64,000 bases of DNA from an uncultured Gammaproteobacteria bacterium (GTDB taxonomy: Bacteria > Pseudomonadota > Gammaproteobacteria > DATFLG01): contig CAWHLH010000003.1 of the NCBI GenBank assembly GCA_963830105.1, positions 856,373 to 920,372 of the forward strand, in the 5' to 3' direction. A program made the position numbers and the translations under genes. The notes beneath the pieces were generated by a model. The model saw only the letters and a list, made by a program, of their open reading frames with translations. It was not told where the DNA came from and did not search any database. Shown here piece by piece: positions 1 to 64,000 of the stretch (position 1 is the first letter of the stretch; each line of letters starts with the position of its first letter).

Positions 1-676
1 GTTCGTCATTGTTGAAATAGGCATAGGTATTCATCCCCTGTGCCAGATAGCCGGCGATGCGGTCGGCCTCTGCGGTGAGGAACTGAGGGGAGTAGGATCC
101 GCGGTATTGGTCGCCGTGGAAACGCAGGTAGACGAAATCGGCCGTCAACACTCGTGGGTGCCCGGGGATCATATCGTGGATACAGAGCGCAACATTGTGC
201 TCTGCCAACACAGCGAATACCGCCTCGGACAGCCAACTGCGATCGCGCACTTCCAGAGTCCACCGGTGGGTACCCGGCAACAGTCTTGCAAAAGCGGACA
301 GCCGCTCGACATTCACCCGCCAGTGGGGCGGCAGCTGCACCAGCACGGGGCCCGACGCACCACCGAGCCGGTCGGCACATGCCACAAAACGTCGCAGCGG
401 CTCCTGCGGCTCTTTGAGGCGTTTGATGTGGGTGGCGTAGCGGCTGTACTTCAGTGCATAACTGAAGCCCGGCGGCGCCTGTACCCGCCAGCTGTCGAAC
501 ACCTCACCGTCCGGAAGCCGATAGAAGGTGTTGTTGATCTCCACCGTATCGAACCGTTCGGCATAGTAGCCGAACCACTTCCGCACCGGGAGATCGGACG
601 GATAGAACACACCGCGCCAGTGGGGATATCGGTAACCGGACGTCCCGACGCGAAGATCGCCCCGCGAACCGCTCAT
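1..676 (-). CDS. DUF72 domain protein (YecE/YunF-like), 3' end runs off the window
   Basis: Not in the ORF track; translated by hand from ATG at 676 (overlaps pncA stop, ATGA): MSGSRGDLRVGTSGYRYPHWRGVFYP...YAERFDTVEINNTFYRLP...GPVLVQLPP...AYFNNDE, the typical DUF72 motifs. Confidence 0.9.
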   Translation of the reverse strand, partial: MSGSRGDLRVGTSGYRYPHWRGVFYPSDLPVRKWFGYYAERFDTVEINNTFYRLPDGEVFDSWRVQAPPGFSYALKYSRYATHIKRLKEPQEPLRRFVACADRLGGASGPVLVQLPPHWRVNVERLSAFARLLPGTHRWTLEVRDRSWLSEAVFAVLAEHNVALCIHDMIPGHPRVLTADFVYLRFHGDQYRGSYSPQFLTAEADRIAGYLAQGMNTYAYFNNDE

Positions 677-1338
677 GGAACGCACAGCTGCTCGGCCGTG
701 AGCACACCGATCCCATGCTGCGCGGACTCGGCGCGTAGCCGGGCGTCCGAGGCGCTATCGACCAGCCGGGTGAGATCCCAGATGAACCTCACGACGAACC
801 CCGTTGCGGCCGCGTCCTCGGCGGTCCACTGCACGCAGTAGTCCCGTGCCAACCCACACAGGAAGACTTCGCTCACGTCCCGTTCGCGCAGATAGCCCCC
901 AAGTCCCGTGGGTCGGCTCTCGCCGACCCGGTTCCAGTTGTTGCGAAATCCGATATAGGAATCCGCATCGGCATCCGTACCCTTGCGGCTAATGGCCTTC
1001 ACACGCTGCCAGGGCATATGGGGATACAACTCGGCCCCCGCCCGGCCCTGTATACAGTGATCGGGCCACAAGAGCTGCTCATGACCATACAAGTCGATCA
1101 CGTCCAACGGCTTGTAGCCGGGATGGCGGCTGGCGAACGACACATGGTCGGGGGGACGCCGGTCCTGCATGGCTACCTGCAGCGTGAACGGGCCGGCGTT
1201 CATCAGCCGCTGCAAAGGCTCGATCAGCAGGTCGCCCTCTCCAACCGCAAGAGCACCGCCCGGCATGAAGTCGGGCTGGAAATCAACGGGAGGCAAAGCC
1301 GCATGCTTCGGATGCACCCGAACCGGTTCCCGCGCCAT
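673..1338 (-). CDS. pncA: Nicotinamidase/pyrazinamidase (isochorismatase family)
   Basis: VDFQPDFMPGGAL, LWPDHCIQG, RKG, GLARDYCV motifs; GGAGG RBS. Confidence 0.85.
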   Translation of the reverse strand: MAREPVRVHPKHAALPPVDFQPDFMPGGALAVGEGDLLIEPLQRLMNAGPFTLQVAMQDRRPPDHVSFASRHPGYKPLDVIDLYGHEQLLWPDHCIQGRAGAELYPHMPWQRVKAISRKGTDADADSYIGFRNNWNRVGESRPTGLGGYLRERDVSEVFLCGLARDYCVQWTAEDAAATGFVVRFIWDLTRLVDSASDARLRAESAQHGIGVLTAEQLCVP

Positions 1339-1482
1339 GAATTCCCTCCACGGCTTGCCTCAGCGGCATCTGCGTTCCATAGTTTATCGTTAAATGCTAG
1401 CCAGGGTGGCTGATCCTGTCCAGCGCGACGCCGCCAAGCCGCGTCATGGCGCCTTCGGACCCAGACCCACAGGAGGTGGGAC

Positions 1483-2274
1483 ATGCCTGAGTTGCCGGAT
1501 GTCGAGGTGTTCAAGCGCTACCTCGACGCCACCAGCCTCCACAAGACCATCGAGCACGTCGAGGTGCTGCTGGACGCGCCGGTACTCGGACAGGCGGCAA
1601 GGCGCAGGATCCGCCAGGCCCTGACAGGCGACCGATTCCGCGGCTTCCAACGACATGGCAAATACTTGTTCGCAATTCTGGAGGAAGACGGTGCACTGGT
1701 GCTGCACTTCGGAATGACCGGCTTTCTCCAGTATTTCAAGCAGGAAGAGACCGATACCGCCCACAACGTGCTGCGCATTGTCTTCAACAGCGGCTATTCG
1801 CTGGTCTACAACAACAATCGCCGGCTGGGACTGGTCGACCTGACTGCGAATCCTGAACGGCTTGTACAGTCCAAAGGCCTCGGTCCCGATGCCCTCGACA
1901 TCGACCCGGACCAGTTCGGGCATGTGCTCGACATCCACCGGGGCCACATCAAGTCACTGCTCATGAACCAACAGGCCATTGCCGGACTCGGCCATGTCTA
2001 CAGCGACGAAATTCTTTTTCAGGCTGGACTTCATCCCCGCCGCACGGTGCAAGGGCTGTCGGTTGGCGAACGCCGCCGACTGCTCCGCAGCATGGGCAGA
2101 GTGCTGCGTCAGACCATCGCCAAGGGCGCGGATCCGGAACGCTATCCACGCACCTTTTTGACTCCCTACCGGAGCGATGGCGCAGCCTGTCCGCGCTGCG
2201 GAGCGCCGCTGCGCCGTCTCACGATCGGTGGGCGAAGCGCCTACTATTGCCCCCGCCGGCAACGTGAACCGTAG
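1483..2274 (+). CDS. Fpg/Nei family DNA glycosylase/AP lyase (MutM-like paralog)
   Basis: N-terminal MPELPDVE, RHGKYL, HFGMTG, H2TH region, C-terminal CPRC...CPRR zinc-finger region; AGGAGG RBS. Confidence 0.85.
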   Translation: MPELPDVEVFKRYLDATSLHKTIEHVEVLLDAPVLGQAARRRIRQALTGDRFRGFQRHGKYLFAILEEDGALVLHFGMTGFLQYFKQEETDTAHNVLRIVFNSGYSLVYNNNRRLGLVDLTANPERLVQSKGLGPDALDIDPDQFGHVLDIHRGHIKSLLMNQQAIAGLGHVYSDEILFQAGLHPRRTVQGLSVGERRRLLRSMGRVLRQTIAKGADPERYPRTFLTPYRSDGAACPRCGAPLRRLTIGGRSAYYCPRRQREP

Positions 2275-2364
2275 TCGCCGGCCCGGCGGCAACACGCGTC
2301 GCCAACAACTGCCCGGGTGTGGCCGGCCAGCGCTCGCAGGCAGTGAACACCTTCGCCCGAAACG

Positions 2365-2398
2365 CAAACCCGGGGACCGCGCACGGTCCCCGGGTTTG
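2365..2398. terminator. Hairpin between convergent genes, probable bidirectional terminator
   Basis: Perfect 15-bp stem CAAACCCGGGGACCG-cgca-CGGTCCCCGGGTTTG. Confidence 0.65.
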
Positions 2399-2420
2399 GA
2401 ATTACCCTCTCAAGACCGGT

Positions 2421-3983
2421 TCAGGAACGACCCATGTCCAGATCACGGCGTTCGCCGGCGTGCAGCGGCTCGCCGGTGGCCGGATCCAGGAACAGCCGAT
2501 GAGCATGGGGCCGGCGGCCGAAGTCGAACATGCTCTCGAGGCTGCCCGCCTTACTGTCGAACGACTGATCGCCGATGCGACCCAGGTGCCAGTTGTCCTC
2601 GATAAAGCGCAGTATGGAGGACTGATCGGTCACGCCATGATCCACGTAATTGACCTTGGTCCAGGGAGACACTATCAGCAGTGGCAGCCGAGGACCGTAG
2701 CCACAGCGGTCCATGTAAGCGCCGTCCTTTGCCGACCCGCACGTGCCCGAACCGGTGAGATTGTCATAAGCGGAGTCGTTAGACTGGTTCACGACCGGGG
2801 CCAACACGTGATCGTACCAGCCGTCGGAGTCGTCATAGGAAATGATCACGGCGGTGCTCTTCCACTCCGGCATCTTCTCCAGACGATTGATGGTCTTGAC
2901 GATAAATGTCTGCTCGTCGAGCGGATCGGAATAACCGGCATGTCCGTCCTGGGCCATGGGTGCCTTCAGGAAACTGACTGCCGGCATATGACCCGCCCTG
3001 GCCGCGGCCCAGAAATCCTCCAGGTCATACTGGTGGTTGGCCTGGTCGGTACGGCCGATCATGGCGGTCGAACTCGGCGGGAGATGGTGCGGGTTGGACG
3101 TCTGCGGGTAATACTGGAACGGCTCATGGTGAGGGCTGTACATGGACACCAGCTGGCCGCCGATGTTCGCGCTCTTGGAGCCGCACACGGCCGTGCCGTC
3201 GGCCTTGCGGCTGGAAGGACGGAAACCGCCTTCGAACCAACCCCAGGTCACGCCCTCGGCATTGAGCAGGTCGCCGACATTCTTACCGGTCATTGCGACC
3301 GTCGTGCCGCCGGAGCAGTCGTCATAGGCGGGATTCGGATCGCCGATGACGGTGCCGTTGGCCGTGTTGTTGGCTACGTCAGCAGGCGCCGCGCCATGGG
3401 TCTGCCCGGCGATCAGGTTAAGCGCACCGACAGTGGACGGACCATAAGTGGTACCGTAGGAATTGTCGCTCATGGCGAAGTGCTGGGCATAGTTCCAAAG
3501 TGCTGTCACGGTGTTGCCGTCGTAGTAACCCATCACCTGCGTGGGATCGCAGCTGTTGTAGGTGGCACCGGTGCTTTCCACGAACTTGTCCATCAGACCG
3601 GCGTCGGCCGCCTTCTGTTCGTCCGCGTAGCGATGGTCCATGTCGCAGGTCAGAGCCTCGGAACGGTCCAGGCGATAGGGATTTGCCGAGTTGGGGTTGT
3701 CATGCAGCAGGTCCTCGGTAAGCCCGTTAACGGAAGGTGTCCCGCGACGCGCTACGAAGCGCGGCTCGCCGGGCTTGTTGGCGGCCTGAGGGTAGGTGGC
3801 GAAGTAGTGATCGAAGGACACGTTCTCCTGGAAAATGACGACAACGTGCTTTATCGGGGTCGTCGTGGCCTGGTAGCTGTCGGCGGCGCACAGGGATGAT
3901 CCACCTGCCTGCAGAGCCACACCCAACGCCAGTGCGGCCATGAGCTTATTCGGTTTGAATATAGCCTTTTGAAGCGCGTGCAT
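2421..3983 (-). CDS. Secreted phosphoesterase, phospholipase C/acid phosphatase AcpA family
   Basis: Signal peptide; PIKHVVVIFQENVSFDHYF, GPST, DGHAGYS, YDDSDGWYDHV, GYGPRLP motifs. Confidence 0.9.
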   Translation of the reverse strand: MHALQKAIFKPNKLMAALALGVALQAGGSSLCAADSYQATTTPIKHVVVIFQENVSFDHYFATYPQAANKPGEPRFVARRGTPSVNGLTEDLLHDNPNSANPYRLDRSEALTCDMDHRYADEQKAADAGLMDKFVESTGATYNSCDPTQVMGYYDGNTVTALWNYAQHFAMSDNSYGTTYGPSTVGALNLIAGQTHGAAPADVANNTANGTVIGDPNPAYDDCSGGTTVAMTGKNVGDLLNAEGVTWGWFEGGFRPSSRKADGTAVCGSKSANIGGQLVSMYSPHHEPFQYYPQTSNPHHLPPSSTAMIGRTDQANHQYDLEDFWAAARAGHMPAVSFLKAPMAQDGHAGYSDPLDEQTFIVKTINRLEKMPEWKSTAVIISYDDSDGWYDHVLAPVVNQSNDSAYDNLTGSGTCGSAKDGAYMDRCGYGPRLPLLIVSPWTKVNYVDHGVTDQSSILRFIEDNWHLGRIGDQSFDSKAGSLESMFDFGRRPHAHRLFLDPATGEPLHAGERRDLDMGRS

Positions 3984-4705
3984 TCTATGCCTCCCGGAAC
4001 TGTGAATTGGTATCGCTACAGGCAGTCGTCGCCTGCAAGAGCGCGAATCTACGCGGGAAAGATGACGAAATTATTGCGCTTCAAATAAACTTTCTTGCTT
4101 CATGACCTCTACGTTGGCGGCCATTCGTGGCTTTACGTTTTATTTACATCGAGGGCGGCGGTCCGGGATCGGAGCGGTGTGTCGACAGTCAGCCACGTCC
4201 AGGTATCCTTCACCGGGATTTGGCCTGCACGCCGGGAAAGGCCACACAAATCCTACGACCCGAGACGCCTTCCTTCGCCGCCGCCTGGGCGGAACTCCGG
4301 GGGGGCCTTGCAAGACCGTTTGCAAAGGGGAGACACGATGTCCGCAAACGTGCGGGCACGCCGCCGAATGATTCGATGTCCATCCTGTGGCGGGGACGTG
4401 TCACCCACAGCAAGCCATATACGGGAAACCGTTGAGCACGGACCGCGAGTGCCATGCCGGGCTGGTGGGCAGCTCATGATCTGCAGGACGAATTGGTAGT
4501 CGGCTTACTGAAGGAGCTGGAGCGATGCGAAATCGATGGCCAGTGGGAAAATCGTCGTGATGCGGAACCGGCCCTGCAAGGAATCGACGCGGACGTCTGT
4601 CGACCATCTCCCATGGCAAGTCACTGCCTGTGCCACCGGCCGTCCCATGGATGAGCGTTCATCGGGACCGGGCGACCCGAACACGGAAGGTCGCCTTGCG
4701 GCCGT

Positions 4706-6250
4706 TCATTCCAACGCTGGCGCGCTGCCTACCGCTGTCTGGCGACGCGGATTCGATAGCAACAGCAGCATGGGTATGGCCAGCAATGTCACCATCATCA
4801 TGAACCGGAAATCATCCGCATAGGCGATCATCGTTGCCTGACGGGTGATCTCGGCGTTCATGGCCATCAGTCCGTTTACGGAATGAGTGTCCCAGGCCGG
4901 CGGCAGATAGGGGAACCGATACAGAGGATTGTAAGCATTGACCTGCTCGGCCAATACCGAGTGGTTGATCTGGATGTTGCGGCTCAGCAACGTGACTATC
5001 ACCGAGATGCCGATGCTGCTCCCGATGTTGCGTACCAGACTGAAAATACCGGCGGCCTCGGTACGGTGGCGCTGTTCCAAGGTGGCGAAAGCGATGGTGC
5101 TGAGCGGCACGAAAATAAACCCAAGGCCGAAGCCCTGCAGCACGCCACTCCACACAATCAGGCTCTGGCTGGTCTGCAGCGTGAAACCGGCCATCTGCCA
5201 GAGGGATATCGACGTCAGCGCCAGTCCGTTGAAAATCAGCAGACGGGGATCGACGCGACTTACCAGCCGCCCCACCAGAAACATCGCGATCATGGTACCC
5301 ACACCCCTCGGTGCCAGCACCAGACCGGTAGTGACGACAGGGTACCCCAACAGTCCCTGCAGGAATGGCGGCATGATGGCAAGGGTTGCCAGCAGGATCA
5401 CGCCCACCACAAAGATAAAGAACAGCCCGGTCGCAAAGTTGCGGTCCTTGAGCAGGTGCGGATCGATGAACGGGTGACGGGTGGTGGCTGCATGCACCAG
5501 ATACAGGTAGAAGCCCAGACCGGCAATGACGGCTTCCACGGTGATTTGCGAAGAGGTGAACCAATCGTGCCGCTCGCCCGTATCGAGCATAAGCTGCAAC
5601 ACCCCTATTCCCAGACTGAGCAGCACGAACCCGGCTATATCGAACGGCCGATCCTTGTTCCGCTCCGTATCCGGCACGTAGCCGAGGATAAAGAGAAACG
5701 CCAGGATGCCGACCGGCAGATTGATGTAGAACACCCAACGCCAATTGTAGAACTCGGTCAGGTAGCCGCCCAGCGTCGGCCCCAGGATCGGGCCCACCAT
5801 GATGCCGACACCCCACAGAGCCATGGCCTGCCCGTGGCGCTCACGCGGATAGCTGTCCAACAGCACCGCCTGAGAGAGCGGCACCAGTGCGGCACCGAAC
5901 ACGCCCTGCAGCAGGCGGAACGCGACAATCTCGGAGAGGGTCTGAGCCATGCCGCACAAAACGGACATCAGCGTGAACGCGGCCACCGAGACCAGAAACA
6001 GCCGCTTGCGGCCCAGCCGGGTGGCAAGCCATCCGGTCGGGGGCGTCATGACGGCGGCCGCAACAATATAGGAAGTCAGTACCCAGGCGATCTGGTCCTG
6101 GGTCGCCGAGAATGTGCCCTGCATGTGGGGCAGCGACACATTGACGATGGTCGTATCCAGCACCTGCATGACCGTCGCGAGCATTACCGCGAACGTTATG
6201 ACGCCGCGGTGCGCATCGGCGGCGCGGACGCTCTCTGCCTCCGTGCTCAT
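4706..6250 (-). CDS. emrB: DHA2 family MFS efflux permease (EmrB/QacA)
   Basis: LDTTIVNVSLPHM, WVLTSY, FRLLQG, GPILGPTLGG, WRWVFYINLPVG; ~14 TM segments. Confidence 0.9.
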   Translation of the reverse strand: MSTEAESVRAADAHRGVITFAVMLATVMQVLDTTIVNVSLPHMQGTFSATQDQIAWVLTSYIVAAAVMTPPTGWLATRLGRKRLFLVSVAAFTLMSVLCGMAQTLSEIVAFRLLQGVFGAALVPLSQAVLLDSYPRERHGQAMALWGVGIMVGPILGPTLGGYLTEFYNWRWVFYINLPVGILAFLFILGYVPDTERNKDRPFDIAGFVLLSLGIGVLQLMLDTGERHDWFTSSQITVEAVIAGLGFYLYLVHAATTRHPFIDPHLLKDRNFATGLFFIFVVGVILLATLAIMPPFLQGLLGYPVVTTGLVLAPRGVGTMIAMFLVGRLVSRVDPRLLIFNGLALTSISLWQMAGFTLQTSQSLIVWSGVLQGFGLGFIFVPLSTIAFATLEQRHRTEAAGIFSLVRNIGSSIGISVIVTLLSRNIQINHSVLAEQVNAYNPLYRFPYLPPAWDTHSVNGLMAMNAEITRQATMIAYADDFRFMMMVTLLAIPMLLLLSNPRRQTAVGSAPALE

Positions 6251-7335
6251 CGCGTCTCGGGCGTACCTGCAAAGGCATTGCGGATCCGTGTCAGCAGTTC
6301 CCGGCGATGCTCGGTATCGATGGTTACATTGACACTCATGCCGGCGCGCAGTTGGGGTGCATCCTTCAGATCATCGAGTGCCAGACGCACCGGCACCCGC
6401 TGCACGACTTTCACCCAGTTCCCGGTCGCGTTCTGTGCCGGCAGCAGCGAGAACTCCGAGCCTGTGGCCGGACTGATGCTCGCCACCCGTGCCTGCCAGA
6501 CGTCATCGGGATAGGCGTCGACGGTAATTGTTGCACGCTGACCGGCGTGCACGTAGGTCAGTTCGGTCTCCTTCAAATTAGCTTTCACATAGTGATGGTC
6601 TTCCACCAGGCTGAACGCCGGTTCGCCCGGGGTCACGTAATCTCCCACTTCAACGGTCTGCGGCCCGACAATCCCATCGATGGGCGCGCGCACTTCGGTG
6701 CGCTGCAGATTCAGCGCTGCCTGATCGCGCGCGCGAAGCGCTTCCACATACTGCGGCTGCTGCTCCGTGGGCAGATCCGGTCGCGTACCGAGTTGGGCGC
6801 GCACGCGTGCGATCGCGCTCCGAATCACCCGCGCGCGCAATTTTGCGACATCGAGTTGGTGGCGCGCCTGGTCCAGATCGCTGGCGGACAGCGCGTGTCT
6901 GGCGGCCAGCTTGCTGCGCCGAGCGAACTCGCGGGCGAAGTAGACGATGTCCTCCCGGGCCTGGGCCAGTTCCGCCTGCTTTTCCTGATACTGGGCACGC
7001 AGAGCGTCGATCGAATTGCGTACCGATTGCAGGCGTGCGTTGGCCTGTTGCAGCGCGAGACGGTAGGTGGATTCGTCGACACGGAACAACAGGTCGCCGG
7101 CATGCACCGGCTGGTTCTCAGCAGCCGCCACAGCCACTACACGGCCCGCCACCTCCGCTGCCACGTTTACCCGGCTCGCCTGCACGTACGCGTCCTCCGT
7201 ACTCACATAGCGGCCTCCGGTGGCATAGAAGTAGCCGCCGACCACCAGCACAAGCAGGGGACCGCCAATCAACAGCAGCAGCCGCAAGCGCGCCTTGCCA
7301 TCGTTGGGACGCAATTTGAAAAGCAGCTTTCGCAC
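6247..7335 (-). CDS. emrA: EmrA/HlyD family efflux membrane fusion protein
   Basis: STEDAYV, ANLKETEL, PATGSEFSLLPAQNATGNWVKVVQRVPVR; start set at GTG 7335 after GAGGAG. Confidence 0.88.
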   Translation of the reverse strand: MRKLLFKLRPNDGKARLRLLLLIGGPLLVLVVGGYFYATGGRYVSTEDAYVQASRVNVAAEVAGRVVAVAAAENQPVHAGDLLFRVDESTYRLALQQANARLQSVRNSIDALRAQYQEKQAELAQAREDIVYFAREFARRSKLAARHALSASDLDQARHQLDVAKLRARVIRSAIARVRAQLGTRPDLPTEQQPQYVEALRARDQAALNLQRTEVRAPIDGIVGPQTVEVGDYVTPGEPAFSLVEDHHYVKANLKETELTYVHAGQRATITVDAYPDDVWQARVASISPATGSEFSLLPAQNATGNWVKVVQRVPVRLALDDLKDAPQLRAGMSVNVTIDTEHRRELLTRIRNAFAGTPETR

Positions 7336-7336
7336 T

Positions 7337-7837
7337 TCAGTCGCAACTCCTCTTCGCCTGCCCCGACGGCCCGGACCCTGTGCCACCCGGCGGCTCAGCC
7401 CCTTCACGCTCCAGCAGGTTCTGCTTCAGGCGCAGGAGTGTGTCGAGCAAATGTTCCTGTTCTTCCGGGCGCAACCCGGACATCGCCTCGGTACGGATTT
7501 CCTGGGATATGGCACCCATGCGATCCAGGATCGGGTAGGCCTTTGGCGTCAGGTAGAGTGCATTCGCGCGCCTGTCTTCCGGGTGGGGACGTCGCTCGAC
7601 CCATCCAGCGGCCTCCAAGCGATCGACCAACCGACAGAGCGTGATCTTCTCCACCTCCAGGATGTCGGCCAATGCGGACTGGGTGAGACCTTCATTGCGG
7701 CGCAGATGAGCGATCACCGACCATTGGGCACGGGTCAGCCCCAGGGCACGGGCCCGGCGATCAAACCGTTTGCGCAGGAGGCGGGAGACATCGTGCAACA
7801 GAAACCCCAGGCTGCGGTCCAGATTCGAATTTGCCAT
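7337..7837 (-). CDS. MarR family transcriptional regulator (SlyA-like)
   Basis: LGFLLHDVSRL, GLTRAQW, LVDRLEAAGWVER...DRRA winged helix. Confidence 0.9.
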   Translation of the reverse strand: MANSNLDRSLGFLLHDVSRLLRKRFDRRARALGLTRAQWSVIAHLRRNEGLTQSALADILEVEKITLCRLVDRLEAAGWVERRPHPEDRRANALYLTPKAYPILDRMGAISQEIRTEAMSGLRPEEQEHLLDTLLRLKQNLLEREGAEPPGGTGSGPSGQAKRSCD

Positions 7838-7854
7838 CCCGGGATTTTATATAA

Positions 7855-7888
7855 CGAGCATATAGTAAGCAAGCTTACTATATGCTCG
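7855..7888. promoter_or_regulatory. Palindromic operator, probable MarR/SlyA-type binding site
   Basis: CGAGCATATAGTAAGC-aa-GCTTACTATATGCTCG, 16-bp perfect arms just upstream of the marR start; core resembles the SlyA box TTAGCAAGCTAA. Confidence 0.75.
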
Positions 7889-7956
7889 AATCGAATCCTG
7901 CCGGGCCTGATCCGGCCGATAGGGACAGTTAACGGAGGAGAACGGGCCCCGAGGCC

Positions 7957-8712
7957 CTAGTTGGCTGGAGCCCGGGCGCCGCCATCGTTGCCGTCGTCCC
8001 CGAAATCGGGCGCCGGCGGGGGCGGAGGGTTGCCGTTGTAGATCTGGTTCCAACGATATTGACGGTAGGCTTCGCGGGTGTAGAGGTAGGGATCCAGGGC
8101 CGCGGCTTCCAGGACGCGACTGGCGCCCAGCAGATTTGCCCGGGCGCTGACGATGCGCAGGGCACTGGCCGAATTGCGCAAGGCGATCCGACGGGTCCGG
8201 TAGAGGGGATCCAACTCCCATTCCGGCGGCAAACCCAGGGCATCTCGCACGGTGCTGGGCCCGAGAAGCGGCAGCACCAGATACCAGCCTTCCCCGAAAC
8301 CCCAGACGCCGAAGGTCTGCCCAAAATCCTCATCGTGGGCCGGCAGGCCCATTGGGGTGGCCACATCCAGCACGCCGGCAAGACCCACGGTGCTGTTCCA
8401 GATGAATCGGCTGGTATCCGACCCGGTCTGAACGACCTGGCCCTGCAGAAGATCGTTGACGATGACCACCGGCTGCTTGAGGTTGGCGAAGAAATTGCTC
8501 ACACCCGTACGCACGGGCCCCGGGACGACTCTCTTGTACCCTTTCGCCACGGGCTTTAGCACCGCCCGATCGACCTTGTCGTTGAAGGTGTAAACGACAC
8601 GGTTCACAGGCTCCAGCGGATCATTGGCCGGCTCATAGGGCGGGCGCACCGCGCAGGCGCCGACCGCCAGCACCAAGCCGGCGAGCACAAGCAGTCGAAA
8701 AGACCCAGACAT
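7957..8712 (-). CDS. mlaA: MlaA/VacJ family lipoprotein
   Basis: Lipobox VGAC, NDPLEPVNR, GVSNFFANL, EDFGQTFGVWG, LPLLGPSTVRD; start set at ATG 8712 after GAGGAG. Confidence 0.9.
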   Translation of the reverse strand: MSGSFRLLVLAGLVLAVGACAVRPPYEPANDPLEPVNRVVYTFNDKVDRAVLKPVAKGYKRVVPGPVRTGVSNFFANLKQPVVIVNDLLQGQVVQTGSDTSRFIWNSTVGLAGVLDVATPMGLPAHDEDFGQTFGVWGFGEGWYLVLPLLGPSTVRDALGLPPEWELDPLYRTRRIALRNSASALRIVSARANLLGASRVLEAAALDPYLYTREAYRQYRWNQIYNGNPPPPPAPDFGDDGNDGGARAPAN

Positions 8713-9074
8713 GTATCTACTCCTCGATGTCCACAACGCCCCGCGGCCGCTGCAACAGTCCAATGGACGTTGACGACCCCGAGCGCTCGAGAGATAAGAG
8801 CGGCCAATGCGCCGAATATTTGAACGCGGCTCGCAGGGCAAAGGGAAGCGAAGGGTCCGCCTGACCTTCGACCCGCATGACAGGTTTCCCGCAGCTACAA
8901 TCCGGCGTGGCAACCGGCCCTTCGACGTCGCAGTGAAGGCAGCGGTCCTGCCACACCGTAGGCCTGCGTACCCCCGGTGTCGGCGCTACTCGATCAGGTG
9001 TCTGTTCGGGGAGGATCACTGGATGAACAACTGCTCGACCCCGATCCGCCATAACGGGCGGCGCAACGCGTGGG

Positions 9075-9695
9075 CTACGCGGCGTTCCTGCAGCGCAACA
9101 TCTTCCAGTAGCCAAACACGTTCGTCTTACTGACCTCCACCACTTCCAACCCGGTTGCCTCCAGGAACGTCTCCAACTCCATGTTGGTGCGAAAGCCGGC
9201 GAGCTTGGACATCGGTGAGAGGATACCTTCCAGGGTACCCATGACGGGACTGTTGGAACGAAAATGATTGACGATGAATATATCGCCGCCAGGTTTGCAC
9301 ACCCGTCGCATCTCGTCGACCAGGCGTAGCGGATTCGCGGCAACGGATACTACGTACATGGCGACGACTTTGTCGAAGCTGCTGTCGGGAAACTGCATAT
9401 CCTCGGCATCCATTTCCAGCAACGCTTCGACCTGTTCGAGGCCCTGTTCGCGCACGCGGGCGCGGGCCTTGTCGAGCATTTCCTTGCACAGGTCAATGCC
9501 CGTGACACGCGCATGTTCTGGATACAGCAAAAGGGACAAACCTGTACCAACGCCGACTTCGAGAATCCGTTGGCCCGGCCGTGCATCGAGTGCCTGCACA
9601 ATCGTCTCGCGCGCCGGGTGGAAAATCGCTCCGAACAGTGCGTCGTACACCGGTGCGTAGCGCCTATAGGCGCTCTTTATGGATGCCGGGTTCAC
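9075..9695 (-). CDS. Class I SAM methyltransferase, PmtA-like phosphatidylethanolamine N-methyltransferase
   Basis: AYRRYAPVYD..FG, ILEVGVGTGLSL, VAMYVVSV, EMRRVCKPGG, IVNHF. Confidence 0.75.
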   Translation of the reverse strand: MNPASIKSAYRRYAPVYDALFGAIFHPARETIVQALDARPGQRILEVGVGTGLSLLLYPEHARVTGIDLCKEMLDKARARVREQGLEQVEALLEMDAEDMQFPDSSFDKVVAMYVVSVAANPLRLVDEMRRVCKPGGDIFIVNHFRSNSPVMGTLEGILSPMSKLAGFRTNMELETFLEATGLEVVEVSKTNVFGYWKMLRCRNAA

Positions 9696-9967
9696 CGATG
9701 ACCTCCTACGCTATCAGTTGCAGATTCACGTGCCGCCCCGCCGTATGGTATCAGGATAGCCGGCGCCCGGGGCCTGCATGCAGGCCCACATTGTTACATA
9801 ACTCGCGCAAAAATGGGCAGGGTCGTTGATTGGCCAGGGCTACCGGGACACGCCCTGGGCGGTCGCAACCGGTTCCACCACCCCACAGGCCCGGATGGCT
9901 GCGCAGTTGGCAGTGCTCGAAGCTATACTTTGGTTCAGAATGGGAACGCACACATGGAGGCGCGCCT

Positions 9968-10216
9968 ATGGCGACGATAGCTGAGCAGGGAAGTCGGGCA
10001 TTGGAGGCCACTTCCGACCTCAATGACCTCCTGCGGCTGGCCCACGAAGCGCTGCACCGGCTACAGAATGAAGTGCACGGGGACACCTTCGACGAGGCAA
10101 ACGGCCTCTCGCAGCACCTGCAGACACTGCGTCAGAAGGCGACGACCCTGGAGGCGAGGGTGCAGCAGTCTGTGCGAAGTACGGGTACGGGCCCTGTTGC
10201 ACACCTGGTACGTTAG
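9968..10216 (+). CDS. Small helical hypothetical protein (82 aa)
   Basis: GGAGG RBS before ATG 9968; amphipathic helical sequence. Confidence 0.6.
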   Translation: MATIAEQGSRALEATSDLNDLLRLAHEALHRLQNEVHGDTFDEANGLSQHLQTLRQKATTLEARVQQSVRSTGTGPVAHLVR

Positions 10217-10619
10217 CCCCAGAAAGCCCGGCCGGGGAACCCTGCGGGGCTGGGGCGGCAGGGGACGGAACCGGAGCCTGCAAGCCACCGCAAACCGGCA
10301 CCTGGCGATGGCGCACCGTCCCACAATGGCCCAAGGACCCCGCCTTGGCTGCACCCGTCGGTCAGCCCGGCCAGGCTCTCCGTCAATCCGCTGGCGCCGG
10401 TTGGCGGGTAACGGATAAGGATAGCCAACCGACTGTCGGGGCCCCGCGGCATACAGCGGAGCCGCAATGGTCACAGCGGAGCAGCGTTCGGCATGAGGGA
10501 GGTGTGCTCAGCGCCCGCGCTTGCAAGGCCGCGCCCCCCCGACACGGACATTGAGCCTCAACAACCCGGGGCACAATGCCCTCTTCCGCAGGCCCGACCG
10601 TGTCGATCCCAATCCCGGT

Positions 10620-11579
10620 TTACGCCACCGCCCCATCACCAGCTCCAAAATGGGACACTGAAAAGGCGACTCGGGCATCGAGATCGTGCAGGCGGTAATG
10701 CTCGGCTTCCACGCGCCGCAATCGTGGCAGCAGCCCCGCCCGGTTGGCTATCTGAATGTTCAGACCCGGCCGCGCGTTGATTTCCAGCATCATGGGTCCG
10801 CGCTGTCCATCGAGCACGATGTCCACGCCTTGATAGCCGAGCCCGGTCATTTCGTAACAGCGCGCCGCAATCTCCAGCATGCGCGGCCAATGGGGAATGA
10901 GCACGTCACTGACAGGCTGACCGGTATCGGGGTGCTCGGTCACCACCTCGTTGCGCCAGACCGCTGCCAAGGTCCGCCCGCTGGCCATATCGACGCCGGC
11001 CCCGATTGCGCCCTGATGCAGGTTCGCCTTTCCCTCGGATGCGAGACTCGGCAGCCTGACCATGGCCATCACCGGAACCCCCAGAAAGACAATGATCCGC
11101 ACGTCGGGTACGCCCTGGTAACTGATCGCCTGGAACACCGGGTCGAACTGAACCCGATATTCGACCAACGCCTTGTCGGCATACCCGCCCAGGCTGTATA
11201 TACCCCCGAGGATGTTCGACACGTGATGCTCCAGCGCATCCCGGGCCAGCAGCGCGCCATTGACCTTGAGATACATCCCTTTGGAACGACCTGCGATCAC
11301 CACAATGCCGTCGCCCCCGCTGCCCCGCGCCGGCTTGACCACGAAATCGGGATAAGGCGACAGCGCCTCGTGAAGCCCGTGTACCTGATGTTCGATTTCC
11401 ACGACGGAATACAGCTCGGGCACGGAGATGCCAGCCTGCTGGGCAAGCCGTTTGGTCAGCAGCTTGTCATCGACCAGCGGCAGCAGGTGGCGTGGATTGT
11501 AACGCAGGGTAAAATCGCTGTTGCGCCGGTTCATTCCCAGCACACCGACCTGTTTCAGGCGCCTCCAGCTCCCGAGCAT
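10620..11579 (-). CDS. Alpha-L-glutamate ligase-like ATP-grasp protein (RimK-related)
   Basis: GVLGMNRRN, VDDKLLTK, FVVKPARGSGGDGI, GVPDVRIIV, GKANLHQGA, LEINARPGL. Confidence 0.9.
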   Translation of the reverse strand: MLGSWRRLKQVGVLGMNRRNSDFTLRYNPRHLLPLVDDKLLTKRLAQQAGISVPELYSVVEIEHQVHGLHEALSPYPDFVVKPARGSGGDGIVVIAGRSKGMYLKVNGALLARDALEHHVSNILGGIYSLGGYADKALVEYRVQFDPVFQAISYQGVPDVRIIVFLGVPVMAMVRLPSLASEGKANLHQGAIGAGVDMASGRTLAAVWRNEVVTEHPDTGQPVSDVLIPHWPRMLEIAARCYEMTGLGYQGVDIVLDGQRGPMMLEINARPGLNIQIANRAGLLPRLRRVEAEHYRLHDLDARVAFSVSHFGAGDGAVA

Positions 11580-13117
11580 CAATCGGACTCCCGGGAAAGT
11601 TCCCTGAAACGCCGCAGCTCCAGCAGCCGATAGCCGGAGTACCGCCCCAGCAACAAGACACCGGCCAGCAGCAGCAGGAGAAGCTCGGGAAAGACGAACA
11701 CCAGATGCTGCAGCCAGGACAGGTTCATGACCAGATACGCAAGCGAAGCCACCGCCAGACTGCCCAGCCCTTGCTGCAAGGCTTCGCTGCCGCCGCGTTC
11801 CTCCCAAACGATGGACATGCGTTCGATAGTCATGGTGAGGATCACCATTGGGAACAGCGCCACGGAAAGACCCTGGGGAAGACCCCACCGATGGGTGACC
11901 ACGCTCAGGGCAGCCATCAGCAGCACCACCACAATCAGCACGGCAGCCAACCGCGGCACCAACAGCAGCTTGAGCCGCTCCAAGTAGAATCGCGCCACCA
12001 GGCCCAAAGCCACCAGGAGACTGAACAGCACAACACCCCACACAAGCTGCGTCTGCCGGAACGCGAGTGCGATCAGTACCGGCATGAACGTCCCGAAGGT
12101 TTTGAAACCCACTACGTTGCGCATCACTACCAGGATGAACGCGCCCACCGGCACCAGCAGCATCACCCGGTAGACGAGTTGCGTCTCGATCGGCAGGCTG
12201 AACAGGGACAGCGCCAGCAGCTTGGGGGCCAACTGCCGCCCACGCTCGGTGGCGCCGCCCAGCGCGGTTTCCCCGCTACGGACCACTGCAAGACTCGTTT
12301 CCACCCGGTTGCCACCGCTGACCCGCACCAGCGGGCCCGGCCCATACCACCAGGTCAGGAAATCCTGCGGTAGCTCCTCGGCGCCGGACTGGACGTTGAA
12401 CGGACGCCACCGCTTATCCCCATAGACCTGCAGCCACTCCACCACTGGCGCGTCCCGTTCCAGCTCCTTCAGGTGGATACCATGTACGACCCGTGCCGGA
12501 TGCCCCGAGAGGGTGAGCAGTTCGGCGGCAACGCGGGCACGCTTCTGCGCTGTCGGGTTACGACCCAGCACGACCCGGACCCGACCGTCCTGACCGTTGA
12601 CGAGCCGGCGAACAAGCTCCGGGACAAGCGTCTCCAGGTCCGCCGAATGTGCCCGACTCTCCTCGATCAGAGACTCGGCTGCGGTGAGTTCGGCGCCGGT
12701 AAACGCCGGCTTTTCCGGCATTGGGGCGTCCGCGTCGTTGCGAGACCGCTCACCCGGGACCCGGTGCACCACTGCCCGATAGTAGAGGACCTGCTTTCCG
12801 CTGGCCTTGCGTATCGCCCACAGCACCCGCCGGTTGCCTCCGGAGGTTCCGGTAGTGATGCCGTAGTTGCGCGACACGAAAGCTTCATCACTCACCACGA
12901 ACCGGGCGCTGTCGCGGGGCAGAAGCAGCACAACCTTCGCCGCATCGCCCCTTGCCGCAAAAGCCACCCGCGCCTCCACATTCCAGCTCTCCGTGCCGCG
13001 CTTCGCAAGCAGCGGGAACCCGAGCACCAGCACCTTGAACGCGAATGCACCGAGAGACGTGATGACCAGGATCAGGACAACCGTTCTCAGGGCTCTGCTA
13101 CTGTTGTCCTGGCGCAT
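11579..13117 (-). CDS. Inactive transglutaminase-like / 7TM membrane protein
   Basis: C-terminal GFKTFGTFMPVLIALAF, LLLVPRL, FPMVILTMTIER, GRYSGYRLLEL; usual partner of the adjacent ligase. Confidence 0.85.
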   Translation of the reverse strand: MRQDNSSRALRTVVLILVITSLGAFAFKVLVLGFPLLAKRGTESWNVEARVAFAARGDAAKVVLLLPRDSARFVVSDEAFVSRNYGITTGTSGGNRRVLWAIRKASGKQVLYYRAVVHRVPGERSRNDADAPMPEKPAFTGAELTAAESLIEESRAHSADLETLVPELVRRLVNGQDGRVRVVLGRNPTAQKRARVAAELLTLSGHPARVVHGIHLKELERDAPVVEWLQVYGDKRWRPFNVQSGAEELPQDFLTWWYGPGPLVRVSGGNRVETSLAVVRSGETALGGATERGRQLAPKLLALSLFSLPIETQLVYRVMLLVPVGAFILVVMRNVVGFKTFGTFMPVLIALAFRQTQLVWGVVLFSLLVALGLVARFYLERLKLLLVPRLAAVLIVVVLLMAALSVVTHRWGLPQGLSVALFPMVILTMTIERMSIVWEERGGSEALQQGLGSLAVASLAYLVMNLSWLQHLVFVFPELLLLLLAGVLLLGRYSGYRLLELRRFRELSRESD

Positions 13118-13607
13118 TGCGGCACACTGGATCGCTCAAGAAGGTTCGCCCCGGATCGACGGTAAACTCCTTCTGCAGAAAACTGCGGCCAATGAGCATC
13201 TGATAGTTGAATCCGCTGCGGTCCACCAGATTCACCTCAGTCTCTTTGTAGACCCCCCCGAGACAGATGCCGAGCCGAATGACCGGCCGGTGCTGATCCG
13301 CGCCGAAGTGCCGTTTTATGGCCACGGTACGCACGACTCTGCGCTCCAGAGACACCGACCGTCCTTTCGTGTTGGTCACCGTGAAACGCACCCAGTTCTC
13401 CCCGTCGCGCGTGAACGTCTGCATGCAGTCGCAATTGAGCGATGAGGTTTTCGCTCCCGTGTCCATCTTGGCGCGAACCACAAGATCGCCCGGAAAGATG
13501 GCTACCCGTTCCACCCACCCGACCACCTGCTTGGTTTCCTGGGCGGACAGCCCTGTCGCACCTAACGGACCCAGCAACGCCAAAGCGAACGCCTGAAGAC
13601 AGACCAT
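13098..13607 (-). CDS. Putative ATP-dependent zinc protease family (retropepsin-like) protein
   Basis: VGWVE, AKMDTGAKTSSL, EVNLVDRSGFNYQMLIGRSFL; signal peptide; start uncertain (13607 or 13649). Confidence 0.85.
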   Translation of the reverse strand: MVCLQAFALALLGPLGATGLSAQETKQVVGWVERVAIFPGDLVVRAKMDTGAKTSSLNCDCMQTFTRDGENWVRFTVTNTKGRSVSLERRVVRTVAIKRHFGADQHRPVIRLGICLGGVYKETEVNLVDRSGFNYQMLIGRSFLQKEFTVDPGRTFLSDPVCRNAPGQQ

Positions 13608-13938
13608 CGCCCAAGCATGCCCACTTGTCCTTACATGCGTCCCGGTCACTCTCGCCCGTCCCCCGTCGCGGAATGATGGAGTCTCCGTACCCATATACCG
13701 CACCGGTAGGTGACAGACAAGGGGGAATTCTCCGCAGCCACGGGAAAGACGGGGACCGGCGCACTCGCCCCAAACCCGACGGGCCGGGGACGCTCCGGGC
13801 AGCCCCAGCGCGGCAGAAAAAGGCGTGCGGCATTGCCGGCGATGTCCATCACCCATCCGACCCGGCGCGTCCGGATCGAGCAAATCCCGGTTGCCGCCTT
13901 CCCCCACATCGCCGGGCACCGACGGCCAGGAGGGGCTG

Positions 13939-15309
13939 CTAGCGCTCCCGAGCCGCCTCAGTAACATAGCGGAGCAGCGGGTTCAGAAGATACTCGATCA
14001 GCCGCCGACGCCCCGTGTTGACCTCCAAAGTCACAGCCATACCCGGGATCAACCGGACCTGGCGATCCCCCACCTCCACGAAAGGCTGCTCCAGACGTGC
14101 CCGCGCGCCAAACACCAGTCGACCACTGCTGTCGGCGACCGCATCGGAGGATATATCCGTCAACTCGGCGGGGAGCACACCGTAGCGGGTGAAAGGGAAG
14201 GCGTCCAGCTTCACCTGCGCCTTCTGGCCGGTGCGGACAAAGCCGATATCCCGGTTCGCGATACGCGCATCCACCTCTAGGGCGCCGTTGACCGGCACGA
14301 TCACCATCAGTCGCTGCGCCGGTGTGACCACACCGCCGACCGTATGCACGGCAAGCTGTTGTATGACGCCGGAAACCGGGGCGCGCAGGCGTTGCAGGCT
14401 GGCCCGCCGGCGAGCTTTGACCAGATCCTCCTGCAAACCCTGGATACGGCGCTCGGTGCTGGAAAGCTCCGACAGCACCTGCACGCTGAACTCCGCGGCA
14501 GCCGCCCGCCGGCGCTGGTTAAGGGCTTCTATATCGGCCCGCAACCGGACCAACCCGGCGCGCTGGCTTGCAAGTGCCTGCCGGCGTTCGATGCGCTCCT
14601 GCTCCAAAGCCAGCCACTTCTGCTTTGATGCCAGCTGACGTGCAGCAAGCTGTTTGACCGCCTCGGCTCGCCTGCTGACCAACGGCACGATGGCCTCCAG
14701 CTTCGCCACTTCGACGCGCACCTGGTCGAGCTCGCTGCGTTTGCTTGCCACCGAACTGTCCAGGGAACGGAGGGTGGCGCTATGGGCCTGCCATTCACTC
14801 TCCAGACGGGCCTGCTGCAACACGGTCGTTTGCGGATCGAATTCCGTCCTCCCGCCAGCGGTTGCGGGTTCCGCCATGGTCCGGGAGGGACTGTGCCCCA
14901 TGGTATCGGGTTCCGAGGGAACACCGGTGGCGCGCCGGGCCAGACCCCGCAGCCGAGTCCGGTCCCGCCGTGCCGCTTGCAGCTCCTTTTGAAGCCGGCC
15001 AAAATCCGCTTCGCTGACGGTGGGATCGAGCTCGACCAGCAGATCGCCCGCCATCACCCGCTGGCCCTCGTCCACCCGGATAGCCCGCACAACGCCGGCC
15101 TCCAGGGGCTGAATAATCTTAACCCGCCCGGCCGGCACGAGCTTGCCTCTGGCCACTGCCACTATGTTGACCCGCCCGACATACGCCCATGTCACAGCCA
15201 GCACGAAGCCGCTCACGATGGTCCACAACACTAACCGCCCGAGCGGCGACGGCGGGCGTTGCTGGATTTCCAGGGCAGCGGGCAGAAACTCGTGTTCGAC
15301 GTTCGACAT
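13939..15309 (-). CDS. hlyD: HlyD family type I secretion membrane fusion protein
   Basis: EFLPAALEI, KIIQPLEAGVV, LRAPVSG..QQL..HTVGGVV, KLDAFPFTRYG, IEYLLNPL. Confidence 0.92.
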   Translation of the reverse strand: MSNVEHEFLPAALEIQQRPPSPLGRLVLWTIVSGFVLAVTWAYVGRVNIVAVARGKLVPAGRVKIIQPLEAGVVRAIRVDEGQRVMAGDLLVELDPTVSEADFGRLQKELQAARRDRTRLRGLARRATGVPSEPDTMGHSPSRTMAEPATAGGRTEFDPQTTVLQQARLESEWQAHSATLRSLDSSVASKRSELDQVRVEVAKLEAIVPLVSRRAEAVKQLAARQLASKQKWLALEQERIERRQALASQRAGLVRLRADIEALNQRRRAAAAEFSVQVLSELSSTERRIQGLQEDLVKARRRASLQRLRAPVSGVIQQLAVHTVGGVVTPAQRLMVIVPVNGALEVDARIANRDIGFVRTGQKAQVKLDAFPFTRYGVLPAELTDISSDAVADSSGRLVFGARARLEQPFVEVGDRQVRLIPGMAVTLEVNTGRRRLIEYLLNPLLRYVTEAARER

Positions 15310-15318
15310 CGATGATCC

Positions 15319-17496
15319 CTATCGTCGCCCTTGACGGGAATCGCGGCCCTGAGCCGTTCCGTTTTGATAGGCGTGCAAGCTGGCGAATCGACCTCCCCTG
15401 GCGAGCAGCGTCGCTGGCGAGCCGTCTTCCACGATACGGCCCTGCTCCATAACCACGATGCGATCCACCCCGCGCAGGGCCGACAGGCGGTGGGCAATGA
15501 CTATCACCGTACGGTCCTTGCAGATGGCAGCCAGGTTATTTTGAATGGCGAGTTCCGACTCGTAGTCCAGCGCGCTTGTTGCCTCGTCCAGAATCAGTAC
15601 GCGCGGATGGGCCGACAGCGCCCTGGCCAACGCGATGCGCTGGCGCTGACCGCCCGACAGACGGGCACCCTGTTCACCGACGGCGGTGTCATAACCTTCC
15701 GGCAACTGCACGATGAAATCGTGGGCCCCTGCCAACGTAGCCGCCCGCACCACTGCGTTCATGGACATCCCGGGGTCGCTCAACGCAACATTCTCCCGCA
15801 CGGACCCGCTGAACAGACGACTGTCCTGCAGAACCACGCCCACTTGGCGCCGCAGCCAGGTAGGGTCGACCAACGCCAGGTCCACTCCGTCCAACGACAC
15901 CCTGCCACTGTCGGGAACGTAAAGGCGTTGCGCCAACCTCGCGACGGTACTCTTTCCCGAGCCGGAGGCACCAACCACCCCGACCACCTCGCCGGATGGG
16001 ATATCCAGCGAGAACCCCCGCAGCACTTCGGGTCCGTTGGGCTGATAACGGAACGTCACATCATGGAATGTCACCCGCCCGTCCAACCGTGGCAACGGCG
16101 TCCGGCCCGGCCGATATGAAGGCTCGGTCGGTGCGTTGAGAATGTCGCCAAGACGGCGGATGGAGACGCCTGCCTGCTGGAAGTCCTGCCAAAGATGAAC
16201 CAGCCTCAACAGCGGCCCGCTGACGCGCATGGCCAACATGTTGAAGGCGACCAGCTGCCCGACCGACAACTGCCCGGCCATCACGGCTCGCGCACCGACC
16301 CAAAGAATCAATGCCACCGAGATCTTGTTTATAAAGGCTGCAGACTGGTTCGCTATGTTACCCAGCTGCGCAGCGCGGAAGCTCGCCTGCACATACCCTG
16401 CGAGCTGTTCCTCCCAGCGCCGCTGCGACTGGGGCTCCAACGCCATCGCCTTGAGGGTCTCCGCCTCACTGACCGATTCCACCAGAAACGAGTGGTTGTC
16501 GGCACTGCGATTGAACTTCTCCTGTACCCGCGCGCGCAGCAAGGGCGTCACCACCGCGGATAACAACAGGTAGAGCGGAAAGCTGCACAACACCACCGCG
16601 GTCAGGCGCGGACTGTAGGCGTACATGACGGCGAGGAATACCACCGTGAACGACAGGTCGATCACCACCGTGAGGGCCGACCCGGTAATGAAACTGCGGA
16701 TCGCTTCCAGCTCGCGAACTCTGGCGACCGAGTCGCCCACCCGGCGAACCTGGAAGTAGCTCAGCGGCAATGCGAGCAAGTGACGGAAAAGCTGCGCACC
16801 CAGCTCCACATCGACACGGTTGGTGGTATGGGCGAACAAGTACGTGCGCAGCCCTCCCAGCAAAACCTCGAAAGAGGCCACCAGCACCAGCCCGACGGCC
16901 AGCACATCAAGGGTCGAAATCGCCCTGTGGACGAGCACCTTGTCGATCACCACCTGGAAGAAAATGGGCGTAATGAGCGCAAGCAGCTGAAGGAAAAACG
17001 AGGCCAGGAGCACTTCCCCGAACAGTGCCCGGTACTTCGCGATAATCGGTATGAACCAGCTGTACCCGAAGCGCACCTGGGGATCCGAAAGAACCCCTCG
17101 CCTGGCTGTCAACAGCAGTTCGCCGCTCCACTGCGACTCAAATACGGCCCGTGACAGAGAAAGCGGCCTGCCAGTAAGCGGATCATGGACCAGAACGGCA
17201 TCCTGGGCAACGCGGGCTACAACCAGAAATCGCCCGTCCCGATGGCGGGCGATCGCGGGCAAAGGGGTACGGGACAGCCGCTGCCAACTGCTCGCTATGT
17301 GCCGCACCTTCAGTCCGAGAAAGCGACCGGCCCTGACCAGATCTTCGGTGGAAAAGGCTGCATCGGAACGCCCGAACCGGTGGCGGATCTGCCCGGCGTC
17401 GGCCGGTATGCCAAGAAAGCGCGCCACCAGGACAAGGCTGGAGAGCCCGCTGTCTACGGTCGGATTGTGCTGAACGGCGTGTGACACGGATATCAT
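15319..17496 (-). CDS. hlyB: Type I secretion ABC transporter (HlyB/CyaB-type, C39-like N-domain)
   Basis: FFQVVIDKVLVH, RVGDSVARVRELE, Walker A GASGSGKST, LSGGQRQR, ILDEATSALD. Confidence 0.92.
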   Translation of the reverse strand: MISVSHAVQHNPTVDSGLSSLVLVARFLGIPADAGQIRHRFGRSDAAFSTEDLVRAGRFLGLKVRHIASSWQRLSRTPLPAIARHRDGRFLVVARVAQDAVLVHDPLTGRPLSLSRAVFESQWSGELLLTARRGVLSDPQVRFGYSWFIPIIAKYRALFGEVLLASFFLQLLALITPIFFQVVIDKVLVHRAISTLDVLAVGLVLVASFEVLLGGLRTYLFAHTTNRVDVELGAQLFRHLLALPLSYFQVRRVGDSVARVRELEAIRSFITGSALTVVIDLSFTVVFLAVMYAYSPRLTAVVLCSFPLYLLLSAVVTPLLRARVQEKFNRSADNHSFLVESVSEAETLKAMALEPQSQRRWEEQLAGYVQASFRAAQLGNIANQSAAFINKISVALILWVGARAVMAGQLSVGQLVAFNMLAMRVSGPLLRLVHLWQDFQQAGVSIRRLGDILNAPTEPSYRPGRTPLPRLDGRVTFHDVTFRYQPNGPEVLRGFSLDIPSGEVVGVVGASGSGKSTVARLAQRLYVPDSGRVSLDGVDLALVDPTWLRRQVGVVLQDSRLFSGSVRENVALSDPGMSMNAVVRAATLAGAHDFIVQLPEGYDTAVGEQGARLSGGQRQRIALARALSAHPRVLILDEATSALDYESELAIQNNLAAICKDRTVIVIAHRLSALRGVDRIVVMEQGRIVEDGSPATLLARGGRFASLHAYQNGTAQGRDSRQGRR

Positions 17497-17807
17497 CCCT
17501 GATCCGCAAATGGCGCCGACTTCCCTGCCGGCGTGACCAAAAGACTAACGCCATGCCTGCAGAATCACAATTGGGAGGAACACGACAGATCATGTAGGTG
17601 TCGGCCTACACGCAGCATCGGATAGCGGTGCCATGTCCGGGCCCGCTATATGGAATATGCGATTGAGAAAAACACTTCTTGAATGACCAACGCTGTGCGC
17701 ATCCTGCCAGCTGACATTGCGGCTCGGCCATGCGTCGTTGTCTGCTCGCGGAAGCATGGGCCGTAAAGACCCGAACCGGGTCACGGACACCGCAGTAGCG
17801 GCTGAGC

Positions 17808-19145
17808 TCAACCCGCCTGCATACGGACCCGTATGCGGGCGCCGCCCAGGGAGCTGCGGTCGATGTCAATGCCGCCATGATAGGCACGGGCGATGTCCTG
17901 CACGACGGCCAGACCAATACCGTGGCCGGCAACTTCGGTATCGGCCCGCTCTCCTCTGTTAAGTACAACCCGGATCTTGTCCGCAGGAACGCCGGGGCCG
18001 TCGTCTTCGACTGTCAGCAACAGATCCCCGTCCAACCCTGCTTGCAGAGCGACGCGAACGACTCCGCTACACCACTTGAAGGCGTTGTCGGCCAGGTTGC
18101 CCACCAGTTCCATGAGATCGCCTTCGTCTCCGTGGAAGTACGCGTCCCGGGGGACTTCCACCTCTCCGCGCACAGTCTTTTCCCGATATACCTTGGCAAG
18201 ACTGGCCAGAACACGCTGCACTACCGGACCTATCGGCACCGGAGCCATCAGCGCGGTGCGTCCGGAGGTTGCGGCTCGCTGCAGCTGGTAGTCCACGATG
18301 TGGTTCATCCGATCAGTCTGCTCGCGTACGGTGACTCGAAGCTCACGGCTATCGGCGCCCTCCAATGCTCCACGCAAAACCGCCAGCGGGGTCTTCAGGG
18401 AATGAGCCAGATCCGCGAGACCGTCCCGATAGCGTTCGAGTTGACACCGTTCAGTCTCCAACAACGCATTGAGATTGTCGGTGAGCCCGCGCAGTTCTCT
18501 GGGATAACTGCCCTGCAAGCGCATTTGGGTGCCCGCCTGCACTGCGTTCAGGTCTCGCGCTGCATGGCGGAGCGGGGCAAGACTCCAGCGCAGTATGGTG
18601 CCCTGAAGCAGCAACAGCACCACGGCCGCCGCCCCCAACCACACGAGCAGGCTACGGCGGAACCGAGCGACTTCTGCACTGTAGGACGACATGTCTTCGG
18701 CCACGCTAAAGGTGTAGTTGCGCGAAGCCCCGCTATCGGTGTCCCACGCCACCCCGAAGCTGAGTTCGAACAGGCCGCCGCCAAAGCCGACGCGCTGGAA
18801 CTTCCACGCCCCCGGCGCAAGGGCGCGTGGCACGGGGAGGTTCTTGCCCAGTTCTGAAGCTGAACGCCAACGGGACCGACCGCTGGCGTCGACCACCTGG
18901 CCGTACAACCCCGAACCCGGCCGCTGCAGCCGCTCGTCAAAAAGCCGGGGCGGCATGTTCAGGACGCCCGATGAATTCACGTCGGCAGCGGCCAACAGGG
19001 CATAGATGTCAGCCTGCAGCCGCTGGTGCACGGCGGTCTGCGCGCTGTCGCGGAAGGAATGATCCAGGGCAAGTCCGCCCAACCCCAGAAACGCAGCGAG
19101 CGCGAGACTGGCTGCCAGTACCAGTCGAACCTGTAGCGAGCCCAT
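17808..19145 (-). CDS. phoQ: Two-component sensor histidine kinase, PhoQ-like
   Basis: Two TM segments, DLAHSLKTPL H-box, GDLMELVGNLADNAFK, GHGIGL; downstream of OmpR-family regulator. Confidence 0.75.
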   Translation of the reverse strand: MGSLQVRLVLAASLALAAFLGLGGLALDHSFRDSAQTAVHQRLQADIYALLAAADVNSSGVLNMPPRLFDERLQRPGSGLYGQVVDASGRSRWRSASELGKNLPVPRALAPGAWKFQRVGFGGGLFELSFGVAWDTDSGASRNYTFSVAEDMSSYSAEVARFRRSLLVWLGAAAVVLLLLQGTILRWSLAPLRHAARDLNAVQAGTQMRLQGSYPRELRGLTDNLNALLETERCQLERYRDGLADLAHSLKTPLAVLRGALEGADSRELRVTVREQTDRMNHIVDYQLQRAATSGRTALMAPVPIGPVVQRVLASLAKVYREKTVRGEVEVPRDAYFHGDEGDLMELVGNLADNAFKWCSGVVRVALQAGLDGDLLLTVEDDGPGVPADKIRVVLNRGERADTEVAGHGIGLAVVQDIARAYHGGIDIDRSSLGGARIRVRMQAG

Positions 19146-19825
19146 CAGGCCTCGCGGGCCAGGGCCAAGCGATAACCCTGCCCGCGCCGCGTTTCGATAG
19201 GGTTGAGGCTGTGGTCGGGATCAAGCTTGCGTCGCAGCCGACCGATCAACACCTCGATGACGTTGCTGTCCCGATCGAAGTCCTGATCGTAGATGTGCTC
19301 GGTAAGGGTGGTCTTGGAGACCACTTCGCCGGCGTGCACCATCAGGTACTCAAGAATGCGATATTCGTAGGAAGTGAGCTCCACCGGCCGGCCGCCTACG
19401 CTCACCGTCTGGGTGGCGGTGTCCAGCTCCACGGGACCACAGCGCAGCAGCGACTGCGCCCAACCGCCCGCACGCCGCACCAATGCCCGCAGACGGGCCA
19501 GCAGCTCCTCCATCTCAAACGGTTTGACCAGGTAGTCGTCCGCACCTGCCTCCAAACCCTGAACCTTGTCCTGCCAGCGGCCCCGTGCGGTGAGGATGAG
19601 AATGGGGAAGACCTTGCCGGCTGCGCGCAGATCGCGGATAACGTCCATCCCCGAACGTCCGGGAAGACCCAGATCCACCACCCCCACGTCGACCGGATAT
19701 TCGGACGCGAGGTACAGGCCTTGCTCTCCGTCGGGGGCACTGTCGACGGCGTAAGCTTCACGCTGCAGACGCTCCACCAGCTGGTCGCGCAGCGGTGCTT
19801 CGTCCTCGATTACCAGCACACGCAT
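19145..19825 (-). CDS. phoP: OmpR-family response regulator, PhoP-like
   Basis: PILILTARGRWQDKVQGLEAGADDYLVKPF, DRDSNVIEVLIGRLRRKL, IETRRGQGY; GTTCAG-N5-GTTCAG boxes upstream of the operon. Confidence 0.78.
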   Translation of the reverse strand: MRVLVIEDEAPLRDQLVERLQREAYAVDSAPDGEQGLYLASEYPVDVGVVDLGLPGRSGMDVIRDLRAAGKVFPILILTARGRWQDKVQGLEAGADDYLVKPFEMEELLARLRALVRRAGGWAQSLLRCGPVELDTATQTVSVGGRPVELTSYEYRILEYLMVHAGEVVSKTTLTEHIYDQDFDRDSNVIEVLIGRLRRKLDPDHSLNPIETRRGQGYRLALAREA

Positions 19826-19841
19826 GGTTTGTACGTCGCGC

Positions 19842-20135
19842 TCAGCGCAGCCACTTGCCGGTCCGCGCGTCCATGATCAGTACCCGGACACGGCCCCGAG
19901 GGGTCAGCACTTTGATGCGATACACCGGCTCGCCTCCTGAATCACTCGTCTCGACCGCCAGGACCCGTCCGCCAGTGCGGGCTTCGGCCTCCGCCACGGC
20001 TCGCCCGGGGGAGACGGCGGCACGCACGGATTGCGAGGGCTCATGGCCTGGACCGGCGGCCTGGACAGGCACCGCCGCCCCCAATGCCGCCCATGTCACT
20101 ACCAGCAGAGTCAGGATCGGAACGAACCTTGCCAT
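19842..20135 (-). CDS. PepSY domain secreted protein
   Basis: Signal peptide; TGGRVLAVE...YRIKVLTPRGRVRVLIMDARTG. Confidence 0.8.
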   Translation of the reverse strand: MARFVPILTLLVVTWAALGAAVPVQAAGPGHEPSQSVRAAVSPGRAVAEAEARTGGRVLAVETSDSGGEPVYRIKVLTPRGRVRVLIMDARTGKWLR

Positions 20136-20226
20136 AGGTGAAATCCCGTATTATCCAGGGTTGTCTGACCGGATGGTACTGGGCCCACCGCGCCCTGCCA
20201 AGCACTGCCGGGGGCGGCCCCGCAGT

Positions 20227-20772
20227 TTATGTGACGGGCACCGCCGTGACCTGCAGCCGCAGGTGTGACCCCGGATCGTGTTCCGTGCGAGTTACGAAAT
20301 TCCGTCCGTGATAACGATACGTGACCCGGTAGCCGACGACCCGCTGCTCGTCGTGGTATTCGTTCACGCTGCGGCAACGGGTTTCAGTCGTCGTGGTGTA
20401 GGCCGAACCACCCCCTTGCCGGCCGGCGGCGTCACGGGCAACGGAACCGCCCAGAAGCGCACCGGCGATCGTAGCAAGATCACGCCCCCGTCCGTTACCG
20501 ATATCGCTGCCCACGACACCGCCGATGATGCCGCCCACGATAACCGGCGTAGCGGATCGGTAGGCTGGTTCCACCGGCACTTGCACGTCCTGTTCCCAGC
20601 ACTCGCTGCGGGGCGTGGGTACACGCACATGGCGAATCACCCGATCGACGTTGATCACGCGCGCGTAGTCATAATAGGTGTCGGCATCCGACTCATGCCA
20701 CGGACCGGCGAACACGGGTGTGGCCGAGAGAACAATGACCAGCCCGACAACGCCCAACTGGTTCCCGTTCAT
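20227..20772 (-). CDS. Glycine zipper 2TM domain protein (YcfJ-like)
   Basis: YARVINV, ECW, GGIIGGVVGSDIGNGRGRDLATIAGALLGG, GYRVTYRY.G...RTEHDPG. Confidence 0.85.
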   Translation of the reverse strand: MNGNQLGVVGLVIVLSATPVFAGPWHESDADTYYDYARVINVDRVIRHVRVPTPRSECWEQDVQVPVEPAYRSATPVIVGGIIGGVVGSDIGNGRGRDLATIAGALLGGSVARDAAGRQGGGSAYTTTTETRCRSVNEYHDEQRVVGYRVTYRYHGRNFVTRTEHDPGSHLRLQVTAVPVT

Positions 20773-20885
20773 GACTCTTCTCCTCGGCTGTCAACGTCCG
20801 GCTTCAGCACCCGAACCATCGAATCCCGGTTGCACGCGCTCCACGCAGCTCGCCAACCGTTCGCCTACAGGCTATGGAACTGCAC

Positions 20886-20902
20886 CTGAACCAGCCCTGA
20901 AC
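20886..20902 (-). promoter_or_regulatory. PhoP-type box for the glycine zipper-pepSY-phoPQ operon
   Basis: Minus strand GTTCAG-GGCTG-GTTCAG, an 11-bp-period direct repeat matching the Pseudomonas PhoP GTTCAG-N5-GTTCAG motif. Confidence 0.7.
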
Positions 20903-20972
20903 GAATCCCGTGCGGGCAGAAAGACAGACGGGATGGTCTCGCGAACGGCGCCATCGCCGCCACGGCATGCGT

Positions 20973-20989
20973 GTTCAGGCGCCGTTCAG
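20973..20989 (+). promoter_or_regulatory. PhoP-type box for the divergent His-rich gene
   Basis: GTTCAG-GCGCC-GTTCAG about 50 bp upstream of ATG 21042. Confidence 0.7.
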
Positions 20990-21041
20990 GCGTCGAGGGG
21001 TACGGTTTGGGTCACAGAACAGCAAACGAGAGGAGACAGCG

Positions 21042-21374
21042 ATGAACATCAAGCGACTTGCTATGCCTGCAATGGTTGCCGCACTGATCGGAGTCGGTGC
21101 CGCACTTCCGGGGCTCGCCCTGGCTCGAGACCATGGCCATTTCGGCCCACAAGTGAGCGCGCGCCAGCATTATGATCACGGCCGCTACCGGCCCGCACCA
21201 CGCGTCTGGCGGCACACGGGACACCACCGTGACTGGGACCATCGCTGGCATCGCCGCGAGTTCCACCGCAGTTATAGACCCCACTACCACTCCCGCTACT
21301 ACCGGCCCTACTACGACGCGGACGACCGAGGGCGGGGGGACGTCATCATACGCTATCACTATTACGCGGACTGA
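21042..21374 (+). CDS. Small secreted His/Arg/Tyr-rich protein
   Basis: AGGAG RBS, signal peptide ending ALA, low-complexity mature part (HTGHHRDWDHRWHRREFHRSYRPHYHSRYY). Confidence 0.7.
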   Translation: MNIKRLAMPAMVAALIGVGAALPGLALARDHGHFGPQVSARQHYDHGRYRPAPRVWRHTGHHRDWDHRWHRREFHRSYRPHYHSRYYRPYYDADDRGRGDVIIRYHYYAD

Positions 21375-21657
21375 ATCGCGTGTTCACCCGCAAGCCGCCC
21401 CCGCACCCCCTGACCACGGCGGGAGGCTGCGTGGGCAACCCAAGCCCCGCTTGTGGCCACCGTACCAAGCAAAATGTGAAGTGTTCGTCAATTTAATGAA
21501 TGCCGAAACAGGCGCAGAGTCAGCTAATTGTCAGCCTGTAAAAAACCGGCTAACGTGAGTGACGCGCTGGCCGAGATAATCGGTATTCCAGCGTACGTGC
21601 GCAGACCCTTTGCGCGCTGCTTTCGAAAAACACGAGAATAGGATGGAGGTGGTATCG

Positions 21658-22161
21658 ATGCATGCACGTCAACGACGCGCTCGCGCCAACATGCGCGGGC
21701 TAACATTAGGGGTCATGGCAGGCGCGCTTCTGCTAGGCGGCCTCGGCACCGCCAACGCCAGCGGGTTCCACGGAGCAACTGCCACCGAGTCCCACTACGG
21801 CGCAATCTTTCAACTGGATGCCGGCGGAAACAAGGCGATCAAGAAGACTCTCAACAACATCGAAAATCTACTGCACGACAAACGCGTGGAAGGCAAGATC
21901 ACGGTAGAACTCATTGCCAACAGTGGCGGCTTCGACGTATACGTCAAGAACAACGGCTTCGAAAAGAAGCTTCGCCATCTTCAAAAGGAAGGGGTGATTC
22001 TGGCGCAATGCTCCAACACGCTGCGTGAGAAGCATATCAGTCGTAGCGACCTGTACTCCTTCATCCACGTCGTGCCGTCCGGCGTCGGCGAAATCACGCT
22101 GCGGGAGTCCCAAGGCTGGGCCTATATTCACCCGTCGACACCGAACCCCAACCGGCTCTGA
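21658..22161 (+). CDS. Secreted DsrE/DsrF-like family protein
   Basis: Signal peptide; LNNIENL, GVILAQCSNTL, VVPSGVGEI...QGWAYIHP. Confidence 0.8.
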   Translation: MHARQRRARANMRGLTLGVMAGALLLGGLGTANASGFHGATATESHYGAIFQLDAGGNKAIKKTLNNIENLLHDKRVEGKITVELIANSGGFDVYVKNNGFEKKLRHLQKEGVILAQCSNTLREKHISRSDLYSFIHVVPSGVGEITLRESQGWAYIHPSTPNPNRL

Positions 22162-22252
22162 ACGGAGCGTCTCTGCGGGAGCTCCGGGGTGCGGATATGC
22201 ACCCCGGAGCGCCTGTCCTCGAACGGGTGCGTGCCAACCGGTGGGATCTGGT

Positions 22253-22744
22253 TCAGACCTCTGCCTTGCGGGCGGAGCGCCCGGCACTGTCGTCCCGCCG
22301 TGCCGACAACGGATAGCCATCGAGCAGGCGGGAAAGTTGCTGCTGATTGCGGACCAGATCAGCCAGCGAATAGCGGTCTAGTACTCCCAGAAATGCTGCC
22401 AGCGCTTCGTGCAGTGCAGTCTGCAGCATACACGCCGACTCGATCCGGCAGCGACCCACCCCCGGCTCAAAGCACTGAACGATGTTGAAGTCTTCCTCGG
22501 TACAACGCACCACTTCACCGACGCCGATGTCCTCGGGACTCTTAGCCAGACGAAACCCGCCCTTCTTGCCGCGCACGGTTTCAAGGTAGCCGGCCGTGCC
22601 CAGCTTGTGGACGACCTTCATGAGGTGGTTGCGGGAAATGCCGTAGTGCTCGGCGACGTCCTTTATCGTTGCAAGTTCCCCCTCCCTCACGGAGGTATAA
22701 ATGAGAACGCGAAGGGAGTAGTCGGTGTAGCGGGTAATATGCAT
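22253..22744 (-). CDS. nsrR: Rrf2 family Fe-S transcriptional regulator NsrR
   Basis: MHITRYTDYSLRVLIY, ISRNHLMKVV, RGKKGG, three Cys (CFE...CRIESAC). Confidence 0.82.
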   Translation of the reverse strand: MHITRYTDYSLRVLIYTSVREGELATIKDVAEHYGISRNHLMKVVHKLGTAGYLETVRGKKGGFRLAKSPEDIGVGEVVRCTEEDFNIVQCFEPGVGRCRIESACMLQTALHEALAAFLGVLDRYSLADLVRNQQQLSRLLDGYPLSARRDDSAGRSARKAEV

Positions 22745-22945
22745 GGCTGCTTCCAGTTGCCGACAGGCCGGGCCTGTCACGGCATGACACACGCCCATAT
22801 ATGTCATACCCGTAAACGCGCCTCGCCCCGATGGCGGCACGCAAACGTCGACCGCCTCAACGGCAACGTTAATGTAGTAACTCCGGGGTATTTTATACCC
22901 GGCCTTCGAGCCACGACCAGCGGGAAATACGGCGAGCGCCGAACC

Positions 22946-23212
22946 AGGGCCTGTTAACGCTATATGCATCGCCTCTGCCGGAGCCCCATTTCCCGTCCCG
23001 CCAGGCGGAGCGAGTGTGGTGTAGCCCGGCTACATGAGCGAGCGACAACGCAGCGGGACGGGAAATAGGGCACGGCCCTTCGGGTTGCGGCTGAGAGCCC
23101 GCCCTGGGCGTTGCTCGTCACTCATTGGGAACCACCAAACTTCGCTCCTCGCGCCTTGATTGGCCGGCTCTGCGCCGCAACATCGGTGATGCATATCGGG
23201 TTAACAGGCCCT
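22946..23212. mobile_element. MITE-like non-autonomous element (~267 bp)
   Basis: Imperfect 28-bp TIRs AGGGCCTGTTAACgctATATGCATCgCC / AGGGCCTGTTAACccgATATGCATCaCC; internal inverted repeats; no ORF. Confidence 0.75.
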
Positions 23213-24725
23213 AGCTTCCCTTCGGGGACGCGTGGCGGGTTTGGGAAAGGGCCAGGTTCGCTTGTTGGCAGAAATGCTTGAAACTGGTGAAGCTCTCTTC
23301 GTCCAGAGGTCGTCCGCTGGGTTGACGATCGGCATAGAACAACCCGATTGACTGTCCGCTTACCTCGATCGACATCACGAAGAAGGCGGCGTCGGCGGTC
23401 AACTCCCTGACATCCGGAGTCAGCAACGCCTTGATTCTCCTATCTGGCTCCGAGGACACCCACAACGCCCCGGTCGCGTCCACTACATGACTGAAAACAT
23501 TAGCCTTCAATGGATTCAACTCAAACACGAACTGTCGCTGCATACGCTCTTTCTGCCAGCCAAGAGCATACCGGGCTTTCAGGTAGCGGCGGTTCGGCGT
23601 GCGCAAAGCGAAAAGCGTGCGGTCCATACCAACACCGCGGTGGATACCCTCCAGCACCATCTCCAGCAACAGGTTGATATCGGGCCTATCTTCGATAAGC
23701 GACGAGAGCTCGCGCAGGATCTTGAGTTGCAGCATCGGGTCGGGGTCGGAAAACGCTGGCGGCTCCGCGTCCGGCGCCGACTCCGGCTTTTCCTTTGCCA
23801 TGGCGGCGCTGTACCGAACCGGAACCGGGATCAACCGACTGGCTTCGCGGGCCCCATAGAAGCTGGCAGTCTTGGCAGCCTCGGCGGCATTGGACTCGAC
23901 CAGCGTGGCCACTTTGTCGAGGGGGAGGTAGAGCGTCTCGGCAACCCGCGCGAGCAGGCTCTTCATTTCCGCACTTTTCCATCCCTGGCCGGCCAACCGG
24001 GCGATCTCGTGCCCCAGCACCACATTGCTCACCCGTGGATCGGCGTCCTTTTTTCCTTCCAGCGTGTGCTGGAGCAGGGGTCCAAGCTTCCATTCCCGGC
24101 TTAACCCCGCAGTCAGTTGCTGGAGCTCGAAGCCCAACACCCTTTGTTCGGTCTGCCGCGGTTCCTCTCCGGACGCAGCATGCAGAGCCGCTTCGAGGTC
24201 CTTGGCCTGCTCATCGGCGTGCGTCCAGAATGCCATTCTGCCAAGATTGTAGAGAAGGCTCGCGATAAACACCTCTTCCGGCGCCCGGTCCCTGCGCAGC
24301 ACCGCAAAGGTGCGCGCCTGGACGGCCGCATGGAAGGAACGAGCCATTTCCTGAGCAAGCTGCTCCTTACGGTTTCCCTTGACCAGAGACTCCACCACCG
24401 CTATGGACAGGCATATGCTCCGTACCGATTCGAAACCCAACAGGATCACGGCCCGGCTGACGGTGCTGACACCCCGACCGCTCTGGTTATACAAAGGACT
24501 GTTGGCGAGACGCAGCAGCTTCGCTGTCATGGCGGCGTCTTGGAGTACCACCCGAGCCAACTCGGCTGCGGAGCTATCCCCGTCGGACACCACCCCGGAG
24601 ATCTGATGGGCGGTATGGGCGAACGCAGGCAACCCCTGTTCAGCGAGGTGGCGAATCCAGCCCTCGACACCCCGAGGCTCATCCGGCGCCAACCGGTCGG
24701 TACCGACTTCCGGCATTTCGGACAT
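23211..24725 (-). CDS. HDOD domain protein with C-terminal GAF-like domain
   Basis: LQDAAMTAKLLRLANSPLY, VSTVSRAVILLG, EEVFIASLL, IGLFYADR; start uncertain. Confidence 0.85.
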   Translation of the reverse strand: MSEMPEVGTDRLAPDEPRGVEGWIRHLAEQGLPAFAHTAHQISGVVSDGDSSAAELARVVLQDAAMTAKLLRLANSPLYNQSGRGVSTVSRAVILLGFESVRSICLSIAVVESLVKGNRKEQLAQEMARSFHAAVQARTFAVLRRDRAPEEVFIASLLYNLGRMAFWTHADEQAKDLEAALHAASGEEPRQTEQRVLGFELQQLTAGLSREWKLGPLLQHTLEGKKDADPRVSNVVLGHEIARLAGQGWKSAEMKSLLARVAETLYLPLDKVATLVESNAAEAAKTASFYGAREASRLIPVPVRYSAAMAKEKPESAPDAEPPAFSDPDPMLQLKILRELSSLIEDRPDINLLLEMVLEGIHRGVGMDRTLFALRTPNRRYLKARYALGWQKERMQRQFVFELNPLKANVFSHVVDATGALWVSSEPDRRIKALLTPDVRELTADAAFFVMSIEVSGQSIGLFYADRQPSGRPLDEESFTSFKHFCQQANLALSQTRHASPKGS

Positions 24726-25281
24726 GGGTCTATTCGCCAAGGCTGCGTTGCTTGTGTCCACGCGTCGTTCTCCAGACAGCGGTGGGCGCTTTTCAGGTTC
24801 CTGTAAAACAAGTCGGTTCGTGCGACCGGAACTTGAGTGCTGCCGGGGAAAGACCCCCTCCGAGCCGTCGGCCAACCCTCAGATTGCTGATCTACCCCGG
24901 ATCGGCTCCTAAATCCGCGTGCAGGGTCCAAAACCCCGCATTCCAGACACTAGTGGTCCATGCGGGAAATAGTATGCATCTCAGAGCCCCGCTAATGGGT
25001 CAAGGCAAGGCGCGGTGAGCAGGGAATGGCGGGGCCTTTCCAAGCAGCGCAACGCGGCATTGACCCACTAGCCGGGCTCCCTGCGGGCCCACCGACGCGG
25101 GAGTGCGCACCTTCGAGGCTGACGTTTCGAGAACGCTGCTTGACCCGGGAACGAACCGCAGTCCCTACGCCGTCGCCCACAAGACGTATCCCGGTGCTTT
25201 CGCTCCCAGCGGGTGCTCGACTGAAACGGGCAAGATAGAATGTCGGCCACGACCTCCGCCAACAGCCACTACAGGAACATC

Positions 25282-25875
25282 ATGAAACCCTTCTCGGAAG
25301 CATGTGAGCAAAACAAGGCGCCTATCCTGGAAGTACTGAGACGGGAACTGGGCGGATGCCGGAACGTGCTGGAGATCGGCAGCGGCACCGGCCAGCACGC
25401 TGTTCACTTTGCCCATGGCCTGCCCCACCTCCGATGGCAGACCAGTGATCTCCCGCAGACCCACGACGGCATCCACGCGTGGTTGGATGAAGCCGATCTG
25501 ACCAATGTCGAGCCGCCATTGGTCCTGGACGTGGCCCACGGACCCTGGCCTGCGGAACGTTACGACGCGGTGTTCACCGCGAATACCGCCCACATCATGG
25601 GATGGCGGGAAGTGCGGTCGCTCTTTGCCGGTTTGGACGGCGTGCTGAACCCTGACGGCCTGTTCATTCTCTATGGGCCGGTCAACTACTCGGGTGCCTA
25701 TACCAGCGCCAGCAACGCGCGCTTCGACCAATGGTTGAAGGCGCGCGATCCGCGCAGCGGCATTCGGGATTTCGAGGCAATGAATGAACTCGCGACGGCA
25801 GGCGGCCTGCGATTGGCCGCTGACTACCCCATGCCCGCCAACAACCGTACTTTGATCTGGCGTCGTACGCACTGA
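25282..25875 (+). CDS. DUF938 family SAM methyltransferase-like protein
   Basis: PFSEACEQNKAPIL, LEIGSGTGQHA, ANTAHIM, SNARFDQWL, MPANN. Confidence 0.88.
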   Translation: MKPFSEACEQNKAPILEVLRRELGGCRNVLEIGSGTGQHAVHFAHGLPHLRWQTSDLPQTHDGIHAWLDEADLTNVEPPLVLDVAHGPWPAERYDAVFTANTAHIMGWREVRSLFAGLDGVLNPDGLFILYGPVNYSGAYTSASNARFDQWLKARDPRSGIRDFEAMNELATAGGLRLAADYPMPANNRTLIWRRTH

Positions 25876-25948
25876 AGGCAAGAGACCCGCACCAGCCGCG
25901 GCGGGTTCGGCTCCTGCGAATGTCGCCGATAAACCGGAACCCCGCCTG

Positions 25949-26098
25949 TCAGTCCAGGTGCCTTACAACCCAGGGCTGCACGAACAGGGCAATCGCCAGC
26001 GCCGCCACGTACTCGCGCATGCCGATCAGCGCATGCAACGGACCAACGGGGTCGTGAAACAGTACTACGGCAATGAGCAATGCAATCCACTTGTACAT
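25949..26098 (-). CDS. Small membrane protein (49 aa)
   Basis: GGAGG RBS before ATG 26098; two hydrophobic segments. Confidence 0.55.
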   Translation of the reverse strand: MYKWIALLIAVVLFHDPVGPLHALIGMREYVAALAIALFVQPWVVRHLD

Positions 26099-26232
26099 TG
26101 GAGCCTCCGAATATTCATTCTCGATGACTCCATTATCGGGATTGCGTGGCCAAATTCTGTGCGCACTTGGGAGTTTACGGGCGAACAGGTTCACAAATCC
26201 GAGCGAAAGTGGCCGCAATTGCTCTGCTAAAC

Positions 26233-26268
26233 GAAAAAGGCCGGGGCCCCCAGGCTCCGGCCTTTTTC
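26233..26268. terminator. Rho-independent terminator after iscU
   Basis: GAAAAAGGCCGG...CCGGCCTTTTTC hairpin with A/T tails. Confidence 0.8.
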
Positions 26269-26286
26269 GGTCGTCGCCCCAGCCGA

Positions 26287-26703
26287 TCAGCCTTCGGCAG
26301 CCTCCCGAGCAGCACCCTCGCTGCTACCGGTTTTGGTCTGGTAGTCGGCGATGGCGGCCTTGATGGCGTCCTCGGCCAGCACCGAGCAGTGGATCTTCAC
26401 CGGCGGCAGCGCCAGCTCCTCGGCAATGTCCGTATTCTTGATCTGACCGGCCTCGTCCAACGTCTTGCCCTTCACCCACTCGGTCAGCAGCGAGCTCGAG
26501 GCGATCGCCGAACCACAGCCGTAGGTCTTGAACCGCGCATCCTCGATCACACCCTGCTCGTTGACCTTGATCTGCAGCTTCATCACGTCACCGCAGGCCG
26601 GCGCACCCACCATCCCCGTGCCCACATGACCGTCGCCCTTGTCGAACGAGCCCACGTTGCGCGGATTCTCATAGTGGTCCAACACCTTGTCACTGTATGC
26701 CAT
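26287..26703 (-). CDS. iscU: Fe-S cluster scaffold protein IscU
   Basis: MAYSDKVLDHYENPRNVG, APACGDVM, FKTYGCGSAIASSS, LPPVKIHCS. Confidence 0.97.
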   Translation of the reverse strand: MAYSDKVLDHYENPRNVGSFDKGDGHVGTGMVGAPACGDVMKLQIKVNEQGVIEDARFKTYGCGSAIASSSLLTEWVKGKTLDEAGQIKNTDIAEELALPPVKIHCSVLAEDAIKAAIADYQTKTGSSEGAAREAAEG

Positions 26704-26725
26704 CTCTCGCTCTCCTCAATACCTT

Positions 26726-26865
26726 GAACCCATTTCAAAAGGCGTCTCGCCCGCCAATCCTGCGTTGCGCACCGCGCTGCGGTGCTCATTTACCCGCGTA
26801 AACTCCGCTCCTCGCGCGATCCGCGCCTTGCCTTGACGGCCGATCCACTCTTTTGAAACGGGTCC
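26726..26865. mobile_element. Short TIR-bounded palindromic repeat/MITE (~140 bp) between iscS and iscU
   Basis: TIRs GAACCCATTTCAAAAG / GGACCCGTTTCAAAAG (14/16); internal motif shared with the element at 22946-23212. Confidence 0.65.
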
Positions 26866-26880
26866 TTCTCTGTTGCCGAT

Positions 26881-28101
26881 TCAGTGCGCCGCCCACTGCA
26901 CGCTCGCCAGGTCCACTCCGTCCTGGTACATCTCCCACAGCGGCGACATCTCCCGCAGCTTCGCCACCTTCTCCTTGATCAGCTCCACCGCGTAGTCGAC
27001 CTCCTCGGCCGTCGTGTACCGGCCCATCGAAAAGCGGATCGAACTGTGCGCCAGCTCGTCGTTGCGTCCCAGCGCCCGCAGCACGTACGACGGCTCCAGA
27101 CTCGCCGAGGTGCACGCCGAACCCGACGACACCGCGATATCCCGCAGCGCCATGATCAGCGACTCGCCTTCCACAAAATTGAAACTCACGTTCAGATTGC
27201 CCGCCACACGGCGCTCCAGATCCCCGTTCAGGTACACCTCGTCAATCTGCGACAGACCCGCCCACAGCCGGTCACGCAATCCCCGTACCCGCACGGCCTC
27301 CTCGGCCATCTCCTCGCGCGCGATCCGAAACGCCTCGCCCATCCCCACAATCTGGTGGGGCGCCAGCGTCCCCGAGCGCAAGCCCCGCTCGTGACCCCCG
27401 CCGTGCATCTGCGCCTCCAGACGCACCCGCGGCTTGCGCTGCACGTACAGCGCTCCAATCCCCTTCGGCCCGTACACCTTGTGGCCCGAAAACGACATCA
27501 AATCCACCGGCAGGCTCGACAGGTCGATCGGCTCCTTGCCCGCCGACTGCGCCCCGTCCACGTGGAACACCACACCCCGGGAACGGCAGATCTCGCCGAT
27601 CGCGCCAATGTCCTGCACCACCCCGATCTCGTTGTTCACATGCATCACCGAGGCCACAATCGTGTCCTCGCGCAGCGCCGCCTCGAACTTGCCCAGATCC
27701 AGCAGCCCGTCCGACTCCGGCTCCAGGTACGTCACCTCGAACCCTTCGCGCTCGAGCTGGCGCATCGTGTCCAGCACCGCCTTGTGCTCGGTCTTCACCG
27801 TCACCAGATGACGGCCCTTCTTCTGGTAAAAATGCGCCGCACCCTTGATCGCCAGATTGTCCGACTCGGTCGCTCCGCTCGTCCAGATGATCTCCTTCGG
27901 ATCGGCACCCACCAGCGCCGCTACATCCGACCGCGCCCGCTCCACCGCCTCTTCGGCCTGCCAGCCGAATACGTGCGAACGCGACGCCGGGTTCCCAAAC
28001 ACACCCCGGCGGCTCAGATAACCGCACATCGTCTCCGCCACACGGTCGTCCACCGGCGTCGTCGCCGAATAATCCAGATAGATCGGTACCTGTACGCTCA
28101 T
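26881..28101 (-). CDS. iscS: Cysteine desulfurase IscS
   Basis: [42 protein letters not shown]-terminus. Confidence 0.97.
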
Positions 28102-28174
28102 TGACCCAATCACCACCTGTCAGTATCCAATTCCATAACCGCCCGCTGCCGGCCGCGGGGCCCTTATCACGTTC

Positions 28175-28648
28175 TCAAGCCGCTGTGAGCTTCCCGCCTT
28201 CGCTGTCCCGCCCGTTGCCGAGCTGACGCTCGACGACTTCCCTGACCGATGGACGATCGAGAAATTCCGCCAGCGTAATACTGTCCAGAAATTCGAAGAT
28301 CTGGCGGCTGAGGGTGAACCACAGCTCATGAGTGAGACAGCGCTCGCCTTCCTGGCAGTTTTCCTTCCCACCACAGAGGGTGGTATCCACTTTTTCATCG
28401 ACGGCCGTAATGATCCGTGCCACCGAAATACGATCGGGATCCAGCGCCAGCCGATACCCCCCGCCGGGACCCCGTACACCTTCGACGAGACCGCCACGCC
28501 TGAGCTTGGCGAACAGCTGCTCCAGGTACGACAGGGAAATACCCTGGCACTGGGAGATGTCCGCCAGGGTCACGGGACCCTGCTTGTCATGGATCGCGAG
28601 ATCCATCATCGCGGTCACCGCGTAGCGACCTTTCGTAGACAGTCTCAT
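28175..28648 (-). CDS. iscR: Fe-S cluster assembly transcriptional regulator IscR
   Basis: [37 protein letters not shown]. Confidence 0.95.
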
Positions 28649-28751
28649 AACAAGCACCTTGTAAGAGATTCCGGCCGAACGAAGACCGAGCCGGCGGCTG
28701 CGCTGGGCAAAACCACCGCCGCCGGGCGGCTCAGTGGAGCAAAGATATACA

Positions 28752-28776
28752 GTAGTTGACTATTTTAGTCAAGATT
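28752..28776. promoter_or_regulatory. IscR type-1 binding site
   Basis: GTAGTTGACTATTTTAGTCAAGATT matches ATASYYGACTRwwwYAGTCRRSTAT, ~100 bp upstream of iscR. Confidence 0.8.
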
Positions 28777-28814
28777 TGGCCGGACGGAAACCGACCTGGA
28801 ATGGAGGACGATTT

Positions 28815-29330
28815 TCAGCGGTCCGCAACAATGACACCGGCTGGATCGGCGTCTGCGGCGCCAATGGACAGGCCGCATTGGGGAGGGAAGCCGTGGCCCT
28901 GGCGCAGGCAGTAACCCAGCCACTTCTGCAGAAAACGATTGATCTGCCACTTCTCTCCCATGCTGTACCGGTTTCGCAGCCGATCATACTCGGCGCTGCG
29001 CACGCCCTTCAAGCGCCCGCAGGCAATGACTTCCGCCGCCTGGGCATCGTGGTAAATGCGGGCCTGCAAGTCGGGAGCGGGGAACCGTCCCAGTTCATCC
29101 GTGAAGTGGTAGGTGAGGGTCAGAGTGGTCGTGTATTTGCAGCGTTCGACAATAGCCAAGTGCAGTTCCAGGGCACCTGTTGGTCGGGAGACCGCAGTCG
29201 GACCGACGGCGGAAAGATCCGGAATCAGACGGCGCAGGCGGATGTAGTTCTGTTCATACAGCTCCATCAGGCCCGCAAAATCGTGGCCGGCGCTGCCAAA
29301 CCCTGCAATATGCGCTCTCGCGAGAATCAT
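28815..29330 (-). CDS. DUF1249 family protein (YqiB-like)
   Basis: LMELYEQNY, YTTTL, RIYHDAQAAEV, EKWQINRFLQKWLGYCL. Confidence 0.85.
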   Translation of the reverse strand: MILARAHIAGFGSAGHDFAGLMELYEQNYIRLRRLIPDLSAVGPTAVSRPTGALELHLAIVERCKYTTTLTLTYHFTDELGRFPAPDLQARIYHDAQAAEVIACGRLKGVRSAEYDRLRNRYSMGEKWQINRFLQKWLGYCLRQGHGFPPQCGLSIGAADADPAGVIVADR

Positions 29331-29483
29331 CGTTCCATCATATCATAGTAGTAAGTGCAGACATCGCAGGGCAGAGTATCCCGATGAGCGTCCGTTGTGA
29401 AGACCCCTGCGTCGGTGCTATCAAAGGTCATATCGGCGGCAACATCTCGATCCTTGACGCCATGGGCACACGATGTGCGATAG

Positions 29484-31145
<1,662 letters not shown>

Positions 31146-31298
31146 CTGTCGGCTCACCAGTCACCCCCCGGCCTTCCAGCGCACCGAGGAGTACGTATTG
31201 GGAGCGGACGACCGCGCGGGAGCCGCAGATACGGATGTCGTCTCCAGCCGGTTGATCCGCGGCGTGCCCTTCCGCGCCCTGCCCCTCCCCGCCGATCT

Positions 31299-32123
31299 TC
31301 ACCGCATCCGTCTGTGCAGAGCCAGATCATGTACAATGGTGGTGGCTATCTCTTCCACCGACATATTGGTGGTATCGAGAGGGTGCAGGCCTTCATGGCG
31401 GTACAGTGCGGCAAGCTGACGCAGTTCGTAGCGGCACTGCTTCATAGAGGCGTAGCGGCTGTCGGGACGTCGCTCGCTGCGGATTTCATGCAGGCGATCG
31501 GGGTCGATAGTGAGGCCGTACAGGCGGTTGCGGTAGGGTTTGAGCAGCGCCGGCAGCCCCGAATCCTCCAGATCCTCCTCGGTAAGGGGATAGTTCGCCG
31601 CCAACACGCCATACTGCAACGCCAGGTAAAGACAGGTGGGGGTCTTGCCCGACCGCGATACCCCGACGACGATCACATCAGCGTGTTCGTAACCATGGGT
31701 GGTACTTCCATCGTCAGTGCTCAAGGCGAAGTTGACCGCGTCCATGCGCATCCCGTAGCGCGTATGGTTGTCCATGCCGTGGGAGCGGCCCACGCTGCCC
31801 GAAGGCGTCATACCGAGCGCGTCTCCCACCGGACCCAGAAAAGCGTCGTAAAGATCGAAACACACCGCTTCGGAGGCCCGAATCATGCTCCGGGCCTGCG
31901 GGTCCACCAGTGTGCAGAACACCAGTGGTTTCAGGGGCGCCTGGCGCGCCTCGGCGTTGATCTGCTGCACCGCTTCGCCGGCCTGATCCGAAGAGTTGAC
32001 GAAGGGCAGCGTCACCGAGTTGTATTCGAGACCCCCGAACTGCGCCAACAGGCTGTGGCCGAGGCCCTCCACCGTCAGCCCCGTGCCGTCCGAGATGTAG
32101 AACACCGTACGCGTCTGGGTCAT
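31299..32123 (-). CDS. ppsR: PEP synthase regulatory protein (kinase/pyrophosphorylase)
   Basis: ISDGTGLT, DDG, GVSRSGKTPTCLYLA, ANYPL, SVEEIA; divergent from ppsA. Confidence 0.92.
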   Translation of the reverse strand: MTQTRTVFYISDGTGLTVEGLGHSLLAQFGGLEYNSVTLPFVNSSDQAGEAVQQINAEARQAPLKPLVFCTLVDPQARSMIRASEAVCFDLYDAFLGPVGDALGMTPSGSVGRSHGMDNHTRYGMRMDAVNFALSTDDGSTTHGYEHADVIVVGVSRSGKTPTCLYLALQYGVLAANYPLTEEDLEDSGLPALLKPYRNRLYGLTIDPDRLHEIRSERRPDSRYASMKQCRYELRQLAALYRHEGLHPLDTTNMSVEEIATTIVHDLALHRRMR

Positions 32124-32217
32124 GATGTAAGCCTCCGCTCGGCTCCAGCAGCCGGTGACAGCAAACCCATGTAAGCAGCTTGCCCGTCAGGCTGCAAGCC
32201 AAGAGAGGAGCTCAGCA

Positions 32218-34596
<2,379 letters not shown>

Positions 34597-34725
34597 TCCC
34601 GCCACCGACCATAATGAATCCGGCCGGAAGGCGCCAACTTCGAGGGCCGGTCATCCAGGTCACGGACGGCGGCCCCGGCACCGACCGCCCGTACCACCCA
34701 CAGCCGGTGTGCGCACCGGGTCCGC

Positions 34726-35133
34726 TCAGAACGAGTTGACGACCTCGCGCACCCCGGGCGCGCGACTCTTGACCAGCCGTTCGACGACGTTGCGAAGGTC
34801 AAGCACCGACCGCGGGCAGCCCACGCAGGCCCCTTTCATGCGTACCCGCACGGTGCGACCGTCCACCGCCACCAGCTCGATGTCGCCGCCGTCCTGCATG
34901 AGGATGCGCCGCGCCTCCTCCACCGCTTCGGCGACCGCGCCGGGATCTACGGGAGCGTCCGATTCCGCTTGCGCGGCACCGCCCTCCCGCGCCGCCAGGG
35001 TCTGAGCCCGATCCAGTCGCAGCGCGAGCTCCGGATCGAACTCTTCGATGGCGTCAAGCTCATCCTCGCCGTAGAAGTGATCCGGGTCCGGGCTCAGCAG
35101 CGCCTGCAGGCGCGCTTCGTCTTCATCGTTCAT
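34726..35133 (-). CDS. NifU/Nfu domain protein with acidic N-terminal extension
   Basis: LMQDGGDIELV...MKGACVGCPRS. Confidence 0.85.
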   Translation of the reverse strand: MNDEDEARLQALLSPDPDHFYGEDELDAIEEFDPELALRLDRAQTLAAREGGAAQAESDAPVDPGAVAEAVEEARRILMQDGGDIELVAVDGRTVRVRMKGACVGCPRSVLDLRNVVERLVKSRAPGVREVVNSF

Positions 35134-35270
35134 ATTCGCCCTCGACCCCGGGGCGGACCGAACTGGCCAACACCCAGTGGAAAGCTACGGTTTTGCGCCA
35201 CACTAATGTGGCAAGCGATGGCAAACATGGGCATTATATCAGGTCGATCCGCACCAGACGCGCTATCGCC

Positions 35271-36749
35271 ATGAATGAAGATGCTACACACGGACTCGAC
35301 CGTCCGGCGCTGCTCACCGCAATGCTGACGGTGCTGCCGGCCGATAGTGTCGTGCATGCAGCCGAGGAACTGGCCGCCTACGAGTGCGATGGCCTGTCCG
35401 CCTACAGGCGTACCCCTCAGCTGGTGGTCCTGCCACAGACCATCGAGCAGGTGCAGGAGGTGCTGCGCCTGTGCGCCGCCCATCGGATTCCCGTGGTCGC
35501 ACGCGGCGCCGGCACCAGTCTCTCCGGCGGCGCGCTGCCCGATGCGCGGGGCGTGGTGCTCAGCCTGGCGCGCTTCAACCGCATTCTGGACATCGATTCA
35601 CGCAGCCGCACAGCCCGGGTGCAGCCGGGCGTGCGCAACCTTGCAATCTCCGAAGCCGCGGCGCCCCATGGCCTCTACTACGCTCCCGATCCGTCCTCCC
35701 AGATCGCCTGCTCCATCGGCGGCAACGTGGGAGAGAACGCCGGTGGCGTGCACTGCCTGAAATATGGCCTCACAGTCCACAATATTCTCAAACTGGAAGT
35801 GGTCACCATCGACGGCGAACGGCTCACCATCGGCAGCGACGCCCTGGACGCACCGGGCTACGATCTGCTGGCGCTGATGACCGGTTCCGAGGGTTTGCTC
35901 GCGATCATCGTGGAAATCACCGTCAGGCTGCTGCCCAAACCCGAACGCGCCCAGGTGGTGCTGGCCGCCTTCGAGCAGGTGGAGCGCGCCGGCGAGGCGG
36001 TGGCCGCAATCATCGCCCAGGGCATCATTCCGGCCGGGCTGGAATTGATGGACAACCCGGCCATCCGGGCGGCGGAAGACTTCGTGCATGCCGGCTACCC
36101 CACCGACGCCGCAGCCATCCTGCTCTGCGAACTGGACGGCACCAACGCCGAAGTCTCCGAGCAGATCATGAAGGTACGCGAGATCCTGACGGAACTGGGC
36201 GCAACGGAGGTGCGCACCGCCGACAGCGAACAACAGCGTCAGCGCTTCTGGGCGGGGCGCAAAGCGGCGTTTCCCGCCGTGGGGCGACTGGCACCGGACT
36301 ACTACTGCATGGACGGCACCATACCGCGCAAGCATCTGGGCCCGGTGCTGCACCGCATCGACGAACTTTCCAAACAGTTCGGTCTGGCGGTCGCCAACGT
36401 CTTTCATGCGGGGGACGGCAACCTGCACCCGCTGATCCTCTACGATGCCAACCACCCGGGAGAGCTGGAGCGGGCGGAGGCCTTCGGCGCGGCCATTCTG
36501 GAGCTCTGCGTGGAAGTGGGAGGAACCATCACCGGTGAGCACGGGGTGGGGATAGAGAAAATCGACCAGATGTGCGTGCAGTTCGCCGCCGGCGAGCTCA
36601 ACCAGTTCCATGCAGTCAAAGCAGCGTTCGACCCCCATGAGTTGCTCAATCCGGGCAAAGGCGTTCCCACCCTGCATCGCTGCGCCGAGTTTGGCGCCAT
36701 GCATGTGCATGCCGGAAAACTCCCTCATCCGGAACTGGAACGCTTCTAG
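35271..36749 (+). CDS. glcD: Glycolate oxidase subunit GlcD
   Basis: YECDGL, RGAGTSLSGG, APDPSSQIACSIGGN, HAGDGNLHP, GEHGVG. Confidence 0.93.
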   Translation: MNEDATHGLDRPALLTAMLTVLPADSVVHAAEELAAYECDGLSAYRRTPQLVVLPQTIEQVQEVLRLCAAHRIPVVARGAGTSLSGGALPDARGVVLSLARFNRILDIDSRSRTARVQPGVRNLAISEAAAPHGLYYAPDPSSQIACSIGGNVGENAGGVHCLKYGLTVHNILKLEVVTIDGERLTIGSDALDAPGYDLLALMTGSEGLLAIIVEITVRLLPKPERAQVVLAAFEQVERAGEAVAAIIAQGIIPAGLELMDNPAIRAAEDFVHAGYPTDAAAILLCELDGTNAEVSEQIMKVREILTELGATEVRTADSEQQRQRFWAGRKAAFPAVGRLAPDYYCMDGTIPRKHLGPVLHRIDELSKQFGLAVANVFHAGDGNLHPLILYDANHPGELERAEAFGAAILELCVEVGGTITGEHGVGIEKIDQMCVQFAAGELNQFHAVKAAFDPHELLNPGKGVPTLHRCAEFGAMHVHAGKLPHPELERF

Positions 36750-36800
36750 GATGGAAAGACCCAACGACAGTCTGCATTCCGGCCGGCGGCGAAGTGCATC

Positions 36801-37865
36801 ATGAACGATTCCAATCACAGCACCGACATCGCGACGCGGGTGCAAGCCGCCGCCGAACAGCGTACCCCCTTACGTATCGTAGGAGGCGGCAGCAAGGACT
36901 TCTACGGCCGCGCCTGTAAAGGCGAGCTTCTCGATCTGAACGGACACCGCGGCGTGATCGACTACGAGCCGTCGGAACTGGTGATCACCGCGCGCTCGGG
37001 CACACCGCTGAGCGCCGTGGAGGCCGTCCTCGCCGAACAGGGCCAGATGCTTGCCTTCGATCCACCCCACTTCGCAGCTGCCGCCACCCTGGGCGGGACC
37101 ATCGCCTGCGGCCTTTCCGGGCCGCGCCGTCCCTACACCGGCGCGGTGCGCGACTTCGTGCTCGGCGTGAAAGTGATCAACGGCCGCGGCGAGGCGCTGG
37201 TCTTCGGGGGACAGGTGATGAAGAACGTCGCCGGCTACGATCTGTCCCGCCTGATGGCCGGAGCGCTGGGGACACTGGGCGTGCTGCTGGACGTATCGCT
37301 CAAGGTCCTGCCCATACCGCCTGCGGAAATCACCCTCTGTCGAAATGCCGGCGTGACCCAGGCGCTCGACTGCTTCAACGAGTGGGCCGGACAGCCCCTG
37401 CCGCTCTCCGCAGCCTGCTTCGATGGAGAACGGCTTTACGTCCGCCTGTCGGGAACCGCACAGGGGGTTGAGCAGGGGCGGATACGGATCGGTGGTGATA
37501 TCCTGCCGGACGGAGACGACTTCTGGATGTCGGTGCGCGAGCAACATCACCCGTTCTTTGCCGACGAGCGTCCGCTCTGGCGCCTGTCCGTGCCGCCGGC
37601 GTCCGCACCGCTGGACATCAACGGGCGCTGGCTCGTCGACTGGGGCGGCGCTCAGCGCTGGCTTTCCACCGATGCACCTGCGGCGGAGGTGCGCTCGGCG
37701 GCTGCACGGGCCGGTGGACATGCCACCTTGTTCCGCGGCGGCGACCGCTCCGCCAGCGTGTTCCATGAACTTACACCGGCACTGGCGGCGCTGCAGCGGC
37801 GTGTAAAGGCGGCGCTGGATCCGGCCGGAATTCTGAACCCCGGCCGCCTGTACCCGGACTGGTAG
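36801..37865 (+). CDS. glcE: Glycolate oxidase subunit GlcE
   Basis: YEPSELV, GGQVMKNVAGYDLSRL, DWGGAQRW, DPAGILNPGR. Confidence 0.93.
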   Translation: MNDSNHSTDIATRVQAAAEQRTPLRIVGGGSKDFYGRACKGELLDLNGHRGVIDYEPSELVITARSGTPLSAVEAVLAEQGQMLAFDPPHFAAAATLGGTIACGLSGPRRPYTGAVRDFVLGVKVINGRGEALVFGGQVMKNVAGYDLSRLMAGALGTLGVLLDVSLKVLPIPPAEITLCRNAGVTQALDCFNEWAGQPLPLSAACFDGERLYVRLSGTAQGVEQGRIRIGGDILPDGDDFWMSVREQHHPFFADERPLWRLSVPPASAPLDINGRWLVDWGGAQRWLSTDAPAAEVRSAAARAGGHATLFRGGDRSASVFHELTPALAALQRRVKAALDPAGILNPGRLYPDW

Positions 37866-37893
37866 GCGCCGGCGCACCGACGGACATCAAATC

Positions 37894-39114
37894 GTGCAGA
37901 CCCGCATCCCCCAAGCAGTTCTCGACACCGACTACGGCCAGGAAGCCGAGCGCATTCTGCGCGCCTGCGTACACTGCGGGTTCTGCAACGCCACCTGCCC
38001 CACCTATCAGCTGCTGGGCGACGAACTGGATGGCCCGCGCGGGCGCATCTACCAGATCAAGCGCGTGCTGGAAGGCGAACCGGCCTCGGCCCGCACGCGG
38101 TTGCATCTGGACCGCTGCCTGACCTGCCGGGCCTGCGAGACCACCTGCCCGTCCGGCGTGCAATACGGCCGGCTGGTGGACATCGGACGAGCGCTGGCCG
38201 AACGGCAGGCCCCACGTCGCTGGAGCGAGCGGGCGATGCGCGCGGCGCTGCGTACCGTGCTGACCCACCCGCGCGTCTTCGGCGCCCTGCTGCGTACCGG
38301 CCAGTGGCTGCGCCCCGTGCTGCCCGCACCGTTGCGCGCGAAGGTGCCCCCGGCCCAACGCTCCATGGAGCGTCCCTCCACCGGCCGGCATTCACGCACC
38401 ATGGTGCTGCTGGAGGGCTGCGCGCAGCCGGCGCTGGCCCCGCAGATCAACGCGGCAGCGACACAGGTCCTGGACCGGCTCGGCATCACCGCGCTGACCG
38501 CACCGGGCGCCGGCTGCTGCGGCGCAGTGAGTCAGCACCTGTCCGCACCCGAAGACGCGCTGGACTTCGCGCGCCGCAACATCGACGCCTGGTGGCCGCT
38601 GGTGGAAGACGGCGCCGAAACCCTGGTCATGACCGCCAGCGGGTGCGGAGCCATGGTCCGCGACTACGGCCATCTGTTGCGCAACGACCCTGTCTACGCC
38701 CCCAAGGCCGCACGTATCTCGGCCATAACCCGCGACATCGCGGAAGTGGTCGCGGCCGAGGATATATCGGCACTGCGGCCAGCCGCCAACGCACCCCGGC
38801 GCATCGCGTTCCAGTCCCCCTGCACCCTGCAGCATGGCCAGCAGTTGGGCGGTGTGGTCGAGGGCCTGCTCGACAGGCTGGGCTTCGAGCTGACGCCGGT
38901 GGCGGACGCTCATCTGTGCTGCGGCTCCGCCGGCACCTACTCCATTGTGCAGCCGCAGCTGTCCGAGCGGCTGCGGGCCAACAAACTGGCGGCATTGCAG
39001 GCCGGTGAGCCGGCTCTGATCGCCACCGCGAACATCGGCTGTCTCCATCACCTGCAAAGCGCCACCGCTTTGCAGGTCCGGCACTGGATCGAACTGCTCG
39101 TCGAGCATCCATAG
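37894..39114 (+). CDS. glcF: Glycolate oxidase iron-sulfur subunit GlcF
   Basis: CVHCGFCNATCP, CLTCRACETTCP, CCG motifs, TANIGC. Confidence 0.93.
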   Translation: MQTRIPQAVLDTDYGQEAERILRACVHCGFCNATCPTYQLLGDELDGPRGRIYQIKRVLEGEPASARTRLHLDRCLTCRACETTCPSGVQYGRLVDIGRALAERQAPRRWSERAMRAALRTVLTHPRVFGALLRTGQWLRPVLPAPLRAKVPPAQRSMERPSTGRHSRTMVLLEGCAQPALAPQINAAATQVLDRLGITALTAPGAGCCGAVSQHLSAPEDALDFARRNIDAWWPLVEDGAETLVMTASGCGAMVRDYGHLLRNDPVYAPKAARISAITRDIAEVVAAEDISALRPAANAPRRIAFQSPCTLQHGQQLGGVVEGLLDRLGFELTPVADAHLCCGSAGTYSIVQPQLSERLRANKLAALQAGEPALIATANIGCLHHLQSATALQVRHWIELLVEHP

Positions 39115-39436
39115 ACGTTCCTTCCGACCCACCCTCACTGAATACATGGCCATTGCGCCGGCCGGCGCAGCGAACCGCCATCGGCCGCCGTACCGGCGCG
39201 CAGCCACCGGCGACGGCATGGAGAGCGAACCGCCGCAGCCATCGCCACACAGGCAGCATGCAATCCGTCGGCGGCCACCTTGGGGGATGTCTACGCTATT
39301 CGGATGACCGCGATCCAATAGCGTCAAACAGGCCCTGATGCAGTCGGGCCCCGACACGGAGTGCCAAACCCGGCCGTTCCGCGACAACGGGAAAAACGGG
39401 CATATACTCACTCTGGGGAGCTGAGGAGAAGAAACG

Positions 39437-40252
39437 ATGCCTGAAACCGACGCACCTTTGCTGATCGAACCCGACGACCTGGAGGAGCGCCTGGGCACAC
39501 CGGAGCTGCTGGTGGTGGACCTCAGCAAGCCCGCGATCCACGCCCAGCTCCATGTCCCCGGCGCCGTACACCTGGACTACGCCCGTATCATCGACCGGGA
39601 CCATCCCACCATGGGCCTGCTGCCCACTGACACGGTCCTGACCGAGGTCCTGTCCGGTCTTGGACTGAACCCGGACAGCCACGTGGTGGCCTATGACGAC
39701 GAGGGCGGCGGGCGGGCGTCACGCCTGCTGTGGACCCTGGACGTCATCGGCCACCGGCGCTTTTCCCTGCTCAACGGCGGACTGCATGCCTGGGCCAACG
39801 AAGGATATCCCGTGGACCGCATCCCGGCCGCACCGACGCCAAGCCGATACGCCGCCCGATCACAGGACGGCCCGGTCGCCGATTACGGGTACATCCTGGC
39901 GCATCTCGCGGATTCGGACACGCACCTGCTCGACGTACGCAGCCCCGGGGAATATGAGGGCCGGGACGCGCGTGCCGCGCGAGGCGGTCATATTCCGGGG
40001 GCCGTCAACTTCGAATGGACGCTCGCCATGGACCGCGACCGCAACCTGCGGCTCAAGCCGGCAGAGCAGCTCGAACATGCCCTTGGCGCCCTGGGCATCA
40101 GCCGCGAACGCGAAGTCATTACTTATTGCCAGACACACCACCGCTCGGCGCACACGTACATGGTGCTCAAGACACTGGGTTTCCCGCGACTGAAGGGCTA
40201 CCCGGGTTCATGGTCGGACTGGGGCAATCGTCCCGACGCCCCCGTGGAATAA
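39437..40252 (+). CDS. rhdA: Tandem-domain rhodanese (thiosulfate sulfurtransferase, RhdA-type)
   Basis: HVPGA, LNGGLHAW, GHIPGA, active loop YCQTHHRS, YPGSWSDW. Confidence 0.88.
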   Translation: MPETDAPLLIEPDDLEERLGTPELLVVDLSKPAIHAQLHVPGAVHLDYARIIDRDHPTMGLLPTDTVLTEVLSGLGLNPDSHVVAYDDEGGGRASRLLWTLDVIGHRRFSLLNGGLHAWANEGYPVDRIPAAPTPSRYAARSQDGPVADYGYILAHLADSDTHLLDVRSPGEYEGRDARAARGGHIPGAVNFEWTLAMDRDRNLRLKPAEQLEHALGALGISREREVITYCQTHHRSAHTYMVLKTLGFPRLKGYPGSWSDWGNRPDAPVE

Positions 40253-40277
40253 AAAAGGCCGTCAGGGACTGACGGCC
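40251..40277 (-). terminator. Rho-independent terminator
   Basis: GGCCGTCAG/CTGACGGCC stem followed on the minus strand by a U-tract. Confidence 0.7.
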
Positions 40278-40314
40278 AGCGGCACCTGCGGCTTGCGCCG
40301 CAAAGGATGGCGGG

Positions 40315-40674
40315 TTAGCCGGTAATCCGGGCCGAGCGGATCAGCATGGCGTAGTTCGGGCAAAAGTCGAAATCACTCAAGGGCTGGTGGGCGTGCAGAC
40401 AACGCCGGCAGCGGTCCGTCCGCTCGCAGGCCTGGCACAGCCGCATCTCGCGTTCGATTTCGTGAAGGTAACGGCTGTGCAGGAAGTAACGGACATCGAT
40501 TCCCGCCCGCTGCAGCAGGCGACCCAGCAGCAAGCGGCCCAGGCGCTGTTCCATGTCCGCACGCACCGTCTGGCCGCGCGCCAGATTGCGTTCTATGCCG
40601 CGCGCCAGAGCGCCTGCCGTCAGCAGCAGACAACCGGCCATGACGGCCATCACGACGAAACTGATCTGATCCAT
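40315..40674 (-). CDS. Membrane-anchored Cys-rich protein (DUF6455-like)
   Basis: N-terminal TM; CQACERTDRCRRCL...DFCPN. Confidence 0.65.
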   Translation of the reverse strand: MDQISFVVMAVMAGCLLLTAGALARGIERNLARGQTVRADMEQRLGRLLLGRLLQRAGIDVRYFLHSRYLHEIEREMRLCQACERTDRCRRCLHAHQPLSDFDFCPNYAMLIRSARITG

Positions 40675-41014
40675 GAACGGTCCCTTCCGCAACAGAGCCA
40701 TTGCAGTGTGCCTGCGCGCGCCACGCGCGGCATTGACTCAGGTCAATGCCGACCGGTATCGACATAGCCTGAAGGCCCGCGGCGCAGAGCACTGCGGAGC
40801 ACCACGATCGCTCCGTCGTTTACCTGGATGGGCGCACGGTGTCGGAGGAGGGCTGTGCTGGACCGAGCACGTTGAAGGGGCCGCTCGACCGCCCAGCGGT
40901 GGCCGGCCCGATGCCGGGGCCTGCGGGCCGCATGTGAACGGATCCGCTCGGCGCAACACCATCGGAACGTCGGAGAATACTCCGTGCGGCACCGAGGGCA
41001 CGGCAGTGACCAGG

Positions 41015-41563
41015 TCACGCGCCTCGGAAGAAATGCTCCCGGTAGTACTGCAATTCGCGGATCGAGTCGCGCACGTCCTCCAGGGCCAGATGGGCCGCAT
41101 TCTTCTGGAAACCGTTGGCCATCGCTGGTGCCCAGCGCTTGGCCAACTCCTTGACGGAGCTGACGTCCAGGTTCCGGTAATGAAAATACTGTTCCAGATC
41201 AGGCATACAGCGCGCCAGAAAACGGCGATCCTGGCAGATGCTGTTACCGCACATGGGCGAGCAGTTGGCGGATACGTGCTTCTCGAGAAACTCCAGCGTG
41301 ATCCGTTCGGCGTCCTGCTCGTCCAGCGGACTCGATTTGACCCGCTCGACCAGGCCGGAGCGGGTATGCTGATTCGTGTTCCAGTCGTCCATGGCCGCTA
41401 GCACCCCGTCGGGCTGATGGATCGCCAATACCGGGCCTTCGGCAACCACGTTCAGGTCGCTGTCCGTTACGATGGTTGCAATCTCGATGATAGCGTCCGA
41501 ACTGCTGTCGAGACCGGTCATTTCCAGATCGATCCAGATCAGATTGTTAGGGCTCTGCGCCAT
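41015..41563 (-). CDS. orn: Oligoribonuclease
   Basis: [44 protein letters not shown]. Confidence 0.97.
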
Positions 41564-41649
41564 GAAATCCCCCTGCGGCATAGGTGGTTGTGTTCGATTG
41601 TACCAAAGGCTACCCTGATTGCGTGTGATGATAGGGCAAGTGCTTTCCA

Positions 41650-42918
41650 ATGAATGCTTTCACCGTGGCCTTCGTGCTGGCCATAGGCCTTTCGGGCCTT
41701 CTGCAGGCCTGGTTGGCACGCCGTCATCTGGCCCATATCCAGGCGCGCCGCGAGCAGGTTCCCGAAGCGTTCCGGGACACCATACCGCTGGCCTCCCATA
41801 GGAAGGCCGCCGACTACACCCTGGCCCGCACCCGCCTCGGGCTGGTGGAGCTGGCCTATGGTCTGGCCCTGCTGCTGGGCTGGACCCTGGGCGGCGGACT
41901 GGATCTGCTGGATCGTCTCTGGCTGGCCGCCGGACTCGGTCCCGTGGCCACCGGCGTCGGGGTCATGACCAGCGCATTCCTTATCATGGGCCTGCTGGAT
42001 CTGCCGTTCTCGGCCTATCAGACATTCGTGCTCGAGCAACGTTTCGGATTCAACCGCACCCACATCGGCACCTTCGTGGCCGATCTTGCGAAAGAGGCGC
42101 TGCTGCTGGTGCTGCTGGGTGCCCCGCTGGCCGCTCTGGTGCTTTGGCTGATGGCAGGCGCAGGGCCGCTCTGGTGGGTTTATGTGTGGGCCGTGTGGAT
42201 GGGCTTCTCGCTGCTGATGATGTGGGCCTATCCGGCTTTCATCGCCCCGCTGTTCAATCGCTTCACCCCTCTGAACGATGAAGCGCTCAAGACCCGCATC
42301 CAGAGGTTGCTGGCCAAATGCGGATTCCGCAGCCAGGGCATCTTCGTGATCGACGGCTCCCGGCGCTCCGGACATGGCAATGCCTACTTCAGCGGCCTTG
42401 GCCGCAACAAGCGCATCGTCTTCTTCGATACCCTTCTGAACAGCCTGGAACCCAACGAAATAGAGGCGGTACTGGCCCACGAACTGGGCCACTTCCGGCT
42501 CCGGCATGTGCAGAAGCGGATGGCGTCCATGGCCATGTTCAGCATAGCTGCGCTCGCGCTGCTTGCGTGGTTGATGGGTCAGCCCTGGTTCTACAGCGGT
42601 CTGGGCGTCAGCGTGCCGTCCACCTACATGGCACTGCTGCTGTTCATGCTGGTGACCCCGACAATCGGCGTGTTCCTGCAACCGGTGTTCAGCTGGCTGT
42701 CGCGCAAGCATGAGTTCGAGGCGGACAGCTACGCGGCCACCCAGGCCAACCCGAAGGATCTGATCAGCGCGTTGGTCAAACTCTACCGGGAAAACGCCAG
42801 CACCCTGACACCCGACCCGTTATACTCCGCGTTTCACGATTCACACCCGCCCGCACCGGTCCGCGTGGCCCATCTGGCCGGCGCGCACCACAACACACCA
42901 AGCGAGGTAACGCCATGA
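41650..42918 (+). CDS. M48 family metallopeptidase (Ste24-like)
   Basis: [34 protein letters not shown]. Confidence 0.93.
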
Positions 42919-43211
42919 AACGGAACTTCTTGATTGCGCTGTTTGCGGTCGGCATGCTGGCCGGCGCCGTCGGAGCCCGGGCCGCCGACCGGCCGGCCGA
43001 TCCCTCGGCGGGCGAAGCACTGGTGAAGGCACACTGCATGCGCTGTCATGGCACCGAAGTCTACGGCAAGAACCCGCTGCATATCGCCAATCTCGACGCG
43101 CTGCGTCACCAGCTGGACAACTGCACCCATGCCAGCGGCGTGAAATGGTCTAAGCAGCAGATGGCGGACGTCATCGCCTACCTGAACAAGACCTTCTATC
43201 ACTTCAAGTGA
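42915..43211 (+). CDS. Small monoheme c-type cytochrome
   Basis: Signal peptide, CMRCH, YLNKTFYHF. Confidence 0.82.
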   Translation: MKRNFLIALFAVGMLAGAVGARAADRPADPSAGEALVKAHCMRCHGTEVYGKNPLHIANLDALRHQLDNCTHASGVKWSKQQMADVIAYLNKTFYHFK

Positions 43212-43564
43212 GTGCGGACGCAATGGACAATGACGATCTGACGCAAAAGCACTGCAAGGTCTGCGAAGGGGGCACAACGCCACTGAGCCTGGACGATGCC
43301 CACGCGCTGCTGGCCCAGCTGCACGACGACTGGGCACTGAACGATCAGAGTACGGCCATCACCCGAACGTTCCACTTCAAGAATTACTACCAGACCATGG
43401 CTTTCGTGAATGCGGCCGCCTGGGTTGCCCATCAGGAAGATCATCATCCCGACATGGAGGTCGGGTACAACCGGTGCCGGGTGGACTACCGCACCCATGC
43501 CATAGGTGGCCTGTCCGAAAATGACTTCATCTGCGCCGCCAAGATCGACCGCCTTTTCGACTAG
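43208..43564 (+). CDS. phhB: Pterin-4-alpha-carbinolamine dehydratase
   Basis: FKNYYQTMAFVN, EDHHPD, THAIGGLSENDFICAAKID. Confidence 0.9.
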   Translation: MSADAMDNDDLTQKHCKVCEGGTTPLSLDDAHALLAQLHDDWALNDQSTAITRTFHFKNYYQTMAFVNAAAWVAHQEDHHPDMEVGYNRCRVDYRTHAIGGLSENDFICAAKIDRLFD

Positions 43565-43588
43565 GGCTCGAGAACGGCGCAACTCAGC

Positions 43589-44548
43589 ATGGACATGACA
43601 AGGCGGGGCCGCGGCCCTCGCCGCAGCAAACGCCCCTCGGCAGACGCAGCCCCCACCCCGGCCGCCAGGGCCGGGCGGGTCGTAACCCACCACGGCCGCT
43701 CGGCGGTGGTCGAAGGCTCCCAGGGTGAACTGCGCCTTTGCACGACCAGACGCAATGTCGGAACCGTCGTATGCGGCGACCGGGTGGAATGGCTTCCCGT
43801 CGGCCCGCAGCAGGGGGTGATCCAGGCCCTGCTGGCCCGCTCGAGCCTGCTGGCCAGATCCGACACCAGCGGCCGTTCGCGAGCCCTGGCGGCCAATGTG
43901 GATCAGGTCCTGATTGTCACCGCACCCGAGCCACCACTCTCCGAAGCACTGATCGACCGCTACCTGGTTGCCGCCGAACTGCTGCCGGCCCGAGCCGTTA
44001 TCGTGGTCAACAAGATCGACCTGCTGAACACGGCCGCACGCGAAGCGTTGGCGGTCCGACTGGACGAATACGAGCGGATCGGCTATCCGGTGATCTTCAC
44101 TACACGTTACGACCCGGGCACTTTGGAACCCCTGGGCCATCACCTGCAGGACAGGATCAGTATCCTGGTAGGGCAGTCCGGGGTAGGCAAATCGTCATTG
44201 GTCAATGCGCTGGTGCCCGACCGGGACGTCCGTGTAGGCGCGCTCTCCGAGGCAACCGGGTTGGGCCGCCATACCACCAGCGCCACGACGTTGTATCACC
44301 TCGCCGAAGGCGGGGATCTGATCGACTCGCCGGGCGTACGCGACTTCCACCTGGAGAGCGTGAATACTGCGGACCTCAACCGGAGCTTCCGCGAATTCGG
44401 CCCCTACCTGGGGCAGTGCCGGTTTCACAACTGCCGGCACGACAGGGAGCCGGGCTGCGCGGTGACTGCCGCCGCCGACCGGGGTCAGATCAGCCTGCGG
44501 CGCTTGGCCTCCTATCGTCAGCTGCTGAGTTCCCTCCACCCGCAGTAG
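43589..44548 (+). CDS. rsgA: Ribosome small subunit-dependent GTPase RsgA
   Basis: AANVDQ, NKID, GQSGVGKSS, GRHTT, DSPG, CRFHNCRH..EPGC. Confidence 0.95.
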   Translation: MDMTRRGRGPRRSKRPSADAAPTPAARAGRVVTHHGRSAVVEGSQGELRLCTTRRNVGTVVCGDRVEWLPVGPQQGVIQALLARSSLLARSDTSGRSRALAANVDQVLIVTAPEPPLSEALIDRYLVAAELLPARAVIVVNKIDLLNTAAREALAVRLDEYERIGYPVIFTTRYDPGTLEPLGHHLQDRISILVGQSGVGKSSLVNALVPDRDVRVGALSEATGLGRHTTSATTLYHLAEGGDLIDSPGVRDFHLESVNTADLNRSFREFGPYLGQCRFHNCRHDREPGCAVTAAADRGQISLRRLASYRQLLSSLHPQ

Positions 44549-44740
44549 CCCGCTGTCAGCAAGCCCCGCTCTGCGCGCTCGTTCGCCAAACGTCGGGCTG
44601 AACGGCGCAGCCAATCCAAGCTCCAAAGCGGGTGACGCCCAGCGGTTTCCACACCGTCCACCAACCTGCGCAAAGAACGCGTTCCGGCAATTGTCAATTT
44701 TTTGTACAGCGAATTGCCACTGTCATGGGACACACACACT

Positions 44741-44753
44741 TAACAAATTGATA
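44741..44753 (-). promoter_or_regulatory. IHF binding site
   Basis: TATCAATTTGTTA, exact match to WATCAANNNNTTR in an AT-rich patch upstream of a sigma54 promoter. Confidence 0.6.
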
Positions 44754-44871
44754 TATCAGTAACAATTTTGAAACAACCGCCTCCGAACGCGTCAACAACT
44801 TTTACAGCACAGTACCAGGGGGGAAATGGGCGCTATAAGCAAGCCTATGAATTAGCGGCCATTATATAGGA

Positions 44872-44887
44872 TGGCACCCCGCTTGCA
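44872..44887 (+). promoter_or_regulatory. Sigma54 (-24/-12) promoter of the regulator-porin operon
   Basis: TGGCAC-CCCGC-TTGCA, consensus GG-N10-GC. Confidence 0.75.
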
Positions 44888-45223
44888 GATGTTCGCTCCT
44901 AGCGCAATATTGTGGGGGCGAGGCTATGGAAAGTGCTCGCGCACCAACTCGTACAGTGCACTTCGACCCTTGTGTGGTGACCGCCGCGCCGATCACCACA
45001 CGGTTTTCCGCACGTCCGGCCTGCCGCCATCGGCCCGACCCACGGGCCGTCGCTCACTCCCGCCATCGAGTCGCGCACAGTCGCCCGGCGCACGCGCAGT
45101 TGACGTCGGGCAGCCAATGGCTTGTGCCTTGGCAGCATTTGTTGTCGCCCGCCTTGCCCCGACGCGGGGTCCTCTCCCCATGCTCCCCGTCGTCGCACCC
45201 CATGGAGATCAGGAGTTTCGATC

Positions 45224-46603
45224 ATGGAACGACAAAGAATCATCTATCTGAAGCCGCCGACCGACAGCGCCTCACTGGAGAATCAGCTCACCAGCGCCGA
45301 TTGGGCGGTGGCGGCCACCACCGACATCGACACGGCGGCACACTGGTCCCAGGATCGCGGCGTGTGCGTCGGACTGATCCACTTCAGCGAAACCCATCTG
45401 GAACAGCACAAGCACGCAATTGAAGGCCTCATGGCGGTCAACCCCAACCTGGAGTGGATCGGTGTCTTGCCCAGGGAACTGCTCGAGGCCGCCATCCGTA
45501 GCGGACTGGTTCCCGGTTTTCTGTTCGATTACCACACGCTGCCAATCGATCTGCCACGGTTGCTGCACACCATCGGCCATGCCTGCGGCATGGCAAACGC
45601 CAACCAGCAGGCATCCTTCCTCTTGAGCGAGCCCGCGGAGCGAGTCATGATCGGCAGCAGTGCCGCCATGCAGTGCGTCGTCCAGAACATCCGCAAAGTC
45701 GCCGGCGTCGACGCCCCGGTGATGATCACCGGCGAGAGCGGGACGGGAAAGGAACTCGCGGCACGCGCCATACACGCTCAGTCCCCGCGCCGCCGCGGAC
45801 CGTTTCAGGCCATCAATTGCGGCGCCCTGCCCACCCACCTCATTCAGTCGGAACTGTTCGGTCACGAAAAAGGCGCATTCACCGGGGCCCACCGACGCCA
45901 CACCGGTCGCATAGAAGCGGCGAACGGCGGCACGGTTTTCCTGGACGAGATCGGCGACCTGTCCCTGGATCTTCAGGTCAACCTGCTGCGCTTCCTGCAG
46001 GAAGGTACGATCGAGCGGATAGGCAACACCGAACCGCTGCGGGTGAATGGCCGCGTGATAGCGGCGACCCACGATGACTTGCAGGAAGCCGTGCAACGGG
46101 GTCGTTTCCGCGAGGATCTGTACTACCGCCTGAACGTGCTGCACCTGAGGCTACCGCCGCTTCGAGAGAGGCGCGAGGACATCGAAGCTCTGGCGGAGCA
46201 CTACTTCCACCAATACCACCGGGAACGGAACCGCAATGTACGCGGATTCAGCCGCCACGCTCTGGACGCGCTGAAAGCCTACGACTGGCCGGGAAACGTT
46301 CGTGAACTGGTGAATCGCGTACGGCGGGCGACCATCATGTGCGAACATCGGCTCATCTCCCCCGCCGAGCTGGGACTGGACGCCAAGACCGTCGCCCAGG
46401 GTGCGTCTGCGACGCTGGCCCATGCGCGCAGCATGGCCGAACGTCAGGCAATACTGGACTCCCTGATGCTGACCAACAACAACATTTCGGAGGCGGCCCG
46501 CCGACTCGGCGTGGCACGCGTCACGCTATACCGCCTGATGGACAAATACGGCCTTGCTATACCTAACCGGTCCGGTGGCGAGCCCATGCACTCGCGCGCA
46601 TGA
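45224..46603 (+). CDS. Sigma54-dependent enhancer-binding protein, VpsR-like N-terminal domain
   Basis: [35 protein letters not shown], Fis-type HTH; atypical receiver ending FDYHTLP; AGGAG RBS. Confidence 0.9.
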
Positions 46604-46644
46604 GCGGTACCCGGGACGGCGTCAACAACAGGGGGAGAATCGCC

Positions 46645-48015
46645 ATGGGAAGAGGTTTGCGGGTGACAGCCCTGCACCTGGGGCTGATCGCGGCGCTTGC
46701 CGCCGGCAACGTCACTGGAGAAACACTGGGTGGGAAACTGGACAAACTGCAGAAGGCCCTGGAGCGGCAGGACCGCGTCGCGGCCCGGCAGCGCGAGCGG
46801 CTCGCCGAACAGGCCCGCGAACTGGCCCGTCAACGGGCGCTGATCGAACAGCAGCTTCGCGACCTGGACGCCCTGCGCCGGCGCACGATGGCCACGCGGC
46901 AGATGGAACACGCACGGGGTGCCGGTCCCGGCGCACCCGCCACGAGGGACAACACCGAACCCGCAAGAGCAGCGGCACGTCCCGCAGCCCAGACGCCGGC
47001 GGCCGCCACCCGGCAGGTGGCACAGGCGCAAACCGGCAGCAAGCCCGTCGGCCAGGCGCCCGCATCGACCGAGAAACCACCCCAGATCCAATCGATCGCC
47101 GAGATAGGCGGCATCCTGACGCCTGAAGGACACTGGGTCCTGGAACCGACGCTCCAGTACTCCAATTCCCAGGTCAACCAATTCACGTTCCTGGGCGTGC
47201 AGATCCTCGACACGTTTCTGATCGGCATCCTGGAGGCCCAGGACCAGGATCGCAACATTCTGTCGCCGTCCCTCACGGTGCGTTACGGCCTGACCAACCG
47301 CATGGAACTGGAGGCAAAGATCCCGTACATCTGGCGCGACGACACCTTGAAGGCGGCCATCCCCCAGGCCACCCAGGGCGACCAGTCGACGCAGATCACC
47401 CGCAACCTGCGCGGGTCGGGCATCGGCGATGTGGAGATCGCCGCCCATTACCAGATCAACCGGGGGCTGGGCGGCTGGCCCTATTTCATCGGGAACCTGC
47501 GCTACAAGTCGACGACCGGCAAAGGGCCTTTCGATGTCAGCCGCAACGCGGACGGCATCGAAACGGAACTTGCCACCGGCTCGGGTTTCCAGGCTATCGA
47601 ACCCAGTGTCACCATCCTGTTTCCTTCGGACCCGGCGGTGTTCTTTGCCAACGTGGGCTACGACTTCAACCTGAAGAGCAACGTCAACAAAACCTTCTCA
47701 GTCAGCGGTAGCCAGCCCCAGACCGTGCAGGAGGTGGACCCCGGAGATGCCTTCCGCATGAGCTTTGGCATGGCCTATGCCATCAACCAGGCGGCCTCAT
47801 TCACCCTCGGCTACAAGGCCGACTTCATCCAGAGCACCGATACGACGATCAACGGCGTCAAGCTCAGCTCGTCGAGCCTTAAGCTGGGAGCAATGCTGCT
47901 CGGCTTCGGCTATCGCATCAACGACCACACAAGCGCCAACGTCAATCTGGAACTCGGCGTCACCGCCGATGCCCCCGACGTGACCATGACCCTGCGGGTT
48001 CCCTACGCCATGTGA
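46645..48015 (+). CDS. FapF-like outer-membrane beta-barrel transporter with N-terminal coiled coil
   Basis: Signal peptide, coiled coil, Ala/Pro linker, VRYGLTNRMELEAKIPYIWR, GIGDVE, ATGSGF, SDPAVFF, C-terminal LRVPYAM; alternative start at 46600. Confidence 0.75.
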   Translation: MGRGLRVTALHLGLIAALAAGNVTGETLGGKLDKLQKALERQDRVAARQRERLAEQARELARQRALIEQQLRDLDALRRRTMATRQMEHARGAGPGAPATRDNTEPARAAARPAAQTPAAATRQVAQAQTGSKPVGQAPASTEKPPQIQSIAEIGGILTPEGHWVLEPTLQYSNSQVNQFTFLGVQILDTFLIGILEAQDQDRNILSPSLTVRYGLTNRMELEAKIPYIWRDDTLKAAIPQATQGDQSTQITRNLRGSGIGDVEIAAHYQINRGLGGWPYFIGNLRYKSTTGKGPFDVSRNADGIETELATGSGFQAIEPSVTILFPSDPAVFFANVGYDFNLKSNVNKTFSVSGSQPQTVQEVDPGDAFRMSFGMAYAINQAASFTLGYKADFIQSTDTTINGVKLSSSSLKLGAMLLGFGYRINDHTSANVNLELGVTADAPDVTMTLRVPYAM

Positions 48016-48208
48016 GCGCGTCCGGAACTGACGGATCGACTGGCGTAAAGGGAGTTGTTGCGCCGGCCGCGCATGTCCAACGTGGCACTCGGCTGCCTCG
48101 GCTGCTCACAACATACGGGGAAGCGTCTACAAAAGATGAACAGAGGAACGGGCCCGACGACTGACAGGCCTAACCTCCGGCGCCGGCGATTTTCGACGCC
48201 TCTCCGGG

Positions 48209-48826
48209 TCAGGGCAGCTGCCCGCTCTGAAGGCCTATTCTGTTGCTCAACAACGTGTCGCGTACCGCCTGCTGAAACTCTTTGAAACGGGCCACGCCAA
48301 CCGTGATATTGAGCTGCTGCTGAATCTGGCGGTCGCTGGCGGTGTTGACCAACAGCCCGATCACCCGGCTCTGGCTGATGTCATGGACCGCGAGCGTCGT
48401 GCCTTTGGCGTCCTGTACGATCACTCCGCCACCCGCCGCGACACCGGCGAGATCGGCTCCCTTCAAACCCGCCGCAGCCAGTCGTGCCGCCGTGGCCGCA
48501 TCCACCGGCCGCCCCGCACCACCGATCACCTGCTGCCCGCTCAGTTGCCCGCTATCATTCACGGTAAACGTGCTCTGCAATGCCAGCTGACCGTCGATGA
48601 CCGTGCGAACCTGAGCTCCGAACTCGAACTTCATGCCGGCGAAGTCGAAGCCCCCGCGGCGCTCGGCCAGATCCTGCTCACTGACCGCCGTCAGTCCCGC
48701 GAACGGGTGCGGCCCGACGGGTCCGGCCGCGGCGGGACAAACCCATCCCGGGACCGCGCTGGCGGCGAGCGCCAGCGCGCAGCGCGCGCCTACCCGGCCC
48801 ATGATGCGTGCCAACAGGACGGCCAT
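48209..48826 (-). CDS. Secreted FapE-like accessory protein
   Basis: Signal peptide, VSEQDLAERRGGF...FEFG motif, NTASDRQIQQQLNI; next to the C39 peptidase. Confidence 0.55.
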   Translation of the reverse strand: MAVLLARIMGRVGARCALALAASAVPGWVCPAAAGPVGPHPFAGLTAVSEQDLAERRGGFDFAGMKFEFGAQVRTVIDGQLALQSTFTVNDSGQLSGQQVIGGAGRPVDAATAARLAAAGLKGADLAGVAAGGGVIVQDAKGTTLAVHDISQSRVIGLLVNTASDRQIQQQLNITVGVARFKEFQQAVRDTLLSNRIGLQSGQLP

Positions 48827-48830
48827 CGCG

Positions 48831-49541
48831 CTATCTCCCGAATTCGTTGATGCCGGGAAGGTTCAAGGTGAACATCCCCAGTCCTGAAAACGGCCTGCCT
48901 TCGGCAATCGGCGGTTGGGGCCAGATACGCCAGTCGCGCTCGGTGTTGAAGTGCGCGCGGGCAATATTGATTCGACCGCGGGCCGCCAGCACGGGGCCGT
49001 CCCAGATCCTTTCGAATGCCCGGCGCGGCAGCGCCACAGACCCCGCCGCCGGATCCGCCAGCAGCACGCGGTCACCCTCGATGCCTTTGATCACCACAAA
49101 GTGCTTGTAGCCGCGGGTATTGACCAGGGCGATCATGGGTACACCGATCTTTGCGATCTGGTCCAGCGTCATCCTGAAACCGTCGGAGTGCAGTCCCCGA
49201 CTGTCCAGATAACGCTTCATGTCGAGCATGGAGAATCCGTATGTACGGATCTTGCGTTGATCGCCGACCCGGAACATGGCCTTGAATACTGCGGCTTCCG
49301 GCGTCGGCATATCGTAGTGGTAGGTCAGTAGGGTGGAGATGGCCGCCGATCCACAGCTGTAGTCGTAGCGCTGGTGAACAACGGTCTGCCAGCGCGCCTC
49401 GCCCAGGCTGGACACCGGGACATTGTAGGCACCGGCCACCCCTTCGATGTGCAGTGCACCGGCATGGGCGAAGCCCGCCAACAGTGCACCGGCCAGGACC
49501 GCCAACCACCTGCTCTGGGGCTTACTCCGGGGCTTGCTCAT
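48831..49541 (-). CDS. Periplasmic C39 family peptidase (FapD-like)
   Basis: Signal peptide; VHQRYDYSCGSAA (Cys), GFSMLDMKRY, YKHFVV (His), LADPA (Asp); no ABC domain. Confidence 0.9.
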   Translation of the reverse strand: MSKPRSKPQSRWLAVLAGALLAGFAHAGALHIEGVAGAYNVPVSSLGEARWQTVVHQRYDYSCGSAAISTLLTYHYDMPTPEAAVFKAMFRVGDQRKIRTYGFSMLDMKRYLDSRGLHSDGFRMTLDQIAKIGVPMIALVNTRGYKHFVVIKGIEGDRVLLADPAAGSVALPRRAFERIWDGPVLAARGRINIARAHFNTERDWRIWPQPPIAEGRPFSGLGMFTLNLPGINEFGR

Positions 49542-49571
49542 GAGCCGTCCCTGGGACCGCGCCACGCGACC

Positions 49572-49943
49572 CTATTGGAGATTGAAGGTCACACCGATGG
49601 CCGCGTCCACCGCGTTGTTGTTGCCCGTCACGATATTGAACAACCCCACCCCCCCGAAGTGATCGAGGGCATTCGGCCCGATGGTCACGCTACCGCTGTT
49701 GATGGTACCCGCCTGGAAGCTGCTGCCGTTAATGGTGGCCGCCAGGTCCTGATTGCTCTCAACGGTGATGGTGGTATGCCCTTCGCGACCTCGAAACTGC
49801 GCCAGTTCCGAACCGTCAACGGTGGCCGCCGTGGCAAACATGTCGTCACTGGCACCGGCGGCACTGACGCCAGCGGCCAGACATGTGCCTCCGCTGGCCA
49901 GCACGGCAGCCACCAGCATCCATCCCCCTACTTGCATTCTCAT
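49572..49943 (-). CDS. Small secreted FapB-like protein (single amyloid-type repeat)
   Basis: Signal peptide, VDGSELAQFRG, SGSVTIGPNALDHFGGVGLFNIVTGNNNAV...VTFNL. Confidence 0.6.
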   Translation of the reverse strand: MRMQVGGWMLVAAVLASGGTCLAAGVSAAGASDDMFATAATVDGSELAQFRGREGHTTITVESNQDLAATINGSSFQAGTINSGSVTIGPNALDHFGGVGLFNIVTGNNNAVDAAIGVTFNLQ

Positions 49944-50031
49944 GGCACGATCCCTCGTCCAGGCCTGCCTGATGGCGCTACCGCTGCGGGCCGGCGGGCC
50001 CCATGCCCACCGGCCCGCCCGCCCACATCGG

Positions 50032-51381
50032 TCAGGGGCCGCCGACCGCCGACCCGCTGCCGATGCTCACACCCGAATTGGCGGCGATGGACACGCCACC
50101 GAGGGTGGAGTTGTACAACCCCGACGAGATGTTGATGTTGGCGATGCCGCCGAAGGTACCGGTGCCACCAGCCACCGCAACGCTCGCTCCGCCGGTGCTG
50201 AGGGTGCCGCCGCCGCCGAGGCCGCCATTGCCGCCGGCACCACCGTCACCACCCATACCGCCGTTACCGCCGTTACCGCCGGCACCGCCCATGCCACCGG
50301 AAGCCACGTTGCCGCCATTGTTGGTGGTGCCGCCATCACCGCCTGTGCCCCCGCTACCGGAGTTGGCGCTGTTGCCGCCATTGTTGGTGGTGCCACCGGC
50401 ACCACCCGCACCGCCCGCACCGGCGTTGGCTGTGTTGGCGCCGTTGTTGATGGTGCCGCCGTCGCCTCCCGTGCCGCCGTTGCCGGCATTAGCGGTATTG
50501 CCGCCGTTGCCGGTATCGCCGCCGTTGCCGCCGTTGCCCGCGGCATTGGTGCTGCCACCGCTGCCACCGCCGTCGCCGGTACCGTTGTTGCCGGCATAGA
50601 CCGAACCGCCGTCGCCGCCCTGGGCGTTGCCCGCGCCGGTGGCGTAACCCCCGTCGCCGGCAGTGTTGCCGCCACCGCCGTTGGCATTGCCCGATCCGGA
50701 AGCGCCACCGTTGGATTGTCCGTTCAAGCTCTCGGACGAATCGACAGCAACACTATGACCACCGTGGCCCCCATCGCCGCCATAGGCGCCGTTGGCGCTG
50801 CCATTACCGCTGGCGTGGCCACCGTCACCGCCGATATTGCCGCCGCCGCCATTGGCATTGCCGGAACCGCTGGCGCCGCCACTGCCATTCAGGCTGGTGG
50901 GCTGACCGTCGGTCCCGTTCTGGTAGCCAGTCCCGGACGAACCCCCGTTGCCGCCAGCACCGCCGTAGGCACTACCACCATAGCCGCCGTCACCACCGCT
51001 GGCACCGGCGCCGCCCACACCACCGTACACCCGTATGGGGGCACCGGTGACGGTAGAGGTCAGGGTCTGGTAGGAAATCACCTCGACATCGGTGTTGAAG
51101 GACTCGCTGTAGGCATGCGCGGTCCCGCCCGCGCCGCCCATGCCAGCACCGGTGGCCGTGCCACCGTCACCACCGGCTCCCGTACCGGTGGGACTGGCGT
51201 TACCGCCGGCGCCGCCGCTGACGCTGCCGCCGTTGCCGCCGTTCGCGGTTGCGGTAGCCATCGAGTCCACGGTAGCCAGGTTGCCATTGCCGAACGTATT
51301 TCGCGGATTGGCATAGGCCGTACTGGCCGCCGCCACGGCGAGAGCCAGCACCGACAGACTCATCGTGATTGGCTTGTACAT
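50032..51381 (-). CDS. Secreted glycine-rich repeat protein, paralog 3
   Basis: CAGGAGAG RBS, signal peptide (AYA-NP), AYSESFNTDVEVISYQTL motif, GGx repeats, C-terminal FGGIANINISSGLYNSTLG. Confidence 0.85.
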   Translation of the reverse strand: MYKPITMSLSVLALAVAAASTAYANPRNTFGNGNLATVDSMATATANGGNGGSVSGGAGGNASPTGTGAGGDGGTATGAGMGGAGGTAHAYSESFNTDVEVISYQTLTSTVTGAPIRVYGGVGGAGASGGDGGYGGSAYGGAGGNGGSSGTGYQNGTDGQPTSLNGSGGASGSGNANGGGGNIGGDGGHASGNGSANGAYGGDGGHGGHSVAVDSSESLNGQSNGGASGSGNANGGGGNTAGDGGYATGAGNAQGGDGGSVYAGNNGTGDGGGSGGSTNAAGNGGNGGDTGNGGNTANAGNGGTGGDGGTINNGANTANAGAGGAGGAGGTTNNGGNSANSGSGGTGGDGGTTNNGGNVASGGMGGAGGNGGNGGMGGDGGAGGNGGLGGGGTLSTGGASVAVAGGTGTFGGIANINISSGLYNSTLGGVSIAANSGVSIGSGSAVGGP

Positions 51382-51468
51382 GACACTCTCCTGTTGTCCT
51401 GTTGCCGGCCGGGCCCGGTTAAACCGGACCCGGCCTCTCCCTTGTGTCACTCCCTACGACACATCACA

Positions 51469-52683
51469 TCAGGGACTGGCTGTCCCGCTGCCGATGCTCA
51501 CACCACTGTGGGCCGCAACCGACACGCCCCCCAGAGTGGAGTTGTACAAGCCCGATGAGACATTCACGTTGCCAATGCCGCCAAACGCGCCGGCACCCAA
51601 CGCCACATTGACGTTGCCCGTGGTAAGGGCGCCGCCGTTGCCGGCACCACCGGCACCGCCATTGCCACCGGTACCGCCGTTGCCACCGGTACCGCCGGCG
51701 CCGCCGGCCGCCCCGGCACCGCCGTAGGCCATGTTGCCGCCGTTGTTGGTGGAACCGCCGTTGCCGCCGGCACCGCCGTTGCCGCCATTCGCGGTGTTGC
51801 CCCCGTTGCTGGTGGAGCCACCGGTACCGCCATTACCGGCCGCGCCCCCATCGGCGGTGTTGGTGCCGTTGGCGGTGGAGCCACCGGTCCCGCCGGAACC
51901 ACCGGCACCCCCATTGGCACTGTTGGTGCCGTTGGCCGTCGAGCCGCCGGCGCCGCCATCACCCGCGGTGTTGCCGCCGCCGCCATCGCCGGTGTTGCTG
52001 CCGGCATTGACGCCTCCGCCCGCGCCACCATAGGCATCGCCGTTTCCGCTCGCAGTGCCACCATAGCCGCCGGTGTTACCGCCACCACCGTTGGCATTCC
52101 CCGCACCGGAGGCCTGGCCTCCATAGCCGCCGGAGCCGCCACCGCCGCCGTCGGCGCTGCCGTCACCATAGGCGGTACCGCCGGCACCGCCCACGTTGCC
52201 GCCGCCACCGTTGGCATTCCCCGCACCGGAGGCCTGGCCTCCATAGCCGCCGTTGCCGCCCGATGCGCCGTCTGCGTTGCCGCCGTTGCCGCCGGAGGCC
52301 CCGTAGCCACCGTCACCACCTGTGCCTCCCCAGACGCGAACGGGCGATCCGGTGACCGTGGAGGTGAGGGTCTGGTAGGAGATCACCTCAATATCGGAAT
52401 TGAACGACTCGCTGTAAGCCTTGGTGTCGGCACCGCCGGCTCCGCCGGCTCCGGCCGTGTCCGCGGCCCCGCCGGCGCCACCGTTCCCTCCGCTTCCGCC
52501 GTTTCCTCCGTTGCCCCCGTAGACGTCACCGCCGTAGCCGCCATTGGCGTTTGCGGTGGCACTTGATGTCACCGTCGCGGTGTTGTCATTGCCGAACTTG
52601 TTCTTCGGATTGGCATAGGCGCTGCTTGCGGCCGCAACGGCCAAGGCGACAGCGGAGACACCCACTAACATCGGTTTGTACAT
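51469..52683 (-). CDS. Secreted glycine-rich repeat protein, paralog 2
   Basis: AAGGAG RBS, same signal/N-terminal/central/C-terminal motifs as its neighbours. Confidence 0.85.
   Translation of the reverse strand: MYKPMLVGVSAVALAVAAASSAYANPKNKFGNDNTATVTSSATANANGGYGGDVYGGNGGNGGSGGNGGAGGAADTAGAGGAGGADTKAYSESFNSDIEVISYQTLTSTVTGSPVRVWGGTGGDGGYGASGGNGGNADGASGGNGGYGGQASGAGNANGGGGNVGGAGGTAYGDGSADGGGGGSGGYGGQASGAGNANGGGGNTGGYGGTASGNGDAYGGAGGGVNAGSNTGDGGGGNTAGDGGAGGSTANGTNSANGGAGGSGGTGGSTANGTNTADGGAAGNGGTGGSTSNGGNTANGGNGGAGGNGGSTNNGGNMAYGGAGAAGGAGGTGGNGGTGGNGGAGGAGNGGALTTGNVNVALGAGAFGGIGNVNVSSGLYNSTLGGVSVAAHSGVSIGSGTASP
52085..52252. repeat. Identical 48-bp direct repeat, 120-bp period, inside paralog 2
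   Basis: ccaccgttggcattccccgcaccggaggcctggcctccatagccgccg at 52085-52132 and 52205-52252. Confidence 0.85.
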
Positions 52684-52770
52684 GGCTCACTCTCCTTAGT
52701 TTGGCTTCGTTTCAGAGCTTCCAGGGAACCACTTGCCCCTTGGTGCCCTGTATTCCGCGTTCCGCCTGCC

Positions 52771-53985
52771 TCAGTTGCCGATACTCACATTGGAGTGCGC
52801 CGCCACCGACACAGCACCCAACGTGGAGTTGTACAGCCCGGACGAGACGTTGATGTTGGCAATGCCGCCGAAGGTTCCGGCACCGACCGCGACGTTGACA
52901 TTGCCGGTGCTCAGCATGCCGCCCGCACCGTCTCCGCCATTGCCGCCCGTGCCACCATTGCCACCGGCACCACCCGTGCCGCCAGCGCCGCCGGTGCCGC
53001 CGTCGCCGCCATAGGCCATGTTGCCGCCGTTGGTGGTAGTACCACCGGCACCGCCGGCACCGCCATCACCGCCATTGGCACTGTTGGCACCATTGCTGGT
53101 GCTGCCACCACCGCCTCCATCGCCGCCTGCGGCCGCATTGGCGCTGTTGCCCCCATTGCTGGTGCTGCCGCCCGCGCCGCCGGTACCGCCGTCACCGGCG
53201 TTGGCGCTGTTGCCACCATTGCTGGTGGTGCCGCCAGCTCCACCGGCTCCAGCGGTGTTGTCGCTGCCGCCGTTGCCGCCGTTGTTGCCGGAATAGACGC
53301 TCCCGCCCGCGCCTCCATGGGCGTTTCCGTCTCCGGATGCGTCCCCGCCGTCGCCGCCGTAATTGGCTGCGCCGCCGTTGGCATTGCCTTGAGCCGTGGC
53401 CGATCCGCCCGAGCCGCCGGAACCGGCGGAGCTGCCGTTCGCGCTGCCGTCACCCCAGGCCTCGCCGCCGTTGCCGCCGTAGTTGCCGCCGCCCCCGTTG
53501 GCGTTGCCTGAACCCGATGCCGTGCCGCCGTCGGCGCCGTGTCCGCCACTGGCGCCGTCTGCGGAACCGCCGTTGCCGCCATAGCCGCCATCGGCACCGT
53601 TGCCGCCGAGGCCGCCATAGACACGGATCGGTGCGCCAGTGACCTGGGAATTCAAGGTCTGGTAGGAAATCACTTCGATATCGGTGTTGAACGATTCGCT
53701 GTAGGCGTGGGCGGTGCCGCCGGCGCCACCGGCCCCGGCCGTACTGGCGCTGCCACCGGCGCCGCCGGCACCTGTGCCGGTGGTGTCAGAGGTTGTGCCG
53801 CCGGCACCGCCGTTACCGCCGGTTGCGGAGCCGCCGTTGCCGCCATTGGCGTTGGCCATGGCCGTAGAGTCCACCGTCGCCGTGTTGGAGTTTCCGAACT
53901 TGTTCTTCGGATTGGCGTAGGCGCTGGTGGCAACCGCCACGGACAGTGCGACCGCCGACATACCTATCAAGAGTGGCTTGTTCAT
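52771..53985 (-). CDS. Secreted glycine-rich repeat protein, paralog 1
   Basis: GGAGG RBS before ATG 53985, MNKPLLIG signal peptide, same conserved motifs. Confidence 0.85.
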   Translation of the reverse strand: MNKPLLIGMSAVALSVAVATSAYANPKNKFGNSNTATVDSTAMANANGGNGGSATGGNGGAGGTTSDTTGTGAGGAGGSASTAGAGGAGGTAHAYSESFNTDIEVISYQTLNSQVTGAPIRVYGGLGGNGADGGYGGNGGSADGASGGHGADGGTASGSGNANGGGGNYGGNGGEAWGDGSANGSSAGSGGSGGSATAQGNANGGAANYGGDGGDASGDGNAHGGAGGSVYSGNNGGNGGSDNTAGAGGAGGTTSNGGNSANAGDGGTGGAGGSTSNGGNSANAAAGGDGGGGGSTSNGANSANGGDGGAGGAGGTTTNGGNMAYGGDGGTGGAGGTGGAGGNGGTGGNGGDGAGGMLSTGNVNVAVGAGTFGGIANINVSSGLYNSTLGAVSVAAHSNVSIGN

Positions 53986-54135
53986 TCGCGTACCTCCACT
54001 GATCATTCCCTTTGTGAGGCGTTCCCTTGTTTGCGCGGGATGGCGCCCTTTCCCTCCCGGGGTCGCAGCCTGCCGCGGGGGTACTCCCCTGCCCGCACAC
54101 CGGCACGGCCATACAGGCTGGCTCACAGCACTTAT

Positions 54136-54151
54136 AGCAAGGCGCGTGCCT
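54136..54151 (-). promoter_or_regulatory. Sigma54 (-24/-12) promoter of the glycine-rich operon
   Basis: Minus strand AGGCAC-GCGCC-TTGCT (GG-N10-GC), ~150 bp upstream of ATG 53985. Confidence 0.75.
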
Positions 54152-54169
54152 ATCGGCGAAGCAACGTGT

Positions 54170-54182
54170 TAATTGGCTGATA
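54170..54182 (-). promoter_or_regulatory. IHF-like binding site
   Basis: TATCAGCCAATTA fits WATCAR-N4-TTR, just upstream of the -24 element. Confidence 0.55.
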
Positions 54183-54577
54183 AACAAAACGAATTACCAC
54201 TTTCGAGCCCTATGGACTCCCCGTGGCCGAGGCCCCTCTTGGCAGTCCACCGTTACAGGACAAGTCGGGGGGCGCCGCCGGATTGCACCGGAGGACGGTC
54301 CGCAGCCGCCGCCGGACCTCGAACCCGCTCCAGGCTTGACGTTTATTTGACTTTCAGATTAGCCACTTGCATGGCGTTTTCGGGTAGGGCGACGAACCGT
54401 GAACGCAGAGTTCAACGCCAGCCCGCGGCAACCGAAGGCTGTATGAAGGTGTTTCGCGGCTGTGACAACCGCCGGTACCAAGGGTTGGGAAGATCGAAGA
54501 AAAGAGACTACTTATCAGACCGATCGAACAATTCAAAGGACTGTGCCAGCTACGTAACAGAAACGGCCAGCCGCCCC

Positions 54578-54922
54578 TCAACCGGGCGGCCAGGCCATGG
54601 GCCTGCCGCCCAGCACATGCAGATGGATGTGAAATACGGACTGGCCGGCCTCGGGATTGCAGTTCATGACCGTCCGGTAGCCCCGTTCCTGGACCTGGGC
54701 GTCGGCCGCCACCTGCTGGGCGGCGAGGAACATCCGGCCAACCAGCGACTCGTCCCCCGCACGCAGATCATTGAGAGTCGCGATGTGGCGCTTGGGCACC
54801 ACCAGTACATGCAGGGGGGCCTGCGGATTGATATCCCGGAACGCCATCACCTGGTCGTCCTCGTAGACCACGTCGGGCTCGATGTCCCCATTGACCATCT
54901 TGCAGAACAGGCAATCGCTCAT
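54578..54922 (-). CDS. hinT: HIT family nucleotide-binding protein
   Basis: MSDCLFCK, AFRDINPQAPLH, GQSVFHIHLHVLGGR..WPPG. Confidence 0.93.
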   Translation of the reverse strand: MSDCLFCKMVNGDIEPDVVYEDDQVMAFRDINPQAPLHVLVVPKRHIATLNDLRAGDESLVGRMFLAAQQVAADAQVQERGYRTVMNCNPEAGQSVFHIHLHVLGGRPMAWPPG

Positions 54923-55046
54923 ACACAGATCCCTTGGTTGCAACGGATGTCGGATGGATGCGTCAGCTGGCCGCCAACTGCAATGCCGGTCCCGTGTGGC
55001 CGACCATGGGGACCCGGCAATACCGGCCGCCCGCACGGGCCGGCAG

Positions 55047-55400
55047 TCAGACGAAATAGTCGACGCTGCGGCCCTGGGCCTGCGCGCCCGCCGTACCCAG
55101 GCGGGCGTTGTCCAGGTAGGCGCCCACCGCCCGTTGCGCCTGCAACCCACTGCCGGCCTTGGCCTCGGAGGAGGAACCGCCATTGTAGGTGCGCGACTGA
55201 AACTGGCCCGGGTGACGCCCGTAGAAGCGTTGATTGAGGAGCAGTTCACCCTGCACCGCCTGGCCGGCAACGGGCGGGGGCTGGGCCGGTAAGCTGCGAT
55301 CATAGGACTGTGGCGCCTGCTGCTGGTCCAGCGTGCGGTTCACCCGCTGCGGGTAGCGCCTCCCCGGGGAGACCGGCACTGGCAACCGAGCGATGTCCAT
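55047..55400 (-). CDS. Hypothetical protein (117 aa)
   Basis: ORF filling the recR-hinT gap on the operon strand; ends SVDYFV. Confidence 0.55.
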   Translation of the reverse strand: MDIARLPVPVSPGRRYPQRVNRTLDQQQAPQSYDRSLPAQPPPVAGQAVQGELLLNQRFYGRHPGQFQSRTYNGGSSSEAKAGSGLQAQRAVGAYLDNARLGTAGAQAQGRSVDYFV

Positions 55401-55476
55401 GACCGTGAATCCCTGATGTGGCTATGAGGTCGCGCCCGACCCTCTCAACGAATCGGCGGCACGCGCCGCGCTGCAA

Positions 55477-56075
55477 TCACTGGAATTCACGACGGCCGGT
55501 GAATGCATGGGACAGCGTTCCCCCGTCCACATATTCTAGCTCCCCCCCAGGGGGACACCATGGGCGAGCCGAGTGGCGCGCACGCCCCGTTCCCGGGCCA
55601 TTTCGCCGATGTAATGGGCGGTCGCCTCGCCTTCCACCGTGGGGTTGGTGGCAACAATGACCTCCTTGACCTCGCCGCTGTCCAGGCGTGCGGTCAACGC
55701 ATCCAACCCCAGTTCGTCCGGTCCGATCCCATCCAGGGGCGAGAGGTGCCCCATGAGCACGAAGTACAGCCCGCCAAAGCCGGTGGCCTGCTCCAGAGCC
55801 AGGACGTCCGCCGGGCTTTCCACCACGCACAGCAGGGAGCGGTCCCGGCGTTCGCTCGTGCAGAGCGGGCAAAGCTCGGTTTCGCTGAAGGTGCGGCACT
55901 GGCGGCAATGACCCACATGCTCCATGGCCTGGACCAGCGCCTCGGCCAGCCGGCGTCCTCCCTCGCGGTCGCGCTCCAGCAGGTGATAGGTCATGCGTTG
56001 GGCCGATTTCGGGCCCACACCCGGCAGGCAGCGCAATGCCTCCATGAGACGCTCGATGCGCAACGGCTGGGTCAT
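55477..56075 (-). pseudogene. recR: Recombination mediator RecR, frameshifted at a G7 tract near the 3' end (or sequencing error)
   Basis: [12 protein letters not shown]4 zinc finger, [11 protein letters not shown], then HGVPLGG-S-stop; conserved [15 protein letters not shown] continues in another frame to 55477. Confidence 0.85.
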
Positions 56076-56085
56076 GGCCGTCGGC

Positions 56086-56409
56086 TCAGAACGGCAGCTT
56101 CATGCCCGGCGGCAGACCCAGGCCGGAAGTCAGGGAAGAGAAACGCTCCTGGGTCAGGGCTTCCACCTTGTGCACCGCGTCGTTGACCGCAGCGGCCACC
56201 ATGTCCTCGAGCATGTCCTTGTCGTCGCCCAGCAGGCTGTCGTCCACCGCGATCCTGCGCACCTCATGCTTGCCGGTCATCACCACCTTGACCATGCCGC
56301 CGCCGGACTCGCCGGTCACTTCCAGGGTCGCCAGCTCTTCCTGAGCCTTCTGCAGGTTCTCCTGCATCTGCTGGGCCTGCTTCATGATATTGCCTAGACC
56401 ACCTTTCAT
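56086..56409 (-). CDS. ybaB: YbaB/EbfC nucleoid-associated protein
   Basis: [38 protein letters not shown]. Confidence 0.95.
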
Positions 56410-56490
56410 TACCGTATTCCTCTTGCTGTCAATTGGGTGCCGGCAGCGCGGGGCGCCGTGAGACGGTACGCGGACGCCGCCCCGCGGGCC

Positions 56491-58158
56491 TCAGTCCACC
56501 GGATGGATGGAGTCCGCCTGGATACGGGCATCGAAGGTTTCCTGCAGCGCCCGTACGTTGCTGTCGGTTTCGATCGCCTCCACCGCCGCAACCTGGCGCT
56601 CCTGCGCGCGGCGCACCTGCTCCTGAGCCGGCGTTTCCCCGTTCGGCGTGCCCACCTCGATCACCAGCCGGACATCGTGCCCGTAATGTTTCGCGAGCGC
56701 CTGGCGCAGGCGTTCCTCGAGAGCCTCGCTGCGCAGCTGGACCACCGCTGAATCCAGCACCAGCCGGATCCGGTCTCCTTCATGATCACGCAATGTGCAG
56801 TTGGCTGCCAGTTCCCGGACCATACCCTTCAGACCCAGATCGTCCATCAACGCCGGCCACGATGCGTCCCGGACGCTGGCCGGCGGCGTGAACCGCCGGG
56901 ACTCCGGTACAGGCTCGGCCCGGCCCTCGGCCGGTGGGGCGGACCCGGCCTGCGTCACCGCCGCGGACGTTGCAGGGGTCCCGGGAGCCGCTTTGCGGGG
57001 ACCGGACACCGCCGGGGCCGGTTCACGCTCGGCCACTGGAGCCTGCGGCGGCTCCGCACCGGCTGCCGTATCGGCCGGGCGAAACGCCAGCATGCGCAGC
57101 AGCACCATTTCCAGCCCGCCGCGCCCGTCGGGGGCCAGCGGCAGATCCCGGCGGCCGATCAGACCGATCTGGTAGAACAGCTGGGTGTCTTCCGCCGACA
57201 GCTGCCCGGCGAGTTCCATCACCACATCCCGGTCACCCAGGGTATCGTCCACCGCCTCCGGCAGCGTCTGAGCGATGGCCACCCGTTGCAGCATCGACAG
57301 CACATCGACCAGCACGGTCGCGAAATCGGGTACCTGCTCGGCCAGACGGGCAACACCGTCCAGCAGCGCCCGCGCATCGCCCGCCGCCAGCGCACGCAGC
57401 AGCCCGGTCACATGATCCTGCTCGATGGTGCCGAGCATGGCACGCACCTCCGCCTCGCGCACCGCGCCGGCACCATAGGCGATGGCCTGATCCAGCAGAC
57501 TGAGCGCGTCGCGCATGCTGCCATCGGCGGCGCGGGCCAGCTGATGCAGCGCAGCCGGTTCCGCTTCCAGCTTTTCCTTGTCGACGATGCGGGCGAGGTA
57601 ATCGCCAATCAGCGTCAACGGCAGCCGTTTGAGATTGAACTGCAGACAGCGCGACAGGATGGTCACCGGCAGACGCTGAGGATCGGTGGTCGCCAGCAGG
57701 AATTTCACATGGGGCGGGGGCTCTTCCAGAGTCTTGAGCAGGGCATTGAAGCTGTGGGTGGACAGCATGTGCACCTCGTCGATGAGGTACACCTTGTAGC
57801 GCCCACGGGTGGGTGCGTACTGGACGTTTTCGAGCAGCTCGCGGGTATCCTCCACCTTGGTGCGCGACGCCGCATCCACCTCGATGAGGTCGACGAACCG
57901 TCCTTCATCGATTTCCCGACAGGCACTGCACTCACCGCAAGGCTGGGAACTGACGCCGGCGGTCTCGCAGTTCAGGGACTTGGCCAGAATCCGGGCGATG
58001 GTGGTCTTACCCACACCCCGTGTGCCGGTAAACAGGTAGGCGTGGTGGAGACGGTCCCGATCAAGGGAGTTGACCAGCGCGCGCAGCACATGCTCCTGGC
58101 CGACCATTTCGTGGAAATTGCGGGGCCGCCACTTGCGTGCAAGAACTTGATAACTCAT
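56491..58158 (-). CDS. dnaX: DNA polymerase III subunit gamma/tau
   Basis: MSYQVLARKWRP, GTRGVGKTT, IDEVHMLS, TILSRC, GSMRDALSL. Confidence 0.97.
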   Translation of the reverse strand: MSYQVLARKWRPRNFHEMVGQEHVLRALVNSLDRDRLHHAYLFTGTRGVGKTTIARILAKSLNCETAGVSSQPCGECSACREIDEGRFVDLIEVDAASRTKVEDTRELLENVQYAPTRGRYKVYLIDEVHMLSTHSFNALLKTLEEPPPHVKFLLATTDPQRLPVTILSRCLQFNLKRLPLTLIGDYLARIVDKEKLEAEPAALHQLARAADGSMRDALSLLDQAIAYGAGAVREAEVRAMLGTIEQDHVTGLLRALAAGDARALLDGVARLAEQVPDFATVLVDVLSMLQRVAIAQTLPEAVDDTLGDRDVVMELAGQLSAEDTQLFYQIGLIGRRDLPLAPDGRGGLEMVLLRMLAFRPADTAAGAEPPQAPVAEREPAPAVSGPRKAAPGTPATSAAVTQAGSAPPAEGRAEPVPESRRFTPPASVRDASWPALMDDLGLKGMVRELAANCTLRDHEGDRIRLVLDSAVVQLRSEALEERLRQALAKHYGHDVRLVIEVGTPNGETPAQEQVRRAQERQVAAVEAIETDSNVRALQETFDARIQADSIHPVD

Positions 58159-58290
58159 GGGCCTGGGGTCAGCTCGCAGCAGAACTCGGAAGACGGTCTC
58201 CGGGCGTTGCCGGGCCGTCCGCAACCTCGCGGATTATACCCCAGGCCGCCCTCGACCGGGGCGCTCAAAGGGGCATAGCGGAAAACAAGA

Positions 58291-58402
58291 GGCGGCCCGT
58301 ACCAGCCACACCCCGGCGCCCGAGTCCACTGCTGCCGCTGCTCCCTTCCGGGCCTGACGGGGTTCACAGCTTATCGTCGCGAGGGGACCGGCACAAGCCG
58401 CC
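58291..58402 (-). ncRNA. ffs: Signal recognition particle 4.5S RNA
   Basis: Minus strand contains GTCAGGCCCGGAAGGGAGCAGC (SRP domain IV); 5' and 3' ends pair; immediately upstream of dnaX. Confidence 0.92.
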
Positions 58403-58887
58403 ATAACCGGACGCGCAGCGCCAGGCGCTGCCGAATACTGCGAGCGCGACGGACCGCCGGCCGCGCCGTTGAGGGCCGTCCCGGACACCGTCGTCAGAGT
58501 ACGGTGCGCGGCGGGATGCTGTCGGCATCCTGCTGAGACGGCCAGAAGGACATGTCGCCGGCATCAACGAGCGACGGCCCAGCAAACCGGGCGCTAGTAT
58601 GGCGCCCCCGCTCCAGTGGCGTCAATCCACCAGCACGGCTACGCCCACACCTGACGGGACCCGCCGTTGGTTTGCCGGGCCGGGCATCGCGGACAGGGCC
58701 CCCTCGGCGGCAGCGAACACCAAAACCGCCTGCGCGCATCGGATCAGGACCGAGCCCGCCTCAGTGAGAAACTGTTCGCCGCGATATCCCGGAGGGAACG
58801 GTGGTCGGCCGATCGGCGGGGGTTCAGCCGCCAGCTGACATCATCGGCGAATCCGCCCCCGCCTGCCGGGAAGTCCGCCGCGTTGGT

Positions 58888-59787
58888 TCACGCCCTTATC
58901 CAGTCGTAGAATCGCGCCCGATACAGGAGGCGCTTGCGCCCCCCACCATCGTCGAACTCGGAACGGTCGTGCAGCACATTGTTGCTGATCAGCCCCATGC
59001 CGGCGCCCAGCAGCCCCCGCAACACATAGCCGCCATGCCCCGCCATGATGGCGCTGAGACGGCTCAGTGCCGCATTTATGAGTGGTTCGTCCTTCCAGAT
59101 GGCATTGCGCCGACGCGCCGTGTACCGCATATGCAGCCGTCCGGTGGACGGATGCACGCTGAACACCGGCCCGCGGCGCTCGGGACGGGCGATGCCGCCT
59201 GCCTCGATGCCGGGCGGAATGGTGAGCGCATCGGGATCCATCAACGCCCGGATGAAATCGGGGTTTTCCCGGCGCAGCAGAAGGTAGGCCAGTTCATGAT
59301 CCAGCAGGGCGTTCTCGCCGCCACGGGCCGCCGGTTGGCTGCAATGCAGCATCAGGGCGTGGATCTGTCGGTTGCCGGCGTTGTAGTAGCCGTCGGTATG
59401 CCACTGGATGGGACGGTTGGTGTAGGGAATGTAGTTGGCCCGTTGCTTGTCGGCGGCCACCGTCAGCGCGCTCAGGCCGTCGGCGTCGGACAGCCAGTTG
59501 TGATCCAGTCGCGAAAGCCCCAACTGACCTGCCAACGCGAGGGGAACGGTTCGATCGCCATGGGCCGGTCCGGCGTAGATCGCCATGTTCGCCCGGCGGA
59601 CCCGGTCCAGCACGGCCGCGGCCTCATGCCGACTCAGTCGGAACGGGTCCTTGATTTCAACCACCAGTTCCCCGAGACCACGGGGATAGCGGGCCAGCTT
59701 GCCGTCGCTCCAGCGCAGAAACGTGGCATCGTCGTCGAGGTTGAATGGCGATTCGCTGATCGCCGGTGCGGACCCTGCGGAACCCAT
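58888..59787 (-). CDS. TauD/TfdA family Fe(II)/2-oxoglutarate dioxygenase-like protein
   Basis: YIPYT...WHTDGYYN (HxD), GGENALLD, NNVLHDRSEF, RLLYRARF. Confidence 0.8.
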   Translation of the reverse strand: MGSAGSAPAISESPFNLDDDATFLRWSDGKLARYPRGLGELVVEIKDPFRLSRHEAAAVLDRVRRANMAIYAGPAHGDRTVPLALAGQLGLSRLDHNWLSDADGLSALTVAADKQRANYIPYTNRPIQWHTDGYYNAGNRQIHALMLHCSQPAARGGENALLDHELAYLLLRRENPDFIRALMDPDALTIPPGIEAGGIARPERRGPVFSVHPSTGRLHMRYTARRRNAIWKDEPLINAALSRLSAIMAGHGGYVLRGLLGAGMGLISNNVLHDRSEFDDGGGRKRLLYRARFYDWIRA

Positions 59788-60078
59788 GACATTGCTCTCG
59801 CTACCGGGGAACGGAACGTTTCATGATAGACGACCCGCAGGCGAGGCCAATTGATGCAGGTCAACCCCACGCCGGCCCAAGCCACACCACCAAAGGACGG
59901 ACGCACGCGTTGCGCGGGCTGTTCGCCGCACCGGACACGGCGCGGCCATCGACGAGCGCGAAGGTATGTATCGCAAGGATCGCCAATGCCACCGGGCACC
60001 GGTTGCCCAAAAGACTCGCGCCGACAGATCCCCTGTGCCAGACTCTTGCGCCATAGTCGATTGTTGAAGGGGGCCGAC

Positions 60079-60390
60079 ATGACATCCGACGAGTCATCCA
60101 GAGAACTCCAGATCATTCGCGCCATGAAACGCGTGCTGACGGATATCGCCAAAGACACCTATACACCGCCGGGACAGCGCCATCCCCTGTCGGACAAGAC
60201 CATCCTGGGTATTCGCGACTGCTTGAGCCTGATTACCGCCCGGGAAGTCGAGCTGGCCGAAGCGAAGGGCGAGTCCATGGACATGCGACCGCGCTACGCC
60301 GACGATCCCAACCGGCCCGTGGTGGTTCCGCTGAGTCAGATTGGCGGGAAGAAGGGACCCACACCCGGCAAGGACGGCGATTCGCACTAG
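60079..60390 (+). CDS. Conserved hypothetical protein
   Basis: AAGGGG RBS; MKRVLTDIAKDT..PPG.RHPLS...IRDCL.LI..RE.ELA, recalled as a family common in sulfur-oxidizing gammaproteobacteria. Confidence 0.7.
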   Translation: MTSDESSRELQIIRAMKRVLTDIAKDTYTPPGQRHPLSDKTILGIRDCLSLITAREVELAEAKGESMDMRPRYADDPNRPVVVPLSQIGGKKGPTPGKDGDSH

Positions 60391-60776
60391 TGGGGGCGTA
60401 ATACCATGGCAACGATCAAGAAATCGTTAAACCGCATGGGCAAGCTCTTGTCATGGTGAGCTGGCGCAGCGTTTTGCGTCACAACTGAATTTCTGTGGCG
60501 GCGGCCCGACCCCGGGGCCCGATCTCGCCGTCCAGGCACCCCCGCCCCGGAGTCCCTGCAGACTCCCCGCTGCGCACCCTGGCGGCCTGAAACGGCCGTC
60601 TCACGCTCCGCCCCACCCGGCCCCCCAACCGCTTGCACCGCGCCAACATCGATAGCCATGGGGAATGCCCGACCGCGGGCACGCCACAACCGTAGGGAAC
60701 ATCCGCGACCCAAACAGGTCTAGCCATAGGTCAAACGAAAGCTAACCAACACGGCTTCCCTGTAAGGAGATATTCC

Positions 60777-61232
60777 ATGGGGCACGCAGCAACAGCATCC
60801 AACAAGACGTCCACGGCAGCGGGACTGCTGCTGGGACTGGTCCTGTCCTTCGCGGGAACCTGCGCCCAGGCGGCGATCAGCGGCCCCCTGTCCAAGGCCG
60901 TGACCGAGGGCAAACATGTTTTTGTGCACGACACCTTCGGAAGCGGCGGCATGACCTGTGCCGCCTGTCACCGCGCCGCCGGGCTTGGCCCGACCGTCTT
61001 GCCCAACGGCCACAGATTCCCGAACCTCGCCAACGCCGCTGCCATTTTCCCGCGCTACAAAGCACGCGCTCACAAAATCGTGACCCTGGAAGACCAGATC
61101 CGCGGCTGCGTGGCCCGCGGCCTGCGCGGCAAACCGCCGGCCTACGACAGCACGGCCATGCGCTCGCTGGTTGCCTACATAACCTCCCTTTCACAGGGTA
61201 AGGCCATCGACATGGGGGGCAGGCCCAAATAA
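60777..61232 (+). CDS. Secreted monoheme c-type cytochrome, SoxA/TsdA-like domain
   Basis: AAGGAG RBS, signal peptide, CAACH, FPRY, TLEDQIRGC, LVAYITSLSQG. Confidence 0.8.
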   Translation: MGHAATASNKTSTAAGLLLGLVLSFAGTCAQAAISGPLSKAVTEGKHVFVHDTFGSGGMTCAACHRAAGLGPTVLPNGHRFPNLANAAAIFPRYKARAHKIVTLEDQIRGCVARGLRGKPPAYDSTAMRSLVAYITSLSQGKAIDMGGRPK

Positions 61233-61790
61233 CGGGCCGCCGCAATCCCGCCTGTCGCGTACCGGGCGCCAACCGGTGCGCGCCACGCGCTCCGCGCCGC
61301 CGGCAGTTGAAAACCGGGCCCGACGGGACACATGGTGCAAGCGGCACGGACAACTGGTGAGCTTGCCGCAGACGGCGACCACTTGCATTTCAGGGCTGCG
61401 CCACGGCAGCCGAGCCTGCCGACACCACGAGCTGCGACCCCGTACTTCTGAGAGAGCGTCGCTGTCGCCGGTCCGCCGGATTCCATCCATCTTTCATGGA
61501 AACCGCAGCGTTCCACGGCCTGTCCGCTTCCCGTACAGCCCGAGGCACTAACGTCACGCCTCCGTCAAATAGATCGCATCAGCGTCACGCGCGTCGGTAA
61601 AGAACGGGCTCTGCGTTTCGAAGCAGGGTTTACGTCCTTGCTGTTGTCCATCTACTGGAGAATCTCTGATGTCACAGATACGTCAATATCCGTTGGAACA
61701 TTCCGAGGTCAGGCTTGCCAATGCGCGCACGATGGTTCGCCTTTTGGGTTAAACTACGCCCCCGGAAAAACTGCACCCCGGAAGTCAAGC

Positions 61791-62735
61791 ATGCGTGAAC
61801 CGACCATAACCGAAGCCGCCGACGCACAAAGCGCATCCGACCGATACCATACCGTCGAGGGTGAAATGACCCGCACGGTGCGAATCATCGGAATGGGTAT
61901 CGCCGGCATGGTAGTACTGGCAATCGTGCTGGGCGCGTGGCGCGGCGCAACGAGCCCGCTGACCGGCGCCGGCGCTGTCGCCGACGGGCTCATGCTGGCC
62001 GAGGTGGTGTTTGCCGGCGCGCTGATTCTGCTGGGCAGCATCGTCGAAGGGTTCGGGTACGGTCTTTCGTTGGGCACCCGCTGGCCGTACACCCGCAACA
62101 TCGTGATCCTGATGCTGCGCGGCGACCCCGAAGCGGCCCATCGCGTGCTCGCCACAGCCGTCGGTCTGACCGCGGTGGCGCTCGCAGCGCTGCGCCCGGA
62201 ATATATGACGTTCCTCGGCCTGGGTCTTATCGTGATCACCGCACTGTTCGGCATGGGTACGCTGTACGTGCTGGCCGGCCGTGCACCGGCTGCGGTTCAC
62301 GGCACCCACGGAATGCTCGCCTATCTGGTGTTCCTGACCTTTCTTGTCGGAATCGCCCATCCCGGCATGCGCCTGCCGGTCTACCTTGAAGGCACCGTTG
62401 CCCTGCACGCGGTCCTGTTCGCCGTGTTCATGGGCGGAATGGTCACCGGGCAGCGCGGCTTCGGCAGACCCATTGAACCGTTCCTGCACCCCCAACGCGG
62501 CTCGCAGTGGATGTTCGTGGTCCACGGTTTTGCCGCCCTGCTGGTAATCGGCACCCTTGGCTGGCTGAGCGCTGTCTATCCTGTGGCCTTCGCCTTTGCA
62601 CTGCTGCAGGCGGCAGTCGGCTTCTTCTTGTTTCAGGGCGTGAACCTGCGCCCGAAGTCACCGGGCGCTATCGTGGCTTTCCACCAGGTAATGGCCCTGC
62701 TCATCACCACCGCGATCGTACTTCGCTGGCACTGA
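61791..62735 (+). CDS. ctaA: Heme A synthase-like membrane protein (COX15/CtaA family)
   Basis: Multi-TM, GLSLGTRWP, EAAHR, HGTHG, FHQ; directly upstream of heme o synthase; start uncertain. Confidence 0.65.
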   Translation: MREPTITEAADAQSASDRYHTVEGEMTRTVRIIGMGIAGMVVLAIVLGAWRGATSPLTGAGAVADGLMLAEVVFAGALILLGSIVEGFGYGLSLGTRWPYTRNIVILMLRGDPEAAHRVLATAVGLTAVALAALRPEYMTFLGLGLIVITALFGMGTLYVLAGRAPAAVHGTHGMLAYLVFLTFLVGIAHPGMRLPVYLEGTVALHAVLFAVFMGGMVTGQRGFGRPIEPFLHPQRGSQWMFVVHGFAALLVIGTLGWLSAVYPVAFAFALLQAAVGFFLFQGVNLRPKSPGAIVAFHQVMALLITTAIVLRWH

Positions 62736-62868
62736 GCGGTCCGGCCGTATCCGAGCCCCCGCGTGGGGCGCAGACACCACGGCACAGCGGCGGCGTTGCG
62801 CCGCAACGGACAATCGGTAATCTTCACGGCTCGCGTGCCGCGTACCGAGTACGAGACAGACAAACCCA

Positions 62869-63831
62869 ATGACAGAATTCGAACTCGACAACGAACAACA
62901 GGCCGCCGCACTGATCGGCACGGCACCGCCGGGGAACCTGCCCAGTCTGGTCAAAGACCTTCTCACCCTGGCCAAGGCGCGGGTGGTCTCCCTGCTGGTG
63001 TTCACCGCCATGGTAGGCGAGATTCTCGCACCGGATTTCTGGCATCACCTGATCGGCGCCCAAGCGGGCCTGCTAGGCATCGCGTTGGCCGGCGGCGCGG
63101 GCGGCGTGCTGAACCAACTGATCGAACCGGCGCTGGACCAGCACATGCAGCGCACGCGTCGGCGCCCCCTGGCCAATGGCCGTATTCCGCGCGCCGGTGC
63201 GATTGCATACGCGCTTGCGCTGCTATGCGGTTCCGTCGCGGTTCTGTGGCTGTGGACCAATACCACGACCCTGGTGCTGACCCTGCTGGGCACCGTCGGT
63301 TATGGGGTCGTCTACACCCTGTACCTGAAACCCAACACCCCCTGGAATATCGTCTGGGGCGGGCTGGCCGGCGCCCTGCCGCCGCTGATCGGCTGGACCG
63401 CCGTGGGCGGAGCGGTCTCTGCGCTGCCGCTGTCGCTGGTGGCGCTGACCTTCGTGTGGACGCCGGCACACTTCTGGCCGCTGGCGCTATATCTGCGGGA
63501 AGACTATGCCAAGGCCTGCATTCCGATGCTGCCGGTCACCCACGGCGTGGAGCGCACACGCAGGGAGATCGTCAACTACGCCGTGGCGACACTGGCCGTC
63601 AGCCTCCTCCCGGCGCTGCTCGGCGCAGGTGCGCTGTATGGGGCAGTCGCAGCAGCCAGCGGCATCTGGTACCTGCGCATGACGCTGCAACTCAAGCGCA
63701 TGCCCGTGGGCCCTGCGATGGACCGTTACGCACGCCGGGTGTTCGGCGCTTCCATCAGCTATCTTTTTCTGCTCTATGCGACGCTCATTGTCGCTCACCT
63801 TGCCACCATCGCGGGAATCCACTGGACCTGA
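62869..63831 (+). CDS. cyoE: Protoheme IX farnesyltransferase (heme o synthase)
   Basis: LDQHMQRTRRRPL, YTLYLK, GGLAGALPPLIGW, WTPAHFWPLA, DYAKACIPMLP. Confidence 0.92.
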   Translation: MTEFELDNEQQAAALIGTAPPGNLPSLVKDLLTLAKARVVSLLVFTAMVGEILAPDFWHHLIGAQAGLLGIALAGGAGGVLNQLIEPALDQHMQRTRRRPLANGRIPRAGAIAYALALLCGSVAVLWLWTNTTTLVLTLLGTVGYGVVYTLYLKPNTPWNIVWGGLAGALPPLIGWTAVGGAVSALPLSLVALTFVWTPAHFWPLALYLREDYAKACIPMLPVTHGVERTRREIVNYAVATLAVSLLPALLGAGALYGAVAAASGIWYLRMTLQLKRMPVGPAMDRYARRVFGASISYLFLLYATLIVAHLATIAGIHWT

Positions 63832-63943
63832 CCGCCAACGCCGGACAAGGTCAACGGCACGCAACAAGGGGGCGGTGACAACTGACCGCAATTTGCCACC
63901 GACCCCTGCTCCTGCAGTACTCCAAGGCGGGCGTGCCCGCCAA

Positions 63944-64000
63944 CTACGGTTTTATGTAGTCGTAGCCGTGCTGTTCGAGCTGCATGATACGCACCACACC
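63944..64000 (-). CDS. C-terminus of a DsrE-family protein (partial, starts outside the window)
   Basis: Hand translation GVVRIMQLEQHGYDYIKP-stop, similar to the end of the DsrE-like protein at 21658-22161. Confidence 0.6.
   Translation of the reverse strand, partial: GVVRIMQLEQHGYDYIKP

Follow-up and report, generated by a model that had tools for sequence, protein, structure and literature searches.

A locus for glycine-rich proteins in an uncultured gammaproteobacterium, distantly related to the Fap machine of Pseudomonas

In a 64,000-nucleotide stretch of DNA from an uncultured Gammaproteobacteria bacterium (the window, at its full length) we identified a locus encoding an uncharacterised and distant relative of the amyloid-export machine Fap of Pseudomonas, apparently built for the export of three unusual Gly-rich proteins. 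In our judgement it is probably a FapD/FapF-type system for secretion and assembly, related to Fap but of a distinct sister family and under sigma54 control, for which export and fibre formation are inferred. The locus belongs to a widespread, unannotated sister family of Fap, not to Fap proper. The first-pass annotation of this DNA had called it a Fap-type machine, which holds for the FapF and FapD homologues and for a distant relative of FapE, but not for membership of Fap proper (146 bits against a cut-off of 700, 135 against 330, and a separate clade). It had also expected a fibre or matrix of a kind that it did not recognise as described. Literature searches found no characterised close cluster. 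The locus is not unique, as the sister family is widespread.

The locus consists of two convergent units flanked by rsgA and a HIT-family gene (RsgA_GTPase domain, 1e-50; HIT domain, 9.7e-31), so that the ORFs and flanking domains agree with the earlier description of two convergent operons between rsgA and hinT. The plus-strand unit comprises a sigma54 enhancer-binding protein (EBP) and an outer-membrane barrel, whose start overlaps the EBP stop codon (ATGA), which suggests a single operon. The minus-strand unit starts with G3 and encodes three Gly-rich proteins (the cargo), followed by p123, a C39 peptidase and p205. The features are as follows:

44872–44887, plus strand: sigma54-type -24/-12 site, TGGCAC-N5-TTGCA, no mismatches; the EBP start lies about 337 nt downstream
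45122–46603, plus strand: EBP (ORF, Pfam), likely start at the MERQ codon, 45224
46600–48015, plus strand: FapF-type barrel (ORF, NCBIfam, PDB, Pfam), alternative start 46645
48209–48826, minus strand: p205, FapE-like secreted protein of 205 aa (leave-out HMM, hhalign)
48831–49565, minus strand: stand-alone C39 peptidase, FapD homologue (Pfam, NCBIfam, PDB), likely start 49541
49572–49943, minus strand: p123, secreted protein of 123 aa (leave-out HMM, hhalign)
49944–50031, minus strand: intergenic spacer G1/p123, containing a GC-rich hairpin of 14 bp
50032–51381, minus strand: G1, Gly-rich, 449 aa, 36% Gly (ORF, composition)
51382–51468, minus strand: intergenic spacer G2/G1, containing a GC-rich hairpin of 13 bp
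51469–52683, minus strand: G2, Gly-rich, 404 aa, 38% Gly (ORF, composition)
52771–53985, minus strand: G3, Gly-rich, 404 aa from the MNKP start, 35% Gly (ORF, composition)
54136–54151, minus strand: sigma54-type -24/-12 site, AGGCAC-N5-TTGCT, 1 mismatch, 151 nt upstream of G3
54567–54593, minus strand: terminator-like hairpin 3' of the HIT-family gene

The hairpin at 54567–54593 marks the upstream boundary of the cargo operon. As to the spacer hairpins, the one between G2 and G1 (-37.7 kcal/mol, z -4.2) folds better than all 200 shuffles, and the one between G1 and p123 (-51.5 kcal/mol, z -1.7) is weak, since 15 of 200 shuffles fold equally well. Comparison of G1–G3 with their same-genus orthologues places 66–69% of the substitutions at third codon positions (153/231, 164/239 and 161/243), a bias that marks them as genuine genes in the stated frame. 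Opposite G1–G3, on the plus strand, the long Ala/Pro-rich ORFs are antisense shadows. Signal peptides were called by eye, from a basic N-terminus, a hydrophobic run and an AYA/NP site.

The barrel protein is composed of a signal peptide, a heptad (coiled-coil-like) segment (aa 41–96), an Ala/Pro/Gln linker and the barrel domain (aa 174–469). In the heptad segment L/I/V/M/F occupy 56% of the a/d positions, a value attained by 0.15% of 2000 shuffles. Profile searches identified NCBIfam FapF as a match over nearly the whole model (1.2e-42, 146 bits, profile positions 20–418 of 420), and residues 174–469 match the solved FapF structures (5o65/5o67/5o68; E 1.6e-26); FilC (3.9e-21, 76 bits) and Pfam Phenol_MetA_deg (1.9e-8) were also found. 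The NCBIfam equivalog cut-offs are 700 bits for FapF, 330 for FapD, 630 for FilC and 475 for FilB. By these profiles the barrel is a FapF homologue far under the equivalog cut-off, and hence no equivalog. The claim that the plus-strand operon pairs a sigma54 EBP with an outer-membrane barrel carrying an N-terminal coiled coil is in agreement with the Pfam, NCBIfam and PDB matches, the heptad segment and the linker. The peptidase, with a signal-peptide-like N-terminus (by eye), matches Pfam Peptidase_C39 (PF03412; 3.5e-20, 72.6 bits, gathering cut-off 22), NCBIfam FapD (1.8e-39, 135 bits), NCBIfam FilB (6.2e-33, 114 bits) and the double-glycine protease domain of PDB 6mpz (1.3e-8). Its catalytic residues Gln65, Cys71, His155 and Asp171 are invariant in 18/18 aligned sequences, and judged by these matches it is, as had been proposed, a FapD homologue, with intact catalytic residues and a score below the equivalog cut-off.

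For comparison we took 20 FapF-type loci of the same class. All 20 have a C39 gene close to the barrel gene, and cargo genes co-occur too. The barrel tree splits variant (14) and canonical FapF (5) sequences with 100/100 support, the groups having been set from neighbouring genes, with L055 alone verified by NCBIfam. This canonical locus yields strong matches throughout (FapF 412.6 and FapD 284.3 bits; FapC 6.1e-53, FapB 6.9e-29, FapE 6.6e-33). None of the eight proteins of the window's locus matched the FapA, FapB or FapC models at E<=10, and the identity to canonical proteins of the same class is about 28–30% for the barrel and about 35–43% for the peptidase. The variant-type gene order is cargo, small protein, C39, FapE-like protein, barrel. 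Cargo in these loci is hypervariable, being N/S/T-rich, Fap-repeat-rich or Gly-rich (the last in at least 4 of the 14 other variant-type loci): L047 and L048 encode cargoes with four Fap-like repeats each, and cargo in related loci has long low-complexity N/S/T/D-rich regions and a single C-terminal repeat. The window shares with the variant family a barrel within the variant clade, members of the small-protein and FapE-like families, and the ANP pattern at the cargo N-termini.

p205 had no match in Pfam or NCBIfam, the FapE model included, but was recovered by a leave-out HMM built from other loci (E 2.4e-13). The HMM of this family matches canonical FapE proteins (2.1e-6, 6.5e-5 and 2.2e-3), and hhalign aligned the family with FapE at 92.4% probability (E 5.2e-7) over just 41 columns; on these alignments p205 is a distant FapE relative. 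It also bears a C-terminal motif. p123 matched the leave-out HMM of the small proteins only weakly (E 5.6e-4, residues 16–123), although best among the window's ORFs. The small-protein family comprises at least 1185 clusters, of which none of the 120 listed has a Pfam domain, and hhalign relates it to the p205 family (96.6%, E 4.8e-10, 92 columns). From these profile comparisons p123 belongs, as a divergent member, to a small-protein family that is widespread and paralogous to that of the FapE-like proteins. It is not detectable as a FapB: it has no match to NCBIfam FapB at E<=10 and groups with the FapE-like paralogues instead. The earlier description of the minus-strand operon stands for the three paralogous Gly-rich proteins, the C39 peptidase and the further secreted protein. 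p123, however, is not clearly a repeat protein: it has a single C-terminal motif, which resembles the C-termini of G1–G3 (local alignment z 2.4–3.8, a score attained by 1–14 of 500 shuffles). The AlphaFold2 model of p123 is of low confidence (mean pLDDT 50.1, 121 sequences).

The FapE-like proteins share a leader motif, for which the canonical double-glycine leader consensus served as the yardstick. In 13 of these proteins it reads V/A/L at -12, S at -11, E (54%) at -8, L (85%) at -7, M/L (76%) at -4, R (92%) at -3, G (100%) at -2 and G (92%) at -1. The same motif, one register over, is found in 121 small proteins (L 100%, R 98%, G 91%, G 76%), where p123 reads RGREG instead of the RGG of most members. 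In p205 the segment, resembling a double-glycine leader, is VSEQDLAERRGG/F (residues 48–60), with Arg at -4 in place of the family's Met/Leu. When the C39 domain was modelled in complex with p205 residues 36–100, the score was 0.76 (best of 3 controls, 0.01), a mark attained by 58/80 solved complexes and 2/110 mismatched pairs; at least 41% of the contacts were common to three runs, and the partner pLDDT was at least 45. The modelled interface involves peptidase residues 69–72 and 154–156, around Cys71 and His155, and p205 residues 45–48, 50 and 52–60, including R57-G58-G59. As C39-leader complexes have already been solved, this pass may reflect likeness to known structures. The leader motif of the FapE-like families, which the model docks onto the C39 active site, could reveal the cleavage target of the C39 peptidase. 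Fap proteins are without canonical C39 sites, in the available text of Rouse 2017.

G1–G3 are 67–72% identical to one another and consist of 35–38% Gly, 11% Asn and 1% Gln; each gene contains 3.2–4.4 copies of a 63-nt (21-residue) repeat. They occupy the major-subunit position and have no match to NCBIfam FapB or FapC at E<=10, in keeping with the proposal that the FapC slot is filled by three Gly-rich proteins of ~400–450 aa, although at 404–449 aa "giant" overstates their size. Their sole family match is Pfam GRP (E 0.0044), below its cut-off. Cargo of this type is rare (43 matches, mostly fragments, in 1.84 billion representatives). The HMM of the C-terminal repeat of mainstream cargo matches the small proteins with E-values of 1e-7 to 9e-5, and canonical FapB with 7e-5 to 1.7e-3. 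Neither this HMM nor that of other Gly-rich cargoes matched G1–G3, and hhalign of their C-termini was not significant, with E 0.19–0.24 against mainstream cargo or FapB and E 0.08–0.19 against FapB or FapC. Two database sequences, P0146 and P0149, are recovered both by the profile of window-type cargo (2.0e-7 and 1.5e-6, among 1.84 billion proteins) and by the mainstream repeat HMM (1.5e-3 and 7.4e-7). We place G1–G3 in the cargo family because of their gene position, the shared N-terminal pattern and these two bridging sequences. The AlphaFold2 model of G2 is of low confidence (mean pLDDT 42.6) and has short strands every 20–21 residues between 151 and 314.

The EBP combines a VpsR-type N-terminal domain, an AAA+ domain and a Fis-type HTH (Pfam VpsR 1.6e-15, Sigma54_activat 5.4e-71, HTH_8 4.6e-9), and its translation contains GAFTGA. 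EBPs 47–55% identical occur in 14 of the 20 fetched loci, variant and canonical alike, and the genome encodes rpoN (505 bits). Sigma54-like sites are at chance level over the window (3 found, 3.0 expected). The same-genus locus L041 has a 1-mismatch site (7144–7159) at the equivalent place upstream of its EBP gene, and in the orthologous locus a sigma54-type site lies 152 nt upstream of the cargo gene matching G3. Across loci, such sites occur within 250 nt upstream of 9/15 cargo gene starts, against 0.8% expected per upstream interval (binomial 6e-16, a figure from loci that are not independent). In P. fluorescens the c-di-GMP-sensing EBP BrfA controls fapA (PMC13101488, in the part available).

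We propose that the EBP, probably responding to c-di-GMP in analogy to BrfA, would activate sigma54 promoters ahead of two operons, the one that it forms with the barrel gene and the six-gene cargo operon; all six products of the latter would cross the inner membrane via Sec. In the periplasm the C39 peptidase would recognise the hydrophobic-S-x-x-E/D-L-x-x-x-R-G-G segment of p205, and probably of p123, and cut after the glycine pair. The processed FapE-like proteins may prime or open the barrel and serve as initiators at the surface, and G1–G3 would traverse the barrel unfolded, then assemble extracellularly. The C-terminal motif of G1–G3, present in diverged form in p123, is a likely docking or templating element, and the Gly/Asn-rich 21-residue repeats would make up the bulk of a fibre or matrix, either wound into a beta-solenoid (about 20 residues to the turn) or as a flexible polymer rich in Gly.

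It is rather unlikely, in our estimate, that the Gly-rich proteins are secreted without forming an amyloid-like fibre, as soluble or loose surface or matrix proteins (coat, adhesin, hydrogel), with the C-terminal motif acting as an export or anchoring signal alone. The low-confidence, mostly unstructured models of G2 and p123 favour this possibility, the N/S/T/D-rich regions and one C-terminal repeat of related cargo would suit a displayed disordered domain, and the window's cargo is short of the Gln typical of Fap repeats. However, the Asn/Gly repeat of 21 residues has a regular form, which the paralogues conserve, strands recur with its period even in the G2 model, and the related L047 and L048 cargoes carry Fap-like repeats. 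Fap and curli subunits are likewise disordered as monomers. For Fap this is stated in a preprint.

That the locus is simply the Pseudomonas Fap operon, orthologous to the canonical one but diverged in its subunits, is most improbable. In favour of it, NCBIfam gives FapF and FapD as the best matches, p205 has a relationship to FapE, and canonical fap loci of the class are also accompanied by an EBP of this family. Against it, the scores lie far below the equivalog cut-offs and below those of L055; FapA, FapB and FapC have no match at E<=10, whereas L055 matches FapB and FapC strongly; the barrel clade is separate and the gene order different. The FilB and FilC matches notwithstanding, membership in the putative pilus system Fil of Acinetobacter (FilB peptidase, FilC barrel) is very unlikely: FapD and FapF are matched more strongly, and the Fil scores are far under the cut-offs (114 vs 475 and 76 vs 630 bits); because the canonical L055 FapD and FapF match FilB and FilC about equally, we regard these as superfamily-level matches, and no other Fil model matched any locus protein. 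We also give hardly any credence to a COG4313/MetA-type channel for hydrophobic compounds, or a peptidase for a bacteriocin-like peptide, with the Gly-rich genes as unrelated neighbours. The barrel does match Phenol_MetA_deg, and double-glycine peptides are the usual targets of C39 domains, yet barrel, C39 and cargo occur together in 20/20 loci, the coiled-coil-like N-terminus and linker are FapF features, an ABC transporter is absent from the locus and a sigma54-type promoter precedes the cargo genes. COG4313 operons are without an associated C39 peptidase, as far as the available part of Rouse 2018 (PMC6173800) goes.

Our preferred reading, a Fap-related system of a sister family, is best appreciated against Pseudomonas Fap itself (FapA–F; 5O65/5O67/5O68). 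Both have a barrel with a periplasmic coiled coil and linker (trimeric and 12-stranded in FapF, according to the available parts of Rouse 2017 and 2018, the latter PMC6173800), a periplasmic C39 peptidase that retains the active-site Cys and His, an accessory protein related to FapE (distantly so in the window), secreted subunits of low complexity that would use Sec and contain an N/G-rich repeat motif, and probably control by a sigma54 EBP (cf. BrfA in P. fluorescens, PMC13101488, in the part available). Unlike Fap, a single fapABCDEF operon, the window has two convergent units without FapA, FapB or FapC, and with an additional small FapE paralogue. By the NCBIfam models at E<=10, G1–G3 and p123 do not match FapC and FapB, the subunits with three imperfect N/Q-rich repeats; the major-subunit slot holds three proteins of 35–38% Gly, which have 21-residue repeats and a single, divergent motif at the C-terminus. 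The variant FapE-like proteins have a clear leader of the double-glycine type, ending in RGG, at the place where canonical FapE reads RGR. Rouse et al. (2018, J Mol Biol, PMC6173800) reported that five further phyla have homologues of fapD and fapF within less than 5 kb of each other, and the window's locus is presumably of the same kind; in its available part that work is a census, whose account does not include the cargo, the FapE-like and small-protein families, the leader motif or the regulator.

Acinetobacter Fil (pilus_FilB, pilus_FilC) resembles the locus in its C39 peptidase and FapF-superfamily barrel, but differs in the scores and missing components given above. With curli (CsgA/CsgB/CsgG) the comparison is by analogy alone: unfolded N/Q/G-rich repeat subunits are secreted and polymerise outside the cell with a minor nucleator, but the machinery is unrelated. 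PE_PGRS, plant glycine-rich and snow-flea antifreeze proteins share with G1–G3 a Gly-rich GGx composition, and the likeness to PGRS and snow-flea proteins noted in the first-pass annotation does not extend beyond it. Peptidase-containing ABC transporters (6MPZ, 4RY2) have the same C39 fold and catalytic residues, whereas the window's peptidase is a free periplasmic protein. The leader-like pattern of the FapE-like family, hydrophobic(-12)-S(-11)-E(-8)-L(-7)-hydrophobic(-4)-G(-2)-G(-1), resembles double-glycine leaders. This leader, however, follows a Sec signal peptide within a protein of 120–260 aa and is distinguished by a near-invariant Arg at -3.

The locus consists of two convergent units, which lie between an RsgA GTPase gene and a HIT-family gene. 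Its features and flanks, in window coordinates, are the following:

43589-44548, RsgA GTPase gene (Pfam PF03193, 1e-50)
45122-46603, plus strand, ORF with a likely start at 45224, sigma54 enhancer-binding protein (EBP; Pfam Sigma54_activat 5.4e-71, VpsR domain 1.6e-15, HTH_8 4.6e-9)
46600-48015, plus strand, outer-membrane barrel of 471 aa, its start overlapping the EBP stop
52771-53985, minus strand, Gly-rich protein G3, the most upstream gene of the minus-strand unit
51469-52683, minus strand, Gly-rich protein G2, downstream of G3
50032-51381, minus strand, Gly-rich protein G1, downstream of G2
49572-49943, minus strand, p123, a small protein of 123 aa, downstream of G1
48831-49565, minus strand, C39 peptidase, downstream of p123
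48209-48826, minus strand, p205, a protein of 205 aa, last of the minus-strand unit
HIT-family gene, the flank on the other side (Pfam PF01230, 9.7e-31), with a terminator-like hairpin on its 3' side

The first-pass annotation had described a Fap-like locus with three Gly-rich genes, and this observation was confirmed by the two convergent units, their ORFs and the substitution bias typical of real genes. Comparison of the three Gly-rich genes with their same-genus orthologues places 153/231, 164/239 and 161/243 substitutions at third codon positions, and G1-G3 are genuine genes in the minus-strand frame. Long Ala/Pro/Thr-rich ORFs (up to 601 aa) that cover 50000-54200 on the plus strand, e.g. 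49753-51558, were rejected as genes because the third-position bias favours the minus frame; they are shadows of the GGN-rich coding sequence. The minus-strand spacers after G2 (51382-51468) and after G1 (49944-50031) are 87-88 nt long and carry GC-rich hairpins of 13-14 bp without U tracts (z -4.2 and -1.7, respectively), while the G3-G2 spacer has no such hairpin (z -0.2). These hairpins may stabilise the mRNA or terminate it in part, and in this way set how much cargo is made relative to the accessory proteins. We also noted a plus-strand ORF of 98 aa at 42915-43211 whose start resembles a signal peptide and which contains a CxxCH motif, reminiscent of a small c-type cytochrome, for which a Pfam search at 1e-5 returned no match.

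The barrel matches nearly the whole NCBIfam FapF profile (1.2e-42, 146 bits against a cut-off of 700), and its residues 174-469 match the solved FapF barrels 5o65, 5o67 and 5o68 (1.6e-26). Residues 41-96 show a heptad pattern equalled by 0.15% of shuffles and are followed by an Ala/Pro/Gln linker; a heptad-type N-terminus followed by a linker is also the FapF layout given in the accessible part of Rouse et al. The peptidase exceeds the Pfam C39 threshold and matches NCBIfam FapD (1.8e-39, 135 bits against a cut-off of 330), and its Gln65, Cys71, His155 and Asp171 are invariant in 18/18 aligned relatives. These similarities would be expected of a canonical Fap orthologue, but the FapF and FapD scores lie below the cut-offs and the subunits match no FapB, FapC or FapE model, so this identity was rejected. 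With permissive thresholds, p205, p123 and G1-G3 matched no NCBIfam or Pfam family, except for a match of G2 to Pfam GRP that stays below the GRP cut-off. In contrast, L055, a locus of the canonical fap kind found in this class, matches the NCBIfam models: FapC 6.1e-53, FapB 6.9e-29, FapE 6.6e-33, FapF 1.6e-123 and FapD 4.9e-85. The Fil system and a COG4313 uptake channel were likewise rejected as identities of the locus, as was bacteriocin export as its function. Judged from its sequences, the machine, which includes the only FapF-like gene of its genome, is related to Fap but lies outside it. The claim that a Fap-like machine carries Gly-rich proteins in the position of the major subunit is supported by homology, gene order and regulation. 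The subunits, for their part, exclude the locus from Fap proper.

Barrel homologues were found in 36/401 genomes sampled from the class, and we fetched 20 of these loci (L041-L060, about 4-20 kb each). All 20 have a C39 gene near the barrel, and 14/20 encode an EBP 47-55% identical to that of the window. The barrels of 14 loci (L041-L054) are 34-82% identical to the window's, and where complete these loci share one gene order: cargo gene(s), a protein of ~115-160 aa, C39, a protein of ~150-260 aa, and the barrel. The other six (L055-L060) have barrels 28-30% identical to the window's and resemble fap operons of the canonical type. In a maximum-likelihood tree of the barrel domain, 14 variant and 5 canonical loci form separate groups with 100/100 support, with L059 left ungrouped, the groups set by neighbouring genes and only L055 verified with NCBIfam. 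According to these comparisons the window locus belongs to a sister family of the Fap machine that is widespread and has no name. In the literature, part of which was accessible only in extracts, we found no description of this variant system; the supplement of Rouse 2018 may list fapD/fapF pairs.

In two genomes of another taxonomic family (L044 2656-5678 and L045 10648-18648) the variant locus adjoins oligoribonuclease-, M48 peptidase- and RsgA-like genes, followed in L045 by ybaB- and dnaX-like genes, the names being a reading of the end sequences by eye. The window has the same neighbourhood (M48 at 41650-42918, RsgA and YbaB confirmed by Pfam, dnaX by eye), which suggests that the position of the variant locus is old and vertically kept. 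One same-genus genome possesses a second variant-type locus (L050, G001:C1:14300-34299, about 4798-12038) with two cargoes (27-28% Gly, with the C-terminal repeat of the mainstream cargo), a small protein, C39, a FapE-like protein of 257 aa, a barrel and an EBP. Small secreted proteins with a common 'ILWDE' motif (L047 12030-12422, L054 10611-11102, L055 15049-15468) are encoded by some variant loci and, in a canonical locus, by a gene upstream of FapB, with none in the window; they may be a further accessory component. The one of the three scanned against NCBIfam, that of L055, gave no match.

With the window and its orthologue left out of the training set, a profile-HMM of the ~150-260 aa family matches p205 over its full length (2.4e-13) and canonical FapE proteins at 2.1e-6, 6.5e-5 and 2.2e-3. 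Profile-profile comparison of the p205 family with FapE gave 92.4% probability (E 5.2e-7) over 41 columns only. The small-protein family of p123 aligns with this FapE-like family over 92 columns (hhalign, 96.6%, E 4.8e-10) and is, on profile similarity, its paralogue. The match of p123 itself to the corresponding leave-out HMM is weak (E 5.6e-4), yet the top one among all ORFs of the window. The small-protein family comprises at least 1185 clusters at E<=0.001 among 8000 candidates scored; no Pfam domain was present in the 120 clusters listed, and any source name they bear reads 'hypothetical protein'. One iterative HMM drifts across families and served as a lead only.

Both families share the form V/L-S-x-x-E/D-L-x-x-x-R-G-G directly after the signal peptide (in the window, the products of 48209-48826 and 49572-49943). 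In 13 FapE-like proteins this segment has V/A/L at -12, S at -11 (38%), E at -8 (54%), L at -7 (85%), M/L at -4 (76%), R at -3 (92%), G at -2 (100%), G at -1 (92%) and F at +1 (85%); position by position, this matches the double-glycine leader that C39 domains recognise. The same pattern recurs in 121 small proteins (L 100%, R 98%, G 91%, G 76%). Canonical FapE has RGR in place of the RGG of the variant family, and the window's own proteins are imperfect examples, with Arg at -4 in p205 and RGREG in p123. When the C39 domain was modelled together with p205 residues 36-100, the complex scored 0.76 versus 0.01 for the best of 3 controls, a mark reached by 58/80 solved complexes and 2/110 mismatched pairs, and since leader-C39 complexes have already been solved, this pass indicates a resemblance and is no proof. 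At least 41% of contacts recur between the runs, with a partner pLDDT of at least 45, and the modelled interface comprises residues 69-72 and 154-156 of the peptidase and residues 45-48, 50 and 52-60 of p205. We propose the leader-like segment as a candidate cleavage site for FapD-type peptidases. In the accessible part of Rouse 2017, the target of the FapD C39 peptidase is still open, and FapE is reported as the only protein for which no peptides from the first ~70 residues were seen.

The cargo proteins encoded by the related loci have three elements in common: a signal peptide ending in A-x-A and followed by N-P, a hypervariable low-complexity body and, at the C-terminus, a repeat with the pattern GI(T/S)QVxQNxGxNxxxQQxVxVQAN. 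Some loci have bodies rich in N/S/T/D, with 4-6% Gly; those of L046, L050 and L054 contain 27-29% Gly. Three genes (L047 10658-11644, L047 14139-15044, L048 6893-7804) encode four tandem Fap-like repeats (DNTIKDNAFQxAEGITQVQQNNGxNNAMQQ), which places this cargo midway between canonical FapC and cargoes with a single repeat; a perfect sigma54-type site lies ~100-115 nt upstream of each gene. The mainstream repeat is itself Fap-like, as its HMM matches small proteins (1e-7 to 9e-5) and canonical FapB (7e-5, 1.3e-4, 1.7e-3).

G1-G3 are 67-72% identical to each other, contain 35-38% Gly and 11% Asn, and each gene carries 3.2-4.4 copies of a 63-nt (21-residue) repeat. They were matched neither by the HMM of the mainstream cargo C-terminus nor by that of the other Gly-rich cargoes, and hhalign of their C-termini with FapB, FapC and mainstream cargo gave nothing significant. 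Within the locus, G1-G3 and p123 do resemble each other at the C-terminus (z 2.4-3.8). When 1.84 billion representatives were searched exhaustively with a profile of six window-type proteins, 43 reached E<=0.001, most of them fragments (14 at <=1e-10, 2 at <=1e-30). Two of these, P0146 and P0149, also match the mainstream repeat HMM (1.5e-3 and 7.4e-7) and bridge the two types of cargo. All components of the locus drifted from a Gln-rich to a Gln-poor motif, which would fit parts that need to match each other.

Window-type cargo was present in 3/41 genomes (40 relatives and the window's own), all from the window's genus; among the genomes searched, it is a rare type confined to that genus. The window's own genome contains no extra copies of G1-G3. 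A word-index search with whole G2 found nothing at E<=0.001, low-complexity words having probably swamped the candidates. ESM Atlas matches were only hypothetical-protein clusters without Pfam families, and the automatic name 'Chalcone isomerase domain-containing' of one cluster was dismissed as lacking family support. DNA sequencing runs with the locus sequence come from soil and sediment metagenomes, mostly with small shares; the listing included no RNA run. AlphaFold2 models of G2 (10 sequences, mean pLDDT 42.6) and p123 (121 aligned sequences, 50.1) were too poor for fold searches. The G2 model has short strands every 20-21 residues between 151 and 314 (pLDDT 50-60), and both models are compatible with a ~21-residue beta-solenoid and with disordered monomers alike. 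A leader-like motif candidate was also spotted by eye within the cargo: ISYQTLTSTVTG|A.

A perfect TGGCAC-N5-TTGCA lies ~337 nt upstream of the EBP and a one-mismatch sigma54-type site 151 nt upstream of G3; a sigma70-like promoter was sought upstream of G3 and not found. The 3 sites found across the window equal the 3.0 expected by chance; it is their position that is informative. Across loci, sites with at most one mismatch occur on the coding strand within 250 nt upstream of 9/15 cargo gene starts, compared with ~0.8% expected per 250-nt window (binomial 6e-16, which overstates the case because several loci are close kin). The genome encodes rpoN. In P. fluorescens, according to the accessible part of PMC13101488, control of the fap genes lies with the c-di-GMP-sensing EBP BrfA, and by analogy the VpsR-type N-domain of the window's EBP would fit a similar sensor.

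Export and fibre formation by the locus are inferred. We consider it possible, and on balance rather unlikely, that the sister family builds 'bottle-brush' surface fibres with a stacked-repeat core, a displayed variable domain and C39-licensed secretion. The single Fap-type C-terminal repeat of each cargo molecule would stack with the repeats of the small protein and a FapE-like initiator, and the core would display the hypervariable low-complexity domain, in the window's genus one of 35-38% Gly with 21-residue repeats. Secretion would be licensed when the periplasmic C39 peptidase removes the double-glycine-type leader from FapE-like proteins. If this is true, the long-sought substrate class of FapD-type peptidases would be identified; with the recognisable leader on FapE-like proteins, a simple cleavage assay is enough to ask what the protease cuts. 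In this genus the Gly-rich cargo would represent a novel type of matrix protein secreted by bacteria, and perhaps a fibre material not seen before. To our knowledge, only two dedicated amyloid export pathways of Gram-negative bacteria are well studied, and Fap is one of them; the locus and its relatives show that its FapD/FapF core also serves a second family, which is widespread and whose cargo is different and varies greatly.

What the first reader, a model, noticed from the sequence alone, without database searches (positions are those of the whole stretch)
49572..53985. The Gly-rich proteins are a FapB-like core split in two by a polyglycine insertion
Seen: the small protein (49572-49943) reads contiguously TVESNQDLAATING-ssfqagt-INSGSVTIGPNALDHFGGVGLFNIVTGNNNAVDAAIGV. 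All three large paralogs have EVISYQTL(T/N)S(T/Q)VTG, then well over 200 Gly-rich residues, then L(S/T)TG..V..gag.FGGI.N.N.SSGLYNSTLG.VS. The two halves align by eye with the two halves of the small protein. Inference: all four share one polymerising beta-solenoid/amyloid unit, and the Gly-rich block is a passenger inserted in one surface loop. That would be a natural amyloid display scaffold, with the small insert-free protein as likely nucleator.
Basis: partly seen in the sequence, partly recalled or inferred. Interest (0 to 1): 0.8.

Follow-up and report, generated by a model that had tools for sequence, protein, structure and literature searches.

The report
Glycine-loop subunits of Fap-like fibre
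Three glycine-rich secreted proteins and their small neighbour share one short core, split in the large ones by a 230-270-residue glycine-rich repeat domain, and the genes belong to an unstudied distant cousin of the Pseudomonas Fap amyloid-fibre system.

Summary
The 123-aa protein (49572-49943, minus) and the three Gly-rich paralogs carry the quoted motifs. Pairwise BLASTP sees nothing. With the Gly block removed in a script, the small-protein family profile aligns in one colinear stretch of 55 columns to the joined flanks of 35 Gly-rich homologs (hhalign P 8.8e-7, score 40.6; 200 column shuffles: mean 13.1, maximum 24.9).

The genes lie with a FapD-like C39 peptidase, a FapE-like protein, a FapF-like channel and a VpsR-type sigma-54 activator. 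In 19 of 19 related genome loci a Gly-rich gene, the small gene and the C39 gene stand in that order; 18 also hold the other two genes.

- The core is not FapB as such. NCBIfam FapB, FapC and FapE models miss it, and the small protein carries a FapE-type leader.
- The insert is not polyglycine. It is a repeat domain of constrained length under purifying selection.
- Polymerisation, the loop position and a nucleator role are untested. AlphaFold monomers were uninformative.

The scan has noted the same architecture on other DNA. I class it as a new variant of a known kind.

The parts
44872..44887 (+). sigma-54 (-24/-12) promoter-like site upstream of the regulator and channel genes
   Evidence: TGGCAC-N5-TTGC with 0 mismatches. 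At up to 2 mismatches the window as a whole holds no more matches than shuffles do (36 against 36.5), so only the position argues for it. Inference.
45122..46603 (+). sigma-54-dependent activator with an N-terminal VpsR domain
   Evidence: Pfam Sigma54_activat 238 bits, VpsR 57.4 bits, HTH_8. A like regulator stands beside the genuine fap operon L033.
46600..48015 (+). FapF-like outer-membrane channel (N-terminal coiled-coil-like segment, Pro/Ala linker, beta-barrel)
   Evidence: NF058560 FapF E 1.2e-42, 146 bits, below the 700-bit cut-off, covering model positions 20-418 of 420. 30% identity over 310 aa to FapF of L033. Pfam Phenol_MetA_deg 35.1 bits.
48209..48826 (-). FapE-like protein (205 aa) with the leader motif S-E-Q-D-L-A-E-R-R-G-G at residues 49-59 (48650-48682)
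   Evidence: No Pfam or NCBIfam hit. hhalign of its family (19 sequences) against 8 genuine FapE gives P 1.9e-5, probability 77.6%. The leader is shared with FapE. It holds the gene position after the C39 gene, as fapE does.
48831..49565 (-). exported C39 cysteine peptidase, FapD-like
   Evidence: Pfam Peptidase_C39 72.6 bits, cut-off 22. NF058616 FapD 135 bits, below the 330 cut-off, and FilB 114 bits. 43% identity over 155 aa to FapD of L033, including the SCG and KHFVV motifs. In the tree it lies in the SG group, support 100/99.
49572..49943 (-). small subunit (123 aa): signal peptide, leader motif at residues 45-53 (49785-49811), undivided core at residues 56-123 (49575-49778)
   Evidence: 88 relatives with E <= 0.001, none with a Pfam domain. 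Conserved leader and core. Core aligned to the G flanks.
50032..51381 (-). G1 (449 aa): N motif 51025-51123, Gly-rich block 50203-51024 (274 aa), C motif 50035-50202
51469..52683 (-). G2 (404 aa): N motif 52330-52428, Gly-rich block 51634-52329 (232 aa), C motif 51472-51633
   Evidence: AlphaFold model
52771..53985 (-). G3 (404 aa): N motif 53617-53715, Gly-rich block 52921-53616 (232 aa), C motif 52774-52920
54136..54151 (-). sigma-54 promoter-like site about 150 nt upstream of G3
   Evidence: AGGCAC-N5-TTGC, 1 mismatch, with the GG and GC kept. Inference from position only.

Best explanation
The locus encodes a divergent Fap-type surface-fibre system, here called SG-type.

All subunits carry Sec-type signal peptides.

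A periplasmic FapD-like C39 peptidase probably removes a second, bacteriocin-style leader from two proteins: the small subunit and the FapE-like protein. The leader reads E-L-x3-R-G-[GRK] and is predicted helical in the small protein.

A FapF-like outer-membrane channel exports the subunits.

The small subunit after the leader is 70 residues, about the size of one layer of the FapC cross-beta solenoid (62-72 residues). It is an undivided copy of a core that G1-G3 also have. In G1-G3 the first part (N motif) and the second part (C motif, which holds the Fap-repeat-like G-G-I-x-N-x-N-x-S-G stretch) are separated by a 232-274-residue Gly/Asn/Ala-rich repeat domain.

The likely product is a stacked fibre in which each G subunit contributes one rung and loops its Gly-rich domain outward. 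The small, insert-free subunit joins the same stack as a minor, processed component.

A VpsR-type sigma-54 activator probably controls expression.

Shown: the shared split core, the operon kinship with Fap, conservation of the cluster, selection on the insert and conservation of the leader.

Inferred: leader cleavage, export route, polymerisation, outward position of the insert and regulation.
For: Shared split core:
- The in-silico deletion test gives P 8.8e-7, against a maximum score of 24.9 in 200 shuffles.
- The N block alone gives P 8.2e-6.
- In relatives of other systems the two motifs are contiguous. This holds for the C-terminal units of L053, L050 and L046, and for the four units of each multi-repeat protein in L044 and L045.
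- In L049, L052 and L054 the two motifs are again split by Gly-rich sequence.

Kinship with Fap:
- C39 peptidase 135 bits to FapD and channel 146 bits to FapF.
- 43% and 30% identity to FapD and FapF of a genuine fap operon, L033, whose FapC passes the NCBIfam cut-off.
- The 205-aa protein's family against FapE: P 1.9e-5.
- Profile network: small to variant-small (the small proteins of the 11 related VS-type loci) 1.8e-6; variant-small to variant-large C-terminus 8.5e-8; variant-small to multi-repeat unit 1.8e-5; variant-small to FapE 3.2e-5; multi-repeat unit to FapB 3e-5; FapB to FapC 9e-17.

Conservation:
- A G-like gene, the small gene and the C39 gene stand in that order in 19 of 19 genome loci. 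The FapE-like and FapF-like genes are present in 18 of 19; the 19th is cut by a contig end.
- The same arrangement recurs in metagenome loci.
- The SG-type C39 peptidases form one group, 24 rows, support 100/99.

Leader:
- The motif [ED][LIVM]x3RG[GRKMT] is found in 16 of 31 small proteins, 21 of 29 FapE-like proteins and 5 of 8 FapE.
- It is found in 0 of 61 G, 0 of 11 FapB and 0 of 9 FapC.
- It is found in 30 of 3392 other ORFs, at least 8 of which are unlabelled variant-small or FapE-like proteins.
- Near-variants of the motif are seen in the alignments.
- Rouse et al. 2017 (PMC5557850, passages read) report that FapD's target is unknown and that only FapE lacks its first ~70 residues.
- The AlphaFold model of the small protein puts a helix at residues 44-51, over the leader, at low confidence.

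Insert:
- dN/dS is 0.105-0.186 in the block and 0.059-0.114 in the core, window against L001, three paralog pairs.
- Length is 181-322 residues in 45 of 49 distinct homologs.

Layer size and variable linkers in FapC: PMC12459412 (passages) and PMC3792158 (passages).
Against: - No curated Fap subunit model detects the small, G or 205-aa proteins at E <= 1.
- The canonical Fap repeat motif is absent: regex 0 hits in G1-G3 and the small protein, against 3 in FapC of L033.
- The joined G core is significantly like the small family only. Against variant-small, multi-repeat, FapB, FapC and FapE profiles P is 0.021-0.5, so its tie to Fap repeats is transitive and contextual.
- The C block alone is at the noise floor, P 0.016 and 0.0038.
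- AlphaFold gives no confident fold for either protein, mean pLDDT 56.1 and 43.4, and does not pack the two motifs together.
- The constrained length and purifying selection of the Gly block argue that it is more than a passive displayed loop.
- A 230-residue domain on every 4.8 A rung would be crowded.
- No FapA-like gene is found in the window or in any SG-type locus.
- No experiment exists for any member.
Confidence: 0.6

Rival explanations
1. The shared N and C motifs are recognition or export signals for the C39/FapF-type machinery rather than a polymerising fold. The G proteins would then be secreted, largely disordered Gly-rich matrix or adhesive proteins that do not form an ordered cross-beta stack.
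For: AlphaFold predicts no confident fold for the motifs. The C motif lies at the extreme C-terminus in all 49 homologs that have both motifs, as export signals often do. The G core has no significant direct profile match to canonical Fap repeats.
Against: In the multi-repeat relatives (L044, L045) the same two-part unit occurs four times per protein, head to tail, like amyloid repeats and not like a terminal signal. That unit matches FapB repeats at P 3e-5. Fap subunits are also disordered as monomers (PMC12459412), so low pLDDT is expected either way.
Confidence: 0.17
2. The Gly-rich block is itself the structural element, for example a periodic 21-residue solenoid or a polyglycine-II-type bundle. 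The flanking motifs would cap, dock or nucleate it. On this reading the block is the business end of the protein and not an insertion into a core.
For: The block is under purifying selection and its length is constrained. It holds 21-aa repeats. The only part of the G2 model above pLDDT 50 within the block is residues 241-310, with four short strands exactly 21 residues apart at 254, 275, 296 and 317.
Against: The 21-aa unit is found in only 11 of 31 G proteins, the gammaproteobacterial ones. Block sequences differ widely between lineages, whereas the flanks are nearly invariant. Relatives carry other low-complexity blocks (Asn/Ser/Thr/Asp-rich) before an undivided core (L050, L053). The model confidence is too low to count.
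Confidence: 0.18
3. The likeness between the small protein and the G flanks is a chance or compositional effect of Gly/Asn/Thr/Val-rich sequence.
For: BLASTP is not significant. HMMER's bias correction removes most of the score. The C block alone is at the noise floor.
Against: The joined-flank test scores 40.6, against a maximum of 24.9 in 200 column shuffles that keep the composition, and against 13.1 reversed. Both parts align in the right order. The genes are neighbours in 19 of 19 genome loci.
Confidence: 0.03

Closest known systems
Pseudomonas Fap functional-amyloid system (fapABCDEF)
   Same: Both have a periplasmic C39 peptidase, an outer-membrane channel with an N-terminal coiled coil followed by a barrel, and a FapE-like protein directly after the peptidase gene. 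Both have Sec-exported Asn/Gly-rich subunits that share a repeat-type core. A sigma-54 VpsR-type regulator stands beside both this locus and the genuine operon L033.
   Different: The subunits escape the NCBIfam FapB, FapC and FapE models. They have one unit per protein and not three. They lack the GN-x-G-N-x2-AG-x2-NQQ-x-N motif. No FapA is found. The peptidase and channel score far below the equivalog cut-offs. The peptidases form a separate, well-supported group. A leader-bearing small subunit has no counterpart named in Fap.
FapC variable linkers, and the single-repeat FapB of Vibrio (Dueholm et al. 2013, PMC3792158)
   Same: Conserved repeats are thought to form the core while highly variable linkers are thought to be exposed and to tune fibre properties. 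Repeat number varies from 1 to 16 (passages).
   Different: Here the variable segment lies inside one unit, between its first and second parts. It is Gly-rich with internal tandem repeats, it is far longer than the unit itself, and its length is constrained within the family.
Acinetobacter Fil 'putative pilus' system (NCBIfam FilB and FilC)
   Same: The C39 peptidase and the channel score almost as well against FilB (114 bits) and FilC (76 bits) as against FapD and FapF.
   Different: Both scores are far below the cut-offs of 475 and 630 bits. No NCBIfam family of any name, Fil included, matched the small, G or 205-aa proteins at E <= 1. I found no paper on how the Fil system works (search listing only).
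Double-glycine leader peptides cut by C39 domains of bacteriocin exporters
   Same: The leader motif has acidic and hydrophobic positions and then Gly at -2, and a C39 peptidase is encoded next door.
   Different: The leader follows a Sec signal peptide. The peptidase is a free exported protein, not a domain of an ABC transporter. Position -1 is often Arg or Lys. The Gly-rich proteins themselves have no leader, 0 of 61. The canonical leader consensus is recalled, apart from what Rouse 2017 states.

Membership tests
FapD (NCBIfam NF058616, equivalog) | Score at or above the curated cut-off of 330 bits | tested here: not met
   135.3 bits, E 1.8e-39. Genuine-operon FapDs in the class sample scored 197-284 bits.
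Peptidase C39 (Pfam PF03412) | Gathering score, and the Cys and His motifs conserved | tested here: met
   72.6 bits against a cut-off of 22. The SCG and KHFVV motifs align with FapD of L033. Which residues are catalytic rests on Rouse 2017 and on recall.
FapF (NCBIfam NF058560, equivalog) | Score at or above the curated cut-off of 700 bits | tested here: not met
   146.2 bits, but nearly full-length (model 20-418 of 420). 30% identity over 310 aa to FapF of L033.
FapE (NCBIfam NF058559) | HMM match | tested here: not met
   No hit at E <= 1 for the 205-aa protein. Profile-profile comparison gives P 1.9e-5, probability 77.6%, and the leader is shared. It is a remote relative, not a member by the model.
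FapB / FapC (NCBIfam NF058557, NF058558) | HMM match | tested here: not met
   No hit at E <= 1 for the small protein, G1, G2 or G3. The same models recognise FapB and FapC of L033.
FapB / FapC | Repeat motif GN-x-G-N-x2-AG-x2-NQQ-x-N (as given in PMC5557850) | tested here: not met
   Regex gives 0 hits in G1-G3 and the small protein, 3 in FapC of L033, and 3 in FapB of L033 with a looser form.
FapB / FapC | Three imperfect repeats separated by linkers | tested here: not met
   There is one unit per protein. Exceptions with 1-16 repeats are in print (PMC3792158).
Fap system | FapA chaperone gene | tested here: not met
   The ILWDE-type motif is found in L033, L034, L043 and L044 only. It is absent from the window in all six frames and from the ORFs of 60-70 aa or more of the SG-type loci. 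Loss of fapA is a common deviation (PMC3792158).
Functional amyloid | Cross-beta fibre formation, dye binding, resistance to SDS and protease | not testable with these tools
   AlphaFold monomers were of low confidence. The complex predictor was unavailable.
C39 / double-glycine-leader substrates | Leader motif ending in Gly at -2, next to a C39 peptidase | tested here: met
   The motif is in the small protein (residues 45-53) and the 205-aa protein (residues 49-59). Cleavage itself cannot be tested here.
RTX calcium-binding repeats | Tandem GG-x-G-x-D-x-U-x nonapeptides | tested here: not met
   Regex gives 0, 1 and 0 matches in G1, G2 and G3.

The most novel reading that the evidence does not exclude
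A cross-beta fibre built from single-rung subunits. Each G subunit would add one 4.8 A layer and project a folded or semi-ordered ~230-residue Gly/Asn repeat domain, giving a dense bottle-brush surface fibre. The leader-bearing insert-free subunit and the FapE-like protein would be cut by the periplasmic C39 peptidase to prime export and start the stack. This would be a natural amyloid display scaffold. It would also name the long-sought substrates and cleavage motif of the FapD peptidase family.
Probability: 0.3. Interest if true: 0.7.

Novelty: new variant of a known kind. Interest (0 to 1): 0.5.

Why it matters
Fap is one of the few well-studied bacterial functional amyloid systems. Its subunit models miss this whole branch.

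The class sample gives a sense of scale. 39 of 301 genomes of the class hold a FapD-like peptidase at E <= 1e-20. This tally includes the window's own genome and three unpublished genomes (G039, G141, G296); without those three it is 36 of 298. None reaches the FapD cut-off.

This branch offers three things.
1. It offers a minimal, one-unit subunit for studying how a Fap-type layer folds and stacks.
2. It offers a natural test of how large a domain a cross-beta core can carry inside a layer.
3. It offers a readable leader motif, shared by FapE, FapE-like and small subunits. This turns the open question of what FapD cuts (PMC5557850) into a direct experiment.

It is not a new kind of system, and the scan has already met the same architecture in other genomes.

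Tried and rejected
- Pairwise BLASTP of the small protein against each G protein was not significant.
- A word-based homolog search with the G2 N-terminal region was swamped by Gly words: 8000 candidates, none at E <= 0.001.
- The same tool with the G3 C-terminal region found 1 protein among 121 candidates.
- A full HMMER scan of 1.84 billion representatives with the C-block profile gave 15 proteins at E <= 0.001. Most were fragments, so protein databases hold almost no full-length G proteins.
- Sequence searches of the Protein Data Bank found nothing. The small family's best hit was E 2. The G family had 0 hits at E <= 1. FapC fibril entries 9nqd and 9u4u exist but neither profile matched them.
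- The joined G core against canonical Fap, variant-small and multi-repeat profiles was not significant.
- The 21-aa repeat profile against the core motifs showed no likeness, P 0.24-0.74.
- AlphaFold2 monomers had mean pLDDT 56.1 (small) and 43.4 (G2), too low to say whether the two motifs pack together. I therefore ran no fold search.
- No RNA holder is listed among the public sequencing runs, and no reads were laid.
- Four natural short-block forms have blocks of 9-59 residues: P0093, P0094, P0095 (the gene in L059) and L062. All have altered C-termini. P0095 is an orphan gene far from any such operon. They may be decaying copies, so I do not count them as functional insert-less forms.
- I rejected a bacteriocin or microcin reading of the Gly-rich proteins. 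They have Sec-type signal peptides and no leader, 0 of 61. None of the eight proteins scanned in the cluster is an ABC exporter: the only matches to peptidase-containing ABC transporters are the C39 peptidase's own, and they cover its peptidase domain alone.
- I rejected an RTX reading.
- Paper searches found none that describes Gly-rich split Fap-like subunits or a defined FapD cleavage motif (search listings only). Supplementary files, such as Supplementary Fig. 18 of PMC5557850 on FapE GG motifs, could not be seen and may bear on the leader claim.


Full report
WHAT IS THERE

On the minus strand lie six genes in a row:
- G3, 52771-53985
- G2, 51469-52683
- G1, 50032-51381
- the small gene, 49572-49943
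- a C39 peptidase gene, 48831-49565
- a 205-aa gene, 48209-48826

Converging on them from the plus strand are a sigma-54 activator (45122-46603) and an outer-membrane protein (46600-48015).

G1-G3 are paralogs, 67% and 71% identical to G1. Each begins with a typical Sec-type signal peptide ending A-Y-A; this is read from the sequence, as no predictor was run.

After the signal peptide comes a conserved N-P-K/R-N stretch and a first Gly-rich segment of about 60 residues. Then come the N motif, a Gly-rich block of 232-274 residues (46-50% Gly) and the C motif at the very end. The mature proteins are almost uncharged: 2-4 Lys+Arg and 15-19 Asp+Glu.

THE OBSERVATION

BLASTP does not see the likeness.

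I collected 88 relatives of the small protein, none with a Pfam domain, and aligned 32 of them. I collected the G family from loci found with the small family.

Profile against profile, the N block matches small-family positions 57-79 at P 8.2e-6. The C block matches positions 80-112 at P 0.016, or 0.0038 after adding more diverse sequences. Reversed-template controls over 36 profile pairs reached P 0.0033, so the C block alone is not significant.

With the Gly block removed in a script, the flanks of 35 G homologs align to the small family in one colinear stretch of 55 columns: probability 91.4%, P 8.8e-7, score 40.6. With the two flanks swapped the score falls to 30.8, because only the N part aligns. 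Reversed, it is 13.1. In 200 column shuffles the mean is 13.1, the sd 2.8 and the maximum 24.9.

WHAT SYSTEM IT IS

- The peptidase is a C39 enzyme (Pfam 72.6 bits). Its nearest named family is FapD, at 135 bits against a cut-off of 330.
- The outer-membrane protein matches FapF over nearly the whole model, at 146 bits against a cut-off of 700.
- The activator has a VpsR domain.

To have real Fap proteins for comparison I searched 301 genomes of the class for FapD and fetched the best loci. L033 is a genuine fapA-F operon by NCBIfam, and its FapC passes the cut-off. The window's peptidase is 43% identical to that FapD, and its channel 30% identical to that FapF. The 205-aa protein's family matches FapE at P 1.9e-5 and sits where fapE sits.

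No NCBIfam or Pfam model recognises the small, G or 205-aa proteins.

A WIDER FAMILY OF SYSTEMS

The class sample also held 11 loci (L043-L047, L049-L054) whose peptidase and channel are closer to the window's than to FapD and FapF. I call these VS-type; L042 holds a peptidase only.

Each of the 11 has a small protein directly before the peptidase gene, with a leader and a C-terminal unit. All but L049 and L050 have a recognisable FapE-like protein after it. All but L047 and L051 have one or more large proteins before the small one. The large proteins come in three forms.
- In L044 and L045 they are multi-repeat proteins with four head-to-tail copies of a two-part unit.
- In L046, L050 and L053 a low-complexity region precedes one undivided unit.
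- In L049, L052 and L054 the unit is split by Gly-rich sequence, as in G1-G3.

The profile network ties these families together and to Fap:

| Pair | P |
|---|---|
| small to variant-small | 1.8e-6 |
| variant-small to variant-large C-terminus | 8.5e-8 |
| variant-small to multi-repeat unit | 1.8e-5 |
| variant-small to FapE | 3.2e-5 |
| variant-large C-terminus to multi-repeat unit | 9.3e-12 |
| multi-repeat unit to FapB | 3e-5 |
| FapB to FapC | 9.2e-17 |

The joined G core is tied significantly to the small family only.

The C39 tree separates canonical FapD (9 rows plus L042) from a group of 35 rows, support 100/100. Within that group the 24 SG-type rows form one group, support 100/99. Left out of the tree were rows of 200 aa or fewer, rows with E >= 1e-40, and the duplicates L020 and L048.

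NCBIfam recognises none of the VS-type subunits tried; the best is FapB at E 0.023 for the L044 protein.

DISTRIBUTION

In all 19 genome loci found with the small family, a G-like gene (1-3 copies) stands upstream of the small gene and a C39 gene downstream. 18 of 19 also have the FapE-like and FapF-like genes; L004 ends at the peptidase gene.

The loci come from gammaproteobacterial genome bins, from Kiloniellaceae and related Alphaproteobacteria (Pelagibius, Denitrobaculum), and from one bin labelled as an archaeon.

The small family was found in 2 of 300 genomes of the class sample, both in the window's genus. The window's own genome has one peptidase gene, one small gene and the three G genes, and no other copy.

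THE LEADER

Small proteins, FapE-like proteins and genuine FapE share a motif behind the signal peptide: an acidic residue, Leu, three residues, then R-G-[GRK].

| Group | With strict motif |
|---|---|
| small | 16 of 31 |
| FapE-like | 21 of 29 |
| FapE | 5 of 8 |
| G | 0 of 61 |
| FapB | 0 of 11 |
| FapC | 0 of 9 |
| C39 | 0 of 49 |
| other ORFs | 30 of 3392 |

At least 8 of the 30 'other' hits are unlabelled members of these families. The members that miss the strict form carry near-variants of it.

Rouse et al. 2017 state that FapD's target is unknown and that FapE alone lacks its first ~70 residues (passages). The motif in FapE of L033 lies at residues 53-61.

The small protein therefore resembles FapE in its leader. 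Its core is FapB-like only at the noise floor (P 0.0033), so 'FapB-like' is too specific. Cleavage is an inference.

THE INSERT

- It is not polyglycine: the longest Gly run is 4-5 residues.
- It holds 63-nt (21-aa) tandem repeats, 3.2-4.4 copies per gene. This unit is seen in 11 of 31 G proteins only.
- The insert sequence differs widely between lineages, whereas the flanks are nearly invariant.
- Its length is 181-322 residues (median of all 49: 215) in 45 of 49 distinct homologs. The four short forms (9-59 residues) have altered C-termini, and one is an orphan gene.
- dN/dS between the window and L001 is 0.105-0.186 in the block and 0.059-0.114 in the core (one species pair).
- It is not RTX.

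The block is thus a constrained, selected domain whose composition and position are conserved but whose sequence is not.

WHERE THE INSERT SITS

In the FapC fibril each layer has 62-72 residues and five strands. Layer 3 has an extended out-of-plane loop between a short strand (183-185) and the rigid core (203-234) (PMC12459412, passages).

The mature small subunit would be 70 residues. By eye, the N motif resembles the segment before that loop in the alignment of L033 FapC to chain 9nqd, and the C motif resembles the repeat after it. That would put the Gly block at the place of that loop. This mapping is inference only, because no profile comparison supports the N-motif part.

STRUCTURE PREDICTION

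- Small protein: mean pLDDT 56.1, a helix at 44-51 over the leader, and a hairpin at 98-108 and 111-122.
- G2: mean pLDDT 43.4. Only residues 241-310 exceed 50, with four strands 21 residues apart. The two motifs are not modelled.

Neither result supports or refutes packing of the two motifs. The complex predictor was unavailable.

REGULATION

A perfect TGGCAC-N5-TTGC lies at 44872-44887 before the activator gene. A one-mismatch copy lies at 54136-54151, about 150 nt before G3. At up to 2 mismatches the window as a whole has no excess of such sites, so this rests on position alone.

PRIOR KNOWLEDGE

Variable exposed linkers between conserved FapC repeats, and repeat numbers from 1 to 16, are in print (PMC3792158). 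I found no paper on Gly-rich split subunits or on a FapD cleavage motif.

Earlier notes of this scan describe the same architecture in other genomes. I reached my reading before seeing them and tested each point here.

VERDICT

This is a new variant of a known kind.

Noticed in passing
L033:6102-6968 (-) and other genuine FapE (L034-L041); window 48650-48682 and 49785-49811: Genuine FapE proteins carry the same leader motif (E-L-x3-R-G-R/K) as the FapE-like and small proteins here, at about the place where Rouse et al. 2017 found FapE to be N-terminally processed. FapA-like proteins of L033, L034 and L043 show a similar motif. This may mark the FapD cleavage site.
   Followed up: partly
L049 (G188:C1), same genus as the window: A congener carries a second, VS-type system with two Gly-rich split proteins and its own small subunit, peptidase and channel. 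The window's genome has only one C39 peptidase of this kind.
   Followed up: partly
L059:8001-8501 (+): An orphan 166-aa G homolog has only about 18 residues between the two motifs and an altered C-terminus. It lies among ABC-transporter genes on a long contig, far from any Fap-like operon. It may be a decaying copy or a real insert-less form.
   Followed up: partly
L019 (contig of a bin labelled Halobacteria archaeon): The whole bacterial-type cluster, outer-membrane channel included, sits on a contig binned as an archaeon. Its peptidase groups with a gammaproteobacterial one. It is probably mis-binned.
   Followed up: no
window 53900-53985, 52600-52683 and 51300-51381 (N-termini of G3, G2 and G1): Directly after the predicted signal-peptide cut, all G proteins and the large proteins of VS-type loci L049, L050, L053 and L054 begin A-N-P-x-N. 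This is a conserved mature N-terminus of unknown role.
   Followed up: no
window 49753-51558 (+), 50003-50599 (+), 52795-53511 (+) and others: Long antisense and off-frame ORFs (up to 601 aa, Ala/Pro/Val-rich) overlap the G genes. They are by-products of GC-rich Gly codons. This may be why protein databases hold almost no full-length G proteins.
   Followed up: partly
window 54578-58224: Downstream neighbours are housekeeping genes. A HIT-family-like ORF, recR-like, ybaB-like and dnaX-like ORFs were read from the translations only.
   Followed up: no
L043:11208-14807 (-): A very large RTX-like or adhesin-like repeat protein (over 1199 aa, cut by the locus end) lies upstream of the VS-type cluster in L043.
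   Followed up: no
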